A stretch of 64,000 bases of DNA, from positions 12,384 to 76,383 of the forward strand of contig JBMYRG010000013.1 of assembly GCA_049602055.1 (NCBI GenBank), written 5' to 3'. Shown here piece after piece: positions 1 to 64,000 of the stretch (the first letter of the stretch is position 1; each line of letters opens with the position of its first letter). Made by a program: the position numbers and the translations under genes. The notes under the pieces are model-generated. The model searched no databases. It was not told the origin of the DNA and worked only from the letters and a program-made list of their open reading frames with translations. Source of the stretch: Alphaproteobacteria bacterium. GTDB taxonomy: Bacteria > Pseudomonadota > Alphaproteobacteria > MPNO01 > UBA2964.

Positions 1-753
1 TATTTGGTGCCGACTATCTTTGGTCCCTGGTCAGAAGCCATGATTGACCATGCACGTACTGAAGAAAATCATCGACTTCTCGATGTTGGTTGTGGCAGTG
101 GCGCGGCCGCGCGCTATGCCGCCCAAATCGTGGGTACCGGCGGTTCAGTCTCCGCGATTGATTTCAATGCTGGCATGATCGCTCATGCCCGTACGCTTGA
201 TCCCAATAGGCGGATCGATTGGCAACAGGGCGATGTGACGGATATGCCCTACAACGATGGTGCCTTCGATATTGTGGCCGGCAATCAACTTTTGCAGTTT
301 CTCCCAGATAAAGAAAAGGGCTTATCTGAAATGAAGCGGGTACTAACAGACAAAGGACGGCTCGCATTAACAGTCTATTGCGCACCACATCGAAACCCCG
401 CCCATGCCGCGGTCGCCACGTCCCTGGAAAAACATGGCATCGATGCCAAAGGCGTTGTTCACCCGTTTTCTTTTGGTGACCCAGTAATGTTGGGTGACCT
501 TCTTCAGGATGCCGGCTTCAAAGATGTTTCTGTCGTTCGCAAACAGATGGATAGCTACTTCCCGTCGGCGGAGAACTTCATTGAATGTCTGGCTGCAGGG
601 GGACCATCCTCACGACACGCGCTCGAGCAGCTTGATGCTGACGGACTAAAGAGCCTGAAGGCTGAAGTGACGGAAACGCTCGCCGAATTCGTCGACCCTA
701 AAAAAGGTCTGCGCGTAATTACCGCCGCAAATATGGCACTGGCGTGCGCCTAA
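1..753 (+). CDS. Class I SAM-dependent methyltransferase (UbiE/COQ5-like); the 5' end is probably truncated by the window edge
   Basis: The ORF is open to position 1. It carries the SAM-binding motif LDVGCGSGAAA followed by the acidic loop IDFNAGMI. First Met in frame is at position 4. Confidence 0.75.
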   Translation, partial: YLVPTIFGPWSEAMIDHARTEENHRLLDVGCGSGAAARYAAQIVGTGGSVSAIDFNAGMIAHARTLDPNRRIDWQQGDVTDMPYNDGAFDIVAGNQLLQFLPDKEKGLSEMKRVLTDKGRLALTVYCAPHRNPAHAAVATSLEKHGIDAKGVVHPFSFGDPVMLGDLLQDAGFKDVSVVRKQMDSYFPSAENFIECLAAGGPSSRHALEQLDADGLKSLKAEVTETLAEFVDPKKGLRVITAANMALACA

Positions 754-1469
754 ATGGGATTTAATTTCGCTCTTTGAATCACTTTAGAGTATTGCATCGA
801 CAAGACATCAGAGGCGCTGTTCGTTCCGTTCGTGCAGGAATGGCACATATTCCAGCTACCCAACCGCGGTTCGTGAATGTCAAAAGCCTCGTGGAAATCT
901 TCAATTTCCTGCTGAGTCACCGGCGTCAATTGCGCGCCACCCAAAAACAGTTTCTGCATCATGTTATCATCGCCATTAGAGAGACGTTTGAGAATGGCAA
1001 GTGTTCCCCGATGATATCGATTTGCCCTTTCATAATGGGCGTTAACGCAGCACACCGGATATCCGAGAAGCTGCGCCTCTTCGGTCATCGACAGACGACC
1101 AGATGCTGCGTTTATACGACGCACGGACATCTCAACGGCATCATCCCTGTAGATATACCAGGCCCGATATGGCTCAAGCTGCGCCCGACTTTTCTCGGCA
1201 TACCATTCAGGAAATTCGCCATAGTCGGTGGCGTCCCAAAAGGGGCCCACAATAACGCGGAGCCCAAGGTCACCCGCGATTCCCAAAACCTCCTCAATCC
1301 AGATCGGCGGTGCCAGACCGCGTCCGTGCAGGAATACTGGCTTAATACCCTCTAACATGGCGAGAAAATCATGTATTTCCGCGACCAGCTCGCGTCGGTC
1401 TGCAGTGTCATCCTGCTTTTTTAAAAGCGCCGACAATTTTTGCCCGGTCTCGATAAGTACGCTTGTCAT
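750..1469 (-). CDS. Hypothetical protein (about 240 aa). The start was moved to the MTSVLIETGQ Met so it does not overlap the divergent tauD-like gene.
   Basis: Long minus-strand ORF 750..1688. The internal ATG at 1469 (MTSVLIETGQKL...) removes the overlap with the gene starting at 1570. I recognised no family. Confidence 0.4.
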   Translation of the reverse strand: MTSVLIETGQKLSALLKKQDDTADRRELVAEIHDFLAMLEGIKPVFLHGRGLAPPIWIEEVLGIAGDLGLRVIVGPFWDATDYGEFPEWYAEKSRAQLEPYRAWYIYRDDAVEMSVRRINAASGRLSMTEEAQLLGYPVCCVNAHYERANRYHRGTLAILKRLSNGDDNMMQKLFLGGAQLTPVTQQEIEDFHEAFDIHEPRLGSWNMCHSCTNGTNSASDVLSMQYSKVIQRAKLNPI

Positions 1470-1569
1470 AAGAAATTCTGATGAATTAGATTGTGCTACA
1501 CTCGCTGGAATCAGGTAAACCTTGCAGCTATAATAAAGCGACACAAGAAACTTCAGGATACAGGCAGCT

Positions 1570-2442
1570 ATGGCTAGCGTTTTAAAATCGCAAATCTCCT
1601 TTACGCCCCTATCAGGGGCGCTTGGCGCAAGGGTCACTGGTATCGACATCAGTAAGCCACTCAATGCAGAGACAGTCTCGCTCCTCACTCAGGCTTGGCA
1701 TGATCACATTGTCCTGATCTTCCCTGACCAGGACCTCACACAGGATCAACAGCTTACTTTCGCCCGAAATTTCGGAGATACCGGGACCCGGTCACGTCGT
1801 GCAGAAGAGCGCCCTGAAGGTGCCGATTACAATGCCGCCATAATGCTAGTTACCAATGTCAAAGATGAAACAGGCAAATATGTAGGCTCCTTGCCTGATG
1901 GCGAAATGTATTTCCATCATGACATGTGCTACATGCCCAAGCCCCATAAAGGCACCATGCTGTATGCTATCGACCTCCCCTCGACGGGCGGGAATACGCG
2001 CTTTTCCAATATGTACCGGGCTTATGAACAGATCCCCGAAGAACTAAAAAAGCAGTTGAAAGGCCGCACGGCATTGCAGGTCTATGATTATCACATGACA
2101 GAAACCGTCGACATTGATGGCGACCTGACGGGCATTCACAACAAGTCGCAACCAATCTTTGTCAGACATCCTGAGACCGGGCGGACGGCACTTTACGTCA
2201 ACAGGCTCATGACCGCTAAAATTGATGACATCCCTCGCGACGAAAGTGATGCAATTTTAGAGGAGCTTTATGCAATCAGCGAAGCGCCTGAAAACTATTA
2301 CGAACATGTCTGGACTAAGGGTGAATTGGCAATGTGGGACAATTACTGCTCCTGCCATGCGCGAACTGACTTCCCCGCCACAGAACGGCGGTTGCTGCGG
2401 CGCTGCACGCTTCTAGGCGAAGAAATGATCCCGGCAACCTAA
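1570..2442 (+). CDS. TauD/TfdA-family Fe(II)/2-oxoglutarate dioxygenase (paralog 1)
   Basis: The N-terminus has the 'GA..TGIDI' pattern. The iron-binding HHD is followed by 'DLPSTGGNTRFSNMYRAY', and the C-terminal motif is 'WDNYCSCHARTDF'. Length is about 290 aa. Confidence 0.85.
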   Translation: MASVLKSQISFTPLSGALGARVTGIDISKPLNAETVSLLTQAWHDHIVLIFPDQDLTQDQQLTFARNFGDTGTRSRRAEERPEGADYNAAIMLVTNVKDETGKYVGSLPDGEMYFHHDMCYMPKPHKGTMLYAIDLPSTGGNTRFSNMYRAYEQIPEELKKQLKGRTALQVYDYHMTETVDIDGDLTGIHNKSQPIFVRHPETGRTALYVNRLMTAKIDDIPRDESDAILEELYAISEAPENYYEHVWTKGELAMWDNYCSCHARTDFPATERRLLRRCTLLGEEMIPAT

Positions 2443-2479
2443 ATAGAGCCAAATTACTTTATCGAATAATGAGCCCCCG

Positions 2480-3337
2480 ATGACACTCACTATCACTCCG
2501 TTTGATGCACCGATTGGTGCCGAAGTAACCGGCATTGATTTGCGCAATACACTCGACAAACCCACTGTCGATAAAATTTATCAGGCTTGGTTGGATCATA
2601 TCGTTTTGATATTCCGGGGTCAGTCTTTGTCAAAGGACGAACAGGTTGCCTTCGCCAATCAATTTGGCGATGTCGGCATCAGGGCAACACCGAAGGAAGT
2701 ACAAAACGAGGTCGCCAACGGTTATGACGGCAGCATCATGCTGGTTACCAATCAGCGCGATGAAAACGGAAACTATATAGGCTCATTGCAGGACGGAGAA
2801 ATGTGGTTTCACCACGATATGAGCTATCGGCCGGAACCCCATAAAGCCACGTTACTCCATGCGCTTGAGCTGCCCTCCACTGGCGGCAACACTAAGTTCG
2901 CCAACCAGTATCTGGCCTACGAAAATATTCCCGATAACATCAAGGAACGGCTTCGGGGGCGCAAAGTCCTGCAAGCCTATAATTTTACGATGTTGGAAAA
3001 AGTCGACCTCGAAAAAGGTCTCGATGGCATTCAGCATCAATGGCAACCGATCTTTGTCAAACACCCGGAAACCGGGAAAACAGCTCTCTACGTCAGTCGT
3101 TTGATTTCTGCAGTGATCGAAGATCTTCCCCGAGAAGAAAGCGACGACCTCCTTGGCCAGCTGATCGAAATCGCCGAAGATCCAGCCGTGGTCTATGAAC
3201 ATGTCTGGCAGCAAGGCGACCTCGCGATGTGGGATAATCGGTGTTCAACTCATGCTCGAACAGACTTTCCTGCCGAAGAGACTCGCCTGTTACGGCGCTG
3301 CACCCTTGAAGGCGCCCCAATGATTGGGGCTGCCTGA
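2480..3337 (+). CDS. TauD/TfdA-family Fe(II)/2-oxoglutarate dioxygenase (paralog 2, tandem duplicate)
   Basis: About 50-55% identical to the previous ORF. It carries the same HHD...LPSTGGNTKF...WDNRCSTHARTDF motifs. It lies 37 bp downstream on the same strand. Confidence 0.85.
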   Translation: MTLTITPFDAPIGAEVTGIDLRNTLDKPTVDKIYQAWLDHIVLIFRGQSLSKDEQVAFANQFGDVGIRATPKEVQNEVANGYDGSIMLVTNQRDENGNYIGSLQDGEMWFHHDMSYRPEPHKATLLHALELPSTGGNTKFANQYLAYENIPDNIKERLRGRKVLQAYNFTMLEKVDLEKGLDGIQHQWQPIFVKHPETGKTALYVSRLISAVIEDLPREESDDLLGQLIEIAEDPAVVYEHVWQQGDLAMWDNRCSTHARTDFPAEETRLLRRCTLEGAPMIGAA

Positions 3338-3424
3338 TAACGAGACGGGGTTTCGCTATATCGGACTGAGTGATAGTTTTGCGCTAATTAATAACTCTTA
3401 AATAGGCGCAAGGAGACCCGGTTC

Positions 3425-4201
3425 ATGCCGACATTTGAATCCAACGGTGAACAAATCTTTTACGTGGATGAGGGCACCGGCCCGGCAATCCTGTTCATCC
3501 ATTCGCTCGGCACGAATAATTATCTCTATCGTGATCAGATCGCTGTCCTAAAGGCGGATTATCGTTGTATTGCTCCGGACTGTCGGGGACATGGTGCTTC
3601 TTCCTATAATGGTTCGTTCTCGCTAGAGGACATCGTCCAGGACCATAAAGCACTGCTCGATCACCTGAACATCGACAAATGCCATATCGTTGGACTCTCG
3701 ATGGGCGGCCCAATTGCCCTATGCCTAAACCAACTCAATCCTGATATCGCCCTATCGATGACCATTGCCGATAGTTTTGCGCGCCTTCGCGACGGCTCAG
3801 AAGACCGCATCTACGCTACGCAAGAGGCCGTCGCTTATCTCTCCATGCAGGAGTTTGGCAGCCAATATGCTGGAGACCGGCTGATGCCAACCACGCCGAT
3901 GGAAAAACTGGATGAGCTGGCCGAGGAAATCTCCAAGTGCCCACCGAAAGCTTACGTCGATACTATTCGGGGATTGCTAACCTATGATGCCAGTGGAGAT
4001 CTTTCCTTGGTGAGAGCGCCGACGATGGTGGTCATTGGAGATTCAGACGATGCGACACCGATGGCTGAATCTGAATTTATTCGCGACGGTATTGCTGGCT
4101 CGGAAATCAAAGTAATCCCCGATGCGGGTCATCTGTCAACAATCGATAGTCCGGAAGAATTTACAGCCGTCCTTAAAACGTTTCTTACCGCGCAGAGCTA
4201 G
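3425..4201 (+). CDS. Alpha/beta-fold hydrolase (3-oxoadipate enol-lactonase-like)
   Basis: Nucleophile-elbow motif GLSMGG, and an N-terminal 'ILFIHSLGTNNYLYRDQIAVL' typical of PcaD-like hydrolases. Length is 258 aa. Confidence 0.75.
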   Translation: MPTFESNGEQIFYVDEGTGPAILFIHSLGTNNYLYRDQIAVLKADYRCIAPDCRGHGASSYNGSFSLEDIVQDHKALLDHLNIDKCHIVGLSMGGPIALCLNQLNPDIALSMTIADSFARLRDGSEDRIYATQEAVAYLSMQEFGSQYAGDRLMPTTPMEKLDELAEEISKCPPKAYVDTIRGLLTYDASGDLSLVRAPTMVVIGDSDDATPMAESEFIRDGIAGSEIKVIPDAGHLSTIDSPEEFTAVLKTFLTAQS

Positions 4202-4219
4202 AGCTCACCAGGAGGGTAA

Positions 4220-5062
4220 ATGCCCAAGGTCCTAAGCGAAGAACAAGTAGCCGAGTATCACGAAAACGGGTTTGTGACCCCCGTCCCCATTTTCAATGCT
4301 GAGGAGGTAGCTGCTTGCCGTGCCAATGTCGAAGATACTGAAGCAACGATGGGCAAGTTTTTCCGTGGGCTGGGGCAGACTAAATTCTATCTTCGTTTTC
4401 CTTGGGCGTTTGAAATGGCGACCCATCCCAAACTGCTCGATGCTGTCGAAGACCTAATTGGTCCCAACATCATGATCTATCACAATACGGCGTGGATTAA
4501 GGAACCCAGCGATGACGCCTATGTTAGCTGGCATCAGGACAATACCTATTTCGGCCATGATCCCTGCGAGGTGTTAACAGCCTGGATTGCCCTGTCCCCC
4601 GCCACCGAGCAGAGCGGCTGTATGCAATTTCTCCCCGGGACGCAAAAGGGGGGACTTCGTGATTTAAAAGCGCCCGATATCGGCAATGGTAATATGCTAT
4701 CGAGTGGTCAAAACGTGGATATAAGCGGAGATAATATCGATCCGGTTTCGGTCGAACTACAGCCGGGCGAAGCCTCTATCCACCATGCCTTTCTTGTACA
4801 TGGTTCTCTGCCGAATAAAGGTGATGACCGGCGCATGGGCATTACCTTTATCTACCATCCGCCACATCTTGGTCAGATCGGGGAAGGCCGGACGAGCGCC
4901 TTACTTGTTCGCGGGGAGGACAGGTTTGGAAATTTTGATCACGAACAAGCGCCCGTGCCCGACGACGATGAGGGCAATGCTATTCGTCACGAACAGGCTG
5001 TTACTGCATATCGCAGGAAAGTCCGTGAACTTGGCAATGCAACAGTAGACCGTTTCGATTAA
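4220..5062 (+). CDS. Phytanoyl-CoA dioxygenase (PhyH)-family Fe(II)/2OG oxygenase
   Basis: Motifs 'WHQDNTYF' and 'HHAFLVHGSLPN' (HxD...H facial triad). Length is 280 aa. An RBS 'aggaggg' precedes the ATG. Confidence 0.75.
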   Translation: MPKVLSEEQVAEYHENGFVTPVPIFNAEEVAACRANVEDTEATMGKFFRGLGQTKFYLRFPWAFEMATHPKLLDAVEDLIGPNIMIYHNTAWIKEPSDDAYVSWHQDNTYFGHDPCEVLTAWIALSPATEQSGCMQFLPGTQKGGLRDLKAPDIGNGNMLSSGQNVDISGDNIDPVSVELQPGEASIHHAFLVHGSLPNKGDDRRMGITFIYHPPHLGQIGEGRTSALLVRGEDRFGNFDHEQAPVPDDDEGNAIRHEQAVTAYRRKVRELGNATVDRFD

Positions 5063-5064
5063 GG

Positions 5065-5910
5065 CTAGTCCGGTTCCGATACCGTATAGCGCCGTAACAA
5101 TCGACGTTGATCCGCTGGGAAATCATTGCGCGCGTGATTGACGCTACGATTGTCCCAAATCACTAAATCACCGGGTTTCCAGCTATGGGCGTAAACGAAT
5201 TCCGTCCTCTCGCAGTGATCAAACAAAGATAGCAACAGGTCTTCGCTTTGTTCGTCATCCATGCCGACAATGTTGCAAGTCATTAATCGACTGACATAAA
5301 GCGATTTTCGTCCTGAATCAGGATGCACCTTTACCAGCGGGTGAATTGCATGGGAGACATCGTCATCGCGCCGCATCTCCTCACGCGTCGTCTTGTTGTA
5401 ATTGAAAACGTGTCGTGCCTCTAGCGTGTCGAGCAGTCCCCGTTGAGCTTCCGGTAGAGCCTCGTACGCAGCGGCCATCCCCGCGAACTTGGTTTCTCCA
5501 CCGACTGTTGGGACCTCGATGGCAAACAGAGTCGTTGCACGATAAGGCTTGTCGCGATGGGCACCATCCGAATGAAAATGCATTTCGCCATCTGGCAACA
5601 CGCCAATCGGCTTTCCATCCTCGCGAATATTGCTGACAAACATCACGCCGCGTTTGGATTGCTTGTTGTCAGGATCTTCTTTGGTCCGGTCAGCCGTATC
5701 AGCTCTGCCAAACAAAGCCGCAAAATCCGCCTGATTGTCGTTTGTGATCTCTTGCCCCGGGAAACACAGAACAGAATGTTCCGTAAAGGCCTCGCGAATT
5801 TGTTGCGCCATGTCTTCGCTAATCGGATCACGCAAATCGACCCCTGTCACGCGCGCCCCGACAGCAGGATGTACAGGTTTCACTGTCAATTTTGAGACCA
5901 CAGTAGCCAT
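5065..5910 (-). CDS. TauD/TfdA-family Fe(II)/2-oxoglutarate dioxygenase (paralog 3)
   Basis: Same motif set as the other paralogs (HSD...VPTVGGETKF...WDNRSVNHARNDF). The start is placed at MATVVSKL (5910), which has an upstream GAGGGA RBS. The ORF track extends it to 5934. Confidence 0.8.
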   Translation of the reverse strand: MATVVSKLTVKPVHPAVGARVTGVDLRDPISEDMAQQIREAFTEHSVLCFPGQEITNDNQADFAALFGRADTADRTKEDPDNKQSKRGVMFVSNIREDGKPIGVLPDGEMHFHSDGAHRDKPYRATTLFAIEVPTVGGETKFAGMAAAYEALPEAQRGLLDTLEARHVFNYNKTTREEMRRDDDVSHAIHPLVKVHPDSGRKSLYVSRLMTCNIVGMDDEQSEDLLLSLFDHCERTEFVYAHSWKPGDLVIWDNRSVNHARNDFPADQRRLLRRYTVSEPD

Positions 5911-6135
5911 AGTTCCCTCACCCGACTTCAACACGCACTGTTCTGCGCAACAATCAAAATACTAACCCGCTTTTAACAGTAAAACCCAGCGCTGCGATCA
6001 ATTTTCCCCTCATTTTTTTCCGTCATTCCGGGTTAACAGCGCGGTTTTGTTCGTCTAAGCTGATATCCGCGCAATATCGTAAAGGCCCTAAAAATTAATT
6101 ATCGGGGCAAATGAAACTAAAGGGAGGTATTTTTT

Positions 6136-7140
6136 ATGTTTAGTAAAATTTTGACTGGTGCAGTCGCCTTGAGTGCGGTTGCAATGGTTGCTGCTGTGCC
6201 AGCACAGGCGCAGAAATTTCCAAAGAAGAATATTACATTCCTGATCGCCTATGGTCCTGGCGGTGGTTTTGACACCATCACCCGTAAGCTCGCACCATAT
6301 TTGAAAAAACATCTTGGCGGTAAGGTCAATATTGTTCCGAAGAACCTGCCCGGTGGACGTGGCAAGAAAGCCGCTGCCTTCCTTGCAAAACGTAAGGCCG
6401 ACGGTTCGCACATCATGATGTTCAACATGCCCGGTCATGCCATGCCGAATATTATCGGTGAAGAAGCCGGTTATGATGTCCGTAAGATGGATTGGTTGGG
6501 TCGTGTCGCCCAGTTCCGTTACATCATTGTCGTCAGTGCCAAAAAGAGTAAATACCAGACGATCCAGGATGTGTTGAAAGCCAAAGATCAGATCAAAATT
6601 CCGATCACAGGCCCCGGCACAACGGGTTATCTCGCCAGCGCCATTCTTTGGAATGCCCTTGGCGTTCAACCAAAATACATCACCGGCTATAAATCAAGCT
6701 CGCGTTATTCGCTTGGTGTTATCCGCGGCGATGGCGATCTGACAATTCTGGCCAAAGGCAGCTTCAAAAAGTATGTCAGCAGCAAAAAGAAAAAGCAGGC
6801 TGCCTTTAAGGACCTGAAGCCAATCCTCGAGATCACCAACGGCAAGTCTGAGTTCGGTGTCCCGACAACTGGTGAAATGGGCCAGAAGGATCTTGCGATC
6901 CTCGGTGGTGATCGAGTTATCGGCACAACACCAGGGACCCCTAAAGCCATCAAGGACCGGTTGGCCAAAGCGGTTTGGGATTCAGTGACTGACCCGGAAT
7001 TCGTAGCCTGGGGTAAAAAGGTCGGTCGTCCGGTTGCACCTTTGAACGCCGCAGACGCGACGAAACTGGTTGGTCAACTTTACTCGTACTACGTCCAATA
7101 CAAGGATGTTCTTGCCGCGAGTAACAAGAAGACCAGATAA
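6136..7140 (+). CDS. tctC: Tripartite tricarboxylate transporter substrate-binding protein (TctC/Bug family)
   Basis: Signal peptide, then 'KFPKKNITFLIAYGPGGGFDTITR...NLPGGRGK...', which is characteristic of the TctC/Bug family. RBS is AAGGGAGG. Length is 334 aa. Confidence 0.85.
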   Translation: MFSKILTGAVALSAVAMVAAVPAQAQKFPKKNITFLIAYGPGGGFDTITRKLAPYLKKHLGGKVNIVPKNLPGGRGKKAAAFLAKRKADGSHIMMFNMPGHAMPNIIGEEAGYDVRKMDWLGRVAQFRYIIVVSAKKSKYQTIQDVLKAKDQIKIPITGPGTTGYLASAILWNALGVQPKYITGYKSSSRYSLGVIRGDGDLTILAKGSFKKYVSSKKKKQAAFKDLKPILEITNGKSEFGVPTTGEMGQKDLAILGGDRVIGTTPGTPKAIKDRLAKAVWDSVTDPEFVAWGKKVGRPVAPLNAADATKLVGQLYSYYVQYKDVLAASNKKTR

Positions 7141-7153
7141 ACTGTTGTTATCA

Positions 7154-7188
7154 ACGGCCGGTGCGCAAGCATCGGCCGTTTCCTTTCC
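7154..7188 (+). terminator. Rho-independent terminator or attenuator between tctC and tctA
   Basis: An 11-bp GC-rich stem (acggccggtgc / gcatcggccgt, with one G-U pair) and a GCAA tetraloop, followed by TTTCCTTTCC. Confidence 0.55.
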
Positions 7189-7286
7189 GCGCACACAACA
7201 AAACAGGCACATCAAGTGTGTGTGTGCGTGCGGACATTTCTGACAGACTTATAAGGCTAAGTTGATCACAGGGGGCAGAGAAATCC

Positions 7287-8798
7287 GTGTTTGATGCATT
7301 GTTTGAAGGAATCGTTAATCTCGGTTCCATCCATTCTCTATTGCTGTTGGCAGCCGGATCAGCGGTTGGATTATTATTTGGCGCCATCCCTGGCCTCGGT
7401 GGCACAACAGCCGTTGCACTCCTCATTCCACTGACCTTCGGCATGGAACCCTGGCAGGCCATCATTTTGATGGGTGGCGTTATGGCAGCCACATCCACTG
7501 GCGGGTCCGTCAGTGCCATTCTTCTAAACACGCCCGGCATTGCCCCGAATGCCGCCACGACTTTTGATGGCTACCCCTTAGCCCAACAGGGCAAAGCTGG
7601 CATGGCCATCGGTGCCGCGGCAACGGCTTCTGCCATGGGTGGCGTCATTGGCGTCATTTCACTAGTGGCAGTGATTCCGATCATGAAAGCGATCGTGCTT
7701 TTGTTCACCCCACCTGAATTTTTTATGCTGGCGATTTTTGGCATGTGCGCCATCGCGGTCTCGTCAGGAGACCGACTACTTCAAGGCCTGATTACCGCGA
7801 TCATTGGATTGATGGTCGGCTTTGTCGGTTATTACGATGTCACCAGTACCGTCCGATTTGACTTTGGTATCCCGCTCCTGGAGGATGGGATTAAATTAGT
7901 TCCGGCCCTGATCGGGCTCTTCGCCATTTCCGAAATGATCAACCTCGCCGTCAAAGGTGGCTCCATTTCTCAGGAAGCGGCAGATGTCGAGATCAGCGGT
8001 GTTTCCTCCGGTATCAAGGAAGTTTTCAAAAACTGGTCAACCACGCTCGTCGGCTCTGGCTATGGCACCTTTATTGGCGCCGTTCCCGGTGTCGGCGGTA
8101 CCGTCGCCGCCTTCCTGAGCTATTCAACCCAGGCCCAGCGCGACCCGACTCCCGATATCGAATACGGCAAGGGTAATATCAAAGGCGTGATCGCTCCCGA
8201 ATCTGCCAATAATGCGAAGGATGGGGGATCGTTGATCCCAACACTTGCCTTTGGTATTCCGGGGAGTGCGGAAACCGCCGTATTCCTCGGCGTTCTCATT
8301 TTACACGGTATCGAACCCGGACAAAAACTCCTGGAAGACCATCAGGATCTGGTCTTCACGCTGGTTGTTGCCCTTACAGTCTCGGCGATTTTCGCGACAA
8401 TTGTTGTTCTCCTATTAGCGAAGTATATGGCGTTGCTGACCCGGATCAGTGTTCATATGCTGATCCCAACCGTGACCGTCGTGGCGCTGGTTGGTGCCTT
8501 CGCCCTTAACACCGAAATCGGCGATGTCGTCATCGCGTTCATCTTTGCCTTTATCGGCTATTTTATGATCCGGTTTAACTATCCGCGGGTTACTTTTACA
8601 ATCGCCATCGTTCTTGGCAGTATCACCGAGCTGAGCTTCCATCAGTCGATGCTCATTTCTGACGATCAAATGTCGATCTTCTTTACGAGAGGGCTATCGC
8701 TCACATTGCTTGCTCTGACGATTTTGAGCCTCGCCTTCCCAACCTTCAGACGAAAGATGAAAGAAAGAAAAGAAGCTAAAATGGAGGCCGGACAATGA
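7287..8798 (+). CDS. tctA: Tripartite tricarboxylate transporter large permease (TctA family)
   Basis: 503 aa polytopic membrane protein. Gly-rich repeated 'PGLGGT / PGVGGT' motifs are typical of TctA. Confidence 0.9.
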   Translation: MFDALFEGIVNLGSIHSLLLLAAGSAVGLLFGAIPGLGGTTAVALLIPLTFGMEPWQAIILMGGVMAATSTGGSVSAILLNTPGIAPNAATTFDGYPLAQQGKAGMAIGAAATASAMGGVIGVISLVAVIPIMKAIVLLFTPPEFFMLAIFGMCAIAVSSGDRLLQGLITAIIGLMVGFVGYYDVTSTVRFDFGIPLLEDGIKLVPALIGLFAISEMINLAVKGGSISQEAADVEISGVSSGIKEVFKNWSTTLVGSGYGTFIGAVPGVGGTVAAFLSYSTQAQRDPTPDIEYGKGNIKGVIAPESANNAKDGGSLIPTLAFGIPGSAETAVFLGVLILHGIEPGQKLLEDHQDLVFTLVVALTVSAIFATIVVLLLAKYMALLTRISVHMLIPTVTVVALVGAFALNTEIGDVVIAFIFAFIGYFMIRFNYPRVTFTIAIVLGSITELSFHQSMLISDDQMSIFFTRGLSLTLLALTILSLAFPTFRRKMKERKEAKMEAGQ

Positions 8799-9298
8799 GA
8801 ATACCCGAGCACAGAAGGCCTTCAGCACTTTATATTCTCATAATTCTAGCTATCGTCGTCCTGTTTATCGCCACAAGCTATCAGTACAAAGTTACTGATC
8901 GGATGTTTCCGTTGATGGTGGGATATTTTGCCATACCACTCTTGATCATGGATTTACTTGCCCTGACCGATAGTAAGGTTGGCGAAAAAATTTCAATTTT
9001 CTTTTCCGCCAAGACGCCGGAAAAGGTCGATGAAGATGCCGATCCAACCGTCCGCACGCTGTCACAGGAACTTAGGATCTTTATGTGGATGGGTGCCCTT
9101 GTCCTGGGTATTTATCTGATTGGCTTTTTGCCCTGCACGCCGGTCTTTGTTTATTGCTGGATGAAATATCGCGGCGGATATTCTGTACGCGAGAGTGCCT
9201 ATCTGGCGATCGGCACCATCGTATTCGTCTACGTCCTGTTCGAAATAATTCTGCAGTACGAATTATATCCGGGCATCTTCCTGTACTGGTACGGCTGA
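8795..9298 (+). CDS. tctB: Tripartite tricarboxylate transporter small permease (TctB-like)
   Basis: 167 aa protein with four TM segments. It overlaps the tctA stop with an ATGA arrangement, which suggests translational coupling. Confidence 0.65.
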   Translation: MRIPEHRRPSALYILIILAIVVLFIATSYQYKVTDRMFPLMVGYFAIPLLIMDLLALTDSKVGEKISIFFSAKTPEKVDEDADPTVRTLSQELRIFMWMGALVLGIYLIGFLPCTPVFVYCWMKYRGGYSVRESAYLAIGTIVFVYVLFEIILQYELYPGIFLYWYG

Positions 9299-9326
9299 GC
9301 GGGCGGCATATCGCGCGCCGTCCGAG

Positions 9327-10871
9327 TTACCCCCAGGGTTCAAGGGCAGCCGCCTGTTTTCCCGCAATTTGGCCCGTCACAAGACACTCTGCGAGATTGC
9401 CGCCAGACATATAGAGATGCCCCCAGGCACTACCCATTTCACCCGCCGCGTAAAGGCGCGGAATGGGATTGTCCTCCACATCGATAATGCGTTGCTGCGC
9501 ATCATGTTCCGGGCCACCCTGGGTATTTGAGACCACCGGCCAGACTTGCCCGGCATAGAATGGCGCACGCTGAATTTTCATCATCGTGCCGGACGGGCGC
9601 CCGAAATCGACATCGTTCTTGGTGGAGCAGAGTTCATTCCATCGGGCCAGTGTCGCTTCAAGCTCACCTGCTTCCATATCGATCATCGCCGCCAACTCAG
9701 CGATTGAATCCGCCTTTTTGATCAGTCCGGACTCGATCTCCTGCATATTGTCGAGGCTCCAGTCATAATGGGCATCGGGATCATTCCGGGTCGGCGCACC
9801 AACCCGATAACGTCGGCGACCAACCTCATCGAAAATCACGTAGGACGGAATACGCGGAAATTCCTGTGTCACGGGATCGAAATGTTCCATCGGCCGGTGC
9901 GACGTATCCTGGGTATAAGGTGGGTTCTCGTTCATATAGCGCTTGCCGAACTTATCGACGACGATCCACGTCATCTGAACAACGGCGGTTTGCTCGCGAC
10001 CGGGAATCCAGTCCGGCAGACGCTTCATACGAATAGCGTAAGGATATTCGGGATGCTCAAACCCGTATGATCCATGATAGTGCCACATATGCCAAAGCCG
10101 GGCGCCAAGCTCCTGCGCCATACGGATACCATCACCAGTGTTTGAATTCGTCGTCGCCGCGAGGACCGGCTTCATTTGCCAGTACTGCCGCTTCATTTCT
10201 TCGTTTGCTTCAAAGCCACCGCAGCAAAGGATCACGGCTTTGCTGGCCTTCACAGTCCGAACACCGCCGGTTGTCTGGATAACGGCGCCCTGAACTTCGC
10301 GTGTGCCATCGGTTTTATAAATCAGTCTCTGAACCGGCGCTTCGAGCCAGATATCGATATCCCGCAACGCGACATTGTCTTCCAGAGTTTTAAACACCCG
10401 AGCCCCGCCGGGAGCGCCCCGGACATGCGGGTAGTGACTATCAGGGTCAAAGTTCGGGATTTCCTCAATCAGCGTTTGGTAGAACGTGTCATATCCTTCA
10501 AACGGGTAGTTCGCGACCTTCTGACGCGGATTTACGATGGCCCCATTGGCTTCTGCCAGCTTCCGCATATAGGCCTCGATATTGGCCATCCCGTCGGCAA
10601 GGGCGCGGTTCACGGATGACGGTGTGCGCCCACCATTCGTCGCTTCGAGATATTTAAAGGCCTGATCTGCGTCATGCGCCGAGCGCATCGCACCGTAAGA
10701 GCAAACAGAAATACCCCCGGGATTGGCCATTTTATCGACCAGCAGAACTTTCGCACCGGCATCAAACGCCTCAATCGCCGCTATGCCGCCGGAATAGCCA
10801 TATCCAACGACAATTACGTCATATTCGGCGTCGAAATTGACAGTCTCGTTGGTAGCCGAATTGTCTGCCAT
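9327..10871 (-). CDS. FAD-dependent dehydrogenase (FAD_binding_2; fumarate reductase / 3-ketosteroid dehydrogenase-like flavoprotein)
   Basis: The N-terminus has the dinucleotide-binding motif 'YDVIVVGYGYSGGIAAIEA...AKVLLVDK'. The C-terminus has 'LYAAGEMGS...GGNLAECLVTG', typical of this flavoprotein family. Length is 514 aa. Confidence 0.8.
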   Translation of the reverse strand: MADNSATNETVNFDAEYDVIVVGYGYSGGIAAIEAFDAGAKVLLVDKMANPGGISVCSYGAMRSAHDADQAFKYLEATNGGRTPSSVNRALADGMANIEAYMRKLAEANGAIVNPRQKVANYPFEGYDTFYQTLIEEIPNFDPDSHYPHVRGAPGGARVFKTLEDNVALRDIDIWLEAPVQRLIYKTDGTREVQGAVIQTTGGVRTVKASKAVILCCGGFEANEEMKRQYWQMKPVLAATTNSNTGDGIRMAQELGARLWHMWHYHGSYGFEHPEYPYAIRMKRLPDWIPGREQTAVVQMTWIVVDKFGKRYMNENPPYTQDTSHRPMEHFDPVTQEFPRIPSYVIFDEVGRRRYRVGAPTRNDPDAHYDWSLDNMQEIESGLIKKADSIAELAAMIDMEAGELEATLARWNELCSTKNDVDFGRPSGTMMKIQRAPFYAGQVWPVVSNTQGGPEHDAQQRIIDVEDNPIPRLYAAGEMGSAWGHLYMSGGNLAECLVTGQIAGKQAAALEPWG

Positions 10872-10972
10872 GATCCCTCACCTGCTCGATTTTTTTGTGA
10901 AACGCATTTTGCCTCAGCCTCTATAGCCGCGCAACTGCACGACGCTGCCTCGCATCAGATGGATCTTTGGCT

Positions 10973-11938
10973 TTATTCAGCAGACGCTAGCTGCGGTCGT
11001 GATTCATTGTAGCGCTGTGTCGAATGCTCACCGGCAGTACAAGGCGGAAACATCGGCGTATCGCCGGGCGTTATACATGTCGGGAGGCATTCAACATGTG
11101 TGTCATGTACGTGATTGAAAAACAGCACTATCGAATGACGATTTTTCTGAGAACGATTGTTCATAACGCGATGGAGGCTCGAATGATACTGACCATTGGT
11201 CCAGCGCAACATGATATCACCGAGATTCACCACAAATGTCCCCGGAATAGGCTCAACCCTTACCCATTCGCCGGAAGCTGTTTCAACTTCGAGCCCGCCC
11301 AGCGAGTCCTGGGACAAGAGTGTGATCCAGCCCCAGTCCGTATGGGCCCCACACCCGAGTTGGTTAAACTCCGTTTCTGCAGGATGAGGCGGATATCGCA
11401 GAATGCGAAGTGGCGATTTTTGTTGCGCGAAGGTGTCATCAAAATGATCGAACGGCATCCCAAGTGACAGAGAGATTAACCGCGACACCTGCAAACCCGC
11501 CTGCCAGACGGCTTCTTTATAGGCTTCAAGTCTTTCGCGAAAACCTGGAAAATCCTCCGGCCAAATATTGGCCTTATAGCCTGGAGTCCCCGGAATATTG
11601 CCCATGGTAAAATTGAAAGACTCTTTGATATCACCGGGCGATTCATTATCCAGACGTTGTGTTTCAGGAGGTTCGTAACCGTTTGAAAAACCTTGTTTTA
11701 TCCACTTTTCTTTCCAGCTATCCGGCTCATCAAAAAACCTGTTGGCCTCCGCAAAAGCGCCATCGATAAGTGTTTGATCAACCCCATGGTTGGAAATATA
11801 GAAAAATCCGGTATTCCGACAGGCTGCTTTAATTTCAGCAGCTATTGCTTCCCGAGCGGTGGGATCACCGGAAAAACTTGGGCCAATATCAATAACCGGA
11901 AGATCGCCTGCCTTCTTGGGCTCGGAGTAGATGATCAT
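10973..11938 (-). CDS. 2OG-Fe(II) oxygenase, isopenicillin-N-synthase-like (DIOX_N plus 2OG-FeII_Oxy)
   Basis: N-terminal 'LPVIDIGP...' box, then the 'HTDWGWITLL...LEV' HxD...H triad region, and the C-terminal RxS motif region. Length is 321 aa. Confidence 0.75.
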   Translation of the reverse strand: MIIYSEPKKAGDLPVIDIGPSFSGDPTAREAIAAEIKAACRNTGFFYISNHGVDQTLIDGAFAEANRFFDEPDSWKEKWIKQGFSNGYEPPETQRLDNESPGDIKESFNFTMGNIPGTPGYKANIWPEDFPGFRERLEAYKEAVWQAGLQVSRLISLSLGMPFDHFDDTFAQQKSPLRILRYPPHPAETEFNQLGCGAHTDWGWITLLSQDSLGGLEVETASGEWVRVEPIPGTFVVNLGDIMLRWTNGQYHSSLHRVMNNRSQKNRHSIVLFFNHVHDTHVECLPTCITPGDTPMFPPCTAGEHSTQRYNESRPQLASAE

Positions 11939-11949
11939 CTGTCAGCTCC

Positions 11950-12963
11950 TCATTCCTGATATGGTATACCCGCCGCCTGCATCGCTTTCATCTGCGACCA
12001 CGTATCCCTGATCCATTGCCCACAGGCTGCATTTTGTTCAAGCAGAGAAAATTTCGCGCCCATGCCGTAATCCGACGTCGCGATCATTTCCGTAATCACA
12101 TATTGCAGCGGACTGGTTTCATGGGTGAGATGATAGCGCAGAATTTTGCGAAAAGCTTCCTTGCAGACATCCAACTTGTAAGCTGACCATGGGGAATGCC
12201 ATTCACCTGGCGCGGGCTTCGTAAAGGGATACATAATCCCGCGGGGCCTTGAACCATCCGGGTTTGTCCCCCAGATATTTCGAGGGTTGTTGGGAATGAC
12301 CGGTCGGAACTGAGCAAAATGGACGGCATCCAACGCCATCCATTCTTCACAAAGATTGCCGGGCTCATAGGGATCCAGAACGATCCGCCCCTCTTCGACA
12401 TCCTCGCGAACATCAGAGACTTCCTGCTGCTCAGGATTGTCAATTTTGAAAATCACATGGCTGTAATCGACGGTAAAATGGAAGGGGATTCCACGCGCCT
12501 GAACCGCCTGCACGATTGGTGTCACGCGCTTGTATTTTTCACTCCAGCAATCGACATGCAGCTCAAAACTGAGGGCGACCCCAACGGAATCGCCTATCTC
12601 CGCCGTTCGGATGTAGGTATCGATAATTTCATCATCCGTCAGCTCATGCCCATCTGCCGCGTAGGTACCAAGCATAATATTAAGCATTTTTACGTCGGCC
12701 CGCGCGGCATCCTGCATTCTTTCAGCGAGCAATTCGTCATTGCGGCCAAGCTGGTGAATATAATTTCCCGTCAGCATCGGAATGTCAGTTTTTTCCGCAG
12801 CAGAAACAGCGTCTTTCAACTGATCCGGTTGCGGCAGCCAGTTGATGTAATCAAAAACCCCGGTATCCCGCACCATCCTGAACCGTTCTAACGGTTCGAC
12901 TACAACATCAGCCTGCAGGATATTGTAGGTACACCCGAGTTGAAAATCGGCAGCCATGATCAT
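11950..12963 (-). CDS. Hypothetical protein, possibly a xylose-isomerase-like TIM-barrel (sugar-phosphate isomerase/epimerase) fold
   Basis: 337 aa ORF with acidic/His-rich segments ('FELHVDCWSE', 'FHFTVDYSHV'), reminiscent of metal-dependent TIM-barrel enzymes. This is weak. Confidence 0.35.
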   Translation of the reverse strand: MIMAADFQLGCTYNILQADVVVEPLERFRMVRDTGVFDYINWLPQPDQLKDAVSAAEKTDIPMLTGNYIHQLGRNDELLAERMQDAARADVKMLNIMLGTYAADGHELTDDEIIDTYIRTAEIGDSVGVALSFELHVDCWSEKYKRVTPIVQAVQARGIPFHFTVDYSHVIFKIDNPEQQEVSDVREDVEEGRIVLDPYEPGNLCEEWMALDAVHFAQFRPVIPNNPRNIWGTNPDGSRPRGIMYPFTKPAPGEWHSPWSAYKLDVCKEAFRKILRYHLTHETSPLQYVITEMIATSDYGMGAKFSLLEQNAACGQWIRDTWSQMKAMQAAGIPYQE

Positions 12964-13109
12964 CTCGCCTCTTCAGGAACGGTAAAGCTGACAGGTTGGT
13001 GATCTAAAAATTCATTGTCAATCGTCCCTATTCCTGGTTCTCGCGCGGCTACCCTTGCCCGCCCGGCATCGCCATGTGAAAATCCGCCAACTGTTTTGGA
13101 GGATAGAAA

Positions 13110-14588
13110 ATGAGTGCGGCGTCAGGAAGTAACATTGCAGGTCAAATTGCCTATGAAGATTTGCGCGAATGGTTGGTCTTAGCCGACCGTCTTGGCGAGG
13201 TAGAATATGTAAAGGGTGCCAACTGGCAGGAAGATATCGGCCTTGCTGCAGAAGCTGTACTACGTGAGGAGAATGGCCCCTGCGTTGTATTTGAAGATGT
13301 CGAAGGATGCCCCAAGGGTTTCCGCATGCTAATGAACATGTTCGCCGGTACGCGGCGAAATATGACGCTGGGTTTTCCGGAACATCTGACCAAATGGGAA
13401 CTTTCCAACGCTTATCGTGAAAACTATCTCATCGATCCGAAAGTCATCAAACATGAGATCGTCGATGATGGCCCCGTTTTTGAGAACATCCTGACGGGCG
13501 ACGATATTGACGTCACCAAATTTCCGGCCCCCGTCTGGCATGAGAATGATGGCGGACGCTATATCGGTACCGGCACCTACAGCGTAACACGCGACCCCGA
13601 AGAAGGCTGGCTCAATGCCGGCGCTTATCGGGCGCAGGTTCATGGCCCGAAAGAAGTCGGTTTCCTGACGGCACGTGGACATCACGGCTATATCCACCGC
13701 GAGAAATACAAGGCGCAGGGCAAAAAGATGCCGGTCTGCATGGTTCTAGGCGGTGATCCGCTAGCCTTCTATTTCGGTGGTACCGAAGCACCCTACGGTG
13801 CCTTTGAGCTCGATATCGTCGGGGGCCTGCGCGGCAAACCCTTGCAGCTTGTTGAAGGTAAAGTCACTGGCCTGCCCTTCCCCGCCAATGCCGAAATCGT
13901 GCTGGAAGGTTATGTCGATCCGCAGGAAACCATTATCGAAGGGCCTTTTGGCGAATGGACCGGCCATTATGCTGGCGGCAAGGAACCGCGGACGGTTCTC
14001 CGCATTGAAGCCATTTATCACCGAAACGACCCCATCCTGCTCGGCGTACCGCCGATGGGCCAAGGCCCGGATGAACTGGCGCGCTATCGTGCTGTGATGC
14101 GCTCTGCGATGCTTAAACAAAATATTATTGATGCCGGTGTACCGGACATCCAGCAGGTCTGGTGCCACGAAACCGGCGGCTCCCGGATGCTCCATGGGGT
14201 GTCGATTAAACAACGTTATCCCGGTCATTCACGTCAGGCTGGTCAAATCGCGGCGCAGTGTCGTGCAGCCGCCTATGCCTCAAAATATGTCATCGTGACG
14301 GATGAAGATGTCGATGTGACACGACTCGACCAACTTATCTGGGCTATGATGGTCAGGACCGACCCCAAGCGGTCAATCGACTTTATCAGCGGCGCCTGGG
14401 ATTCCCCCGCCGACCCCATGCTGACACCAGAGCAACGGGCCGTTGGCGATATGACCCATTCCGTCGCCATCATTGATGCGTGCCGTCCGTTCGAATGGAT
14501 GGACCAGTTTCCGATGTCAAACGCCCCAAGCCCGGAAGTGGCACGAAAGGCAGAAGAAAAGTTTGGCTATCTGATGAAGAACCGCTAG
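13110..14588 (+). CDS. UbiD-family (prenylated-FMN-dependent) decarboxylase, paralog A
   Basis: 492 aa protein with the UbiD hallmark layout: an N-terminal 'LREWL..A..LGE' box, then '..DGGRYIGTG..VTRDPE..W.N.G.YR.QV', and the conserved E(x)nE cofactor region. About 50% identical to the ORF at 24469..25962. Confidence 0.85.
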   Translation: MSAASGSNIAGQIAYEDLREWLVLADRLGEVEYVKGANWQEDIGLAAEAVLREENGPCVVFEDVEGCPKGFRMLMNMFAGTRRNMTLGFPEHLTKWELSNAYRENYLIDPKVIKHEIVDDGPVFENILTGDDIDVTKFPAPVWHENDGGRYIGTGTYSVTRDPEEGWLNAGAYRAQVHGPKEVGFLTARGHHGYIHREKYKAQGKKMPVCMVLGGDPLAFYFGGTEAPYGAFELDIVGGLRGKPLQLVEGKVTGLPFPANAEIVLEGYVDPQETIIEGPFGEWTGHYAGGKEPRTVLRIEAIYHRNDPILLGVPPMGQGPDELARYRAVMRSAMLKQNIIDAGVPDIQQVWCHETGGSRMLHGVSIKQRYPGHSRQAGQIAAQCRAAAYASKYVIVTDEDVDVTRLDQLIWAMMVRTDPKRSIDFISGAWDSPADPMLTPEQRAVGDMTHSVAIIDACRPFEWMDQFPMSNAPSPEVARKAEEKFGYLMKNR

Positions 14589-14606
14589 GTACCGGATTAG
14601 GGTAGT

Positions 14607-16157
14607 ATGGTCGACACGCTAGAACCGACCGGAATACTGCCTGACGATTACCTTTCCTTAGCGGATCAAATTGCGCAAAACGCCTGTAATCAGGGGGATA
14701 CACCTGCATTCATCTCTGTCGATACTGGTGAAACTATAGGCTGGGAAGAGCTTTCCTTATGGACCGCTCGTCTTGCGCACTTTCTGCACAACAAAGATAT
14801 TCACAGCAATCACAAAATCGTCGTCCTCGGCGAGAACTCGCTTGAGCACTTAATTCTCTACTACGGTATCCAGGCCTATGGCGCGACCTACTGCACCATT
14901 AATACCGAAATAAACCAGAACCATCTCGTCGAGATGCTTGCCCGGATCGAACCAACACTGATCCTATGGCACCAGGACCTCAATCGGCATGCCATTGGCA
15001 ACGGGACAGTCGGAGAATGGGTTTCCTTTAACGACAGAACCCTCGATACGGGGCTATTTGCCAATCTATCTCGACTCGATCCCGAAAACCCGCCCAACAC
15101 CGGGAATGATAAAGAGGATCGTTGCGTCATCTGTTTTACGTCGGGAACATCAGCGCAGCCCAAAGGTGTGTTGCATAGCTTCAGTAACTATCAAGCCATC
15201 GCGCAACACCAGCTCGACCGCTGGTCTTTAACAAGCGACGATCGAATTCTGGAGTTTCGGTCTATTAGCTGGGCCTCAGCGCATATGATTTCGCTTAATC
15301 CCGCGATGCTTTCGGGGGCGACTCTTCTATTCGCAAAAAACTTTTCGCGCTCACGCTTTGTCAGCTGGATCGAGGCTCACCAACCCACCATCATTGTCGC
15401 GGTCCCGACGGTCGTGAATATGTTGCTGGAACAACCGATTCAAAACGGCAAAGAGGTGTTTGCCAGTGTGCGGTTTGTATCCTGTAGTACCGCGCCTCTC
15501 ATGCCCGATGCTCACCGGCGGTTTGAAGATATCTACGGAGTAGAACTGGTCCAGCTTTATGGCATGAGTGAAGGCGGCATCGTCGCGGCAAATGCCCCTG
15601 GCACTCGCGTCATCGGCAGTGTCGGGACTGCAGGAATGTATCAAAACATCACGATCCGTGATGATGCAGGCAATCCGTTACCGCCCGGCGACATCGGTGA
15701 TATCGAGACCGTCAGCGCGCAACACGCCCAGGCCTATCTCCATGCCGGTGGCGACATAGAGGTCATAAGAGGGAAACCCCTGAAAACCGGCGATCTCGGT
15801 TATCTGGACGAAGACGGTTTTCTACGCATCACCGGCCGCGCAAAGGATGTCGTCATCCGGGGTGGCGTCAATATATCACCGCTCGAGATCGACGCCTTAA
15901 TATCTCGACACCCCAATGTCCTTGAGGCTGTAACGTTTGGAATTCCCGACGCGGTCTACGGCGAAAATCTCGTAAGTTGGGTAACGGTAACAACCGATTC
16001 AAATCTCAGCGCCGATGACCTGACAGTCTATTGCATCGCAAACCTTCCGGAAGCAAAGCGACCGAAAACAATTACAATTGTCGGAGAAATCCCAAAGAAC
16101 AGTCGGGGAAAAATTGACCGCAATGCCGCCAAAGAGCTTTGGCAGGCTGCGCAGTAA
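14607..16157 (+). CDS. AMP-dependent synthetase/ligase (acyl- or aryl-CoA ligase, ANL superfamily)
   Basis: AMP-binding P-loop 'FTSGTSAQPKGV', 'YGMSEGG', 'GDLGYLDEDGFLRITGRAKD', and a C-terminal 'PKNSRGKIDR'. Length is 516 aa. Confidence 0.85.
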   Translation: MVDTLEPTGILPDDYLSLADQIAQNACNQGDTPAFISVDTGETIGWEELSLWTARLAHFLHNKDIHSNHKIVVLGENSLEHLILYYGIQAYGATYCTINTEINQNHLVEMLARIEPTLILWHQDLNRHAIGNGTVGEWVSFNDRTLDTGLFANLSRLDPENPPNTGNDKEDRCVICFTSGTSAQPKGVLHSFSNYQAIAQHQLDRWSLTSDDRILEFRSISWASAHMISLNPAMLSGATLLFAKNFSRSRFVSWIEAHQPTIIVAVPTVVNMLLEQPIQNGKEVFASVRFVSCSTAPLMPDAHRRFEDIYGVELVQLYGMSEGGIVAANAPGTRVIGSVGTAGMYQNITIRDDAGNPLPPGDIGDIETVSAQHAQAYLHAGGDIEVIRGKPLKTGDLGYLDEDGFLRITGRAKDVVIRGGVNISPLEIDALISRHPNVLEAVTFGIPDAVYGENLVSWVTVTTDSNLSADDLTVYCIANLPEAKRPKTITIVGEIPKNSRGKIDRNAAKELWQAAQ

Positions 16158-16168
16158 GGAACACAAAA

Positions 16169-16951
16169 ATGTCTGACAACAATACCTACGCTGAATACGA
16201 CAACTTCATGGGACGCTGGAGCCGTCAAGTGGCGAGCCAATTCCTTGATTGGATTCAGCCCGGGCAGAATTTAAGTTGGCTCGACGTCGGTTGCGGTGCC
16301 GGAATGTTGGCGCAAACTGTCGCCAGAAATTGCGCGCCCTCGATTGTCACTGGAGCCGACCCTCTGGAAAAATCCATTACTGCCGCAAAACAACACCCGG
16401 ATAACAAGGGTATTCGATTTGAGGTTGGCGATGCTCAAGATCTGCCGTTCGAGGATTCCACGTTCGATGCGGTCGTTTCGGGCCTCATGATCAAATTCGT
16501 ACCCAACAAAGTAAAAGCAATTGGCGAGATGAAACGCGTGGCCCGTCCCGGTAGCGTCATTGCCCTCTATGACTGGGATATGGATAGCAACATGAACACG
16601 ACGCGGCACTTCTGGGGAGCTGTTGCAGACATCATCCCAGAGCGTATGGAGGATCGGGCCACCAACCGAACACCAATGACCGAAATCGATTCAATTGCCC
16701 AAATATTTGAAGCGGCAAGCGTAACGAAAGTTCAGCAAAACACCATTTCCTTTACGACCCAGTTCCGGGATCTCGAAGATTACTGGCAACCAATTACCAA
16801 AAACTCACAAAATGTCGGCCGATTTTACCAAACGATGACGGAAGATCAGCGTAATGCCGTCCGCGAGCGGCTAAAACAAACCCTGCCCTTCGCCAAAGAC
16901 GGCTCTATTTCCTTTGAAAGCCGCGCTGTTGCGGTAAAAGGTCTCGCCTAG
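16169..16951 (+). CDS. Class I SAM-dependent methyltransferase
   Basis: Motif 'LDVGCGAGMLAQ'. The start is set at MSDNNTY (16169), which has a GGAA RBS. The upstream ATG at 16139 would overlap the ligase gene. Confidence 0.75.
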   Translation: MSDNNTYAEYDNFMGRWSRQVASQFLDWIQPGQNLSWLDVGCGAGMLAQTVARNCAPSIVTGADPLEKSITAAKQHPDNKGIRFEVGDAQDLPFEDSTFDAVVSGLMIKFVPNKVKAIGEMKRVARPGSVIALYDWDMDSNMNTTRHFWGAVADIIPERMEDRATNRTPMTEIDSIAQIFEAASVTKVQQNTISFTTQFRDLEDYWQPITKNSQNVGRFYQTMTEDQRNAVRERLKQTLPFAKDGSISFESRAVAVKGLA

Positions 16952-18754
16952 CTAACGCCGTGCGTCTGCCAGTGCCTGCGCATCGTCATAAGACGTTTGT
17001 ACATTGAGGACTGCCTGACGCTTTTCAATATCCACCGCCTTCAAGGCCCGTTCGAGGGCACCTGGAAGGTCTTCCGCGTTATCGACCCGTTCACCATAGC
17101 CGCCATTGGCTTCAACAACCTTTTCGAAATCCGGGTTGGGTTCAAGGGCCGTCAACGGCGAACGATTCAGTCGAGAAGCAGCACCGTCCGGGTGAAGTCC
17201 GAGTGTCGATTTCCGGACGGAGCCCCACATACGGTTGTTAAGAATAATAGTGCAGATCGGTAATTCCATCGAAGCACCAACGAAATGTGCCGGCGTTGGG
17301 TTGCCAAACATATAGGAACCGTCGCCCGCTACGTTAAAGACGCGCCGAGAACGATCACCGAGCTGTAAGCCAAGTGCTGCTCCATTCCCCCAACCAAGGC
17401 CACCGGCAGGGCTGGTGCCGAAGACAGTTCCAGGTTTCCGGGAACCCAGGAAGCCGACCGGTAATTGTGACTCGCTCACAAGTGCATCGTCTTCGTTCAT
17501 AACCTGGCCGATACAATGGGCGACCCATGGATACTCCATCGGACCGCCGACAGATTGACGTTCCAACAGCGCTTTTTGCGTTTCCGCCAATGCTGCCTTT
17601 TGTGCTGCGACTTCCTTTCGGGTTGCGCCAATGCGATCTGCGTTTTCGGTCATTGCCGCCGATAGCGCCCGCAAAGTAGATGCCGGATCACCGGCCAATG
17701 TCAGATCACTCCGGAACCCCCGTATCGGATAGTTGGTGAATAGAGGATCAACCCCGGCCTGGATCACTTGCGCTTCAGGGGAAATTTTATGCAGGCTCGG
17801 AATCCACGGCACATCGGATTCCAGCGTTAAAATAACATCGGCTGTCGCAAGCCGTTCGGCAGGCTCAAACCCGACATGCATCGGATGGTCAGTTGGCAAG
17901 TTTACGTAGCGCGGGCGGTAGCAAATGACGGGAATGGCAAAACGTTCTGCAAGTGCTTCCAGCGATGCAACATCTTCTGGATGTTGTCCAAAAGAAGAAG
18001 AAATAATCAGCGGATTCTTTGCTTTACTCAGCATATCCGCTGCCTGATCAATCGAGTTCGGATGTGGTACACCCGCCCGTGAAGCATTTCTCACCGTTGG
18101 GCTATCAAAAGTGAAGTCGCCAGGGTTTTCCGCCAGCATCTCGCGGGGTAGGGTCAAATAAACAGGTCCGCGCGGTTCCGACATCGCAACGGTCAGCGCC
18201 CGGTCAACCACGGTTTCAAGCTGTTCAAGATTACGCAGTTCATAATCCCATTTTACTAACTCGCGGACCATGCCTGCCTGATCAAACATTTCCTGGGCCC
18301 AATGAATGTAAATACTGCGGGCGCCAGGCAACCCTTCTTCTGTAACGGGTGTCCTACCCGCAGAGAACAACATGGGAATACGCTCACGTGCTGCATTCAT
18401 GATGCCACAAACACCGTTCGCGGTACCGACGGTTACATGCAACATCACAGCCTGCGGACGTCCGGTGGCCAGGTAATAACCATGGGCCATGGCAACCGCG
18501 ACATTTTCATGCGGCACTGTGACAGGAGTCGGCGCTTTCGCTTCACCGAGCTGTGCCTTGGACAGCGCTTCAATCACAGATGCAAAATCTGTTCCCGCAT
18601 TACCAAAAAGATAGTCGACACCTCGGTCGGCAAGTAGTGTGAGATAGGCTTCGGCAGTGGTATCCGCCTTAATCGTTTGTTTTCCCAATGTGGGTCTCCC
18701 CGAATCCGGTTTTGGTTTAAGACCAGTATCGCCCACGATGCAGTGATTGCACAC
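16952..18754 (-). CDS. Thiamine-pyrophosphate-dependent enzyme (acetolactate synthase / benzoylformate decarboxylase-like)
   Basis: N-terminal TPP Pyr domain 'YLFGNAGTDF', and a C-terminal TPP-binding motif 'GDGSYMFGNPTPAH...N'. The ORF is 600 aa. The true start is probably an alternative start codon downstream of 18754. Confidence 0.75.
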   Translation of the reverse strand: MCNHCIVGDTGLKPKPDSGRPTLGKQTIKADTTAEAYLTLLADRGVDYLFGNAGTDFASVIEALSKAQLGEAKAPTPVTVPHENVAVAMAHGYYLATGRPQAVMLHVTVGTANGVCGIMNAARERIPMLFSAGRTPVTEEGLPGARSIYIHWAQEMFDQAGMVRELVKWDYELRNLEQLETVVDRALTVAMSEPRGPVYLTLPREMLAENPGDFTFDSPTVRNASRAGVPHPNSIDQAADMLSKAKNPLIISSSFGQHPEDVASLEALAERFAIPVICYRPRYVNLPTDHPMHVGFEPAERLATADVILTLESDVPWIPSLHKISPEAQVIQAGVDPLFTNYPIRGFRSDLTLAGDPASTLRALSAAMTENADRIGATRKEVAAQKAALAETQKALLERQSVGGPMEYPWVAHCIGQVMNEDDALVSESQLPVGFLGSRKPGTVFGTSPAGGLGWGNGAALGLQLGDRSRRVFNVAGDGSYMFGNPTPAHFVGASMELPICTIILNNRMWGSVRKSTLGLHPDGAASRLNRSPLTALEPNPDFEKVVEANGGYGERVDNAEDLPGALERALKAVDIEKRQAVLNVQTSYDDAQALADARR

Positions 18755-19916
18755 CCCTGCATTCGAAATGGAACGCTCGCCGATGGCTCTCAGGATTTCT
18801 TTGTTTTACGGCGCGATATTCGCGGTTATTGGCATCCTGATGCCATTCTGGCCAGTTTGGCTACAATCCCGTGGAATTACAGCGACAGAAATCGGTTTAA
18901 TACTGGCTGTCGCCACCTGGAGCCGAGCTATTATCAATCCACTTCTGGCGCAACGGGCTGATCGATATGGTCGTCCCGACTTGATGATCCTCTTCCTTGG
19001 CTGGGGCGCTTTCCTGACCCACATTCTGTTCTTTTTCTCGGACGGGTTTTGGAGCCTGTTTGCCATCAGCGTCATTTCGTCAATTTTGCTCTTTGCGCTG
19101 ATGCCCATGGCGGATGCGGTCACCATGCTCAAGGTACGCGAAGGCAGTATCGATTACGGCAAAGTACGGCTATGGGGGTCTTTGACCTTTATTGCCGCCG
19201 CTCTGGGGGGCGGCATTCTCCTCCGTGGACAGCCCGCAGACTACATTCTTTGGTTGGTCATTGGTCTGCTGGTCTTGACTGTCGCAAGTTGTCACCTGAT
19301 CCCGCGGGCAGAAACCCCTGGCACCAAGAATTTCCTCGAACCTTTGCTCAATATTCTTCGCAACAAGCGACTGATTATCTTCATGATGTCAGCGAGCTTA
19401 ATCCAGGCGAGCCATGCAGTTTATTACGGTTTTTCTACCTTGCATTGGCGAGCCAACGGTCTCGATGAAATTACCATTGGTGCGCTCTGGGCTGAAGGAG
19501 TAATAGCCGAGATCATATTATTCGCTATTGCCGGAAAATATATCGACCGAATTGGGCCAGTGGTCTTCCTGACGATTGGCGGCATCGCCGGTCTAATCCG
19601 CTGGTCGGTGCTCGGCATGACAACCGACTTGCCCGGACTGGTGGCGGTGCAGGGGCTTCATGCCTTTACCTTCGGCGCTACTCATTTGGCCGCTCTTTAC
19701 TACATTGCCAAAGCCGTCCCGGCGGGTTTTGCCGCAACGGCACAAAGTCTCTATTCCAGCTTTGCCGTCGGCACGACAATGGCTTTTGCCATGCTGGCCT
19801 CGGGCTGGCTTTACGAGTTGTATGACGGGGCCGCATTCTTCGCGATGGCAGGCATGTCTGTTGCCGGAATACTGCTTCTAATCCCGGTCCTCTTAATCGC
19901 TAAAGAATCTACCTGA
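18747..19916 (+). CDS. MFS transporter, HcaT-like (3-phenylpropionate / aromatic acid:H+ symporter family)
   Basis: 12-TM MFS protein. The segment 'YGKVRLWGSLTFIAAALGG' closely matches the E. coli HcaT 'YGKVRLWGSVAFVIGSALTG' box. The likely start is the MALRISLF Met at 18783. Confidence 0.7.
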   Translation: MHTPAFEMERSPMALRISLFYGAIFAVIGILMPFWPVWLQSRGITATEIGLILAVATWSRAIINPLLAQRADRYGRPDLMILFLGWGAFLTHILFFFSDGFWSLFAISVISSILLFALMPMADAVTMLKVREGSIDYGKVRLWGSLTFIAAALGGGILLRGQPADYILWLVIGLLVLTVASCHLIPRAETPGTKNFLEPLLNILRNKRLIIFMMSASLIQASHAVYYGFSTLHWRANGLDEITIGALWAEGVIAEIILFAIAGKYIDRIGPVVFLTIGGIAGLIRWSVLGMTTDLPGLVAVQGLHAFTFGATHLAALYYIAKAVPAGFAATAQSLYSSFAVGTTMAFAMLASGWLYELYDGAAFFAMAGMSVAGILLLIPVLLIAKEST

Positions 19917-19919
19917 CCG

Positions 19920-20621
19920 TTATTCGAGCTCGATACGAATTCCAACAGTTGCCGACAAAGTCTGGGTGCCACGCGAAACCGGCACGGCCTTATCACTTCG
20001 CAGAGCTTCTGCCGCCATGATACGCGGCCTCGGATGATGTATTCCGCGCTCCTGGATTTGTAAAATCTTACCGAGCTCAGAGCCCGCCGCCTCTGCGTAA
20101 AGTGTCGCTTTTCGCATGGCATCTTTGACCGCCTTGCGGCGCGCTTGGTCGAGAAGTTTTTCTGGCTCCGCGACTGAAAACTGGACACCGTTCACCCGGT
20201 TTGACCCGGCAGAGACAACAGCATCGAGCAAACGACCCAATTTCGTTAAATCACGTACCGTCACCGTCACCTGATTGGCGGCCTGATACCCCGCAATCTT
20301 GCGCTGTTTGTTACGTTCATAACGTTCATAGAAGGGCGAGACGCTAAAATTGCTGGTGCGGATATCTTTATCGTCGATGCCAGATTTTGAAAGGAGCCGA
20401 AACAAGGAACTCATTGCCTTGTTATTCGCCGATAAAGCCTCGCGTGCCGTATCGGCCCGCGTTGTGACACCAGCATTTATGCTGGCAATATCGGGAACCG
20501 CAATTACCGTTCCCTTGCCTTCAACAGCGATAAAACGTGTTTTATCATTATCAGCAACGGCGGTACCAGCTGCCAAAAAAATCAACGCCCCTGTGAGACC
20601 TGCAAGCACCCTGTTCGTCAT
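19920..20621 (-). CDS. SIMPL-domain (DUF541) periplasmic protein, BP26/Omp28-like
   Basis: Signal peptide, then the conserved C-terminal region 'LLDQARRKAVKDAMRKATLYAEAAGSELGKILQIQE'. Length is 233 aa. Confidence 0.7.
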   Translation of the reverse strand: MTNRVLAGLTGALIFLAAGTAVADNDKTRFIAVEGKGTVIAVPDIASINAGVTTRADTAREALSANNKAMSSLFRLLSKSGIDDKDIRTSNFSVSPFYERYERNKQRKIAGYQAANQVTVTVRDLTKLGRLLDAVVSAGSNRVNGVQFSVAEPEKLLDQARRKAVKDAMRKATLYAEAAGSELGKILQIQERGIHHPRPRIMAAEALRSDKAVPVSRGTQTLSATVGIRIELE

Positions 20622-20816
20622 AATTCCAATTCCTTTGCCAAATCAATCACTGTCAAAAATACCATAAGTATGAAATATGGAGTTTATAAGGCAAAATGAT
20701 ACAAGTTTTCGGCCGTTGGCAGACTTCCCGATCAAATAGCCAAACTTGAATGCACCCAGTTTGCTTCTAAACCTCGTCAAAACTCGATAATAAACAACGT
20801 TTCAGAACCCCATCCC

Positions 20817-22157
20817 ATGAACAGCCCCTCCCCCTATTCACCAATAGCTCGACTTATCGTTCTGTTGATTGGTCTTCTTTGGATCCTCGGGCTGGTTCAG
20901 GTTCTGTTTCCGACACCGCAAGTTTCGACGGTTATGGTTGGCCTCCTTGCCTGTCTGGCAATCATTGCTCTGCCACAGGCCACGTGGAACGTAAAACTTC
21001 TGTGCGCTTTTCTTGCGATTTCAACGATCTCGCTGGCCTATTTCTATGATCAATGGGCCGCTATCGAGGGCGGATTAACACGCGCTGCCATCTTCCCCGC
21101 ATTTTTGGCGACAATCGTCTTGTTGCGGGCTACGGCAGATCAGCGACCAGAAATCGGCGTGGCCCGAGGCCTTTTTACGGCCCTCGATCGAGAGCGACGG
21201 GACAGCGGCTTGGTCGTCGGCGGTTTTCTTGTTGGTTCTATTCTGCAAGTTGGCGTGTTTGCCATTATGGCACCGATTCTTGGTCGCGATGCACCCGCAA
21301 GTGAGCGTCGGGAAGTCTTTGTTGCCGCGATGCGCGGCATGGCGCTTGTTCCTCTTTGGTCGCCATTTGTCGTAGGGATGGCAGTCGCCAGCCAATATTT
21401 ACCTAAAGTTCCCTTGTGGCAGATCATGTTTCTGGGGCTGGCGCTATCTGCCTTCTGCATCGTGTTATCGATCATCTTTTTTGATCGCAAAGGAGGGCTC
21501 AGGGCCCTTTGGCAATCACTTATGACTCTGGCACCCGTCGCGCCACCAATTGCCATTGCCGCTTTGCTCGTCGTAGGAACGGCCCTCGGCACCGGGTTTT
21601 CAACGTTGCAGGCACTGGTATTGGCAATGCCCCTGCCCTGTCTGCTGGCCGTTGCCCTCGCACCTGGCGGGTCCATCCCAACAGCCCTGCGTGCAACTGG
21701 TCAAAGAGTAACGCGGATAGGTCCTGAAACGGCGATCCTGACCTTCGCCACAATCCTCGGTGCCGTCTTCGAAGCAGCCCTCCCTGATATGGGGCTTCTT
21801 GATTGGTTGCAGAGCTTAATGCTCTCGCCCACCTTTATTATATTTTTTGTTATCACGTTTATGAACCTAATGGGGCTGATGGCTATTCACTCCATCGTCT
21901 CCGGCACGATATTACTTGTTCTCTTTACGAATATTCCGACCGGCCTGTCAGACCTCGTCTTTATGCAGGCGCTTCTAACAGGCTGGGGATTGAACACCGC
22001 TATTTCCTTGAGCAGCCTCTCGGTCGTAACCGGTGCTACGATGTTCGACCTGCCAATGACCCGCCTTATTAGCTGGAGTAATATAATTTATGTCTTTGTT
22101 GGCGGTGCCCTTTGTGCCCTAATTCTGTCCGCCATTAATCCGGTTCTCGTGGCATAA
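20817..22157 (+). CDS. Polytopic inner-membrane protein of unknown function (about 12 TM segments)
   Basis: 446 aa protein that is hydrophobic throughout. I found no recognisable transporter signature. Confidence 0.5.
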   Translation: MNSPSPYSPIARLIVLLIGLLWILGLVQVLFPTPQVSTVMVGLLACLAIIALPQATWNVKLLCAFLAISTISLAYFYDQWAAIEGGLTRAAIFPAFLATIVLLRATADQRPEIGVARGLFTALDRERRDSGLVVGGFLVGSILQVGVFAIMAPILGRDAPASERREVFVAAMRGMALVPLWSPFVVGMAVASQYLPKVPLWQIMFLGLALSAFCIVLSIIFFDRKGGLRALWQSLMTLAPVAPPIAIAALLVVGTALGTGFSTLQALVLAMPLPCLLAVALAPGGSIPTALRATGQRVTRIGPETAILTFATILGAVFEAALPDMGLLDWLQSLMLSPTFIIFFVITFMNLMGLMAIHSIVSGTILLVLFTNIPTGLSDLVFMQALLTGWGLNTAISLSSLSVVTGATMFDLPMTRLISWSNIIYVFVGGALCALILSAINPVLVA

Positions 22158-22241
22158 TGCCCAATGATTTGATAGAAGAAACGGCATTCGGCTTGCCGGA
22201 TTTATAGAAACGCGTAACCAGCCAGTAAGAGCAACTTCACC

Positions 22242-23528
22242 ATGGGCTGTCTTTTTCGTCTCAGCGGTCTTTTTTTTCTCGCAATAATTATCGGATTGCC
22301 AATAGCGATTGCGATGAATGCTGTCCAGGATGTACCCGCCCTCAAAAGACCCGGCGCCATCAATCTGCAGGATTTAAAAAACGCCCAGCAATTGGCCAGG
22401 CGTTTTGATCCTCGCTTAATGCCGCCGGACAGGATCACAGAAATTCGGGCGACAACACGTGAGTTAAACACCGTTCTGAAAGGCGCAATGGCGTCGATTC
22501 CAAATGTCGTAACCACTGTCAAAGTGGCTCGGTTTGGCATCCTCATAGGAATGTCTGTGGAGTTACCAGACAACCCCCTTGGGCGTTACCTCAACATCCG
22601 TACTGTTATTGCGTCTTCTTCACGAGGCCTGAGATTTTACCGCCTTTATGTCGGCAAGGTGGAAATTCCTCAGCAACTCATCGATCCTGCTCTCCGCTAT
22701 GCACTGGATGAAATCGTGGGCAAAGGTAAGGCCGATCCGATTTTGAAGAGCGTTCGCTCCGTTAAGGTCCTGGGTCCAACAATCTATGTTCGCTTTCAGC
22801 CGCCACCGAATTTGTTAAAGGACATTAAAACCGCAGCAAGAAAACGAATACAAATCAGCAGTCCAAAGACCGTAAAACCCTACTATGACCTGATCGAAAA
22901 ACTTGCCGCGCAATATTCCTCGCTGAGCCGGGTTTCCCTGACAGATTTTATACGCCCTCTATTCAAATTAGCAGGGCAGCGATCAAGCTCCGGTGATCCT
23001 ATCGATGAAAACAGGGCAGCCATTTTGGCACTGGTTTTGTATTTCGGCGATTCCCGCTTTGAGCGGTTTATTGGCGAAGTGCGAACTGCTCAGCAGAAAT
23101 CAAAACGGGGGAAAATCTCTCATGTCAGGCTAAATGACCGTCACGATTTTGTTCAGCATTTTGCAATTTCAGCCGGATTGACGCTAACCGGTGGCGAAGA
23201 TACAGCGAATATCATTGGTGTCCTCAAAGAAGTGAAAGACGCCGCCAATAAGAAGAGTGGTTTCAGCTTCACCGATATTGGCGCGGATAGAATGGGTGTC
23301 CGCTTTGCGAAAAAGGCCACCGAAAACCGAAGCAAAGCACTCGAATTTCAGAGAGTGCTGTCCGCCGCAAGCTCAGAACGCAGTTTTTTCCCGACCTTTA
23401 CCGACCTGCCTCAAGGGATGACGACCGCTCAGTTTAAAAGCCGCTATCGCGACACGAAAAGCAAAAAATATAGAGACGAGATTGCGAAAATTGACCGCCG
23501 CATAGATGCCATCGGCATGTATCGATGA
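22242..23528 (+). CDS. Hypothetical protein with an N-terminal membrane anchor (428 aa)
   Basis: One N-terminal TM segment, then a hydrophilic K/R-rich body. Its stop overlaps the downstream EamA start (ATGA). Confidence 0.45.
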   Translation: MGCLFRLSGLFFLAIIIGLPIAIAMNAVQDVPALKRPGAINLQDLKNAQQLARRFDPRLMPPDRITEIRATTRELNTVLKGAMASIPNVVTTVKVARFGILIGMSVELPDNPLGRYLNIRTVIASSSRGLRFYRLYVGKVEIPQQLIDPALRYALDEIVGKGKADPILKSVRSVKVLGPTIYVRFQPPPNLLKDIKTAARKRIQISSPKTVKPYYDLIEKLAAQYSSLSRVSLTDFIRPLFKLAGQRSSSGDPIDENRAAILALVLYFGDSRFERFIGEVRTAQQKSKRGKISHVRLNDRHDFVQHFAISAGLTLTGGEDTANIIGVLKEVKDAANKKSGFSFTDIGADRMGVRFAKKATENRSKALEFQRVLSAASSERSFFPTFTDLPQGMTTAQFKSRYRDTKSKKYRDEIAKIDRRIDAIGMYR

Positions 23529-24466
23529 CCTCAAAACACCCCGGCTCTACCGTCGGAAACCAGGTTCTCATTGGCGCCGCATGGGGCGTCGGCGCGGCGG
23601 CAGCACATTCATTTGTTCCCATCGCCGTCCGATTATTGAGCCACATTCCAGCAATAGAACTTGTTTTTTTCAGAAATTTTTTTGGCCTCCTGATCCTTCT
23701 AAGTATCGTAGGCTGGCGAGGGGTTCGGTTTTGGCAAACCAACCGGCTGGGATTCCATCTACAACGCAATCTCGCAAATTTCACCGGGATGTGGTTGTGG
23801 TTTGCTGGATTGGCCTTTTTACCCATCGCCAAAGCGGTGGCCCTTCATTTCACCGTACCGCTGATGGTCGTCGTGCTCGCGGTTATATTCCTGAAGGAAA
23901 GACCGGGCATCACCCGGCTGACCTGCACATTAATTGGTTTCTGCGGTGTATTGGTGATCTTGAGACCGGGGGCCGTCCCCATCGGCCCCGCGGCATTCCT
24001 GGTCCTCGGATCCGCCCTTTCCTACGCCGGTGTAGCGATCTACACGCGCTCATTGGGTAAGACTGATCACCCGACGACGACGACCTTTTATTACCAGTTT
24101 ACCCTGACAATATTCGCTTCTGTCTCAATGCTCGTAGGGTGGCTTATCGCAACCAATATTCCGGATACCGGAATACCCTTGAACTGGTTCACCTGGGTCA
24201 CGCCAACATTACTCGATTTCCCGGGTCTTCTTCTATTGGCGGTCTCTGGAACCATAGCGCCCTATTGTCTGGTGCGGGCTTTCGTCCACGCCGAGGCTAC
24301 CATTGTCGAACCCATTGAATATTTGCGTCTGCCAATTACCGCCTTTGTTGCCTATCTGGTCTTCGACCAAACGACGGACATATGGGTCTGGATTGGAGCC
24401 AGTGTTATTGCCGGCTCAACCTATTATATGACAAGGCACGAATCCAAAGCGTCAGGACACCACTAA
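23525..24466 (+). CDS. DMT-superfamily transporter (EamA family)
   Basis: 10-TM protein with two EamA halves. Contains 'ILRPGAVPIG' and 'EPIEYLRLPITAFVAYLVFDQTTDIWVWIGASVI'. Confidence 0.8.
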   Translation: MTSKHPGSTVGNQVLIGAAWGVGAAAAHSFVPIAVRLLSHIPAIELVFFRNFFGLLILLSIVGWRGVRFWQTNRLGFHLQRNLANFTGMWLWFAGLAFLPIAKAVALHFTVPLMVVVLAVIFLKERPGITRLTCTLIGFCGVLVILRPGAVPIGPAAFLVLGSALSYAGVAIYTRSLGKTDHPTTTTFYYQFTLTIFASVSMLVGWLIATNIPDTGIPLNWFTWVTPTLLDFPGLLLLAVSGTIAPYCLVRAFVHAEATIVEPIEYLRLPITAFVAYLVFDQTTDIWVWIGASVIAGSTYYMTRHESKASGHH

Positions 24467-24468
24467 AC

Positions 24469-25962
24469 CTATTTTGTTGGCGGCTGATTGGTATTGAGCA
24501 GCCAACCCCATTTCTCCTTAGCGCGAGCATAGGTTTCTTTGTCTGGTGTATTGACCTTGGGATACCGATCCATCCAGTGGAACGGCTTGCAGGCATTGAT
24601 AATCGCACGACTGTTGGTCGTATCGCCAATTTCCTTGCGATCAGGATGGATCGACGGATCGAGTCCCGTGGACCAGCCTCGGTTGATGATATCGATATCC
24701 GTTGCCGGATCTGCCCGGAAACAAAGCGCCCACATGACGTCTTCCAGATTCGACGCATCGATATCGTCATCAACGACGACAACGAATTTCCCGGCATACG
24801 CCCCGAGACGACACTGCGAGGCAATCTGGCCCGCCTGTGTCGCATGTCCCGGATAGCGCTGTTTAATAGACACGGCAGTAAACATGCGCCCGCCGCCACA
24901 TTCATGGCACCAGGCAACCTGAACATCAGGAACGCCAACCGCTTCGATCTGCTCCTTGAGAAGCGCCGAGCGCACCACGGCCCGATAACGCGACTGTTCC
25001 TCTGGCGGACGTTGCGGCGGACAACCGAGCATGATCGGATCATTACGATGATAGATAGCCTTAATATCCAGCGTCGGTCCATTATGTTCAGGATTCCCGT
25101 AATACCCTGTCCATTCGCCGAATGGTCCTTCAGAGTGGAGTTTGTCCGGATAGCAAAAGCCTTCGAGGACAATCTCGGCATTTGCGGGAAACGGCAGCCC
25201 AGTATGTTTGCCGATGACGCATTCAACCGGACGGCCACGATAGGCGCCCATGATGTCAAATTCGCAAACGCCATACGGAATTTCCGATGACGACATCAGA
25301 AAGCTAAGCGGATCAACACCGACGACAACGCAGACCGGCATGGGCAGGTTCTTGGCCATGTATTTTTGACGATGCAGCCGACCATGTTTCCCGGGGGAAA
25401 TATAAAACCCGACGGTTTTTTCATCATGCACCATCACGCGGTAGGTACCGACATTGATCCAGTTCTCTTCAGGGTCACGGGTGACATTAAAAGACCCGGT
25501 TCCGATATAACGCCCGCCATCCCCTTCATGCCAAAGCGGTGTCGGTAGAGAAAGCACGTCTACGTCGTCACCTTCCATGATATTTTCCATCACCGGGCCG
25601 GTTTCAACAGTTTTGTAAGGTAGTGGTCTTTGAACGACCTCCTGATAGGCCTTGTTAAAGGCGACACTTAGCTCAAACTTGGTAAGGTCCGGCGGAAAGC
25701 CCAACGTAATATTCTGGCGGCGACCACCAAAGAAGTTGGTAAAGACCCGGTGCCCTTTGGGATAGCCTGGAATTTCATCAAACAAAGCGCAGGGCGCCGT
25801 TTCGCTATGCAGCAGTAATTCCGCCGCCATGCCGATATCTTCTTCCCAGGTCGCTCCTTGAACACGGCGCAGCTCGCCGAGCTTATCGACCTCTTCGATA
25901 TATTCCCGAAGGTCATTAAAGGTGACGTGGTGTTTGAGATTACTGGCTTGCGATCCGTCCAT
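24469..25962 (-). CDS. UbiD-family decarboxylase, paralog B
   Basis: 497 aa protein, collinear with the ORF at 13110..14588 ('LREYIEEVDKLGELRRVQGATWEEDIGMAAELL', 'DGGRYIGTGSFNVTRDPEENWINVGTYRVMVH'). Confidence 0.85.
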   Translation of the reverse strand: MDGSQASNLKHHVTFNDLREYIEEVDKLGELRRVQGATWEEDIGMAAELLLHSETAPCALFDEIPGYPKGHRVFTNFFGGRRQNITLGFPPDLTKFELSVAFNKAYQEVVQRPLPYKTVETGPVMENIMEGDDVDVLSLPTPLWHEGDGGRYIGTGSFNVTRDPEENWINVGTYRVMVHDEKTVGFYISPGKHGRLHRQKYMAKNLPMPVCVVVGVDPLSFLMSSSEIPYGVCEFDIMGAYRGRPVECVIGKHTGLPFPANAEIVLEGFCYPDKLHSEGPFGEWTGYYGNPEHNGPTLDIKAIYHRNDPIMLGCPPQRPPEEQSRYRAVVRSALLKEQIEAVGVPDVQVAWCHECGGGRMFTAVSIKQRYPGHATQAGQIASQCRLGAYAGKFVVVVDDDIDASNLEDVMWALCFRADPATDIDIINRGWSTGLDPSIHPDRKEIGDTTNSRAIINACKPFHWMDRYPKVNTPDKETYARAKEKWGWLLNTNQPPTK

Positions 25963-26107
25963 CGGTGGAGTCTCCTAAATCATATTGATACGCCAAACTA
26001 AGACGATGGGCCCGATCTGTAAATCCAGCTTGCACCGATAGGCTGGCGTGACGAGAGGTTTCGTGCGATGAGATAAAATACCTCAAAGAAATCTAGCGGG
26101 TTCTCCT

Positions 26108-27010
26108 GTGAACGACCAAAACAGCACTGCGAATGCGACCCGTGCCGAGACCCTTCGCGGCATCGGGTGGATGGTGATCGCCGTCGCCGGGCTGGCCGGG
26201 ATTGTCATCGCGGTGCGGGCGCTCAAGCCAGACATGACGGTGCCCCAACTATTATTCTTCCGGGCGTTGATCGGGTTGATTGCCATAGCCGCCATCATGA
26301 TCCCTCAGGAGGGTTTACGGTCCCTCATCACCAAACGGCCCGGTTTTCAGTTCCTGCGCAACGCGACCCATGCCGGTGGACAATATTGCGTGTTTTTCGG
26401 CGTGATTTCTGTACCTCTCGCGGTGGTCACCTCGATTGAATACACCATCCCGGCCCTTACCGCCGCGATCGCCGCGATGACGATAGGCGAAAAGGTTAAC
26501 CGCTACCGCTGGATCGGCATGGCGGTGAGCTTTCTCGGGGTCATGATTATCGTCCGCCCTGGCATCGTCCCCGTCGGTATTCCGACAATGATGGTGATTT
26601 TTGGCGCAGTGTTATTTTCCGCCCAGAACGTCATGGTCAAAGTTCTGTCGCACACCGAAAGCGCCAGCACCATGGTTTTCACCATGAATGTGATTCAGAG
26701 TCTACTTTTCCTAGGGCCGGCGGTTTATCTGTGGGTGATGCCCGAATGGCATCATCTGCCCTGGCTCCTGTTGCTGGGACTCTCCGGCCTAACCACACAT
26801 TTCTGCCTCAGCAAGGCGCTGGTCCTGATCGACACCTCGGTATGCTTCCCAATCGATTTTCTGCGCCTGCCTTTTATCGCGTTCATCGCCTATCTGCTGT
26901 GGGATGAGACCTTCTCCCCCTGGGTCGCAGTTGGTGCCCTGGTTATCTTCGCCAGCACCTATTTTTCAATCCGCAAGGAAGCCAACGACGCGGACAAGAA
27001 ATCCGGCTAA
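26108..27010 (+). CDS. DMT-superfamily transporter (EamA family)
   Basis: 10 TM segments. Contains 'IVRPGIVPVG' and 'FPIDFLRLPFIAFIAYLLWDETFSPWVAVGALVIFAS'. Confidence 0.8.
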   Translation: MNDQNSTANATRAETLRGIGWMVIAVAGLAGIVIAVRALKPDMTVPQLLFFRALIGLIAIAAIMIPQEGLRSLITKRPGFQFLRNATHAGGQYCVFFGVISVPLAVVTSIEYTIPALTAAIAAMTIGEKVNRYRWIGMAVSFLGVMIIVRPGIVPVGIPTMMVIFGAVLFSAQNVMVKVLSHTESASTMVFTMNVIQSLLFLGPAVYLWVMPEWHHLPWLLLLGLSGLTTHFCLSKALVLIDTSVCFPIDFLRLPFIAFIAYLLWDETFSPWVAVGALVIFASTYFSIRKEANDADKKSG

Positions 27011-27708
27011 CGCTTCGTCATCTGGGTTTTACCAAACAGGATGTCGCGGGATTTGTCATCCAGAACGTCGCGAGTCTTGGCCCGTTTGTCAGTTAGGAGC
27101 TTCATGCCCTCCTGCACCGCCGGGCGTGCAGCGACATCATCAAACCAGCGTTTCACATTGGGGAAATCGTCCCAAGGCTGGCCATGATAGCGATGTACGC
27201 GAACCCAGGGCCAACAGGCCATATCAGCAATTGAGTAATCATCGCCCGCCAGATAGGTCGCTTCCGCCAGCCGTCTGTCCATCACGCCGTAGAGCCGCCC
27301 TGCTTCATCGGTAAAACGGTTGATCGCGTATGGCACCCGTTCCGGCGCGGCGTCACGAAAATGATGCGCTTGTCCGCAGATCGGGCCGAGATTGCCCATC
27401 TGAAACATCAGCCATTGCATCACCTCGTAACGCTTGTTGCTTGACGAGGGCATGAATTTGCCTGTCTTGTCAGCGAGATAAAACAGGATGGCACCCGACT
27501 CAAAAATTGAGACTGGTTTACCCTCCGGTCCTTCTTCATCAACCAAGGCTGGCATCCGATTATTCGGGCTGAGTTCCAGGAATTCAGGTGCAAACTGATC
27601 GCCTGCGGTGATGTCTACGGCGACGACCTGATATTCAAGCCCGCATTCTTCCAGCATGATCGAGACTTTGTGCGCGTTGGGTGTTGGCCAGGCATGCAGT
27701 GTGATCAT
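27007..27708 (-). CDS. Glutathione S-transferase, Nu-class (YfcG/YghU-like)
   Basis: N-terminal thioredoxin fold 'ITLHAWPTPNAHKVSIMLEECGLEY', and 'ESGAILFYLADKTG'. The ATG at 27708 shares its A with the TGA of the upstream EamA gene. Confidence 0.85.
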   Translation of the reverse strand: MITLHAWPTPNAHKVSIMLEECGLEYQVVAVDITAGDQFAPEFLELSPNNRMPALVDEEGPEGKPVSIFESGAILFYLADKTGKFMPSSSNKRYEVMQWLMFQMGNLGPICGQAHHFRDAAPERVPYAINRFTDEAGRLYGVMDRRLAEATYLAGDDYSIADMACWPWVRVHRYHGQPWDDFPNVKRWFDDVAARPAVQEGMKLLTDKRAKTRDVLDDKSRDILFGKTQMTKR

Positions 27709-28577
27709 CAACTGTCTCCCTTGTTACGTGCCCCGCGCTGTACCGCGTAGCTCGTCGCGCAAAAGATGACAATCGCCCCGACCCATGTCCAGATATCCGG
27801 AAGTTCACTAAACAACACCCAGCCAAACGCCGCCCCGATTGGCATGCGCAGAAAGTTTACCGGCTGGACAACGCGAGCCGGCGCCAGCGCAATCCCCTTG
27901 GAGACCGTTACGTAGCCAATCGTTGAGAGGACGGAAGCACCGACAATTGCTGGCATATCGATCCAGAGAGGCGTCTTCCAATCGACAATCGCCATCGGCA
28001 AAGAAATCGGGACTAACAAAAAGTTGGCATAGAATACGATGACCGTCGTCGGTACCGTCTTTGAGAGCGATTTGATCACTGTATTGACGCTCGCATAGCT
28101 CGCTGCGCAGGCGATTGCCGCGACCGCCGCAAACGAAACTTCAATTATGCCCGGCCGTAAAACGATCAACACCCCCGCAAATCCGATAAAGGTCGCCAGC
28201 CAGCTGGCGATATCAGAGCGTTCACGGAGAAAGATAATCGCGAAGGCGATGGTAAAGAGCGGTGTTGCAAATTGCAGGGCAAAGAACTCGGCGACCGGCA
28301 TCCGGCCCGCTGAATAGAACCACAGAAAAATACCAATATAGGAGAAGACTCCCGTCATCAGCACCGCGAAGGGCCGTTTCGGCCAGAGGGAAGAGCCTCG
28401 CAATTGAAAGATCACCGGCGCCAGAATGATCACCGCGATAACCGAGCGGAAAAATGTCAGAAGAAATGGTGAATAGACTTCACCGATATAACGGATCAGC
28501 GTCGCCGAACCGACATAGCAGAAGGCGCTAACCAGCATATAGAAAGCACCCTGGACTGACGCTGGTAGAGCATTCAT
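27708..28577 (-). CDS. DMT/EamA transporter, array member 6 of 6 (3'-most)
   Basis: Paralog in the tandem array, with the conserved C-terminus 'ARVVQPVNFLRMPIGAAFGWVLFSELPDIWTWVGAIVIF'. Confidence 0.85.
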   Translation of the reverse strand: MNALPASVQGAFYMLVSAFCYVGSATLIRYIGEVYSPFLLTFFRSVIAVIILAPVIFQLRGSSLWPKRPFAVLMTGVFSYIGIFLWFYSAGRMPVAEFFALQFATPLFTIAFAIIFLRERSDIASWLATFIGFAGVLIVLRPGIIEVSFAAVAAIACAASYASVNTVIKSLSKTVPTTVIVFYANFLLVPISLPMAIVDWKTPLWIDMPAIVGASVLSTIGYVTVSKGIALAPARVVQPVNFLRMPIGAAFGWVLFSELPDIWTWVGAIVIFCATSYAVQRGARNKGDS

Positions 28578-29455
28578 GTGGCTGCCGTCTTTTCCGGTGT
28601 TTTAGCACCACGCCGAACCGCATAGGTCGTTGCACAAAAGATGATTACAGCGCCAACCCAGGTCCAAAGGTCAGGGAACTCGCTGAACAATACCCAGCCA
28701 AACACGGCGGCAATCGGCATCCGCATAAAGTTCACCGGCTGGATGACCCGTGCCACCGTCAGCGAAATGGCTTTCGTAACAGACAGATAAGCCATTGTCA
28801 GGCACAGGCAGATCGCGACGATGATGCCAAAGTCATAAAGCGTTGGTTGCTTCCAGGTCACTAGCGCCATCGGAATTGAAATCGGAATCATCAGAAGATG
28901 GGCATAATAGACAATCATTGTCGCCGACACGCCTTTAGAGAGCGATTTGATAACCGTATTGTCGCTCGCATAAAAGACCGCACTAATCAGCGCTGCCATG
29001 GCCGCAAAGGAAATCTCGATAATTCCGGGGCGCAGGATTACAAGCACGCCAGCGAAACCAATCAAGGCTGCGATCCAGCTCCGGACATCTGCGTTCTCCC
29101 GTAAAAAGAAAATCGCAAAGGCCATTGTCAGAAGCGGTGTCACAAACTGCAGCGCAAAGAAATCAGCAATCGGCATCGATGCCGTGGCAATGAACCAGAA
29201 AATAATCCCCAGATAGGTAAACACCCCGGTCAGCAAATGCATGAAGAAGCGTTTGGGAATAAATAATAGCCTGCCACCTTCACTAAGATAGACCGGTGCC
29301 AAGGCAACAACCGCGACGAAGGAGCGGATCATTGTCATTTGATATGCGGAATAGGTGTCCCCCACCTCACGCACCAATGAGGCCGCACAAGCGTAGAAAA
29401 CACAGCTCGACAGCATCCAGAGTGACCCGATAACCGCACCGGGTAACTGCTTCAT
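28574..29455 (-). CDS. DMT/EamA transporter, array member 5
   Basis: About 55-60% identical to member 6. ATGA overlaps on both sides. Confidence 0.85.
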   Translation of the reverse strand: MKQLPGAVIGSLWMLSSCVFYACAASLVREVGDTYSAYQMTMIRSFVAVVALAPVYLSEGGRLLFIPKRFFMHLLTGVFTYLGIIFWFIATASMPIADFFALQFVTPLLTMAFAIFFLRENADVRSWIAALIGFAGVLVILRPGIIEISFAAMAALISAVFYASDNTVIKSLSKGVSATMIVYYAHLLMIPISIPMALVTWKQPTLYDFGIIVAICLCLTMAYLSVTKAISLTVARVIQPVNFMRMPIAAVFGWVLFSEFPDLWTWVGAVIIFCATTYAVRRGAKTPEKTAAT

Positions 29456-30315
29456 TTCTTTTTACTCTGCTGAATAGCGTACCAAGCAGCGCCAAAAATG
29501 ATCACCGCCCCAAACCAGGTCCAGAGATCAGGGAACTCGCCAAACACCATAAAGCCCATTGCGGCAGCGATCGGCATGCGCAGGAAGTTCATTGGCTGTA
29601 CGACCCGCGCATCGGCCAGCGAGATACTGGAGGCCACACAAAACTGCGCCAGCGTTGCGAACAACGCCACGGCGATCAGGATCGGCCAGTCTGTCGCAAC
29701 CGGTGTTTTCCAGGTCAGATATGCTGGTATCACGGCAAGCACCAGAACAAGAACGTTGACGTAAAATGTCATCACCATCGGCGAGTCCTGACGCGACAGC
29801 ACTTTAATACAGGTATTTACAAACGCGTATGCCGCTGCCGTGCCGAGCGCTGCAATGACACCAAGCGAAACAGGTATATAGCCTGGTCGGATAATGACCG
29901 TCACACCCAGAAAACCGATTAATGCTGCCAACCAGCTTTTGGCGCTGACTTTCTCGCGCAACAAAATTGCCGCAACGGCAATCGTGAAGAGTGGCGAAAC
30001 AAACTGGATAGCGAAGAAGTCACCAACGGGTATTTTTTCAGTGGCGTAGAACCATAAAAGAATCGAGATATAAGTTAATACGGCCCGCACGCAATGTAGT
30101 GGAAAAGCGGTGGTTTTTAACTCCTTGAGATCGCCCCGCAGGATCAGCGGTGTGAGAACGATCACCCCGACAACACAGCGCAAAAATGTTAGTTCAAAGG
30201 TCGGATAACTACCCGCCAGATAGCGAGTCAGCGTCGCTGAGGATACATAGCAAACCGACGCGCCAAGCATCCACAGAGCGCCCTTGATAGCATTGGAATA
30301 GGCAGCATCGGTCAC
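29452..30315 (-). CDS. DMT/EamA transporter, array member 4 (the GTG start forms a GTGA overlap with the upstream gene)
   Basis: Paralog. The start is placed at the GTG at 30315..30313 (VTDAAYSNAIKGALWML), aligned to the N-termini of the sibling genes. The ORF-track extension to 30546 overlaps the upstream gene by 235 nt and is rejected. Confidence 0.75.
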   Translation of the reverse strand: MTDAAYSNAIKGALWMLGASVCYVSSATLTRYLAGSYPTFELTFLRCVVGVIVLTPLILRGDLKELKTTAFPLHCVRAVLTYISILLWFYATEKIPVGDFFAIQFVSPLFTIAVAAILLREKVSAKSWLAALIGFLGVTVIIRPGYIPVSLGVIAALGTAAAYAFVNTCIKVLSRQDSPMVMTFYVNVLVLVLAVIPAYLTWKTPVATDWPILIAVALFATLAQFCVASSISLADARVVQPMNFLRMPIAAAMGFMVFGEFPDLWTWFGAVIIFGAAWYAIQQSKKK

Positions 30316-31199
30316 TTGGTCGTGGCCTCCTCGCGAATGACATAATACGCAGCCCCAAAAATGACCACGGCACCAACCCAGGTCCAAATGCCGGGCAGCT
30401 GGCCGAACATCACATACCCAACGGCCACCGTAAATGGCATGCGGAGGAAGTCGAACGGCCAGACAATACGCGCATCTGCCGTCGCTATCGCCCGTGCCAG
30501 CGCCCACTGCCCAGCCGTCGTAAAGACGCCAAGGGCTATTATCCATCCGAGAGTGTGTAACGGGGGCAATTGCCAGGCAAATAACAGCGGAATTGCCGCC
30601 ACAACGACCATCACCAGATTGCCAAAGACAGTGATTGTCGTCGTACTTTCAGTGCGCGACAGTTTCTTAATAAAGATATTTGTACAGCTATAGAGCACTG
30701 CGGAAGTGAGTGCTGCCAGCGCCGCGATGGTAATAGTCTCAAACCCCGGTCTCAAAATAATCAGGGTGCCGATAAATCCGACGATGCAGGCTACCCAGCT
30801 ACCAACGCGCGCCTTTTCCCCGAGGAACAGTATCGCCGCGAGAATCATAAAAAGCGGCAGGGTGAATTGCAGGGCATAGACATCAGCGATTGGCATGTTC
30901 GCCAGGGCATAATATGTCGCGCCCATCGCCAGGTAGGTGAACAGGCCGCGCAACAAAAACAGATGCCAGTTCTTCAGGGACTCTTTCCCTGTTGAACCAA
31001 TATGCTTACACAGAAAGGGCAGCAATATGACCGTCGCAACGACCGAACGCCAAAACACAATCTCCATCGTGTTTAGATCGGACGACAACTGCTTAACCAG
31101 TCCGGCATTTATTGAATAGCCGATACCAGACAGTACCATCCACGCGATGCCACGCATGGCAGCGCTGCGGTTGGTCGTGCTGGCGTTGGCCGCGGTCAT
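30312..31199 (-). CDS. DMT/EamA transporter, array member 3
   Basis: Paralog. ATGA overlap with member 2 at 31196-31199. Confidence 0.85.
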   Translation of the reverse strand: MTAANASTTNRSAAMRGIAWMVLSGIGYSINAGLVKQLSSDLNTMEIVFWRSVVATVILLPFLCKHIGSTGKESLKNWHLFLLRGLFTYLAMGATYYALANMPIADVYALQFTLPLFMILAAILFLGEKARVGSWVACIVGFIGTLIILRPGFETITIAALAALTSAVLYSCTNIFIKKLSRTESTTTITVFGNLVMVVVAAIPLLFAWQLPPLHTLGWIIALGVFTTAGQWALARAIATADARIVWPFDFLRMPFTVAVGYVMFGQLPGIWTWVGAVVIFGAAYYVIREEATTK

Positions 31200-32080
31200 G
31201 CCTTTTTTACGCCTCGGCTTTCGCGACGCAGCACATCATAGGCTCCCGCAAAAATGACGACAGCACCAACCCAGGTCCAGATATCTGGCAACTCTGCAAA
31301 CATGACCCATCCAACAGCCACCGACCACGGCAGCCGTAAAAAATTGACTGATTGCACTATGCGGGCATCGGCTTCACGTATGGAGAATGTGAGGCAAACC
31401 ATTGCCAACATAAACAGCACCCCCATGAACAAAATCCCCGGCACTTGTTCCCAGCTCGGTGTCACCCAGTTAATCGCGGCGGGAACAATGGAAAGTAGCG
31501 CCACGATCGAATTAGACACCATCGTAATCATGATAGGGCTCTCGCTGCTGCCGAGTTTGCGAATGGTGATATTGGCTGCAGCAAAAGCGAAAGCCGACAC
31601 AATTGCAGCAAGAGCGCCGGGATTCATCGGGATGATACCCGGACGCACGATGATGAGCGCCCCACAAAAACCGATTACGCAAGATAGCCAACCCCGCAGA
31701 CCGACATACTCTCCGAGTAATAAACCTGCGAGCAAAATAGTGAACAGCGGTACGGTAAAGAGCAGTGATTGGACGTTCGCAATATCCATTACAGAATAGG
31801 CATAGAAAGAAGCGTACATCCCGCCGAACGACAGCAACCCACGAAGGATGTAGAGACCTGAGCGACGACGAATGCCAGCAAATGATCCTTTGTCGAGGCG
31901 CATTGCCAACGGCAGGAGTAACAGGGCGCTGATGCTGCTAAAGAAGAAAAGAAGTTCTGCAACGCCGAAGTCGAAGGACAGTTTTCTGACAAAGCCGCTC
32001 GCCAAAGCCTGAAAGGCTGTTGCCAGCACCATCCACAGAACACCACGGACGACGGCGTTTGATAAAATTCCATTTTTCAT
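31196..32080 (-). CDS. DMT/EamA transporter, array member 2
   Basis: Paralog. The start is set at MKNGILSN (32080), giving an ATGA overlap with member 1. The longer ORF-track version is rejected. Confidence 0.8.
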   Translation of the reverse strand: MKNGILSNAVVRGVLWMVLATAFQALASGFVRKLSFDFGVAELLFFFSSISALLLLPLAMRLDKGSFAGIRRRSGLYILRGLLSFGGMYASFYAYSVMDIANVQSLLFTVPLFTILLAGLLLGEYVGLRGWLSCVIGFCGALIIVRPGIIPMNPGALAAIVSAFAFAAANITIRKLGSSESPIMITMVSNSIVALLSIVPAAINWVTPSWEQVPGILFMGVLFMLAMVCLTFSIREADARIVQSVNFLRLPWSVAVGWVMFAELPDIWTWVGAVVIFAGAYDVLRRESRGVKKA

Positions 32081-32970
32081 GATGTTGGGGATCCAGTCGG
32101 TGCTTGGTTGGCGTTTCGTATTTTGGTTTCGCGCCACACTATGTAGTAAGACGCACCAAAAATCACTGCTGCACCAACCCAGGTCCAAATATCGGGCAAT
32201 TCAAGAAACATGACGTAACCAATCAATGCGGCAAATATCATTCGGGTGAACTGGAAGGGTTGGACCACACGGGCATCCGCTGCACCAACCGCCATCGTAA
32301 AACAGATGCCCCCGACAGCACTGAAAAACGCCGCCCCAAATATCCACGGGATTTGCTCCAGAGTTGGCGTTACCCAGATAAAGACGGTTGGGATCATTGC
32401 CAGCGGCAGCATAAGCAAATTGGAATAAACCGTAATGGTTCCAACACTTTCCGTTCTGGTTAGTAGCTTTATCGTGGTGTTGGAGCCTGCTGACATCATT
32501 GCGGAAGCAATAGCAGCAACTGCGGCCAAGGTAAGCTCGATAACGCCAGGTCGCATAACTATTAACGCTCCGGCAAAGCCAACGAGGCATGCCGCCCAAG
32601 CCTGACGATCTGTTTGTTGTTTAAGGATAAATACGGCGAGCATGATCGTGAACAAGGGGATGGTGAATTGCAGGGCAAACACATCCGCAATCGGCATTTC
32701 TCCCCAGGCGTAAAACAGCGTGACCATCGCGGTATAGGCGAAAAATACCCGTAGACAATATAGAGGTAGGCGACTGGTTCGCATCACGCCAAACCCCTCA
32801 CGAAAAAGCCAGGGCACTAGTAGAAGCAAACCAACAACATTTCGGAAAAGGACCAGCTCTAAAGTCGGCACTTCACCCGCGAGCTGGCGTACACAGGCAC
32901 CGGCTGCAGCGCTGAGCAACATTGCCAGACTCATCCAAAGAATCCCGGCGATAGGACGGTTTGGTTTCAA
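32077..32970 (-). CDS. DMT/EamA transporter, array member 1 (5'-most)
   Basis: Paralog (297 aa) with the conserved 'ADARVVQPFQFTRMIFAALIGYVMFLELPDIWTWVGAAVIF' C-terminus. Confidence 0.85.
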   Translation of the reverse strand: MKPNRPIAGILWMSLAMLLSAAAGACVRQLAGEVPTLELVLFRNVVGLLLLVPWLFREGFGVMRTSRLPLYCLRVFFAYTAMVTLFYAWGEMPIADVFALQFTIPLFTIMLAVFILKQQTDRQAWAACLVGFAGALIVMRPGVIELTLAAVAAIASAMMSAGSNTTIKLLTRTESVGTITVYSNLLMLPLAMIPTVFIWVTPTLEQIPWIFGAAFFSAVGGICFTMAVGAADARVVQPFQFTRMIFAALIGYVMFLELPDIWTWVGAAVIFGASYYIVWRETKIRNANQAPTGSPTS

Positions 32971-33043
32971 CTTTGTTCCTTAGTTGGCGAAGACGTTTCG
33001 CTGCTAGCGAGACGAATTGTGTTTATTTATTAGGTGAAGAATA

Positions 33044-33072
33044 TCGGAAACAACTGACGGACGCACGGTCAG
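33044..33072 (-). terminator. Possible terminator downstream of the 33077..33550 gene
   Basis: Hairpin ctgac-ggacgcacg-gtcag with a T-rich flank on the minus strand. The stem is short. Confidence 0.3.
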
Positions 33073-33076
33073 CTGT

Positions 33077-33550
33077 TTATTCGAAAATGGAAAGCTGGGA
33101 TTCCATGTCGTCGACGCGCATTGGAAAATCAATACCGTCGCGCGCATTCATAATTTTATTTGGCGCTATGAAAGCGAGGTCACGCTGCAAATCTATCGCA
33201 AACCGAGCACTTAAACCTGCTTTCCAGGCGAGAGCGACAATCGTTTTAACGCTTTTAACGCGGACCATGCGTTCGACTGTCGGCATCGGAATTTTGGCGC
33301 GCAATGCGAGTGCTGCTTTGACGAACTCATAGTCTTTATTGTCCAAAGCCGCAGCGAGCGACTCATTCGTCAGTTTGTTTTCATCAAACAAGCGTTTGGC
33401 CCGATAGCGCGGCGCCTCACCATTCTCAGCGAAAAAATAGAGGACCTCAGGCGGCGTGGTGGGATCAGCGGCAAGGGCTTTACGCGCCGCATCGTCATCA
33501 CTTTGCAGAATTCCGCCTAACTCTTGGTACTGTTTGGCTGCCGTTGCCAT
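33077..33550 (-). CDS. Conserved hypothetical protein (157 aa, soluble, alphaproteobacterial-type)
   Basis: Clean ORF with its own intergenic regions. No motif recognised. Confidence 0.5.
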   Translation of the reverse strand: MATAAKQYQELGGILQSDDDAARKALAADPTTPPEVLYFFAENGEAPRYRAKRLFDENKLTNESLAAALDNKDYEFVKAALALRAKIPMPTVERMVRVKSVKTIVALAWKAGLSARFAIDLQRDLAFIAPNKIMNARDGIDFPMRVDDMESQLSIFE

Positions 33551-33666
33551 GGAATCATCTCGTCTATTGAGGTGAATGCTAATGAAACAGCCTTAAAATT
33601 TAGTTTCTTCGTTCGTAGGAATTCGACAGCATTTTATAGATAAGTAACTGAATTTATGGTCTTTAT

Positions 33667-34698
33667 TTAGCCACTGGTCGCATTCGTCTTCCGCGACGTC
33701 AAATCAAAGGCCTCCGCCAGCAGTTCATAGGAACGGAACCGGGCCTCCAAAGTCGGGCACATCGTCAAAACAACAAATTCATCGACATCATAAAGCTTGC
33801 CCGTCGCTAACATCGCATCCCGTACTTGCTCGCCAGTGCCCCAGAAACAGCGCTGACGATTATACACCCTCAGAGCTTCCTCTTGCGGCGGATACACATA
33901 GGCTTCCGCCTCTTCAATCGACGGCACCGGTGCCGCAAGTCCCTTGCGTTGCCGAACAGAGGAAAGGTCACGGCATTTCATCAACTGTTCGGCTTTGTCT
34001 TCTGTGTCGGCTGCCACCGCAAATACGCCGATATTAACGACGGGTTCGGGCCAGGCCTCCGACGGCCGATAGTTGTCGCGATAGGCCGCGACGGCTTGTG
34101 GTCCACCCTCTGCGACAATGAAATGGGCAAATGAAAATGGTACACCGAAATAGGCTGCCATAGCCGCGCTTTGATCACTCGAGCCCAGCATCCAGACATC
34201 CGGCACAGTAGGGCCAGCGGGCATGGCTTTTACATTGGCAAACGGATGATCCTCCGGAAGGTTACCGCTCAGATAGCCCATCATATCGCGAACCTGTGTC
34301 GGATAGTGCTCGGCACCCAGCGCTCCCGGCCCGGTTTGGAGTGCCTGATCTGTTATCCGGTCACTTCCCGGCGCACGCCCGATCCCAAGATCAATTCGCC
34401 CCGGATATAAAGTCTCTATTGTGCGGAAGGTTTCTGCCACTTTCAAAGGGCTGTAATGGGTAAGCATGATCCCACCAGAACCAACCCGTATACCCTGCGT
34501 TCGGCCGGCAACCTGCGGAATCATTATCTCAGGGGCTGCACCGGCGAGCCCATTGCTACTGTGATGCTCTGCCAGCCAGTAGCGGTGATAGCCAAGCCTA
34601 TCGACATGCTCAGCCAAGGCCAACGTATCAGCAACGGCATCTGCAGGGGTAGCGCCGGTTCGTATCGGCGATTGATCTAGAACACTGAGTAAAGTCAT
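33667..34698 (-). CDS. LLM-class flavin-dependent oxidoreductase (luciferase-like monooxygenase)
   Basis: N-terminal 'GYHRYWLAEHHSSNGLAGAAPEIMIPQVAGRTQGIRVGSGGIMLTHYSPLKVAE', typical of LLM TIM-barrel proteins. Length is 343 aa. Confidence 0.8.
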   Translation of the reverse strand: MTLLSVLDQSPIRTGATPADAVADTLALAEHVDRLGYHRYWLAEHHSSNGLAGAAPEIMIPQVAGRTQGIRVGSGGIMLTHYSPLKVAETFRTIETLYPGRIDLGIGRAPGSDRITDQALQTGPGALGAEHYPTQVRDMMGYLSGNLPEDHPFANVKAMPAGPTVPDVWMLGSSDQSAAMAAYFGVPFSFAHFIVAEGGPQAVAAYRDNYRPSEAWPEPVVNIGVFAVAADTEDKAEQLMKCRDLSSVRQRKGLAAPVPSIEEAEAYVYPPQEEALRVYNRQRCFWGTGEQVRDAMLATGKLYDVDEFVVLTMCPTLEARFRSYELLAEAFDLTSRKTNATSG

Positions 34699-34777
34699 GA
34701 AATCATTTTAAACATAGTTGTATATGAATGCACCGGATTGCCTTGGCGGAGTCCGACGTGCCGCATAGAGTGCATCA

Positions 34778-36211
34778 ATGACAGATCAATCACCTTCCGA
34801 AAACACCGCCATCGCAAAAAAAGCAGGATGGCTGGATTTATTTCGGGGAGGGCTCGGCCCTTACACAATTTTACTTAATCTCGGCATCGCGCTGCATGCC
34901 ATCGATATCTTCGTCATCACGACCATTATGCCGACTGTCGTCGCGGACATCGGCGGCATTTCCTTTTATGCCTGGACATCCATGCTCTATATGGTCGGCA
35001 CTATTATCGGCTCTGCCGCGGGAGGTTATTTCCGCGCCCGTTTGGGAACACGACGCGGCTATGTATGGGGTGGCCTGATCTTGCTGGTGGGAACCATTGC
35101 CTGCGCCATTCCACCAGATATGGGAACGCTTTTAGCAGCGAGGGTTGTAAAGGGAATCGGTGGCGGGTTGGTCATTGCGCAGTCGATGGCCCTCATTAGC
35201 GATCTTTATACGCCTTCTATCAGAACCCGCATCCTCGCCTTAATCTCAACAACGTGGACAGTTGCCTCCTTTTTTGGGCCAGGAATTGGTGGAGTCTTTG
35301 CTGAGGTCGATTACTGGCGAGGAGCCTTTTGGGCACAGGCTCCGTTTGTCATCGCCTTTGTCGCGATGTCATGGCACCTCATCCCTGAGAAAGTTAACTC
35401 TGAGCCACATGGCAATTTACCCTGGCGACGCCTGCTCATGCTGGCCGCCGGGGTATTGTCTGTGGGGCTTACCGGTCAATATAAAGCGCCTGTTACTAGT
35501 GCGACGTTAATCTTGTTGGCTGTTTTTCTGGTCTGGATGACCTTCCGGCGCGATCAAGCCTCAGAAACCAAGTTGTTTCCCAGCAATGCCTTGTCCTTAT
35601 TTAAACCGGTGGGGCTCGCCTACTGGTCTTATTTCTTGATTTCAATCACCTATACGACGCTCTTGATTTTCGCGCCTTTATTCCTTCAGGAACTCCATAA
35701 CGTCACCCCTCTTCTGCTCGGTTATTTATCACTCGTCTTCTCAACAGGCTGGACGATCGGCTCGATTGCCGTGGCGGGACTAACAGGCATGAAGGAGCGC
35801 GTGGGATCTGTCGCGGGTATGGTGTTCGCTGCGGCGACTACAGTTGCCTTTACAGTGGCAATCCTGTCCGGAACCGTCACGATGATTACGATATGGATTA
35901 CGCTGGTGGGCTTCGGCATAGGCGTAACGAATGTCTTGATGACGAGTTACGGGATGAGTGTCGCGCAAGAAGGCGAAGAGGGAATCACTGCCGCTGCAAT
36001 GCCGACAATTCGGTCGCTTGGGGTTGCCTTTGGGGCTGCAGCAGCTGGACTTGTCGCGAATAGTGCCGGGCTAGACGAAAGTACCTCCAGAGAGACCATC
36101 TATCGAGTCGCGGCCTGGGTTCTCGGCTTCACAGCGTTGATTCCCGCCTTCGCGGCCTTTATTTGCTACAGAGCCGTCGGTTGGGGCTGGAAATTCCGCA
36201 CCGGTCGCTAG
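34778..36211 (+). CDS. MFS transporter (14-TM, DHA2-like drug/metabolite:H+ antiporter)
   Basis: 477 aa protein with about 14 hydrophobic segments, and an MFS motif 'G..RARLGTRRG' between TM2 and TM3. Confidence 0.75.
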   Translation: MTDQSPSENTAIAKKAGWLDLFRGGLGPYTILLNLGIALHAIDIFVITTIMPTVVADIGGISFYAWTSMLYMVGTIIGSAAGGYFRARLGTRRGYVWGGLILLVGTIACAIPPDMGTLLAARVVKGIGGGLVIAQSMALISDLYTPSIRTRILALISTTWTVASFFGPGIGGVFAEVDYWRGAFWAQAPFVIAFVAMSWHLIPEKVNSEPHGNLPWRRLLMLAAGVLSVGLTGQYKAPVTSATLILLAVFLVWMTFRRDQASETKLFPSNALSLFKPVGLAYWSYFLISITYTTLLIFAPLFLQELHNVTPLLLGYLSLVFSTGWTIGSIAVAGLTGMKERVGSVAGMVFAAATTVAFTVAILSGTVTMITIWITLVGFGIGVTNVLMTSYGMSVAQEGEEGITAAAMPTIRSLGVAFGAAAAGLVANSAGLDESTSRETIYRVAAWVLGFTALIPAFAAFICYRAVGWGWKFRTGR

Positions 36212-36267
36212 AAACTCACGGTATTGCGCCATAGAATTTGCAAGACCTTTTAGATGAGGATTTAACA

Positions 36268-37164
36268 ATGACGATCAAAACCGTCGCGATATTGAGCCCT
36301 GGCGAAATGGGTGCCGCAACTGGCAAGGCGTTTCAGGAACATGGCTTCGATATCATCACGTCTCTTGATGGTCGCAGTGAAACGTCGCGTCAACGCGCCG
36401 CCGCTGCTGGATTTCGCGACTGCGGTTCTATCGCGTCCGTCCTCGCAGAAGCTGATATCGTGTTTTCTATTTTACCGCCCGGCGATGCGCTAGCTCAGGC
36501 CGAGCGTGTTGCGGCCGCAATGAAAGAAACAGGACACACACCCCCATATTTCGATTGCAACGCCGTATCTCCCGAAACTGCCGCACAGATCGGCGATGTC
36601 ATCGAAGCCGCCGGTGCCGCCTATATTGATGGAGGCATCGTTGGTAATCCTCCTGGGGCCTCCGTTCCAACCCGCTTTTTTGTGAGCGGTAGCGGTGCTG
36701 AAGAAATGAACGTGTTCGATGGAAAAGGTGTGGACATCAAGCAATGTGGCCCCGAGTCGGGGAAAGCATCCGCCATTAAGATGTGTTATGCGGGCATAAC
36801 CAAAGGCACCAGCGCTTTGCATGCGGCGATGCTGATGGCAGCCGAAAAGCTCGGTATTGCCGACGACCTTCATGACGAACTCATCTATAGTCAGGGAGCG
36901 ATGTATAAACGTATGGAAGCGCTGACGTCGGCCCTTCCCGCTGTTTCAGACCGTTATATCGGAGAAATGGAAGAAATAGCGAAAACCATGGGGGCGATTG
37001 GCATGCCAACAGGGTTTCATGACGGTTCAGCCGAGCTTTACGGGTTAATGACCAAATCTCCCTACGCCTCTGAAATTCGCGAGACCGTCGATAAAAGCCG
37101 GACGATGCGTCAAACTGTGGAAGGGTGCGCAGCGGTCGTCGGCAGCAAAGACGCCGCCGAATAA
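36268..37164 (+). CDS. NAD(P)-binding oxidoreductase (6-phosphogluconate-dehydrogenase-like Rossmann domain plus DUF1932-like C-terminus)
   Basis: 'KTVAILSPGEMGAATGKAF' dinucleotide fold. The start is set at MTIKTVA, which has a GAGGA RBS. Confidence 0.6.
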   Translation: MTIKTVAILSPGEMGAATGKAFQEHGFDIITSLDGRSETSRQRAAAAGFRDCGSIASVLAEADIVFSILPPGDALAQAERVAAAMKETGHTPPYFDCNAVSPETAAQIGDVIEAAGAAYIDGGIVGNPPGASVPTRFFVSGSGAEEMNVFDGKGVDIKQCGPESGKASAIKMCYAGITKGTSALHAAMLMAAEKLGIADDLHDELIYSQGAMYKRMEALTSALPAVSDRYIGEMEEIAKTMGAIGMPTGFHDGSAELYGLMTKSPYASEIRETVDKSRTMRQTVEGCAAVVGSKDAAE

Positions 37165-37619
37165 ATTTTTCCACCCATGATTTCGGCAAGTTTCCTTAGC
37201 AAAGGAGAGCCTTCATCCAGAACGGATAGCAGGTGAGCCGGACAGAGGTGGCAATCAGAACTCCCAAAGCCAGTCACTGGAACCATCAAATTCTTCAACG
37301 CGGTTGCCCTTTGACACAGCGCGCATTCATGTCCATCGGGCACCGCCAAAAATTCAACAACCTGACCCGCAAGTGTGAGCCAATCGACATGCCAGTGTGG
37401 CTTTTTTTCTGAACGAATATGGCGCTTTAATCGGGCTGCCAAACCACCTGGGCCACGAGCGCTGCCAAAGTAGAGATAGAGCCCAGGAGGAAGCGCAATA
37501 TCTCCGAGGTTTCCAACAGTACCTTGGAAGCCATCCTTTAGCTCAATTGATAGGACGTAGGCACCAGATTGTTTTAGAAATCGATCATCTTGCATCATAC
37601 AGGGCCTATCGGCGATCAT
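37110..37619 (-). CDS. DUF123-like (GIY-YIG/Uri-superfamily-like) protein
   Basis: 'GAYVLSIEL...LPPGLYLYFGSARGPGGLAARLKRHIR' resembles the DUF123 core. The start is uncertain (several Met between 37595 and 37748). Confidence 0.4.
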   Translation of the reverse strand: MIADRPCMMQDDRFLKQSGAYVLSIELKDGFQGTVGNLGDIALPPGLYLYFGSARGPGGLAARLKRHIRSEKKPHWHVDWLTLAGQVVEFLAVPDGHECALCQRATALKNLMVPVTGFGSSDCHLCPAHLLSVLDEGSPLLRKLAEIMGGKIYSAASLLPTTAAHPSTV

Positions 37620-38376
37620 GGCACCAATGTCACAAACATCTTCACCAAACAGCACAACGGTAACGTTACCAAGCGGCAAAACCGCTATCGTCAATATCAG
37701 ACGAAGTTCCCGGTCGCGACGGGTGACGTTACGGATAGCACCAGGCACCGGTCAAGCCGAGCTGGTTTTACCGGGCCGTCTTTCTGAAAGAAAAGGAATC
37801 GCCTTTCTACAAAGTAAAACGAGTTGGCTTGAAGAACGGCTCGCCAAATACCCCGACCCAATTCCCTTTGAAGATGGACAAATCGTCCCCTTCCTCGGTG
37901 AGCCCTTAACCATCAGTCACCTAAACGCCAAACGGGCCGACGTTCAAAAAGACGGCGAGCAATTAATAGTCTCGGCACCCACAGCCCGCATTTCCAAGGC
38001 GGTTCACGACTGGTATCGGCGTGAGGCTGGCTGTGAAATTACCCTCTGCGCTAACCAAAAATCAAAGATGCTTGGCACACCTTATGGCCGGTTATCCATT
38101 CGTGACACTAAGAGCCGATGGGGCAGCTGCTCGGCGAGGGGCGATTTAAATTTCTCTTGGCGAGTAGTCATGGCACCCCGCTACGTTCTCGATTATCTGG
38201 TCGCTCATGAAGTTGCTCACCTCGCAGAGATGAACCATTCAACGAGTTTCTGGACCATCGTCGAACAGCTGTCTGATGAATTCGAGAAGGGACGAAAATG
38301 GCTACGCCTAAACGGCCATGAGCTTCATCGCTACGGCGTTGAACTGCCCGCACGTGAAAACCGGGCATCCGAGTAG
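37618..38376 (+). CDS. YgjP-like (DUF45/M48-related) zinc metallohydrolase
   Basis: C-terminal 'YVLDYLVAHEVAHLAEMNHS', the HExxH motif typical of the YgjP family. Length is 252 aa. Confidence 0.7.
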   Translation: MAPMSQTSSPNSTTVTLPSGKTAIVNIRRSSRSRRVTLRIAPGTGQAELVLPGRLSERKGIAFLQSKTSWLEERLAKYPDPIPFEDGQIVPFLGEPLTISHLNAKRADVQKDGEQLIVSAPTARISKAVHDWYRREAGCEITLCANQKSKMLGTPYGRLSIRDTKSRWGSCSARGDLNFSWRVVMAPRYVLDYLVAHEVAHLAEMNHSTSFWTIVEQLSDEFEKGRKWLRLNGHELHRYGVELPARENRASE

Positions 38377-39248
38377 GAATTATAGAAAACCGCCGAGAAA
38401 ATAACGACTGCGCCGACGCCAACCCAGATCTCTGGCACCTGACTAAAGAAGAAATAACCAATCAAGCTCGCCCAAATAACCTTAGTGAAATCAGCCGGTA
38501 GCACCAGGGTCGCATCAGCCTTTCGGAAGGCCTCCGTCAATGCGAGCTGTGAAATTGTTCCAAAAATCGCAATTCCGGCCAGCCACAATAATTGTTCTGC
38601 CGTTGGCCATTGCCAGAAGAATACCGCAAACATAAAGGCGATAGGCGTTTGCAAAAGACTTGAATAGAGCGCCACGGTCACTGATGACTCTGTTCGTGTC
38701 AGTACCTTGATTACGACCAAGGCCACCGCCCACAAACTATTGGATATCAGAACCATTAAGGCGCCAAGAGACACTACCTGTATACCTGGCCGTAAAATTA
38801 TCAGAGCCCCGGCGATACCAATCGCAAGCGCAATCCATCGATGCGGGGTCATACGTTCCCGCAAAAATATGACGGCCCCAACCGTCGCAAAGAGTGGTGC
38901 CGTCAATCCGAGCGAAACCACTTTGGCCAGCGGCTCCAGACTCAATCCATAGAAAAACGCCAGCATCGCCAGAACGTTCAGGACTGATCGCAGGACATGC
39001 AGACCGAACTTCCGAGTGATTAAAGGGCGGAGGCCGCCGCGGAGAAAAAGCGCGGACATAAATATCAGGCCAAGCAACTGCCGAAAAAACGCGATTTCAA
39101 AGACATGCAGGTTGCTGTGTGACAGATGCTGGACAGCCCCGTTCGCGCCGGATATGGATGCCGCAGAGCCAAGCATGAACCCGACCCCTTTGGCACCATC
39201 GGGCGCCGAGCCAAATAGCGCGGATAGTCGGGTCTTTATATTGGCCAT
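38331..39248 (-). CDS. DMT-superfamily transporter (EamA family)
   Basis: 10 TM segments. Contains 'ILRPGIQVVS' and 'ADFTKVIWASLIGYFFFSQVPEIWVGVGAVVIF'. Confidence 0.75.
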   Translation of the reverse strand: MANIKTRLSALFGSAPDGAKGVGFMLGSAASISGANGAVQHLSHSNLHVFEIAFFRQLLGLIFMSALFLRGGLRPLITRKFGLHVLRSVLNVLAMLAFFYGLSLEPLAKVVSLGLTAPLFATVGAVIFLRERMTPHRWIALAIGIAGALIILRPGIQVVSLGALMVLISNSLWAVALVVIKVLTRTESSVTVALYSSLLQTPIAFMFAVFFWQWPTAEQLLWLAGIAIFGTISQLALTEAFRKADATLVLPADFTKVIWASLIGYFFFSQVPEIWVGVGAVVIFSAVFYNSYSDARFSRAGSSTP

Positions 39249-39360
39249 GTGCGAAACAATAAGTGCGGGACCTTACCTCTATCATGATTCATAGAAGATG
39301 GCACAGCTTTGCTGAAACCTGATAAACAACGCTGACAACACGCAATAGTCCAAAAAGAAC

Positions 39361-40392
39361 ATGAAAACTGACGCCTTCGATTTCGATCTCCCAAAAGAGC
39401 TAATCGCCCAGGAGCCCGCCACACCCCGGGATTCAGCGCGCCTGCTGCATATCGGCGAAGATCTTGTCGATCTTTCGGTTCGAGATTTACCAAAGCTAAT
39501 CAATCCTCGCGACGTTTTGGTCGTCAATAATACAAAGGTCATTCCTGCCCGTTTGCGCGGACGCCGGGGGGAAGCGTCAATCGAGATCACGCTACACAAA
39601 CGCAACGGCGATGAAACCTGGTGCGCCTTTGCGCGCCCCGCAAAACGCCTGCGCGAAGGCGACATCATAGAATTCGCCTCCAACTTTTCTGCTGCCGTTG
39701 TTGAGAAAAGAGATAGCGGCGAGATTGTTGTCGGGTTTTCAGGACAAGAGGTTTTCAGTGGCCTTGCTGAAAATGGCTTTATGCCCCTGCCACCCTACAT
39801 AGGTCGAAAAGAAGGCGTCAGAGAAACCGATCACCAAGACTATCAGACAGTTTATGCTGCCAAAGCTGGTGCGGTTGCCGCACCAACCGCTGGACTTCAT
39901 TTTACGGACTCCTTGCTATCAGAAATAAAAAACGTGGGTATCGACATCGTTGAACTCACTTTGCATGTAGGCGCTGGCACGTTCCTCCCGGTGAAGGTCG
40001 AGGATACCGACGAACACAAAATGCATTCTGAATGGGGACAGCTCGATGAAACAGCTGTCCAGAGGATAATGAAAGCACGTCATGCCGGTGGCAAAGTAAT
40101 GGCGTGCGGCACTACCGCACTACGGCTCCTGGAATCAGCGGCGCCTGCTGTTGGAGAACTCGCCCCCTTTGAGGGCGATACTGATATATTTATTACGCCC
40201 GGCTATAAATTTCGGATTGTCGATAGATTGATAACAAATTTTCATCTGCCCTGTTCAACCCTGTTCATGTTGGTTTCGGCCTTTTCAGGGCTTGGCCGGA
40301 TGAAGGCCGCCTACGCCCATGCCGTCAATTCGAAATATCGCTTCTATTCCTATGGCGACGCCTGTTTGCTGGAGAAAAACGAGCCATCATGA
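39361..40392 (+). CDS. queA: S-adenosylmethionine:tRNA ribosyltransferase-isomerase
   Basis: '[14 protein letters not shown]...R..SRLL', '[13 protein letters not shown]', '[10 protein letters not shown]' are QueA hallmarks. Length is 343 aa. Confidence 0.9.
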
Positions 40393-41528
40393 CCCCGACT
40401 GGCATCAAATTCGAACTTATTGCCACCGATGGTGCCGCTCGTCGGGGCCGTCTATCAACCGCTCATGGCGAGATCAATACACCGGCGTTTATGCCTGTAG
40501 GTACAGCAGGAACCGTAAAAGCCATGATGCCAGAAGATGTCGCAGCAACGGGTGCTGAGATCATCTTAGGGAACACCTATCATCTGATGCTACGCCCGAC
40601 GGCTGAGCGGGTCGCCAGGCTAGGCGGATTGCATCGATTTATGAATTGGCCAAAACCAATCCTCACCGATTCCGGCGGTTACCAAGTGTTCTCGCTTTCG
40701 AAGCGGCGGACGATCAGCGAGGACGGTGTCATCTTTCAGTCTCACATCGATGGCACGAAAATTGACCTAACACCGGAACGCTCAATAGAAATTCAAAATC
40801 TGCTCGGTTCCAACATCACGATGGTTCTGGATGAATGCACTGAGTGGCCTATATCAGAACCGGATGCCCGCAAATCGATGGAGCTTTCCATGCGGTGGGC
40901 GGTCCGCTGCAAAGAAGTCTTTGACGCAAGACCAGGCTACGGGCTGTTTGGCATTGTCCAGGGAAGCATGTACCGCGAACTTCGCCATGAATCTGCAGCG
41001 CGATTAATTGAAACCGGATTTGATGGCTACGCGGTTGGCGGGTTAGCCATTGGCGAACCACAAGACGTCATGTTTGAAGTGCTTGACTATACGGTCCCTA
41101 GCCTGCCTAAGGAACGACCCCATTATCTGATGGGTGTCGGCAAGCCAGGCGATATCGTTGGCGCTGTTCAACGCGGGATCGATATGTTCGATTGCGTCAT
41201 TCCAACTCGATCAGGTCGTACCGGCCAGGCCTTTGTCCGCGGCGGCTCGCTCAACCTTCGCAATGCAAAACATACGGAGGATGAAAGACCGCTTGATACG
41301 CGCTGTACATGTCGAGTTTGCACCAACTATAGCCGGGCCTATCTTCACCACCTCATTAAAGCCGGCGAAATGCTGGCGGGAATGCTTTTGACACTGCACA
41401 ACCTGCATTACTATCAGGCCTTGATGGCCGCCATGCGTGACGCGATTGAGAATGAAACGATGAGTAACTTCGTGGCCACATTTGCTGCGGAACAAGAAGC
41501 TGGTGCAGTTGTGTCGGAAACCAAATAG
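40389..41528 (+). CDS. tgt: Queuine tRNA-ribosyltransferase (tRNA-guanine transglycosylase)
   Basis: '[13 protein letters not shown]', a Zn site 'C.C..C...H', and 'HNLHYY'. ATGA overlap with queA. Confidence 0.9.
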
Positions 41529-41544
41529 ATGACGGAGATAGTCA

Positions 41545-42009
41545 ATGACTGCGAATAGTGACGAAACATTGACCCAACTTGGTGCCCATACGCCGATGCC
41601 GGCATCTCCAGAAGAAGCGGTATTGGAGCGGGTCAGCAATCCACAAACGGGTACGATGTATCTCGCGAGGTTTACCTGCCCGGAATTCACCAGCCTGTGC
41701 CCGGTTACCGGCCAGCCCGATTTTGCTCATCTGGTTATCGACTACGCGCCGAACGAATGGATTGTCGAAAGCAAGTCCTTAAAGCTTTTTCTTGGGTCAT
41801 TCAGAAATCACGGTGCTTTTCATGAAGATTGTACGGTCGGCATTGCAAAACGGCTTGAAGAATTACTGTCACCACATTGGTTAAGGATTGGCGGTTATTG
41901 GTATCCGCGGGGCGGTATGCCGATAGACGTGTTCTATCAAAATGGCCATCCGCCCGCTGATCTGTGGATTCCGGATCAAGGCGTCTCTACCTATCGCGGG
42001 CGCGGGTGA
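41545..42009 (+). CDS. queF: NADPH-dependent 7-cyano-7-deazaguanine (preQ0) reductase, type I
   Basis: '[24 protein letters not shown]' contains the catalytic Cys and QueF motif. Length is 154 aa. Confidence 0.85.
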
Positions 42010-43142
42010 GCAAAGCACAACCAGACAAAGCAGACGCAACAGCTTCGATAAGGGATCGCGCCCTGACATTGGGGTTTGACGTTGTTGGGTTTGCGCCAGC
42101 AACGCTCAGCGAGAAAGCGCGTGAACGTCTCTGTGATTATATTTCAAACGGATATCACGGCGATATGGGCTGGCTAGCCGAACGCACTCAGCAGCGATCT
42201 CAACCAACGGATCTATGGCCAGAGGCGAAAAGTGTAATCGTCGTCGGATTGAATTACGGCCCGAAAGACGACCCGCTAGAAGTGCTCGACAAGCCCGAGC
42301 GTGGTGCAATTTCCGTATATGCCCGTGGACGGGATTATCACGATGTCGCCAAAAAGAAACTCCGGGTTCTCGCCCGATATATCGCCGATGATCTCGACGG
42401 TGACGTAAAGCTTTTTGTCGATACTGCGCCGGTTATGGAAAAGCCACTAGCTGCAAAGGCTGGACTTGGATGGCAAGGTAAACACACAAACCTGGTGTCG
42501 AAGACCGCCGGGTCCTGGCTTTTCCTGGGCGAAATCTACACGACCTTATCATTGGCTGAGGAGAGTGAAGGCGAAAACAACTGTGGTAGTTGCTCTCGCT
42601 GTCTCTCTGCCTGTCCCACAAATGCCTTCCCGGCACCTTATAAGCTCGATGCTCGCCGATGTATCTCGTATTTAACAATTGAGCATAAGGGTCACATTCC
42701 CCTCGAATTCAGAGAAGCAATTGGCAATCGGATTTATGGCTGCGACGATTGTCTCGCTGTTTGCCCTTGGAATAAATTTGCACACCTAACGAACGAACCA
42801 GAACTTGAAGCTAGGCTGGAGTTACGGTGGCCGCGGCTCGTAGACCTGGTGCAGCTGGATGATGCCGCCTTTAGACAAATCTTCTCAGGTTCACCGGTAA
42901 AACGGCTGGGCCGTGATCGATTTATCCGAAATGTCCTGATCGCCATCGGCAACAGCAGGATGGCCGAGTTAATACCTTATGCAGAAGCTAAACTAGAAGA
43001 CAAATCCCCGTTGGTAAGGGCAATGGCTGTGTGGGCTCTTTCACACCTAATATCATCCAATTCATATGCGAAATTGCGCTCAATTCATCAGAAGAATGAA
43101 CCCGACATAGAGGTTCAGCAAGAATGGGAGGACAGAGGTTAA
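42006..43142 (+). CDS. queG: Epoxyqueuosine reductase
   Basis: 4Fe-4S ferredoxin motifs '[16 protein letters not shown]' and '[13 protein letters not shown]', plus a C-terminal HEAT-like region. The start is set at the GTG at 42006 (GTGA overlap with the queF stop) rather than the ORF-track ATG at 41964. Confidence 0.8.
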
Positions 43143-43290
43143 TCCTGGGATTTAGCGGCGTTTGGCTGTGTACTGTCGGTAAATTTTACAGTTAGGTCAT
43201 ATCAAATTGCAGCTACCCTTGATAACTAGCTGGAATCCATCATTTTAACGACAATGGCACACTTCTTGCTTCGACGTAGCGGGGCAGTGT

Positions 43291-44136
43291 GTGCTTCACA
43301 AAGTATTTACACTGAAAATATGGTCAATGACGGTTTTAAAGTTCAGGAACAGGATGATTGCGATGATGATTGCCGCCTTTGGTGTGATCATTGCTGTGTC
43401 CGGACCTGCCCATGCCATCGCGACTTATAGCTCCAGTTCCTCAGCGACGGTGACGATAACAGGATTCAGCACAACCTCAGGGCCCGTTTCCAAACCACCG
43501 ACACTCGTAATCGAGGGTACGTCGGAAGCGAGCCTTCCCGAGAGTGGGACGGTTACGAGCGGTACGGCTAGTGCTGCAATAACCGAATCAACCCTGATAA
43601 TTTCAGGGACACCTTTGGCGATTATCACCGCTGACAGCGTCTCTAACATGTCTACCGCTAGCGGTAGCGCGGCGCCTCTCGGGGGACAGTCCACCTCAGA
43701 CTAGGTTACAAATGGTGAAATATTTTTCGGCAATGCCGGCACCGAAGATATCACTGTCACGTTAGGAATTGATTGGGCCTATTCTGTCATGGCGTCGACC
43801 TCTGGCATAAACCAAAAAGCGATCTCCTTCTCCAGCATCATTGTAGACACGTTGATTTTTGACTCGATCGGCGAACAAGTAGGTGAAGATATTTTCGACG
43901 TTGATCAACTCGCAATAGCGAATGGTCTTAACGGCACTTCCGAATCGTTTTCAGATTCTGATATTTTCTCGGTTGATGTTGTCGTTCTCGCAGGGTCGGT
44001 TACCAGCGTCGGTCTTTTTGTCGATGCTCGGGGATATGCTGAAGTTCCCGCGCCACCTTCATTCGCCCTATTGTCCTTGGCGGTGATCGGTATTGGATTT
44101 ATCCGACACCGCAGGGCACGACCGCTCTCGACGTAA
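43291..44136 (+). pseudogene. Ser/Thr-rich secreted protein with a PEP-CTERM-like C-terminal sorting signal, interrupted by a single in-frame TAG at 43702-43704
   Basis: ORFs 43291..43704 (signal peptide ...AVSGPAHA, S/T-rich) and 43789..44136 (C-terminus 'VPAPPSFALLSLAVIGIGFIRHRRAR') are in the same frame. Only one amber codon lies between them. All 28 codons from 43705 to 43788 are sense codons. Confidence 0.5.
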
Positions 44137-44138
44137 AA

Positions 44139-44363
44139 ATGATGTTGCCTGCATCAAACAAAGGTAATTCGCCTAATAAAAACACCGAACGACCTAACCA
44201 ACGAATAGAGATTGAAGGCGAGCCCGATCTGCTTACAGGAACTCTGGATAAGTGGCACGCCTATAGGCAGGCGCTTTCAGTATTACCGCAGGAAAATGAG
44301 AATGTCCGGGTTGCGATCGCTGTCGCAGATGCCAGAATCGCTAGATTGAACGCTGACAAATAA
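44139..44363 (+). CDS. Small hypothetical protein (74 aa)
   Basis: ORF only. Low-complexity N-terminus. It may be non-coding. Confidence 0.2.
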   Translation: MMLPASNKGNSPNKNTERPNQRIEIEGEPDLLTGTLDKWHAYRQALSVLPQENENVRVAIAVADARIARLNADK

Positions 44364-44403
44364 TTCTGGAATGATGTGATCTATTATTTCGGCGAAGTAA
44401 TCC

Positions 44404-45426
44404 TCAGTGCCGACGCTGCACCTTCAGATAATCATGACGATCACCTGACCGGATAACAACGTCGATTTGGCGCGATCCACGCACAACGCTAATACTAACA
44501 TCGGCGCCTGCACCACCGGCCGACCAAATCTTACGATACATGTCTGATAGGCTTTCGACAGCCTGAGATTCAATTTCTTCGATAATATCACCAACCTGTA
44601 AATCAGCTTGATCCGCCGGCCCACCATCGTGAACTCCTGAAACAACCAAATGCCCCAGCGCTTCAGTTGTTTGCATCCCTAACCAAGGCTTTGCGTTCTT
44701 TTGCGCACGTCCGGTATCTACAAGCTCTTGATAAATTGGCGGCAACAAATCGATTGGGACAAACATGTTCCCCTGACTTTCACTGCTATTCCCTCCGGGA
44801 TCCTGAACAAACAGCGATCCAATTCCGACAAGAGAGCCGGAACGAGGGTCAATTAGAGCACCACCACTCCATCTCGGATGCAACGGTGCAGTGAAAATTG
44901 CGGAATCGAGCAAATATTCCCAAGAACCTGCAAACTCTCGTCGGTCAACAACGTGCCCTAATATTGCGGACGGAATACCTCCCGATGCTGCGACAACAAC
45001 CTGATCATCGGTCAATATATTGTCGACATTGGAAGCTATCGGAAGTGGTGTGAGATCGAGAGGTTTCACAGTTCTGACCAAACCAAATCCGGTTCTATGG
45101 TCATATCCAACAACCTGTGCCGGAACCTCATCGCCATTTGGTCCACCGATTTCTATGTCTGTCGCCTCGGTTATCAGATAGCCAATTGTAACCAGAGTAC
45201 CGTCGGTATCGATGAGTACGGCATTGCCTTCTCTCTCCGTGCCAAGATTTCTGGCACTATGAGCGTCAGCCGGTATTTTAGACCGCAGCGACCTTACCGC
45301 GGATAACCCCACCTCAAGATCAAAGGCGACATCGTCGTCAGTTGGCTGTGGCCCTGGCATAGGGGGTTCACCCAGAGGCAAGATGCCATCAAGTCTGTGC
45401 CCATTGGCGCGCGTTACTTCTGTCAA
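44404..45426 (-). CDS. Trypsin-like serine protease (S1C/HtrA-like) with a C-terminal PDZ domain
   Basis: 'HPRWSGGALID' oxyanion/Ser region, and the PDZ-like segment 'LVVSGVHDGGPADQADLQVGDIIEEIESQAV'. No obvious signal peptide. Confidence 0.65.
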   Translation of the reverse strand: MTEVTRANGHRLDGILPLGEPPMPGPQPTDDDVAFDLEVGLSAVRSLRSKIPADAHSARNLGTEREGNAVLIDTDGTLVTIGYLITEATDIEIGGPNGDEVPAQVVGYDHRTGFGLVRTVKPLDLTPLPIASNVDNILTDDQVVVAASGGIPSAILGHVVDRREFAGSWEYLLDSAIFTAPLHPRWSGGALIDPRSGSLVGIGSLFVQDPGGNSSESQGNMFVPIDLLPPIYQELVDTGRAQKNAKPWLGMQTTEALGHLVVSGVHDGGPADQADLQVGDIIEEIESQAVESLSDMYRKIWSAGGAGADVSISVVRGSRQIDVVIRSGDRHDYLKVQRRH

Positions 45427-45776
45427 TTTTTCTATCCCGTTTAAAGTATATTATTCTTTATTATTCAGCAGACCTATTATCAGGAGACACGACCTTGGTG
45501 ACAACAATTGATACTCCAACAGCAAGCTCACAAGGCCAGGGGAATAAAAATTCCTAAAATCCAATAGGAGTCGGTAAATTAGGGAAGCCAAAAACACATC
45601 ACTGGTTGAAATAAGTTTAATCCATGCCATTAATTTTATAATTTTTTCGAATTTTTTCTGTTACCCATTGAAATATAAAAGAAATTCTAATTCTTCGGCT
45701 CAGATATTTCTTGCGAACTGTCTTTGAAATAAACGATTATTTCCCGTAGTGTCCATATAACAACGAATTAAAGTCT

Positions 45777-46655
45777 GTGCCAGATAGACGGGGGTTTTCT
45801 GGCCACCTATCAGGGTCGATGACTTATAAGATGAATCGTTCGATTACCTCCGCAGTAGCAATAGTCTTGCTTTTGTCCGCGATCGTCAGCGCCCCGTTTA
45901 ATCGGGCAAATGCTTTGATGTTCGTAATCGATTTCGATCCAGTTGGAATCTACGGTGGCCTTAATACAGTGGCCATGTCTTCATTCGATGTAACGCCTTA
46001 CGGATTTAGTAGTGGGCAAAGGAATACCGTTATTGCGTCTATAATGACAGAACTCAAAAACGACTTTCACAATATAGTTTCCCCTTCTATTCCCTCGGGT
46101 CAGCAACTTGCTGTCGATTTTGTCCGAGGAACGATCGGCGATGGTGGTGCTACGGCAAATGGCGACAGCAATTATTACTATGTTGCCGTGGGAAACGCCA
46201 ATAACGCGAGTGAACCACTCGGAGAAGCGTTCTTAAATAGTGCGTTCGGCCTCGCGGGCAACACCATTGCAGCCTTATATACCGATGAAATCTTCTCGGG
46301 TATTTTGAATGCTCATGGAACGGCTGGTGACCTGTTTCAGACGACCCACGTCATAGAGGGCACTCTCGCGCATGAGATCGGCCATACGCTCGGTCTGGAG
46401 CATTGTAATTTTTCAGGTGCGGTAACGCCAAATGGACTCGACCCGCTGATGGCATCCGGCGCAACAGGACTACCCAACGCGAACCGGCTGAATGATCGAG
46501 AATTTTCGACATCATGCATAGAGGGGGCAGGGACACAAGCCACCATCGAACTTCTGGCAGCGAACGTGGGATTAGAGGATACACCCATTCCTAAGCCAGC
46601 GACGATCTTAATTTTTGGAATTGGTATCGCAGGATTCCGGTTTATACGGCGCTAA
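45777..46655 (+). CDS. Secreted metzincin-type zinc metalloprotease with a PEP-CTERM-like C-terminal anchor
   Basis: Signal peptide (...SAIVSAPFNRANA), zinc motif 'HEIGHTLGLEH' (HExxHxxGxxH), and the C-terminus 'PIPKPATILIFGIGIAGFRFIRR'. The likely start is a downstream Met (MTYKMNRS). Confidence 0.7.
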   Translation: MPDRRGFSGHLSGSMTYKMNRSITSAVAIVLLLSAIVSAPFNRANALMFVIDFDPVGIYGGLNTVAMSSFDVTPYGFSSGQRNTVIASIMTELKNDFHNIVSPSIPSGQQLAVDFVRGTIGDGGATANGDSNYYYVAVGNANNASEPLGEAFLNSAFGLAGNTIAALYTDEIFSGILNAHGTAGDLFQTTHVIEGTLAHEIGHTLGLEHCNFSGAVTPNGLDPLMASGATGLPNANRLNDREFSTSCIEGAGTQATIELLAANVGLEDTPIPKPATILIFGIGIAGFRFIRR

Positions 46656-46675
46656 ACCCACCTTTCAAAAAAGCT

Positions 46676-47500
46676 CTATAGCCTCTCTATAAAATTTACC
46701 ATTCGTTGACGCATCTCGGCGTCCGGCAAATCTCCTAGCCCGGAGGCCATGTTATCCAACATATGCGATATGACTCCGGTTGCGGGAATGAGACAGGTAA
46801 CCGCCGGATTTCCAAGCAGATATTTTAAAAAGAACGCAGCCCAGCTCTCACAGCCAAATTCTTTGGCCCAATCCGGTAACGGCTTTCCTCGAACGGCGCC
46901 AAAGATATTTCCACCATCGAAGGGGCGATTGACGATTATGGCAACGCCATTATCCGCCGCCAACGGCAACAACTCGCGTTCTGCCTCTCGCACAGCGATG
47001 GAATAGGGTAACTGCACAAAATCCATCGACTCCGACGTGATGATGTCAGCCAGTTGATCAAAGGCGCGCGGTATATAATGGGTAATCCCGATATAGCGGA
47101 TCAGGCCCTGCTCTTTCCAATCGCGAAGCGTCGAAAGATGTGTCCGCCAATCCACCAGATTATGAATCTGCATGAGATCAATCACGTCAACACGCAACAA
47201 CTCCTTTGAACGGCGCATTTGATCGATGCCGTGCTGCCTGCCTTCTGTCCAAACTTTTGTCGCGATAAAGGCACTATTTCGGTGTTCTGTCGTACTCAGC
47301 AACTCGCCAACAACGCGTTCCGCTGCACCATACATCGGCGAGCTATCGATCATCGACCCTCGACCATCAAACAATGCGTTCAAGACAGCTGTGCGCGATG
47401 AACGTTCCGAATAGCCTTCACCAATATCAAAAGATCGCCAGGTTCCCAAGCCGATGACCGGCAACAGTTCTCCACTCGACGGTATCGCTCGCGTCAACAT
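46676..47500 (-). CDS. Aldo/keto reductase
   Basis: 'GLGTW', 'YGAAERVVGE', and 'IGITHY' motifs in an AKR (beta/alpha)8 pattern. Length is 274 aa. Confidence 0.8.
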   Translation of the reverse strand: MLTRAIPSSGELLPVIGLGTWRSFDIGEGYSERSSRTAVLNALFDGRGSMIDSSPMYGAAERVVGELLSTTEHRNSAFIATKVWTEGRQHGIDQMRRSKELLRVDVIDLMQIHNLVDWRTHLSTLRDWKEQGLIRYIGITHYIPRAFDQLADIITSESMDFVQLPYSIAVREAERELLPLAADNGVAIIVNRPFDGGNIFGAVRGKPLPDWAKEFGCESWAAFFLKYLLGNPAVTCLIPATGVISHMLDNMASGLGDLPDAEMRQRMVNFIERL

Positions 47501-48298
47501 TTAGGTTTTGCCGTTCTCTCCCGGTTGGCGCTTGAGATAAATATAGCCGCCATCGACCAGGAGATTTGTCGCCGTGACAAATGACGAATCTTCTGACGCC
47601 AAATACAAGACAGCTTTGGCAATTTCTTCCGGTTGCCCGACCCGTCCCAGCATGTGCAGCTTACCACGCGATTCGTGAAATTCCTCTGCGGTGTCAAACC
47701 GCCGCCGGGTTCTGGGAGTTTCGATGACACCAGGGGAAACCGAATTTACCCGGATGTTATCGCCAGCGACCTCAGCCGCCAGGATCGTAGTCAGATGAAT
47801 AAGAGCTGCCTTGGTTGTGCAGTAGGCCGAACGATTTGGCACACCTATAGTACCGAGTTGAGACGCCATATTGACGATTGCTCCCCCACCCGCCTTGCGA
47901 ATTTCCGGGACAGCGAATTTCGACATCAAAAACGGCCCAGTGAGATTTACAGCAAACGCGCGGTTCCAATCCTCCAATGGTAATTCGTCCACTGGCGCAT
48001 CGGGTGTCACCGCTGCCGCAACGTTGACCAAAACATGCAATTTACCAAATGCGGAGACTGCCGCATCGACAGCTGCCTTACATTGAGATGAGTCAGCCAC
48101 GTCGATTGCGATTGGTTCCGCCGCCCCACCTGCATCTTTGATCTCCTGAGCCACAGATGTTGCTGTTTCAGCTCGTTCATCAGCGACCAGAACTTTCGCG
48201 CCCTCAGCCGCCAATAAGCGAGCCGACGCGCCTCCAATAGCTCCACCACCGCCGGTAACTAGCGCGACTTTATTTTGCATTTTCCCTGTCGTTGTCAT
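47501..48298 (-). CDS. SDR-family short-chain dehydrogenase/reductase
   Basis: 'KVALVTGGGGAIGGA' (TGxxxGxG), 'NVAA', and a YxxxK region. The start is set at MTTTGKMQNK (48298), which has a GAGGAA RBS. Confidence 0.85.
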   Translation of the reverse strand: MTTTGKMQNKVALVTGGGGAIGGASARLLAAEGAKVLVADERAETATSVAQEIKDAGGAAEPIAIDVADSSQCKAAVDAAVSAFGKLHVLVNVAAAVTPDAPVDELPLEDWNRAFAVNLTGPFLMSKFAVPEIRKAGGGAIVNMASQLGTIGVPNRSAYCTTKAALIHLTTILAAEVAGDNIRVNSVSPGVIETPRTRRRFDTAEEFHESRGKLHMLGRVGQPEEIAKAVLYLASEDSSFVTATNLLVDGGYIYLKRQPGENGKT

Positions 48299-48388
48299 CT
48301 TCTTGTTCCTCGCGTCAGTAATAATTTTTGTAGGTTTACGGTAGGCCGAGAGGGAACCATACGCAATGTCAGATCGGATGTTTGACAA

Positions 48389-49360
48389 GTGTCAGGGTGG
48401 CGCGCACATTGCCTTGAAATGTCCAAATCCCCAGAAACCAAGCCACCAGGACTAACTTTCATGGCGCCCATTCTCGAGCGCTGGAGCCTCATTTCACCAA
48501 ACATACGGGGCGCCTGTTTTGTGGTTGTTGGCGCCTTTCTGCTGATCGTAATGGCGTCACTCGTCAAACATCTCGGCAAGACATTGCCTGCCTTCGAGGT
48601 GCTGTTTGTTCGTTTTCTAGCCGGTCTAATTGTCATCACACCACTCGTATGGCGAATGGGTCTAGGAATCGTCAAAACTTCAAAAATACATCTCCACGCA
48701 GCGCGTGGATTTGTCGGGTTCATGGGCAACCTTTGTTTCTTTTTTGCGTTGATACACATCACTCTGGCAGACACAGTAACCATTCAGTTTTCGCGTCCGA
48801 TGATCATGATTGTTGTTGCAGCGCTCTTCCTGAATGAAGTGATCGGATTTAAGCGCGGTATCGTCACATTGTTAGGGTTCAGTGGAATCCTACTAATAAC
48901 AAAACCCTTCGGAGTCGGATTTGATCCCTGGTATCTGGTTGCTCTGGGTGGAACCGTATTTGGTACGGGAGTCGTCCTGACGGTTAAACTGCTAAGCCGT
49001 ACAGAATCGACGGTAACGATAATGTTCTACTTCGCGTTATTCACCACGCTACTGGCTTTCATTCCGGCAATGTTTGTCTGGCAGACCCCGACTTGGACGG
49101 AGCTCATTCTTCTCGCCCTCACCGGCACGCTCGGAATCGTTGGCCAAGGACTGTTCACGCATGGCGTCGGACTCGGAGAAACCAGCTTCGTAATGCCATT
49201 TGATTACATGCGGATCGTTTATGCATTCTTCCTTGGCATCATATGGTTCTCGGAGACTCCTGGTTGGTGGAGTTATGGTGGTGCCGCGATCATTATCGGC
49301 AGCAGTGTCTATCTTCTGCGAACTGGAAACGCGAAAAAGGCCGTAGCGAAAGAAGATTGA
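48389..49360 (+). CDS. DMT-superfamily transporter (EamA family)
   Basis: 10 TM segments. Contains 'GETSFVMPFDYMRIVYAFFLGIIWFSETPGWWSYGGAAIIIGS'. The start is uncertain (MSKSPET or MAPILERW). Confidence 0.7.
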   Translation: MSGWRAHCLEMSKSPETKPPGLTFMAPILERWSLISPNIRGACFVVVGAFLLIVMASLVKHLGKTLPAFEVLFVRFLAGLIVITPLVWRMGLGIVKTSKIHLHAARGFVGFMGNLCFFFALIHITLADTVTIQFSRPMIMIVVAALFLNEVIGFKRGIVTLLGFSGILLITKPFGVGFDPWYLVALGGTVFGTGVVLTVKLLSRTESTVTIMFYFALFTTLLAFIPAMFVWQTPTWTELILLALTGTLGIVGQGLFTHGVGLGETSFVMPFDYMRIVYAFFLGIIWFSETPGWWSYGGAAIIIGSSVYLLRTGNAKKAVAKED

Positions 49361-49408
49361 AGACAGTATTCAAGAAAACAAAATCCATTCCACGACAGGG
49401 AGACTGTT

Positions 49409-50353
49409 ATGACCACATTAATCACCGGCGCCGGCCTCGTCGGCACCTCCTACGCCCAGCATGCCGTTCGCCGCGGCGAAAAAGTCGTTTTTGTTGACCC
49501 TCTCCCGCGCGAAGACTATATCCGCGCCAAGCTCGGCAATGCCGATTACACCTATATCAATGAAGATGTCCGTAGCCTTCCCGGACTGGTTTCCACGATC
49601 AACACCCATGGCGTGGATACCATCCTCAATACGGCATCGGTCATTGGCAAGAAGGTCAGCAACCCAATTCATTTTGGATACGACCTCAATGTCGGCGGGG
49701 TCATGGCGGTCGCCAATGCTGCACGACTCACCGGTATCAAGCGTGTCATCCATATCAGTACCTTCGGCGCGTATAACTGGCGAAAGATCACCAAAAGCCC
49801 GGTCGTCGAGGACAACCTTCTCGGAGCAGGTTCAGCCTACAGCAACTCAAAAGTCTCGCAGGAAATGATCCTCGAAGCCTATGCCGAGGATGCAGGTTTT
49901 GACCTGTTCATGCTGCGGCTGGCAAACGTCTTTGGTGTTGGTCATTTCTGGGCTGGTTCAGGCGGCGGCCAAAAAGTCCAGGACCTTGTTATGGCCGGAG
50001 TCACGGGGGAACCAGCAAAAATTCCCGAAGAGCAAACGATGGATTTCGTCTATCTATACGCCAAGGATTGCGGTCGCGCCGTTGATATTTGCGCAACTAT
50101 CGACCAACCCTCTGAACGCGTTTTCAATATCGCATATCCCGTTGTCACATCATTCAATGATCTGGTTGCGATTATAAAGGATCAGCTACCGAATTTACGA
50201 GTCGATATTATCCCCGGAGAACCGCCATTAAACCGGGGTGCAGCCCTTGACATCACCCGCGCCAAAGAAATGTTGGGATGGGAACCGGAATTTTCCATGG
50301 AAGACGCCTTTGCGGACTATGCGGCGGACCTAAGAGCACAGATGGATAAATAA
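49409..50353 (+). CDS. NAD-dependent epimerase/dehydratase (extended SDR)
   Basis: N-terminal 'MTTLITGAGLVGTSYAQH' (GxxGxxG), and a YxxxK in 'YSNSK'. Length is 314 aa. Confidence 0.8.
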   Translation: MTTLITGAGLVGTSYAQHAVRRGEKVVFVDPLPREDYIRAKLGNADYTYINEDVRSLPGLVSTINTHGVDTILNTASVIGKKVSNPIHFGYDLNVGGVMAVANAARLTGIKRVIHISTFGAYNWRKITKSPVVEDNLLGAGSAYSNSKVSQEMILEAYAEDAGFDLFMLRLANVFGVGHFWAGSGGGQKVQDLVMAGVTGEPAKIPEEQTMDFVYLYAKDCGRAVDICATIDQPSERVFNIAYPVVTSFNDLVAIIKDQLPNLRVDIIPGEPPLNRGAALDITRAKEMLGWEPEFSMEDAFADYAADLRAQMDK

Positions 50354-50471
50354 ATCTTCAAAGACGCAGGGATAAATCGCTCTAATCCTTCGTAAAGAGT
50401 ATTGGATAGAAATATCCTTTGCCTAATCTCCGTCGGCATCCGATCGCGTCGACGGCACAGGAGATGGACAG

Positions 50472-51797
50472 ATGACCAGTGTCGATGCCTTTATCGCTGC
50501 CAACCGGTTTGGGCTTGGTCCCAAAGGCGGATATCTGGGTGGAATAGCTGCCGATCCACAAAGCTGGTTAATGCGCCAACTCGGAACAGAAGATGGCGCA
50601 CTCCCACATCTGCAAGATTTACCGACAAGCGAAGCAGTCGTTCGTACCTGGATGCAGGCACGAGGCTCGCGCGAAATGCGCAAAATATTCAGCAAAAATC
50701 GCATAAAACCGTTATTTCGCAAAGAAATCATACAACGCACCCGGGCTGCGATTGAGACCGACACGCCGTTTCGAGAGCGTCTGGTTAGGTTCTGGAGCAA
50801 CCATTTTACCGTTTCGATCACCAAAGGCCGCGTTAGGGGAATCGCTGGCGCATTTGAACGCGAGGCCATCAGACCTTTCGCCACTGGCAACTTCGCCGAC
50901 ATGCTGTTGGCGGTCATGCGACATCCCGCCATGCTTATCTATCTCGATAATCAGGCCTCTATCGGCCCCAATTCGCGACTGGGCAAAAAAAGAAATAAAG
51001 GTCTAAACGAGAACCTGGCTCGCGAAATTCTTGAACTACACACGTTGGGCGTGAACGGTGGCTATACGCAAGATGATGTCATCGCTTTAGCCAAGATGTT
51101 GACTGGATGGTCGGTCGCGGGAAAACGCTCCCCTCACGCCGGACGATTCAAATTTAATGCACAACGGCATGAACCCGGCGCAAAGCAATTTATGGGAAGG
51201 CGTTATCACGAAGACGGCGAGGAGGAAGCAGAGCAGGCACTTCGCGCACTCGTCAAACATCCTTCTACTTCCCGGTTCGTCGCAACAAAACTTGCCCGGC
51301 ATTTTGTATCGGACAGCCCCTCCGCTCAAGTCGTGGGCCAGCTCCAGAGAAAATTCCAGGAAACCGGTGGCGATCTTGGTGCCATGGCGCGTGAACTCAT
51401 TACGCTGTCAGCCATATGGGACGAGCCCCTTACCAAAGTTAAATCACCCAGTGAGCTGGTCATTTCCGTCATGCGTATGTTGGGGCCACCCTAAAAACCC
51501 AAGCAAATGATCCATCCATTACGATTGTTGGGTCAATTGCCCTTCTCCGCTCCCTCACCAGCGGGGTGGCCTGATACGGCGAAAGACTGGATTAGTCCAG
51601 AATCTTTGTTACGCCGTATTGAACTTATGGATTTCCTGGCACGCCGCCAAACAACGCGCGAGGACCCCATAACACTTGCGGATCAAGCATTTGGCCCCGT
51701 CGCCCGCGAAGAAACTTTACTGGCTATCAGACGGGCGCCAAGCCGTCGGGCCGCTTTTTCTGTTCTTCTCTCTAGCCCCGAATTTCAGCGGAGATAA
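50472..51797 (+). pseudogene. DUF1800-family protein interrupted by one in-frame TAA (51492-51494)
   Basis: ORFs 50472..51494 and 51507..51797 share a frame. The only stop between them is the TAA. The downstream piece ends '...LLSSPEFQRR', like the DUF1800 C-termini I recall. Together they give about 440 aa, a typical DUF1800 length. Confidence 0.5.
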
Positions 51798-51800
51798 CTT

Positions 51801-52999
51801 ATGACATCACGTCGTGGATTCCTGATGGGCGCGACCGCCGCCGGATTGTTAAGCGCCGTTGCACTCCCTGGCATTGCTGTCGCTGCTGCAAACACAAAAA
51901 AACGATTTGTCCTTGTCATTTTACGTGGCGGGATGGATGGATTGGCTGCCTTCCCGCCAATTGGTGACCCCGATTACCAGTCGCTTCGCAGCGGCTTAGC
52001 CCAAGCGGCAGATGACACTATTGCCCTTGACGGTAATTTTTCAATGCATAAGTCGTTGGCACCGCTGATGAAACATTACAAAAAACGTCATATGGCCGTT
52101 GTCCATGCCGTAGCTGTTCCACAACGGACTCGTTCGCATTTTGACGCCCAAAACGTTCTCGAAAACGGCGCTTCTAAAGCGCATTTATTACAAGACGGCT
52201 GGCTCAATCGAGCCTTAAGGGTGATTGATTATAGGGAACAACGGCTCGGATTGTCTGTTGGGTACAGCACACCACCCGTGATGCGCGGAACGACCCCCAC
52301 CACTTCATGGGCGCCAGCCCGCATCCCCCTTCGCCACCTGATCTACTTGATACATTGGGGAGCCTATACCAATCCGACCCTATACTAGGTCGAGCACTCA
52401 ACGAAGGACGGCGGGCGCAGGAGATGACGGGCGCTGTCCTCGGCGATACCAAAATGAAACGAGGCAATATGCGTAGCCCTGGACGATTTAAATCACTTGC
52501 TGAATCTGCCGGAAGACTACTCGCGGCAGAGCAAGGCGCCAGGATCGCGGTCATTGAGATGGGTGGCTGGGACACACACGCAAATCAAGGAGCAACGACC
52601 GGGCGATTAGCGCGCAATCTCGGACTGTTAGCGAACGGGCTTAACGAACTTTCACTGCAACTCGGTCCTGTTTGGCGAGATACTGTTGTCTGCGTCGTCA
52701 CCGAGTTTGGCAGAACTGTCCGCATGAATGGCAGCAAAGGCACCGACCACGGAACCGCAGGCGCCGCTATTTTACTAGGCGGGGCGATTGCTGGTGGACG
52801 GGTCGCAACGCGATGGCCCGGATTAGCGCCGAACGCCCTTTATGGCGGCCGGGATTTAGCCCCGACAACACATATGCGTGGCCTGTTCAAAACCGTTCTG
52901 CATAATCACCTCAATATTCCCTCAGCTGCCCTCGACCAGAAAGTATTCCCAGACAGTAAAAAAGCCGAAGCACCACTAGGACAACTTGTTCGGATATAG
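51801..52999 (+). pseudogene. DUF1501-family (Tat-signal, sulfatase-like) protein with a frameshift near 52328-52334
   Basis: An N-terminal twin-arginine signal 'SRRGFLMGATAAG' and 'VLVILRGGMDGL' are in frame 0. Frame 2 continues from 'PSPPDLLDTLGSLYQSDP...' to the 'GTDHG' C-terminus. The junction falls at a CCCCC run. Confidence 0.55.
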
Positions 53000-53148
53000 T
53001 CGTAAATTGGCAAATATTCGATTATTGCGGCCAAAATCACCGAAAATAAAATATGCGAATCTTACTAGCGCAGCGGGTGTTTTGACCGTACGCTATGAGT
53101 ACAAAAACGACTCATAAAGAGCGTAGCTATCTCAGGGGAACAACAAGA

Positions 53149-54261
53149 ATGATTTCAATCAGCCATCTAATGAAAGAATTCACGGTGACCGATGGCAAGG
53201 TCGCAGCGCTAAACGACCTCAACATCGAAGTCGACCCAGGTGAATTTTTTGTCATTGTTGGTGCCAGTGGTTCTGGCAAAACCACGCTCCTGCGCTCTGT
53301 CGCAGGGCTCGAGACGCCCGACACAGGCTCCATAAAAATCGCAGACCGCACGGTATTTTCAAACGAGCCCCCTGTTTGGATACCAGCGCAAGAACGCGGA
53401 TTTGGCATGGTGTTTCAATCCTATGCCGTCTGGCCGCATTTAACGGTCTATGAAAACGTGGCCTTACCGCTAAAAGAAGGCGCCCAAAAAATCCCGAGCA
53501 ACGAAGTCGACGGGCGCGTTAAACAAGCCCTTGAAATGGTCCAGCTGGAAGAGCAAATACACAGACCTTCGACGCTGTTGAGTGGTGGCCAACAACAGCG
53601 CGTTGCCTTGGCACGCGCCATTGCCGTGAACCCTAGTGTTCTCCTGATGGATGAACCCCTCAGCAATCTGGACGCCCGCCTTCGCGAAGAGGTTCGCGGC
53701 AAAATTCGTGAACTCGCGAAACACCTTGAAGCCACTGTCCTTTATGTGACTCACGATCAGATCGAGGCCATGGCCGTTGCCGACAAGATTGCCCTTATGA
53801 GTTTCGGCAAGCTGTTACAATATGGTGCTCCAATTGACCTCTACAGAAATTCCAATTGCGCAGAAGTTGCGGAATTTTTTGGCACAGTAAACTGGCTGCC
53901 CGGCGAGTTGGACGGAGATGTTGTAAAGACAAAAATTGGTGAGTTCTCCGCATCTCAGAAATCGATTGACGATAAGAATGTCTGGGTCGGAATCAGGCCG
54001 GAGTGCCTGGCATTTCCTGAAGAGCCATACAACTCACAACCCAACCATATTCTCGCCGATCTAAAGCATTCTGTGTTCCTCGGTGATCAGTACACTTTCG
54101 AAGCGTTATCCTCCGATTCAGTTTTACATGGCAAAAGCCGGTCGGCACCCAAAATGCAGTCGGATCGACTGCATATTGCGGTAGATCCAGACGATGTAAT
54201 GATATTCGCAGCAGATGATAGTAATTCGACATTTATCAATGCCTCGATGGCGGCCAACTAG
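53149..54261 (+). CDS. ABC transporter ATP-binding protein (PotA/FbpC/MalK-like importer ATPase)
   Basis: Walker A 'GASGSGKTTLLR', signature 'LSGGQQQRVALARA', Walker B 'LLMDEPLSNLD', and a C-terminal TOBE-like domain. The start is set at MISISHL, which has an AGGGGAA RBS. Confidence 0.85.
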   Translation: MISISHLMKEFTVTDGKVAALNDLNIEVDPGEFFVIVGASGSGKTTLLRSVAGLETPDTGSIKIADRTVFSNEPPVWIPAQERGFGMVFQSYAVWPHLTVYENVALPLKEGAQKIPSNEVDGRVKQALEMVQLEEQIHRPSTLLSGGQQQRVALARAIAVNPSVLLMDEPLSNLDARLREEVRGKIRELAKHLEATVLYVTHDQIEAMAVADKIALMSFGKLLQYGAPIDLYRNSNCAEVAEFFGTVNWLPGELDGDVVKTKIGEFSASQKSIDDKNVWVGIRPECLAFPEEPYNSQPNHILADLKHSVFLGDQYTFEALSSDSVLHGKSRSAPKMQSDRLHIAVDPDDVMIFAADDSNSTFINASMAAN

Positions 54262-54467
54262 TGCTGCCTATGAACCTGGATTTTCGTTTTGGATGTACTC
54301 AATATAACAAGTAACGGACTGTCGCCAAGAAACTAAATTTGCTGATAACTGTTTAAATTCTGAAAATTTAGGATCGAGGCCAAAAAAGAAAAAATACTTT
54401 AGGGGCGAAACAGAGACGTTGCGTCCACATTGAAGCAGAAAGACAAAGAAAGGTAAGGAGGCCGTTT

Positions 54468-55580
54468 ATGTCAAACAAGATTTCAACTTTATCCGCCCTT
54501 GCAGTGATTCCAGTCACCGCATTGTTGGCGTTGGGTCCCGCATCTGCTGCGGACGCACCAAAAAATCTGCAAGAACTTATTGCAGGGGCAAAAAAAGAGT
54601 CGACACTGCGCATTTTATGGTCGTCCGCCAGCTTAAACGGGAGTAAAGGCGCCAAACATATCGTCTCTTCCATGAATAAAAAGTATGGCACGAACATCAA
54701 AGTAAAATTCACACCAGGGCCTTCCATGACCCGGGTTATCGCTAAGCTTACCCGCGAAATGAAGGCGGGTCAGAATGCCAGTTCCGATGTTGTCTGGAAT
54801 AACTCCGGTGGCTCACTAAAGGGTTCAAAAATTGGGCTGTTCCGCAAGATGAACTGGCTGAATTATCTCAGTCGCCCCATGCTTAAGGAAAAAGGCTTCG
54901 ATCCGGTCGCCCCCAATGGCACTGGCATTGCAAGCGCAGGGACACTCGTTGGCGTCGTTTACAACAGCGATATGGTAAAGGGTGCCGATATTCCAAAGAC
55001 TCTCGCCGACACGCTAAGACCCAAATGGAAAGGCAAAATTGCATCAACCCCTTACGCAGCGGGCATGCGGGAATTTGCCATGCCTGATCTCTTGGGCACG
55101 GAGAAAATGACGGCCTACACCAAGAAGCTGTCTGACAATATTGGTGGCCTGATGCGTTGTGGTTCAATGAATAAGATCACCAGCGGTGAGTTTCTGATGC
55201 TGGTTTTGAGCTGTGGCGATCAGTATGTAAATCAGGCAAAGCGTCGTGGTGAACCGCTTGGCTATGCCCTGATGGACGAAGCAGTTGTTTCACATACACG
55301 CTATGGCTCTGTCCCAACACATTCACAATCGCCAAACGCTGCAGCCCTGTTCATCGTCTGGCTGCACAGCAAAGAAGGACAGAAATGGATGTGGGAAAAA
55401 GTCGGTATGGATTTACCACTGTACCCCGAGTCCCATATGCGGAAAAAAATTCTTGCCCAAAAAGCTAAGGGTGCAAAAATCGTTATGAATTCCCCGCAAT
55501 GGCTGGGTGCTCAAGGCGGTTATGTAAAAACCCGTAAAGCCCTTCAGAAGATTCTGAAAAAGAAGAAAAAGAAAAAATAG
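54468..55580 (+). CDS. ABC transporter periplasmic substrate-binding protein (SBP family 1, Fe(III)/polyamine-type) with a C-terminal poly-Lys tail
   Basis: Signal peptide, 370 aa mature SBP. It ends '...ALQKILKKKKKKK'. RBS is GGTAAGGAGG. Confidence 0.75.
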   Translation: MSNKISTLSALAVIPVTALLALGPASAADAPKNLQELIAGAKKESTLRILWSSASLNGSKGAKHIVSSMNKKYGTNIKVKFTPGPSMTRVIAKLTREMKAGQNASSDVVWNNSGGSLKGSKIGLFRKMNWLNYLSRPMLKEKGFDPVAPNGTGIASAGTLVGVVYNSDMVKGADIPKTLADTLRPKWKGKIASTPYAAGMREFAMPDLLGTEKMTAYTKKLSDNIGGLMRCGSMNKITSGEFLMLVLSCGDQYVNQAKRRGEPLGYALMDEAVVSHTRYGSVPTHSQSPNAAALFIVWLHSKEGQKWMWEKVGMDLPLYPESHMRKKILAQKAKGAKIVMNSPQWLGAQGGYVKTRKALQKILKKKKKKK

Positions 55581-55602
55581 GCGCTATTTTTCGCGAAATG
55601 AG

Positions 55603-55640
55603 CGGGTTGGGGAGTTTCACTCCCCAACCCGTAAATTTCT
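55603..55640 (+). terminator. Stem-loop terminator or attenuator after the SBP gene
   Basis: Perfect 12-bp stem cgggttggggag / ctccccaacccg with loop tttca, followed by taaatttct. Confidence 0.5.
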
Positions 55641-55673
55641 AAAAAATCTCCGCTTCTGATAGGAACACCCCCT

Positions 55674-57377
55674 TTGCATTCCAAGTCCTCCCCTACGCTG
55701 ATGGTGCTAGCCGCTCTACCGATGTTTGTCATCGTGGTGCTGGTTGGCGTGCTTATTTCAATCAGTTTCCAATCCGGGATCATTGGAACATCAGACGCCA
55801 AATTTACATTGGACAATTATAGGGATCTTTTTACCGATCCAATAATTGGAGAAGCACTATACAACACCATCATTTTTTCGGTCACCGCGACGTTGGTTTC
55901 AATGGGAATTGGGCTACCAATCGCATGGCTGACCGAAAGAACGACGATGAGCGCCAAGAGCGCGGTCTATGCGATTATGACGCTGGGCCTCCTTATCCCC
56001 GGCATCTATACAGCGATGGGTTGGACATTCCTCGCCCACGAACGGATTGGTTTTCTGAACAGATGGGCGACCCAGTTTTTCTCGCTTACCGAAGCGCCCA
56101 TAAATATTGCGACACCCATCGGCATGGGCTTTGTACAGGGCCTTAGCCTCGCAGCGTTGGGATTTATTCTGACGGCACAGATGTTCCGCGCGATGAATCC
56201 ATCTTTGGAAGAAGCTGCTAAAATTCATGGGTTGGGTTTCTTTGGCACTATGCGCCGGGTCACCCTGCCGCTCGCAATGCCGGCAATCCTGGCAGCCGTT
56301 ATTTATATTGTCGTTATCGGCATAGCGACGTTCGACGTTCCCGCGATTATCGGTCTTGCGAACCGGGTCTATTTGATCAGTACCTATGTATTTGAAAAAG
56401 CCAATCCAGGAGACGAAGAATTCTCGCAACACGGGATTACAGCAGCCCTTGGCGTAATCATGATCGTAGTCGCCCTGCTTCTGACCTGGTGGTACAGCAG
56501 CGTTTTGCGTCAGGGTGATAAATATCAGGTTGTAACCGGGAAAGGCTATCGTCCCACGCTGATCGATATTGGCCATTGGGGAAAAGCAGCCTGGGCCTTC
56601 ATTATTATTTACATCATCGCCGCAAAGGTTATCCCGCTGTTGCTCATCGCCTATGCAGCGTTTGTGCCCTATCTCGCACCGCCATCCGCTAAGATGTTCA
56701 GCCTTATGTCCCTAGACGGCATCATGGAAAACATGGATTGGGACCTGGTTCTACGGGGGTTAAAGAATACGGTCCTGCTTGTCCTGATCGTCCCTGCCGT
56801 AACGCTAATTCTCGCGTTCAGCGTATCGTGGCTCATTGTGAGAGGCCGAACCAGAACGCGATATGTACTGGAATTTGGTGCCTTTCTGCCACATGCCCTA
56901 CCAGAAGTTATCCTCGCTGTTGCCGCTATTCTCCTGTCGCTATTTGTACTCAAGGATTTCGTACCACTCTATGGCACGTTGACCCTCATTGCGGCGGTAT
57001 ACGTCATCACCCGGATTAGCTTTGCGACAAGAGCCATAAATAGTGCCCTTCTACAAATCCACAAGGAATTGGAAGAGGCCGCGCATGTATCCGGGCTTTC
57101 TGAAATCAGAACGTCCTGGCGAATTCTTGTCCCTCTTCTACGGCCAACACTTATGTCCGTATGGATATGGTCCGCTATCCTCGTCTATCGCGAGCTCACC
57201 GTCGCTGTGTTCCTGGTAGGTCATGACAATATTACCTTGCCCGCAGTGATCTGGAGCTACTGGAACTCCGGCGCAACCAATCTGGCAGCGGCAGTGACCC
57301 TCATCATGACGCTGGTGCTGACACCGCTGGTCCTACTTTTCTGGTGGTTTGGCAGAAAATCGGTGATGTCGAACTAA
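55674..57377 (+). CDS. ABC transporter permease, fused two-domain type (FbpB/ThiP-like, about 12 TM)
   Basis: 567 aa protein with two EAA-loop-containing halves. Confidence 0.8.
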   Translation: MHSKSSPTLMVLAALPMFVIVVLVGVLISISFQSGIIGTSDAKFTLDNYRDLFTDPIIGEALYNTIIFSVTATLVSMGIGLPIAWLTERTTMSAKSAVYAIMTLGLLIPGIYTAMGWTFLAHERIGFLNRWATQFFSLTEAPINIATPIGMGFVQGLSLAALGFILTAQMFRAMNPSLEEAAKIHGLGFFGTMRRVTLPLAMPAILAAVIYIVVIGIATFDVPAIIGLANRVYLISTYVFEKANPGDEEFSQHGITAALGVIMIVVALLLTWWYSSVLRQGDKYQVVTGKGYRPTLIDIGHWGKAAWAFIIIYIIAAKVIPLLLIAYAAFVPYLAPPSAKMFSLMSLDGIMENMDWDLVLRGLKNTVLLVLIVPAVTLILAFSVSWLIVRGRTRTRYVLEFGAFLPHALPEVILAVAAILLSLFVLKDFVPLYGTLTLIAAVYVITRISFATRAINSALLQIHKELEEAAHVSGLSEIRTSWRILVPLLRPTLMSVWIWSAILVYRELTVAVFLVGHDNITLPAVIWSYWNSGATNLAAAVTLIMTLVLTPLVLLFWWFGRKSVMSN

Positions 57378-57417
57378 CCGCATCAGATCATAGCCTTAAT
57401 TCTTCAGAGGACGCATC

Positions 57418-58653
57418 ATGCTCGATTCGATTGATGGAAAATATAATGTCGGCGGCGTTCTGCTCGACCGCCCCTTCAAAATTCGTCGCCTAGGCCATTT
57501 TGGCATTAACGCGATCAAGATGGAGGAGGCACTCCATTTTTATCATGCGTTGATGGGCTTCAAAATCGTCGATATTCGTGACCCATTTCCCGATGGCCGT
57601 GAGATTCCTGACGAGCTAAAACCGTTTGGCGATTTGCGTGGCTATTTTTTCCGCTATTCGCACGATCATCATGCCTTCGTTCTCTATAACCATCGTCAGC
57701 GGGGTGCCATCGACAAGCTGGGAAGGTGGCGTGAGAACATTACCGTAAACCAAATTACCTGGCAGGTCGGCACTCTCGCCGAAGTGGTAAACGGACACCA
57801 CTGGCTGACTGATCGCGGCAGCAACATGATCCGCGCTGGACGCGATATGCCAGGTTCAAACTGGCACACCTATCTAATGGACGCTGACTGGTTCCAGAAC
57901 GAGCTATATTACGGCATCGAACAAATCGGCTGGGATGGCTATTCCAAACCCTGGGATATGCATAATCGCGAGTTCAAGGAAGTCGCCCCTCTACCGCAGA
58001 TATCTGAATACCAGGAAGTTAAAGAAGCCCTCGACGCTGGTGTCGAATTGAATACCGGCTATCGCGACATCGAGCCACTGGAAGAAAAATACGATGTCGA
58101 TGGCATTCTTCTTGGTCGCCCCTTCAAGATTACCAAAATTGGTCCGGTACGATTGTTTTGCCAGGACATCGACGCAGCACTTTCTTTTTATCGTGATTCA
58201 CTAGGATTTATTGAAACCGAAACGGTCGACTACAAAGGACACCGATGCGTGTTCCTGCGGAACAATACTGAACACCATTCAATGTCTCTTTATCCAATCG
58301 CTCTGCGTAAAGAGCTCGGTTGTCGAGAAGATACACAACTCTTTGCCTTTGCAGTTCGGCTTGCAAATTATCAGCAGCTAAAAAATGCCGTAAAATTCTT
58401 CCGTGAGCAGGGCTGCGCGGTCAGAGAAGATATCCCTCAAGAACTCTATCCCGGCATCGATTACACCGCCTTTGTCGTCGATCCTGACGGCCAACTGATT
58501 CAGCTTTACGCCTATATGGAACAGGTAGGCTGGGATGGAAAACCACGCCCTGCATGCGAGCGTCGCCCGGTTACACCCGGCGATTGGCCTGATGCTCTGG
58601 ACTCTGTTTCCGATAGCTATATGGGCGAACCATTTTTAGGGCCTCTCGGGTAA
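57418..58653 (+). CDS. VOC-family (glyoxalase/extradiol-dioxygenase fold) two-domain protein
   Basis: Two repeats of 'LGH/GP..INAIKMEEALHFY / FCQDIDAALSFYRDSLGF', typical of the VOC beta-alpha-beta-beta-beta fold. Length is 411 aa. Confidence 0.6.
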   Translation: MLDSIDGKYNVGGVLLDRPFKIRRLGHFGINAIKMEEALHFYHALMGFKIVDIRDPFPDGREIPDELKPFGDLRGYFFRYSHDHHAFVLYNHRQRGAIDKLGRWRENITVNQITWQVGTLAEVVNGHHWLTDRGSNMIRAGRDMPGSNWHTYLMDADWFQNELYYGIEQIGWDGYSKPWDMHNREFKEVAPLPQISEYQEVKEALDAGVELNTGYRDIEPLEEKYDVDGILLGRPFKITKIGPVRLFCQDIDAALSFYRDSLGFIETETVDYKGHRCVFLRNNTEHHSMSLYPIALRKELGCREDTQLFAFAVRLANYQQLKNAVKFFREQGCAVREDIPQELYPGIDYTAFVVDPDGQLIQLYAYMEQVGWDGKPRPACERRPVTPGDWPDALDSVSDSYMGEPFLGPLG

Positions 58654-58659
58654 CGGACC

Positions 58660-58992
58660 GTGGTGGATGATCGACTCCCCACCCATATCTGGATCGACGC
58701 CCACCTGAAACGCTGTTCGGTAGCGGGCATTCCAGCCGTCGTCGTTCATTCGGGCGAAAAAATGGGCGGCACAGTACTGCTAAAGATTTATCAAGCGGGC
58801 ATCGGATGTCGATTACTATCCCAAATGCGCGATTTCGACGGAAATTTGAGCTGGTACCCTGCTCATGATGAGCAGGTCATTGACGAGCGCGATGCAGATG
58901 AGCGTATTCGCAAATCAGTCGACCGCGATCCGGATCTTTGGGTTATAGAAATTGAAAGCCGTGACGGCTCTCTGCCAGTTGACGGACTATAA
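58660..58992 (+). CDS. DUF1491-like small protein (GTG start)
   Basis: 110 aa conserved alphaproteobacterial-type protein ('LPTHIWIDAHLKRC...'). Confidence 0.45.
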   Translation: MVDDRLPTHIWIDAHLKRCSVAGIPAVVVHSGEKMGGTVLLKIYQAGIGCRLLSQMRDFDGNLSWYPAHDEQVIDERDADERIRKSVDRDPDLWVIEIESRDGSLPVDGL

Positions 58993-59008
58993 GAAGTATT
59001 TCGAGATA

Positions 59009-59341
59009 TTAATCGGCAAAAGCAGATTTTAAACGGCCAAACAGGCCCTTTTTTGGCGCTGCACGGCGTTTGCGATCCGGATGTGTGCGTGCCCCGGAAT
59101 CCTGCAACCATCGCCCGCCAGACTTCTTAACGTTGGCGTTTTCTTTCGTACAAAGGATTTTGAAGTCGCCGTCGTCGTTAACTTTGTAATACGCAATTTT
59201 TGCAATTTTTGGGTCATCCGCAAAACGACGCGCTGCATCACTGTCAGCTTCCATACGTGATTGAATATTGCTGTATTCGCATTTGCCTTCCTTGATCTCT
59301 TGACCAGGATAGCAAATATAAATTTCGGTCGTGCCTGACAT
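59009..59341 (-). CDS. Hypothetical protein (110 aa)
   Basis: ORF with a basic C-terminus. No motif recognised. Confidence 0.3.
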   Translation of the reverse strand: MSGTTEIYICYPGQEIKEGKCEYSNIQSRMEADSDAARRFADDPKIAKIAYYKVNDDGDFKILCTKENANVKKSGGRWLQDSGARTHPDRKRRAAPKKGLFGRLKSAFAD

Positions 59342-59531
59342 GTGCCTTGGCCTCTAATAATGGAGCATTATTGGTTTGAAACTTAACCACAAAAATTTTC
59401 CAAATTGTTAACGTTAAGACGAAAAGTAGATATGTGTGCTAATTGCCTAACGCTGGCACGAATTCGAAGTTTTGATAGACTGAAGGCAAATCCAATCGAG
59501 AATTGTGGCCACCCCTTCAGGAGAAACAAGT

Positions 59532-60647
59532 ATGAGTGATCCCAAAGTTTTCATTTTTGCGCCGGTCGACCAGGCCGATGAATGTCACCAAAAGCTGGAA
59601 AATTACGGATGCGAACTTTCGATGGGTCAGGCCGGCTGGCATTCTCCACAAGGTGACAACGAACAGGATATGATTGGAATGGCCAAGGAAGCCGATGCCC
59701 TTATGGGAACGTCGATACGGTCCAGCCCGATTACCCGAAGTATCATGGAGTCCAGCCCCAACTTGCGAGTCGTTGCCAAATGCACGGTTGGAACCGATGA
59801 TGTCGATGTTGAGGCAGCGACAGAGCTAGGTATTCTAGTGTGTCACGCGCCGACCGAATCCAATTGCTACGGTGTCGCTGAGGGAACAGTTGCCTTTATT
59901 CTTGCGACGATCAAAAAGCTCAATCAACGGGATGCCGCCGTGAAAAGCGGAAATTGGCGTGATCCCAGTTTAATGGGCCAATATCTTGGTCGTCGGACCA
60001 CCGACGACTATCCAGGACTTACGATTGGCCTCATCGGACTAGGTAGAATCGGTGCCCGCGTCGCGCAGCTATTCGCGCCTTGGCGTATGCGAATAATCGC
60101 CTGTGACCCTTATATCGATGATGAAAGGTTTATCCGAAACGGCGTCGAGAAGGTCGATATGGATACGTTGTTGGCTGAATCAGACATTGTCAGCATGCAT
60201 TGCGTAAATACCAAAGAAACCTCAAAGCTGATGGATGCCGAGAAGTTCGCAAAAATGAAACCAACGGCGATTTTTGTGAATACGTCCCGGGGTGCCAATG
60301 TCGATGAGGCTGCATTGGCTGATGCTCTGGAAAATGACGTCATTGCAGCGGCAGCGATCGATGCGTTTGCTGACGAACCCATCGATACTAACTCACGGTT
60401 AAAGAAGCTAGGCGACAAAGTAATCCTGTCACCTCATATGGTATCTTCCAATCAGGCCAGCGGTCTCGGGCCAGGCTATATCTGGGCGACGAACGCTGTA
60501 CTTCAGGCATTGGCTGGCGAAGTTCCAAACAATGTCTTCAATCCAGAAGTTATTGAACGTTGGAAGGAACGGTTTGGCGGGACTACCGTCATCACGGCAA
60601 ATGAGCCGGTTCCTGATCACCCCGGCTACGGACCGCCTAACCCGTAG
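59532..60647 (+). CDS. D-isomer-specific 2-hydroxyacid dehydrogenase (NAD-binding)
   Basis: 'GLIGLGRIGARVAQ' (GxGxxG), and a catalytic 'H' in 'LSPHM'. The start is set at MSDPKVFIF, which has an AGGAGA RBS. Confidence 0.8.
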   Translation: MSDPKVFIFAPVDQADECHQKLENYGCELSMGQAGWHSPQGDNEQDMIGMAKEADALMGTSIRSSPITRSIMESSPNLRVVAKCTVGTDDVDVEAATELGILVCHAPTESNCYGVAEGTVAFILATIKKLNQRDAAVKSGNWRDPSLMGQYLGRRTTDDYPGLTIGLIGLGRIGARVAQLFAPWRMRIIACDPYIDDERFIRNGVEKVDMDTLLAESDIVSMHCVNTKETSKLMDAEKFAKMKPTAIFVNTSRGANVDEAALADALENDVIAAAAIDAFADEPIDTNSRLKKLGDKVILSPHMVSSNQASGLGPGYIWATNAVLQALAGEVPNNVFNPEVIERWKERFGGTTVITANEPVPDHPGYGPPNP

Positions 60648-60670
60648 CGTCGATCAAGGCACCTTTCGTT

Positions 60671-60925
60671 CTATTTCTTTTTTTTCGTCAAACCGATCAG
60701 GAAGAAAACCAACCAGATCGGCACGACGACGACGGCGCCCAGCAGGACGTATTTCAAGGACCATTTGAGGAAGCTGAGAACAACCTCATAGATATCTACG
60801 ACCGTTTCTCCGAGATTCTCGACCAGAGAACGTGGGCTGATATCAAAAAATGCCAGCGCGAGTCCGACCAGAAGAGAAAAAATCACGATTTTGATGATCG
60901 TAGAAACGGCAGTATTGGACATCAT
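60671..60925 (-). CDS. Small membrane protein (84 aa, 2 TM), function unknown
   Basis: Two hydrophobic helices. C-terminal KKKK. Confidence 0.35.
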   Translation of the reverse strand: MMSNTAVSTIIKIVIFSLLVGLALAFFDISPRSLVENLGETVVDIYEVVLSFLKWSLKYVLLGAVVVVPIWLVFFLIGLTKKKK

Positions 60926-61304
60926 ACTCTTCCTGGCTCGCTACAAATTCACGAAATCAACCGTCTCTACTGTTTTTGAGCTTCGGCGATTTTCTTATCA
61001 GTATTATATTGGCTTAGCGCGTAAACCGCCCAAATTGCAGCGGGAATCCAGCCAATCAGCGTGAGCTGCAGAATGATGCAGATTATGCCTTGGGTTTTTT
61101 GGCCAATAAAAACGAACGAAACCAAGGTAGCAATATTGCCAACAATAACCGAACTATAAATTCCTCCGCGCGATAATCAACATTAGCCCAGACTAACAAC
61201 ATGAATTTACCGTGAATTTATAGGGGACCAATAAGAATCTGTCACCTTATCGTCAAAACAACCAAACTCTTGCACCACGGTATTGGACAGGTTAGTGAAG
61301 GCGA

Positions 61305-62030
61305 ATGTCACAAGAAGATACTGCATTGGTAATTTTTTCCGGCGGGCAAGACAGCTCGACCTGCCTCGCATGGGCCGTCGAAAACTTCGCCCGTGTTGAA
61401 ACTGTTGGTTTCGATTATGGCCAACGGCATTCGGTAGAGCTCGACTGTGGAAAGCAGGTTTTGGCCGCAGTGCGTCGAGCCTTTCCGGCGTGGCAGCGAA
61501 AGCTGGGAGACGACCATCTGCATGCAATCCCCGTGCTTGGCAATATCAGTGAAACAGCACTCACCCGAGATACAGAAATTGCCTTCGCCGAAGGCGGCCT
61601 CCCCAATACGTTTGTTCCGGGTCGGAACCTGATCTTCCTGACGCTTGCTGCCGCAATCGCGTATCGTCGTGGCATTCAGCATATCATCGTCGGTGTGGGT
61701 GAGGTCGATTATTCGGGTTATCCCGACTGCAGGGAAGATTCTATCTCCTCAATGGAAGACGCTCTCAATATCGGCATGGAGTCTGACTTCATCCTGCACA
61801 CGCCTTTGATGCACCTCGATAAAACCGCGATCTGGGAAATGGCTGACCAAATTGGCGGCCCAGAACTAACTGATATTATTATAGAATACAGTCACACCTG
61901 CTATCTCGGAGACCGTAATACGCGGCACGATTGGGGATATGGTTGTGGGCATTGTCCAGCCTGTGCCTTACGGGCGTCGGGGCATGAGGGTTTTATTGAA
62001 CAGACTGTCAAAGCTGACAAAACGACTTAA
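61305..62030 (+). CDS. queC: 7-cyano-7-deazaguanine synthase
   Basis: PP-loop '[12 protein letters not shown]', and a C-terminal Zn cluster 'CGHCPAC'. Length is 241 aa. Confidence 0.9.
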
Positions 62031-62035
62031 TAACC

Positions 62036-62620
62036 ATGTATGATTTAGGATCAAAGATTTCATCAATGAAACCCAATCGGCTCGAAGGATACATTTTTCT
62101 TGGGGCCTTCGCCCTCACTATTCCAGCCGCGAACTGGTTAATTGGTAATGCCGGAACTGTTTGTCTGGATAAAGGCCCTTGTCTGATACCCGTTGCGCCA
62201 GGGCTTATGGCGCCAAGCGGGGTTCTGATGATTGGCCTTGCTCTTGTTCTCCGCGACCTGGTCCAACGTCGGCTCGGCGCTATATTCGCGATCAGCGCTA
62301 TCCTTGCAGGCGCGGCCCTGTCAGCCTTTCTCGCGCCACCCTCCTTGGTCCTGGCATCAGGAGCGGCCTTTTTGTTGTCTGAGCTCGCCGACTTTGCGGT
62401 TTATACGCCACTTCAGCGCCGCCGTTTAGTCCTCGCTGTTTTTGCAAGTGGCATCGTCGGGTTAACGATAGACAGCGCTGTTTTCCTCTATCTGGCCTTT
62501 GGCAATCTGGATTTTATAGCCGGCCAAATTGTCGGCAAGAGCTGGATGATTATCCTGGCCCTTCCAGCAATTATGTGGATACGTCAAAGAGACGAACGGC
62601 TTGGTATTCAGCCGGCCTGA
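62036..62620 (+). CDS. Queuosine-precursor transporter (YhhQ/DUF165 family)
   Basis: Six TM segments. 'GYIFLGAFALTIPAANWLIGNAG' and 'FLLSELADFAVYTPLQRR' are typical of COG1738. It lies immediately downstream of queC. The start may be the MKPNRLEG Met (62066). Confidence 0.65.
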   Translation: MYDLGSKISSMKPNRLEGYIFLGAFALTIPAANWLIGNAGTVCLDKGPCLIPVAPGLMAPSGVLMIGLALVLRDLVQRRLGAIFAISAILAGAALSAFLAPPSLVLASGAAFLLSELADFAVYTPLQRRRLVLAVFASGIVGLTIDSAVFLYLAFGNLDFIAGQIVGKSWMIILALPAIMWIRQRDERLGIQPA

Positions 62621-62631
62621 AAAACGCTACG

Positions 62632-63162
62632 CTAATTTGACTTCAAATGGGCGTCCCGACGCTCATATAGCTCATCATCAGCATATCCCATCGTTTCCGG
62701 AATACCACGCCCCAACATGACCTGAAACCATACGGGTTCAAGGCTGGTATTATCGTAGCCATGAATGACGCCGGGGGGACAGGTGATACAATCCCATTTT
62801 CCAAGACGGGTTGTTATCCGGTTCCCCTCTTCATCTTCGACGAAGGCATCAAGATGCCCTTTCAAGACAAAGAACGTCTCTTCAACCTCGTGCGTGTGTG
62901 GCGCATTCCCCTGTCCTGGCTCGACATACATGATACTCAGAGTATGGGCGCGCGGCGGTATAGCGTTCATATCGCCATGTTTACCTGAGCCGCCAGCACC
63001 AATAAACCGATGCTGAGCCCGCTTCCAGCCCTCGATCTTGGCGTCTTCAAAAGCTTCCCAATCGGGTATCCGATCCTTAAACCGTGCGACATACTGCTCC
63101 ATGATGTCTTCGATCGATGTATCAACGAGTTCAGGCGGACGGGGGTGACGGGCAACAGCCAT
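62632..63162 (-). CDS. Cupin-domain protein
   Basis: 'VEPGQGNAPHTHEVEETFFVLKGHL' is a cupin motif 1 (G(x)5HxH(x)3,4E). Confidence 0.65.
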   Translation of the reverse strand: MAVARHPRPPELVDTSIEDIMEQYVARFKDRIPDWEAFEDAKIEGWKRAQHRFIGAGGSGKHGDMNAIPPRAHTLSIMYVEPGQGNAPHTHEVEETFFVLKGHLDAFVEDEEGNRITTRLGKWDCITCPPGVIHGYDNTSLEPVWFQVMLGRGIPETMGYADDELYERRDAHLKSN

Positions 63163-63259
63163 GTGGATTCTCCATTAACAGATTATAGCGAAACCGAAAC
63201 ACGCCAAACGGCGCGCGTCAATGTCACGTTTCCAAAATCAAAATGGGATCTCTGGCGCG

Positions 63260-64000
63260 CTAAGCAGACTTGCGTTCAGAATATTCCGAAAGCTCTTCAT
63301 AGAGAGGGCCACCTTCAATCGTGCAGCGTCGCAGCAAGCGGGGCTCTTCGGGGTCGAACCAGGTCCGCCCATGGATGGCGCAGCGATTATCCCACATGAC
63401 GAAATCACCCAACTCCCACTCATGTTCGTAAATCACCTCGGGATTTTCACCAGCAGCATAAAGTTCCTCAAGGATCGCTTCGCTTTCCTCATGGCTAACG
63501 CCTTCTATGCGCTGCGTCATCAGTCGATCAACAAACATTGATTTACGCCCGGACTCAGGATGGGTGACAAATACTGGGTGATACCAATGTGGGATATGGC
63601 TGATATCGCCTGAGATATCGACACGGGCGCGCCGCTCATATTGGTGAATATGGAGAGCTTTTTTCCCCGCGAGCTTGTTTTTCAACTCCTCGCTAAGGGA
63701 GTCATAGGCCTTATACATATTGCCAAAAAGAGTGTTACCGCCCTTAGAAGGCAACTCAACGCCATAGAGGAATGTGTAGGTATATGGGTTCTTCGCGTAA
63801 CCAGAATCAATATGATACCACATATCTCCATCGCCAAAGGAGCCGACCGGCTTGCCATCAAGCATTTTATTGCTGACCAGCATCACGCGTTGATCGTTTT
63901 GTAATACGCCTGTAGTCCGCTCTTTCAGCTCTTTCGGCGGCGCCTTACGCTCGCCGAGATCGCCAAACCGACCGGCGAAGCGTAACTGTTCTTCTTCGGT
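63260..64000 (-). CDS. TauD/TfdA-family Fe(II)/2OG dioxygenase (paralog 4), 5' end beyond the window
   Basis: 'HIDSGYAKNPY...LPSKGGNTLFGNMYKAY...WDNRCAIHGRTWF'. The reading frame stays open through position 64000. Confidence 0.8.
   Translation of the reverse strand, partial: TEEEQLRFAGRFGDLGERKAPPKELKERTTGVLQNDQRVMLVSNKMLDGKPVGSFGDGDMWYHIDSGYAKNPYTYTFLYGVELPSKGGNTLFGNMYKAYDSLSEELKNKLAGKKALHIHQYERRARVDISGDISHIPHWYHPVFVTHPESGRKSMFVDRLMTQRIEGVSHEESEAILEELYAAGENPEVIYEHEWELGDFVMWDNRCAIHGRTWFDPEEPRLLRRCTIEGGPLYEELSEYSERKSA

Follow-up and report, generated by a model that had tools for sequence, protein, structure and literature searches.

The closest described system to the locus analyzed here is the PEP-CTERM/exosortase (EpsH/XrtA) system with its PrsK/PrsR/sigma-54 regulon, in which a signal peptide is combined with a C-terminal motif, transmembrane (TM) helix, and basic cluster, and in which cargo genes lie apart from the exosortase gene and have a large upstream intergenic region (PMC1569441). 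In the PEP-CTERM box described by Haft in 2006, a 17-nt motif with TTTACA at its end is separated by 62.8 ± 10.6 nt from a sigma-54 -24/-12 site (PMC1569441). RpoN dependence was shown experimentally for the floc-associated pepA (PMC9850573); PepA of Zoogloea and Aquincola (NF033554; PMC9850573) is a PEP-CTERM protein of 240-270 aa whose gene has an enhancer upstream of a sigma-54 promoter of the TGGCAC type. Zinc metzincins with an HExxHxxGxxH site, a Met-turn, and a C-terminal sorting tag occur in the MXAN_2677/2678 family (NF041905, myxosortase-dependent) and the SVAGG GlyGly-CTERM family (NF038115); these families and the adamalysin/ADAM (M12B) catalytic domain were used for comparison.

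Features of these systems were found at positions 43143-46655 of the window, the whole 64-kb stretch of DNA analyzed. We consider it likely that this segment belongs to the ancestral chromosome of a marine alphaproteobacterial clade, in which it is syntenic, and that it contains two PEP-CTERM/exosortase cargo genes. Tail homology, the PEP-CTERM box, synteny, the mutations, and a degenerate catalytic triad are seen directly in the sequences; the sorting mechanism, the presence of exosortase and PrsK/PrsR elsewhere in the genome, and protease activity are inferred. On this reading, the two cargo genes are ordinary, vertically inherited members of a system already described, and an imported protease island is not supported. 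The clade consists of MAGs that carry the label 'Rhodospirillaceae bacterium' or 'Alphaproteobacteria bacterium', and the gene order in the relatives was queA-tgt-queF-queG, surface protein, small ORF, HtrA-like gene, metzincin, SDR, and EamA. Every relative examined had the segment in this position, and the order was kept where the metzincin was only 62-66% identical to that of the window.

The first cargo gene (43327..44136, plus strand) encodes a PepA-like PEP-CTERM surface protein of about 269 aa. As the preliminary description had noticed, it is interrupted: the ORFs at 43291-43704 and 43789-44136 share one frame and are split by a single in-frame TAG at 43702-43704. The corresponding position in the orthologues, which are intact, is Gln (CAG), and the gene has been inactivated in this strain by a CAG-to-TAG nonsense mutation, a pseudogene state in which it differs from described PEP-CTERM cargo genes (PMC1569441); both intact and split alleles are present in the population. 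The Ser/Thr-rich product has a signal peptide ending GPAHA/IAT (by eye, MIAMMIAAFGVIIAVSGPAHA/I) and ends in VPAPPSFALLSLAVIGIGFIRHRRARPLST, with a Pro motif, helix, and basic end forming a variant PEP-CTERM tail, VPAPPS...RHRRARPLST, at 44044-44133. Across the clade this tail reads VPAPSS, VPAPPS, VSEPSS, VTAPSS, or VSAPSS. In size, tail, and regulation the protein is like floc-associated PepA; the sequence similarity to PepA was weak and C-terminal (E = 7.7e-5), and the score against NF033554 was 22.6 bits versus a cutoff of 80, so the protein is no equivalog; moreover, its family was confined to one marine alphaproteobacterial clade (14 matches, each with at least 54% identity), and the floc role of PepA is not known for it. 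Two nucleotides after its stop codon starts a small ORF (44139..44363, plus strand) encoding 74 aa with no signal peptide and an invariant C-terminal ENVRVAIAVADARIARLN. This ORF is annotated as a gene in L002, L004, and L007; its protein is 66-73% identical in relatives, with DNA changes concentrated at third codon positions, and it is probably co-transcribed with the surface-protein gene.

Upstream of the surface-protein gene, we found the PEP-CTERM box motif 1, TGTCGGTAAATTTTACA (43174..43190, plus strand), a putative PrsR enhancer site and the only exact match in the window, which fits the 17-nt motif of Haft 2006 ending in TTTACA. It is followed after 64 nt by a sigma-54 -24/-12 promoter, TGGCACACTTCTTGC (43255..43269, plus strand), 57 nt before the ATG; both sites match exactly, and three diverged lineages have conserved them. 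The arrangement agrees with the features given by Haft 2006 and with the RpoN-dependent pepA gene, and, as in the box regulon (PMC1569441), a small gene of unknown function with a large intergenic region upstream is preceded by a TTTACA-ending motif about 63 nt away from a sigma-54 site. The surface-protein gene would thus be transcribed from the sigma-54 promoter upon activation at the box, the presumed PrsR site. Genes for PrsK, PrsR, and RpoN were not seen within the window; PrsK and PrsR would be encoded elsewhere in the genome. A scan of 185,579 genomes with the composite pattern TGTCGG-N5-TTTACA, 48-78 nt, TGGCAY-N5-TTGC returned at least 120 genome loci versus about 4 expected by chance (our own estimate), with spacers clustering at 52-53, 62-64, and 74-75 nt. 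The downstream ORF ended in a TM helix and basic tail at 70 of the 93 evaluable loci, 59 of them with PEP and 5 with PAP. PAP, the motif of the window surface protein, was the commonest natural alternative to PEP (5/70), and PKP, that of the window metzincin, did not occur (0/70). Across Proteobacteria, the composite pattern is a highly specific means of finding PEP-CTERM genes, and it shows the enhancer to be helically phased with the sigma-54 promoter.

The second cargo gene (45819..46655, plus strand; ORF start 45777/45819) encodes a secreted metzincin of 278 aa from MTYKM, with a signal peptide ending NRANA/L (by eye, MNRSITSAVAIVLLLSAIVSAPFNRANA/L). The zinc site HEIGHTLGLEH and the sorting-signal-like tail reported earlier were both present: the former is encoded at 46371-46403, and the protein ends in PIPKPATILIFGIGIAGFRFIRR, with the variant PEP-CTERM tail IPKPATILIFGIGIAGFRFIRR at 46587-46652 and its Lys codon at 46593-46595. 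In the alignment of HExxHxxGxxH, His185, Glu186, His189, and His195 were invariant, and Met211 of the Met-turn was near-invariant (at least 90% conserved). No protease family of Pfam or NCBIfam passed its cutoff (Peptidase_M10, 22.0 vs 24; Reprolysin_3, 21.9 vs 22.4), and the NCBIfam matches were all far under theirs. In a structural model of medium confidence (pLDDT 69, pTM 0.71), the top Foldseek matches were all metzincins, namely ADAM10 (E = 5.6e-5), ADAM17/TACE, and snake-venom M12B proteases/reprolysins such as acutolysin, at TM-scores of only 0.3-0.4. Similarity to the tagged metalloproteases NF041905 and NF038115 was limited to the zinc-site helix (E = 0.005-0.03), and those families have another sorting signal and another sorting enzyme. 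The metzincin is a plausible secreted protease and the only one in the segment. No recognisable PEP-CTERM box preceded its gene, another difference from the described system (PMC1569441).

A six-frame scan for C-termini with Pro, a hydrophobic stretch, and basic residues flagged four ORFs, of which only the surface protein and the metzincin combined the Pro motif, the helix, and the terminal basic cluster; an EamA-type transporter ORF and a 66-aa ORF were without the full tripartite tail. Both tails depart from the described PEP-CTERM domain (PMC1569441) in that the near-invariant Glu of Pro-Glu-Pro is replaced, by Lys in the metzincin (PKP) and by Ala in the surface protein (PAP). Scores were below cutoff for PF07589 (16.6 and 14.5 vs 20.7) and for TIGR02595 (12.8 vs 16 for the surface protein; no match for the metzincin). 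The window metzincin reads IPKP, and sister strains at least 90% identical read IPEP. PxP occupied the tail position in 15 of 16 metzincin homologues (PEP as VPEP/IPEP in 12, PVP/PLP in 3), and among 17 sequences, from Alphaproteobacteria to Planctomycetota, Pro258 was invariant and Pro260 near-invariant. Nine of these 17 matched TIGR02595 (E ≤ 0.05) and two matched VPLPA-CTERM; two family members bear the NCBI name 'PEP-CTERM sorting domain-containing protein', and the window tail aligned in register with VPEP tails that have a precomputed PF07589 match and an NCBI PEP-CTERM name. Because the orthologues have canonical PEP, one of the two genes has a PEP-CTERM box upstream, and NCBI names an orthologue as PEP-CTERM, the two tails, judged from sequence comparison, are PEP-CTERM sorting domains in variant form, and the earlier reading of them as sorting-signal-like was borne out.

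No exosortase was detected with Pfam and NCBIfam, including the exosortase models, among ten multi-TM ORFs of the 64-kb window; the five further multi-TM ORFs of the window comprise four that resemble EamA paralogues and one of 167 aa. The ten scanned were EamA, MFS, TctA, ABC permease, or Vut_1 proteins, except for one 446-aa ORF with no match. The 10-kb flanks of the relatives also contained none. Within this scope, the absence itself was as the preliminary description had stated, but its treatment as an anomaly was not supported: ten multi-TM ORFs in the neighbourhood of other PEP-CTERM-box genes likewise included no exosortase; the lack of an adjacent exosortase is normal for PEP-CTERM cargo. 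We propose that the metzincin, predicted to have an adamalysin-like fold, would be exported by Sec and anchored in the inner membrane through its C-terminal helix and basic cluster, as in the model of the family, and that an exosortase encoded elsewhere would cleave it at the PEP motif, delivering a presumably active protease to the cell surface or the EPS layer. With PKP in this haplotype, sorting of the metzincin may be impaired.

Between the two cargo genes lies, on the minus strand, an HtrA-like gene (44404..45426) encoding a 340-aa trypsin-fold and PDZ protein, cytoplasmic by sequence. It had been described as an S1C/PDZ protease without a signal peptide. The domains were confirmed (Trypsin_2, 54.6 bits; PDZ_2, 47 bits; both above cutoffs), and neither the protein nor its orthologues had a hydrophobic N-terminal segment, hence no signal peptide or TM anchor; however, the catalytic His and Asp were absent from the protein (Tyr83 and Gly113) and across its family. 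The family consensus was without all three triad residues, and Ser was kept in the window protein (Ser187) and in 57 of 151 relatives. The family profile matched DegP-like structures (E = 1.5e-35), and the score of the protein against TIGR02037 was 72.9 bits versus a cutoff of 416. It resembles HtrA/DegP/DegQ/DegS (S1C) in its trypsin fold plus single PDZ domain and differs from them in having Tyr for His, Gly for Asp, and no signal peptide. We regard it as a probable pseudoprotease, with peptide binding as its probable, non-catalytic role.

The AT-rich divergent intergenic region between the HtrA-like and metzincin genes (45427..45818, 33-36% GC) matched no Rfam family and had no PEP-CTERM box. 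It contained a sigma-70-like promoter of the HtrA-like gene, TTGTCA-17-GATAAT (45476..45504, minus strand; 10/12 match), in a block conserved across lineages, with invariant ATTATC and TGACAAC columns in the spacer alignment. The HtrA-like gene would be expressed from this promoter of its own. A heavily regulated promoter had been suggested for this spacer; a sigma-54/enhancer promoter does exist, but upstream of the interrupted gene, and the spacer holds the sigma-70-like promoter instead.

A reading that differs from functional cargo is that sorting by exosortase is disappearing from the lineage or is already gone, so that the tails are relics, at most plain anchors, and the genes are drifting to pseudogenes. 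One haplotype has both the surface-protein nonsense codon and the change of metzincin PEP to PKP, and these alleles are not sequencing errors, because separate assemblies from NCBI, JGI, ENA, and Logan data contain them. In sister strain L132, the surface-protein gene has been frameshifted independently by a 1-bp insertion, the DUF1800 and DUF1501 genes nearby are disrupted as well, and canonical PEP is missing from the surface-protein family throughout the clade. The dN/dS of the metzincin was 1.24 (window vs L132) versus 0.10-0.22 in neighbouring genes, but this value was based on about 16 amino-acid changes and about 4 synonymous changes, with derived changes in both haplotypes, and the same value is expected from diversifying selection on a surface protease. 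Moreover, the PEP-CTERM box remains an exact match in the window and L132, the population also contains intact surface-protein alleles (P0199, P0201) and metzincin alleles with IPEP, and PAP is the most frequent natural replacement of PEP behind boxes in other genomes. We consider decay of the cargo unlikely.

The preliminary description had viewed the segment as a secreted-protease islet of possible horizontal origin. On such a view, a low-GC cassette would have been put between queG and an aldo/keto reductase gene. The compositional observations of that description were correct: the GC content was 48.0% versus 51.6% for the whole window, which places the segment among the 1.7% of 3.5-kb windows with the lowest GC, and that of the intergenic region at 45427-45776 was 32.9%. 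The GC3 of the HtrA-like gene was 2.5 SD below the mean. The GC dip, however, stems mostly from the large non-coding fraction of the segment: its genes were 0.6-1.3 SD below the mean GC, with one above it, and their codon bias was unremarkable for their lengths. Other intergenic regions were equally AT-rich (32.8-38.8% GC), and the orthologous spacers in relatives had 35-37% GC. Because distant relatives share both the order of the genes and the dip in GC, horizontal acquisition is unsupported. The search for island landmarks found no tRNA gene, the ORF list had no integrase or transposase ORF, and the sole inverted repeat at the flanks is a chance match between the PrsR box and reductase coding sequence. 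An acquired islet is close to refuted and has a very small probability in our estimate; 'secreted-protease' was likewise overstated, with the metzincin as the only plausible one and the trypsin/PDZ protein devoid of the catalytic His and Asp and of a signal peptide.

That the tails are generic C-terminal membrane anchors, unconnected with a dedicated sorting system, would fit the sub-threshold PF07589 and TIGR02595 scores and the missing Glu, but is highly improbable, and is already contradicted by the column-by-column homology of the metzincin tail with canonical VPEP tails of orthologues and by the box driving the surface-protein gene, as well as by the conserved prolines.

With the two genes read as members of the PEP-CTERM/exosortase system, the region is neither an orphan sorting signal nor an imported protease island, and its main value lies in correcting the record. 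The metzincins form an uncharacterised, PEP-CTERM-tagged family from Alphaproteobacteria to Planctomycetota that is captured by no Pfam or NCBIfam model. There is only a small chance that the locus shows a free-living marine lineage in the course of dismantling its PEP-CTERM system. If the exosortase were lost or unused, a surface protease that is otherwise released would, with PKP, stay in the periplasm, permanently tethered to the membrane, and if the dismantling were true, the E and K alleles would be a natural test of the need for the PEP Glu in exosortase cleavage, for which we know of no mutational test. The natural PEP/PKP and intact/nonsense allele pairs, which occur in one species-level population, could serve for probing exosortase recognition.

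The segment between queG (41964–43142) and an aldo/keto reductase gene (46676–47500, minus strand) contained four genes. The surface protein was encoded by two ORFs in the same frame (43291–43704 and 43789–44136) with a single TAG between them at 43702–43704, followed by a small ORF of 74 aa (44139–44363) and, on the minus strand, a gene for a 340-aa HtrA-like protein with Trypsin_2 and PDZ_2 domains (44404–45426). An AT-rich spacer of 350–390 bp (33–36% GC) lay upstream of the metzincin gene (45819–46655), whose 278-aa product carried the zinc site HEIGHTLGLEH between a signal peptide and the tail IPKPATILIFGIGIAGFRFIRR. All elements listed in the preliminary description were real and were found in this segment; its interpretation held for the tails, which appear to be PEP-CTERM variants, but not for a horizontal origin. 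The segment carries PEP-CTERM cargo genes of a known system, one of them with the full sigma-54/PrsR box; new to this picture are a metzincin family not described before and a neighboring gene for a probable pseudoprotease.

If the TAG were read through, the surface protein would have approximately 269 aa, beginning with a signal peptide (MIAMMIAAFGVIIAVSGPAHA/IAT), continuing as a Ser/Thr-rich body, and ending in the tail VPAPPSFALLSLAVIGIGFIRHRRARPLST. Its orthologues in relatives were intact (260–273 aa) and had Gln at the stop position; therefore, the lesion was most simply one C-to-T change, from CAG to TAG. The split halves recurred on up to nine contigs from NCBI, JGI, ENA, and Logan, which excluded a sequencing error, and intact alleles also existed (proteins P0199 and P0201); therefore, the TAG lesion was real and polymorphic. 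The motif of the tail was PAP in the window and in most orthologues, and took the form VSEP in those from the relatives L005 and L007. The 74-aa ORF immediately 3' of this gene was conserved, encoded no signal peptide, and had an invariant C-terminal ENVRVAIAVADARIARLN. It matched no family in Pfam or NCBIfam, and its variation at third codon positions indicated that it was protein-coding.

When the upstream regions of the surface-protein gene from three diverged lineages were aligned, two conserved blocks were found. The first, TGTCGGTAAATTTTACA (43174–43190), was the only exact match to its pattern in the window, and the second, TGGCACACTTCTTGC (43255–43269), followed 64 nt after it and 57 nt before the ATG. 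In proteobacterial PEP-CTERM genes, a 17-nt upstream motif ending in TTTACA and attributed to the regulator PrsR is separated by a spacer of 62.8 ± 10.6 nt from a sigma-54 -24/-12 site whose mean distance to the start codon is 71 nt (Haft et al. 2006, PMC1569441), and Aquincola pepA, with a TGGCAC promoter, has been shown by experiment to be RpoN-dependent (PMC9850573). The window gene had the same arrangement of motif, spacer, and sigma-54 site as the system of Haft et al., and we read the interrupted gene as a predicted sigma-54/enhancer-driven PEP-CTERM gene. A second exact match to TGGCAC-N5-TTGC occurred in the window at 54917–54931, within the coding region of a substrate-binding protein. 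Near it there was no exact enhancer motif, only two matches with two mismatches just downstream, and it was probably a chance match.

The composite TGTCGG-N5-TTTACA-N(48–78)-TGGCAY-N5-TTGC was scanned against 185,579 species genomes, for which approximately 4 chance matches were expected (estimated from 596 Gb, both strands, 31 spacings, and 22 specified bases). At least 121 matches at no fewer than 120 loci (L012–L131) were obtained, and nearly all of the matches listed were from Alpha-, Beta-, and Gammaproteobacteria and Desulfuromonadaceae. Among these listed matches, the spacers between motif and promoter were not uniform and peaked at 52–53, 62–64, and 74–75 nt, the 64-nt spacer of the window falling within the main peak (62–64 nt). 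This period of approximately 10.5–11 bp corresponds to helical phasing and implies that the activator is constrained to a particular face of the helix relative to the sigma-54 holoenzyme. For 93 of the listed matches, the downstream ORF was complete and 100 aa or longer and could be evaluated; 70 of these ORFs ended in a hydrophobic helix and a basic cluster, with the motif PEP in 59 tails, PAP in 5, PLP in 2, PGP, PVP, and SEP in 1 each, and no recognizable motif in 1. These results indicated that the box predicts PEP-CTERM genes. The median length of these downstream proteins was 243 aa. In the same 70 tails, PAP, the motif of the window surface protein, was the commonest natural alternative to PEP, the VSEP form of the L005 and L007 orthologues was also represented, and PKP did not occur (0/70).

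The two window tails taken alone scored below threshold, with 16.6 and 14.5 bits against PF07589 (cutoff 20.7) and 12.8 (cutoff 16) or no match against TIGR02595. A search of 5.8 billion proteins yielded 16 metzincin homologues, whose sources extended from close relatives in the Alphaproteobacteria to a MAG of Planctomycetota. Of these, 12 had VPEP or IPEP in register with the window IPKP and 3 had PVP or PLP there, the remaining one being a frameshifted fragment; in the family alignment Pro258 was invariant and Pro260 nearly so. TIGR02595 was matched by 9 of the 17 family members and the VPLPA-CTERM variant by 2, and two members are annotated by NCBI as "PEP-CTERM sorting domain-containing protein". 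Despite the sub-threshold scores, both tails can be assigned as variant PEP-CTERM domains because of this homology to orthologues. Two metzincin haplotypes coexisted in the cluster of the window protein (at least 90% identity): IPKP...GIGIAG, shared by the window and an NCBI MAG (locus tag ACPGPC_09110), and IPEP...GIGLAG. The signature Glu was therefore replaced by Lys recently, at the level of strains.

The HExxHxxGxxH motif was invariant across the metzincin family, and Met211, 16 residues further on, was nearly invariant. The best fold matches of the AlphaFold model (pLDDT 69, pTM 0.71) were ADAM10 (E = 5.6e-5), ADAM17/TACE, and snake-venom M12B proteins, with low TM-scores of 0.3–0.4. Since no Pfam or NCBIfam protease family matched above cutoff, the protein is assigned, from its conserved motifs and predicted fold, to an undescribed family of the metzincin clan, and would presumably be proteolytic. 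There was no PEP-CTERM box or sigma-54 promoter 5' of the metzincin gene, where the best sigma-54 match was 7/10 and motif 1 was absent; the upstream region contained a weakly conserved block, GC.CAG..TTT.CTT.C. A functional link of the metzincin to the HtrA-like and surface-protein genes outside the clade was rejected, as the linkage was absent at both distant loci examined, one of them from Planctomycetota.

The preliminary description had called the HtrA-like protein an S1C/PDZ protease without a signal peptide. The second part was confirmed, in that a hydrophobic N-terminus was absent from the window protein and its orthologues, whereas it was present in 59 of 105 full-length family members. 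The protease status was not borne out. Alignment to DegP-like structures showed the catalytic His replaced by Tyr83 and the catalytic Asp by Gly113, with Ser187 kept, and the same residue correspondence was given by the family profile against DegP (E = 1.5e-35). These replacements extended across the family, which comprised 308 cluster representatives at E < 1e-30: Tyr occupied the His site in 120 of 134 sequences and Gly the Asp site in 140 of 141, the Ser site was Ser in only 57 of 151, and the family had no alternative conserved His. The HtrA-like protein is therefore probably not a protease, judging from these residues; the family looks like an undescribed group of pseudoproteases, and PDZ-mediated peptide binding without hydrolysis is our best inference for the role of the window protein. 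The window protein and 150 relatives (P0032–P0181) also had conserved TIGYL and WEY motifs, and signal peptides occurred in about half of the family.

A conserved sigma-70-like promoter (TTGTCA-17-GATAAT, 45504–45476, minus strand) in the AT-rich spacer serves the HtrA-like gene. The suggestion of a heavily regulated promoter in this spacer was correct as far as a promoter is concerned, but the sigma-54 site and enhancer were located upstream of the interrupted gene instead. A riboswitch or sRNA in the spacer was rejected; the lone Rfam match had E = 0.54 and, at 17 bits, fell below the cutoff of 70.

Scans of ten multi-TM ORFs of the window revealed no exosortase; these ORFs were EamA, MFS, TctA, ABC permease, and Vut_1 proteins and one matchless ORF of 446 aa, which did not match the NCBIfam exosortase models either. 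None was found within 10 kb on either side of the locus in relatives or of the gene in distant metzincin homologues, nor among the 10 multi-TM ORFs tested, of 22, in the 8-kb loci of other box genes. The absence noted in the preliminary description was thus correct but not anomalous, and is to be expected: EpsH sits in EPS loci, while PEP-CTERM genes mostly stand alone as single-gene operons behind large upstream regions (Haft et al. 2006, PMC1569441). Perfect co-occurrence of PEP-CTERM and EpsH was reported in the same study. The exact PrsR box and sigma-54 site in three lineages and the PEP kept in metzincin orthologues are indirect evidence that the clade may have a PEP-CTERM/exosortase system. 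The 446-aa ORF (20817–22157) had approximately 12 TM segments and no match in Pfam or NCBIfam; it adjoined a 428-aa single-TM ORF (22242–23528) without a match in NCBIfam.

Horizontal acquisition, proposed from the lower GC content, was not borne out. The gene order queA-tgt-queF-queG, surface protein, small ORF (73–74 aa), HtrA-like protein, metzincin, (reductase), SDR, and EamA was common to several assemblies, among them the MAGs GCA_012103315.1, GCA_012263305.1, and GCA_002720855.1 ("Rhodospirillaceae bacterium"), Tara contigs, and a near-identical Logan contig, with metzincin identities of only 62–66% in the most distant syntenic relatives. The GC profile confirmed the dip, but not as a foreign mark, as all syntenic relatives had the same one (48.4–48.6% versus 51.3–51.9% in the flanks). 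The dip was largely due to an unusually high non-coding fraction; the GC of the segment genes deviated from the mean by no more than 1.3 SD, and other intergenic regions of the window were equally AT-rich. There were neither tRNA genes nor mobility-gene ORFs. An inverted repeat (43178–43201/46677–46700) was rejected as island termini and attributed to chance because one arm was the PrsR box and the other encoded the reductase C-terminus (MVNFIERL). The segment is not an island. Around it, queA, tgt, queF, and queG were consecutive (39361–43142), and queC with a Vut_1 (YhhQ-like) transporter gene (61305–62620) lay 18 kb downstream; in the relatives L005–L007 the two queuosine groups were only approximately 12.6 kb apart. 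EamA/DMT transporter paralogues were unusually dense, with at least eight in 64 kb (23525–32188, 38331–39248, and 48389–49360), including a tandem run at 26108–32188.

The surface-protein gene was one of three pseudogenes within 10 kb. The others were a DUF1800/DUF1501 pair (50472–52999), both disrupted in the window and intact in relatives: DUF1800 had an in-frame TAA at 51492–51494 (340 + 96 aa versus 441 aa in relatives), and DUF1501 was frameshifted (51801–52388 and 52424–52999, versus 398–399 aa in relatives). Stop-codon reassignment was rejected, since TAA, TAG, and TGA ended 25, 20, and 16 normal genes, respectively, the two in-frame stops were of different kinds, a TAG and a TAA, and the remaining lesion was a frameshift; therefore, these were ordinary pseudogenes. 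Constraint was compared between the window and one sister strain, L132. Over 39361–47500, queA, tgt, and queF were 99.8–100% identical and the genes from queG onward 94–98%, and this drop suggests that homologous recombination had its boundary at or within queG. The dN/dS was 0.10–0.22 for queG, the surface protein, the HtrA-like gene, and the reductase, and 1.24 for the metzincin, the latter resting on small counts (roughly 16 amino-acid differences versus approximately 4 synonymous). In L132, the surface-protein gene had an independent 1-bp insertion frameshift. Together with the disrupted DUF1800/DUF1501 pair nearby, this frameshift and the metzincin ratio are compatible with decay of cargo genes in the lineage, although the small counts weigh against that reading. 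Diversifying selection on a surface enzyme combined with ordinary strain-level pseudogenes is equally compatible. If this lineage is losing its exosortase cargo, the natural PEP and PKP alleles would constitute a test of motif recognition.

Follow-up and report, generated by a model that had tools for sequence, protein, structure and literature searches.

A probable recent nonsense allele of a PEP-CTERM-type surface protein gene in uncultured marine Alphaproteobacteria

Introduction

The cargo proteins of the PEP-CTERM/exosortase (EpsH, Xrt) system form a known class (Haft et al. 2006, PMC1569441; Pfam PF07589, TIGR02595), in which an N-terminal signal peptide is combined with a tripartite tail that consists of a Pro-rich motif, a transmembrane (TM) helix and an Arg cluster. 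Here we describe a gene, located in a stretch of DNA of 64 kb (hereafter the window), whose product likewise carries such a signal peptide and such a tail. A second protein of this kind is encoded 1.7 kb away, and distant relatives of the focal protein have VPEP...RRR in the same alignment columns. The focal protein differs from canonical cargo in its clade motif, VPAP, which has Ala in place of Glu, and in its score against PF07589, which at 13.9 bits lies under the gathering score of 20.7. The best-scoring named family is EDSAP-1 (NF041538), to which the focal gene is related distantly and not as a member (21 bits vs. 100). Our search of the literature on PEP-CTERM proteins, exosortases and pseudogenes brought up no work that deals specifically with this clade.

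The reading frame of the focal gene is interrupted by an amber codon, for which two kinds of described system offer themselves for comparison. Ordinary nonsense pseudogenes and segregating null alleles show the same single transition in a conserved sense codon with intact alleles in close relatives, and likewise other types of lesion in the same gene elsewhere and a stop that is itself not conserved. We see no essential difference between these and the present case, and the phenomenon is already well known in kind; what distinguishes this locus is that it is unusually well documented (17 contigs, at least 8 haplotypes) and that three neighbouring genes decay in parallel. Programmed recoding of stop codons, either by pyrrolysine at UAG or by suppressor tRNAs, has a superficial likeness only, namely a UAG in frame with a long open stretch behind it. 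In such systems the UAG is recoded, whereas here the stop is not conserved and UAG terminates other genes of the window.

Results

One gene split by an in-frame amber codon

The first of two open reading frames (ORFs), 43291..43704 on the forward strand, ends in TAG at 43702-43704. The 28 codons that follow (43705-43788; VTNGEIFFGNAGTEDITVTLGIDWAYSV) are sense throughout, and the second ORF, 43789..44136, shares their frame and runs to a C-terminus ending in EVPAPPSFALLSLAVIGIGFIRHRRARPLST before a TAA, leaving the frame past the TAG open for 144 codons. A preliminary description of this DNA had reported this layout, with the TAG as the only interruption, and the sequence confirms it. The pairing of two ORFs in one frame is more than chance, because the entire read-through product of 43354-44136 aligns over its whole length with intact homologs of 256-281 amino acids (aa). 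The interval 43354-44136 is a single gene of 260 codons, split by the TAG.

The true start is probably the ATG at 43354 (MIAMMIAAF...) and not the GTG at 43291, because the homologs begin at MIAMM and an AGGA lies 8 nt upstream of the ATG. The 5' part of the disrupted gene (43354..43701, forward strand) would then comprise this likely ATG, the signal peptide and the Ser/Thr-rich first ~95 residues of the mature protein. By inspection, the Sec signal peptide MIAMMIAAFGVIIAVSGPAHA (43354-43416), followed by IAT, combines a hydrophobic core with an A-x-A cleavage site (A-H-A before the Ile) and is conserved in homologs. The signal peptide and the Ser/Thr-rich body of the preliminary description are thus borne out, with the qualification that the richness is confined to the part before the stop: Ser and Thr together account for 41% of the mature residues upstream of the stop vs. 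18% downstream of it.

The 3' part (43705..44136, forward strand) contains seven of twelve predicted beta strands as well as the sorting signal, without any further lesion, and is now either untranslated or translated only from an internal ATG at 43789. The PEP-CTERM-type sorting signal VPAPPSFALLSLAVIGIGFIRHRRARPLST (44044..44133, forward strand) combines a motif in which Ala replaces the canonical Glu with a TM helix and a cluster of Arg residues. Both halves of the gene have been annotated by gene callers: public collections hold the exact 116-aa product that precedes the stop (P0016), and the 115-aa fragment that follows it is listed at NCBI as MGB0576295.1.

A divergent PEP-CTERM-type protein with a continuous beta domain

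The tail is tripartite and sits at the extreme C-terminus, with VPAPPS, the hydrophobic segment FALLSLAVIGIGF and IRHRRAR all inside the last 30 residues. The earlier suggestion of a PEP-CTERM-like tail finds support at the level of the family. PF07589 matches six of the 15 members of the alignment of close homologs (A1) at E<=1, with a best E of 8.9e-5. A profile search of 1.84 billion representative sequences returned 87 relatives, mostly of 240-300 aa, and in an alignment of 58 sequences the C-termini read VPEPxxLxLLxxGLxGLxxxRRR, with VPAPPS of the window protein in the same columns. TIGR02595 (PEP-CTERM) matches 33 of these 58 wider-family members at E<=0.01 and NF041538 (EDSAP-1 family PEP-CTERM protein) matches 37 of the 58, in both cases with every match under the family cut-off. 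The window protein itself scores 21.1 bits against NF041538 (E 2e-4), short of the curated cut-off of 100 bits, and this match runs across the stop codon, aligning query residues 85-263 with profile positions 117-307. Taken together, these relationships point to a divergent member of the PEP-CTERM type that is homologous to the canonical proteins and that, judging by its tail, is presumably exosortase cargo; its family is a branch, so far uncharacterised, of an established class. No exosortase was seen among the ORFs tested within the 64-kb window. Two adjacent ORFs for uncharacterised membrane proteins with hydrophobic N-termini, 20817-22157 and 22242-23528 (446 and 428 aa), have no Pfam match at E<=0.001.

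An AlphaFold2 run on the 58-sequence alignment gave a confident model (pLDDT 92, pTM 0.81) that is all-beta, with twelve long beta strands between an N-terminal and a C-terminal helix. The signal peptide region is modelled as a helix of residues 2-14, and the residue that has turned into the stop, Q117 of P0001, lies within the strand of residues 112-127. On this model, the truncated product would be a partial domain with neither anchor nor sorting signal. A Foldseek comparison of the model with solved structures found no real similarity.

The model also bears on whether the locus could be a functional split gene, with a secreted Ser/Thr-rich N-fragment of 95 residues and/or a C-fragment of 115 aa from ATG 43789 having roles of their own. 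The annotation of both halves by gene callers, including the NCBI entry for the second, would be consistent with such a division, as would the fact that the allele is common in its lineage and has persisted onto several haplotypes. However, the model is one continuous beta domain with the break inside a strand, no Shine-Dalgarno sequence precedes ATG 43789, the C-fragment would be made without a signal peptide, and a protein boundary at the position of the stop occurs in no relative. Separate functions for the two halves are therefore extremely unlikely, and an interrupted single gene is the preferred reading.

The amber codon replaces a conserved glutamine

A homolog search of 5.8 billion proteins yielded 14 close relatives of the read-through product. 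The full-length relatives among them (256-281 aa) have Gln at the site of the stop, within a near-invariant D-Q-V-T-N-G-E motif. The preliminary description had asked which residue orthologs carry at this position, and the answer is uniform: the codon is CAG or CAA, and hence Gln, in every intact relative. It had also considered that orthologs might genuinely end here, but none do, and the diverged orthologs run through the site with Gln.

In nucleotide sequence, GAC-TAG of the window corresponds to GAC-CAG in the contig L019 (ERR9287632), which is 99.2% identical to the window. The stop site is GAT-CAG in L001 and L020, which belong to a lineage 95% identical to that of the window, and GAT-CAA in L002-L004. 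Because L019 is so close to the window, the premature amber codon (43702..43704, forward strand) can be traced to a single C>T transition at 43702 on a GAC-CAG background, by which the CAG codon for Gln became TAG. When the window is compared with L001 alone (GAC-TAG vs. GAT-CAG), a TC>CT dinucleotide swap or a small inversion could be considered; the intermediate GAC-CAG of L019 rules this out, and there were therefore two separate transitions, of which only the second is the nonsense change.

The amber allele recurs in independent assemblies

An exact-sequence look-up located the 116-aa pre-stop and 115-aa post-stop fragments in NCBI, JGI, ENA and Logan assemblies, with the exact 115-aa fragment on 17 public contigs. 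Ten of these 17 were inspected (L009-L018), each from a different sample accession (ENA, Logan, JGI), and the TAG is present in all ten. They represent at least eight haplotypes, with 0-4 other differences from the window per 1.2 kb. Since the TAG occurs in ten contigs on at least eight haplotypes, the allele is real and has persisted for long enough to reach varied backgrounds. Within the window lineage it is, moreover, the prevalent form: the intact 269-aa form (P0022) is found on one contig, as compared with 17 that carry the amber-allele fragment.

These observations leave almost no room for a sequencing or assembly error, in which the T at 43702 would be a miscall and the gene intact. It is true that the window and its intact sister allele L019 differ by just one base, and that a frameshift in the nearby DUF1501 gene of the window, located in a run of five C residues and missing from a 175-kb contig of the same lineage, is a lesion of the type that errors produce. 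A miscall would, however, have had to recur in ten of ten contigs from ten sample accessions, through different pipelines (ENA, Logan, JGI, NCBI) and within at least eight flanking haplotypes, and a substitution is atypical for a systematic error. We also considered whether the window is rich in errors generally, given its three broken genes within 10 kb. This is ruled out for both of the nonsense codons, whose truncated products recur in independent assemblies; among the three broken genes, the DUF1501 frameshift alone may be an error.

The lesion appears to be young

We compared the window with intact relatives codon by codon. Relative to L020, dN/dS is 0.11 for the whole gene (0.12 in the part preceding the stop, 0.08 in the part following it); relative to L004 it is 0.07. 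The intact gene has been under strong purifying selection. Because dN/dS is ~0.1 on either side of the stop and the part downstream has not decayed, the lesion appears to be recent. Neither relaxed constraint nor a second lesion was found after the stop, as judged by the dN/dS of 0.08 and by the ten amber haplotypes, which fits a young lesion and does not amount to positive evidence that the gene is decaying.

Among the ten amber haplotypes, the interval 43200-44400 contains 9-10 variable sites, all of them in the flanking 770 nt; the 432 nt downstream of the stop (43705-44136) are invariant. About three SNPs would be expected in these 432 nt, and the probability of finding zero is roughly 0.02-0.04. 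A SNP-free segment is equally expected from continued expression downstream of the stop and from a young lesion. We do not read it as evidence of expression. The post-stop segment is also low in dS between lineages: between the intact L020 and the window, dS is 0.078 after the stop vs. 0.24 upstream.

Gene neighbourhood

The focal gene has a conserved setting, which is found in metagenome-assembled genomes (MAGs) of uncultured marine Alphaproteobacteria: queA-tgt-queF-queG, the focal gene, an ORF of 73-74 aa, an S1C/PDZ protease on the opposite strand, and a metzincin-like PEP-CTERM protein. The small ORF (44139..44363, forward strand; 74 aa in the window) starts 2 nt past the stop of the focal gene, as it does in all lineages, is kept at 73-74 aa in L003, L009-L019 and L026-L029, and gave no family match. 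It is probably co-transcribed or translationally coupled with the focal gene, and the upstream amber codon may therefore have a polar effect on it. Scans for promoters and terminators at the locus gave results at chance level only. The S1C (HtrA-like) serine protease with a PDZ domain (44404..45426, reverse strand) is intact and separates the two PEP-CTERM genes in all lineages.

The metzincin-like gene (45819..46655, forward strand), which encodes an HExxHxxGxxH motif, is a second PEP-CTERM cargo gene and shows that there is more than one PEP-CTERM protein per genome. Its sorting motif, near 46590-46655, is IPKPAT in the window lineage, a change of Glu to Lys, vs. a canonical (I/V)PEP in every other lineage. 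In L010 and L014, which belong to this lineage, and not in the window, a C>T change at 46497 additionally turns CGA into TGA and removes the last 52 aa.

Several further features of the window are recorded here as observations in their own right. Genes for queuosine synthesis cluster at 39361-43142, where queA-tgt-queF-queG lie directly 5' of the focal gene, and at 61305-62620 near the window end, where queC is accompanied by a Vut_1/YhhQ-type transporter, possibly for a queuosine precursor. The reverse strand at 27708-32970 encodes six EamA/DMT transporter paralogs in tandem, each of ~290-300 aa, with overlapping stop and start codons and apparently intact; odd long ORFs at 29.4-33 kb, considered as possible additional pseudogenes, are wrong-frame overlaps of this intact array. 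L002 and similar relatives have an apparently full DUF2336 gene of 424 aa at the corresponding position. A DUF2336 ORF of 157 aa (33077-33550, reverse strand), which matches profile positions 145-219 and has 424-aa counterparts in L002 and L027, may be a remnant beside the array.

Parallel lesions in related lineages

The focal gene is damaged in related lineages by lesions of other kinds. L001 and L026, from two independent samples, have an additional G in the gene (+1), their only difference from the intact L020 over 1 kb; the complete chromosome L008 has a 19-nt deletion; and the UBA2964 MAG L006 lacks 1 nt ahead of the sorting signal and a further 22 nt within it. Four relatives on short contigs, where effects of the contig ends are possible, miss ~56 residues of the Ser/Thr-rich segment (P0009, P0010, P0011 and P0014). 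P0009, P0011 and P0014 also have a C-terminal frameshift of the L006 type (...ARGPPKC...), and P0010 stops before that region. These variants may be further independent damage to the focal gene.

Two genes located 6 kb away are affected as well. The DUF1800 gene of the window (50472..51797, forward strand) is interrupted in frame by a TAA at 51492-51494, at a position occupied by Glu in the ortholog (PP*KPK vs. LPEKSK). Its truncated product of 340 aa is present in several independent assemblies, and an intact form of 441 aa exists in a sister lineage (GCA_040260895.1). The adjacent DUF1501 gene (51801..52999, forward strand) has its frameshift near 52325. Because L023, the 175-kb contig from the window lineage, has this gene intact at 399 aa, the frameshift appears to be a minority allele or an assembly error.

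Compared across lineages, the four genes show the following. The window lineage has the amber codon in the focal gene, the Glu-to-Lys change in the PEP motif of the metzincin-like protein with TGA in some members, the TAA in DUF1800, and the DUF1501 frameshift in some members. In L006 the focal gene has the frameshift and deletion, the metzincin-like gene and DUF1501 are missing, and DUF1800 is reduced to a 99-residue remnant. In L008 the 19-nt deletion in the focal gene is accompanied by a collapse of DUF1800 and DUF1501 into one remnant, and the metzincin-like gene is present with an intact VPEP tail. The focal, metzincin-like and DUF1800 genes are all intact in L002/L004, L005, L007, L028 and L020+L021. 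DUF1501 is not uniformly clean in this last set: it is full-length (399-452 aa) in L002, L021 and L028, but in the alignment the L004 copy changes frame close to its 3' end and the L005 copy contains one stop, and for L007 the alignment leaves the locus. The frameshift allele of L001/L026 is an exception to the joint damage, in that the same JGI sample holds the intact DUF1800 and DUF1501 of its lineage (L022).

Three lineages (the window, L006/UBA2964 and L008) have thus independently suffered damage to, or deletion of, the focal gene and the DUF1800/DUF1501 pair; in two of them, the window lineage and L006, this extends to the metzincin-like neighbour. DUF1800 is broken in three of four lineages with a broken focal gene vs. 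none of five with an intact one, which corresponds to a Fisher probability of about 0.05 for lineages that are not independent; the co-loss of the focal gene and DUF1800 is suggestive only.

UAG as an ordinary stop in the window

The preceding results allow an assessment of amber read-through or suppression, by which a full-length protein would still be made with the help of a suppressor tRNA or a Pyl tRNA, or by leakage, with a near-cognate tRNA-Gln decoding the UAG. The 144 open codons past the TAG, and the absence of relaxed constraint in the downstream part, are what such decoding would be expected to leave behind, and a leak by tRNA-Gln at UAG would even restore the native residue. UAG misreading by near-cognate tRNA-Gln is established in E. 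coli. Low-frequency reading of this kind is also described in yeast (PMC4150775).

On the other hand, the stop is not conserved, the diverged orthologs all having CAG or CAA, and TAG is in regular use as a terminator, ending 20 of the 61 long ORFs in the window (~1/3). Among the genes that end in TAG, tgt and an aldo-keto reductase do so at lengths equal to those of their orthologs. Searches of the 64-kb window found neither a tRNA gene nor an Rfam element, and no recoding machinery or signal was seen. A G follows the stop codon, which is not known to weaken termination in bacteria, and nothing suggests that tRNA-Gln misreads this particular UAG above background. In addition, the other lesions in the focal gene and its neighbours are TAA and TGA codons, frameshifts and deletions, which lie beyond rescue by an amber suppressor, and therefore amber suppression cannot explain the losses. 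We consider read-through very unlikely and regard the TAG as a normal stop that truncates the focal protein.

Discussion

The preliminary description left three options for this locus: a recent nonsense pseudogene, a sequencing error, or a gene expressed through amber read-through or suppression. The first is the one that stands, given Gln in the orthologs and CAG in a sister sequence 99.2% identical to the window. An error is at odds with the TAG in ten of ten contigs, and suppression with the use of TAG as a normal stop and with the other types of lesion. We put the probability at about 0.88 that the locus carries a recent, real nonsense mutation that has generated a null allele, or young pseudogene, of a PEP-CTERM-type cargo gene.

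The course of events that we propose is as follows. The interval 43354-44136 would originally have encoded one secreted, all-beta surface protein of ~260 aa with a signal peptide and a PEP-CTERM-type sorting signal. In a lineage of uncultured marine Alphaproteobacteria, a C>T transition has changed the conserved Gln codon CAG to TAG, so that translation now halts after residue 116. The allele is probably null, because the predicted product would be left with some five of its twelve beta strands and without the sorting signal. The focal gene, its PEP-CTERM neighbour and the nearby DUF1800/DUF1501 pair are undergoing independent loss in several related lineages, which suggests that the loss is tolerated or perhaps even favoured.

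For annotation, the implication is that the "hypothetical proteins" of 115 aa (MGB0576295.1) and 116 aa are the pieces of one disrupted PEP-CTERM gene, which should be merged and flagged as such. The finding has no bearing on the flexibility of the genetic code. Its biological weight is modest; it provides a well-documented null allele from nature, along with the intact twin of that allele, in an uncultured marine bacterium, and a surface-protein gene that has been struck repeatedly by different lesions. The locus could be used in metagenomes as a marker for the gain or loss of an exosortase-linked surface trait.

A broader and more speculative reading, unlikely on present evidence, is that the amber codon is one instance of the parallel, possibly adaptive, loss of a module that comprises both PEP-CTERM proteins and the DUF1800/DUF1501 pair. 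If this were true, the uncharacterised DUF1800/DUF1501 pair would be tied to exosortase-dependent surface biology, and there would be selection against the trait, for example in a change between particle-attached and free-living life or in the escape from phages or grazers.
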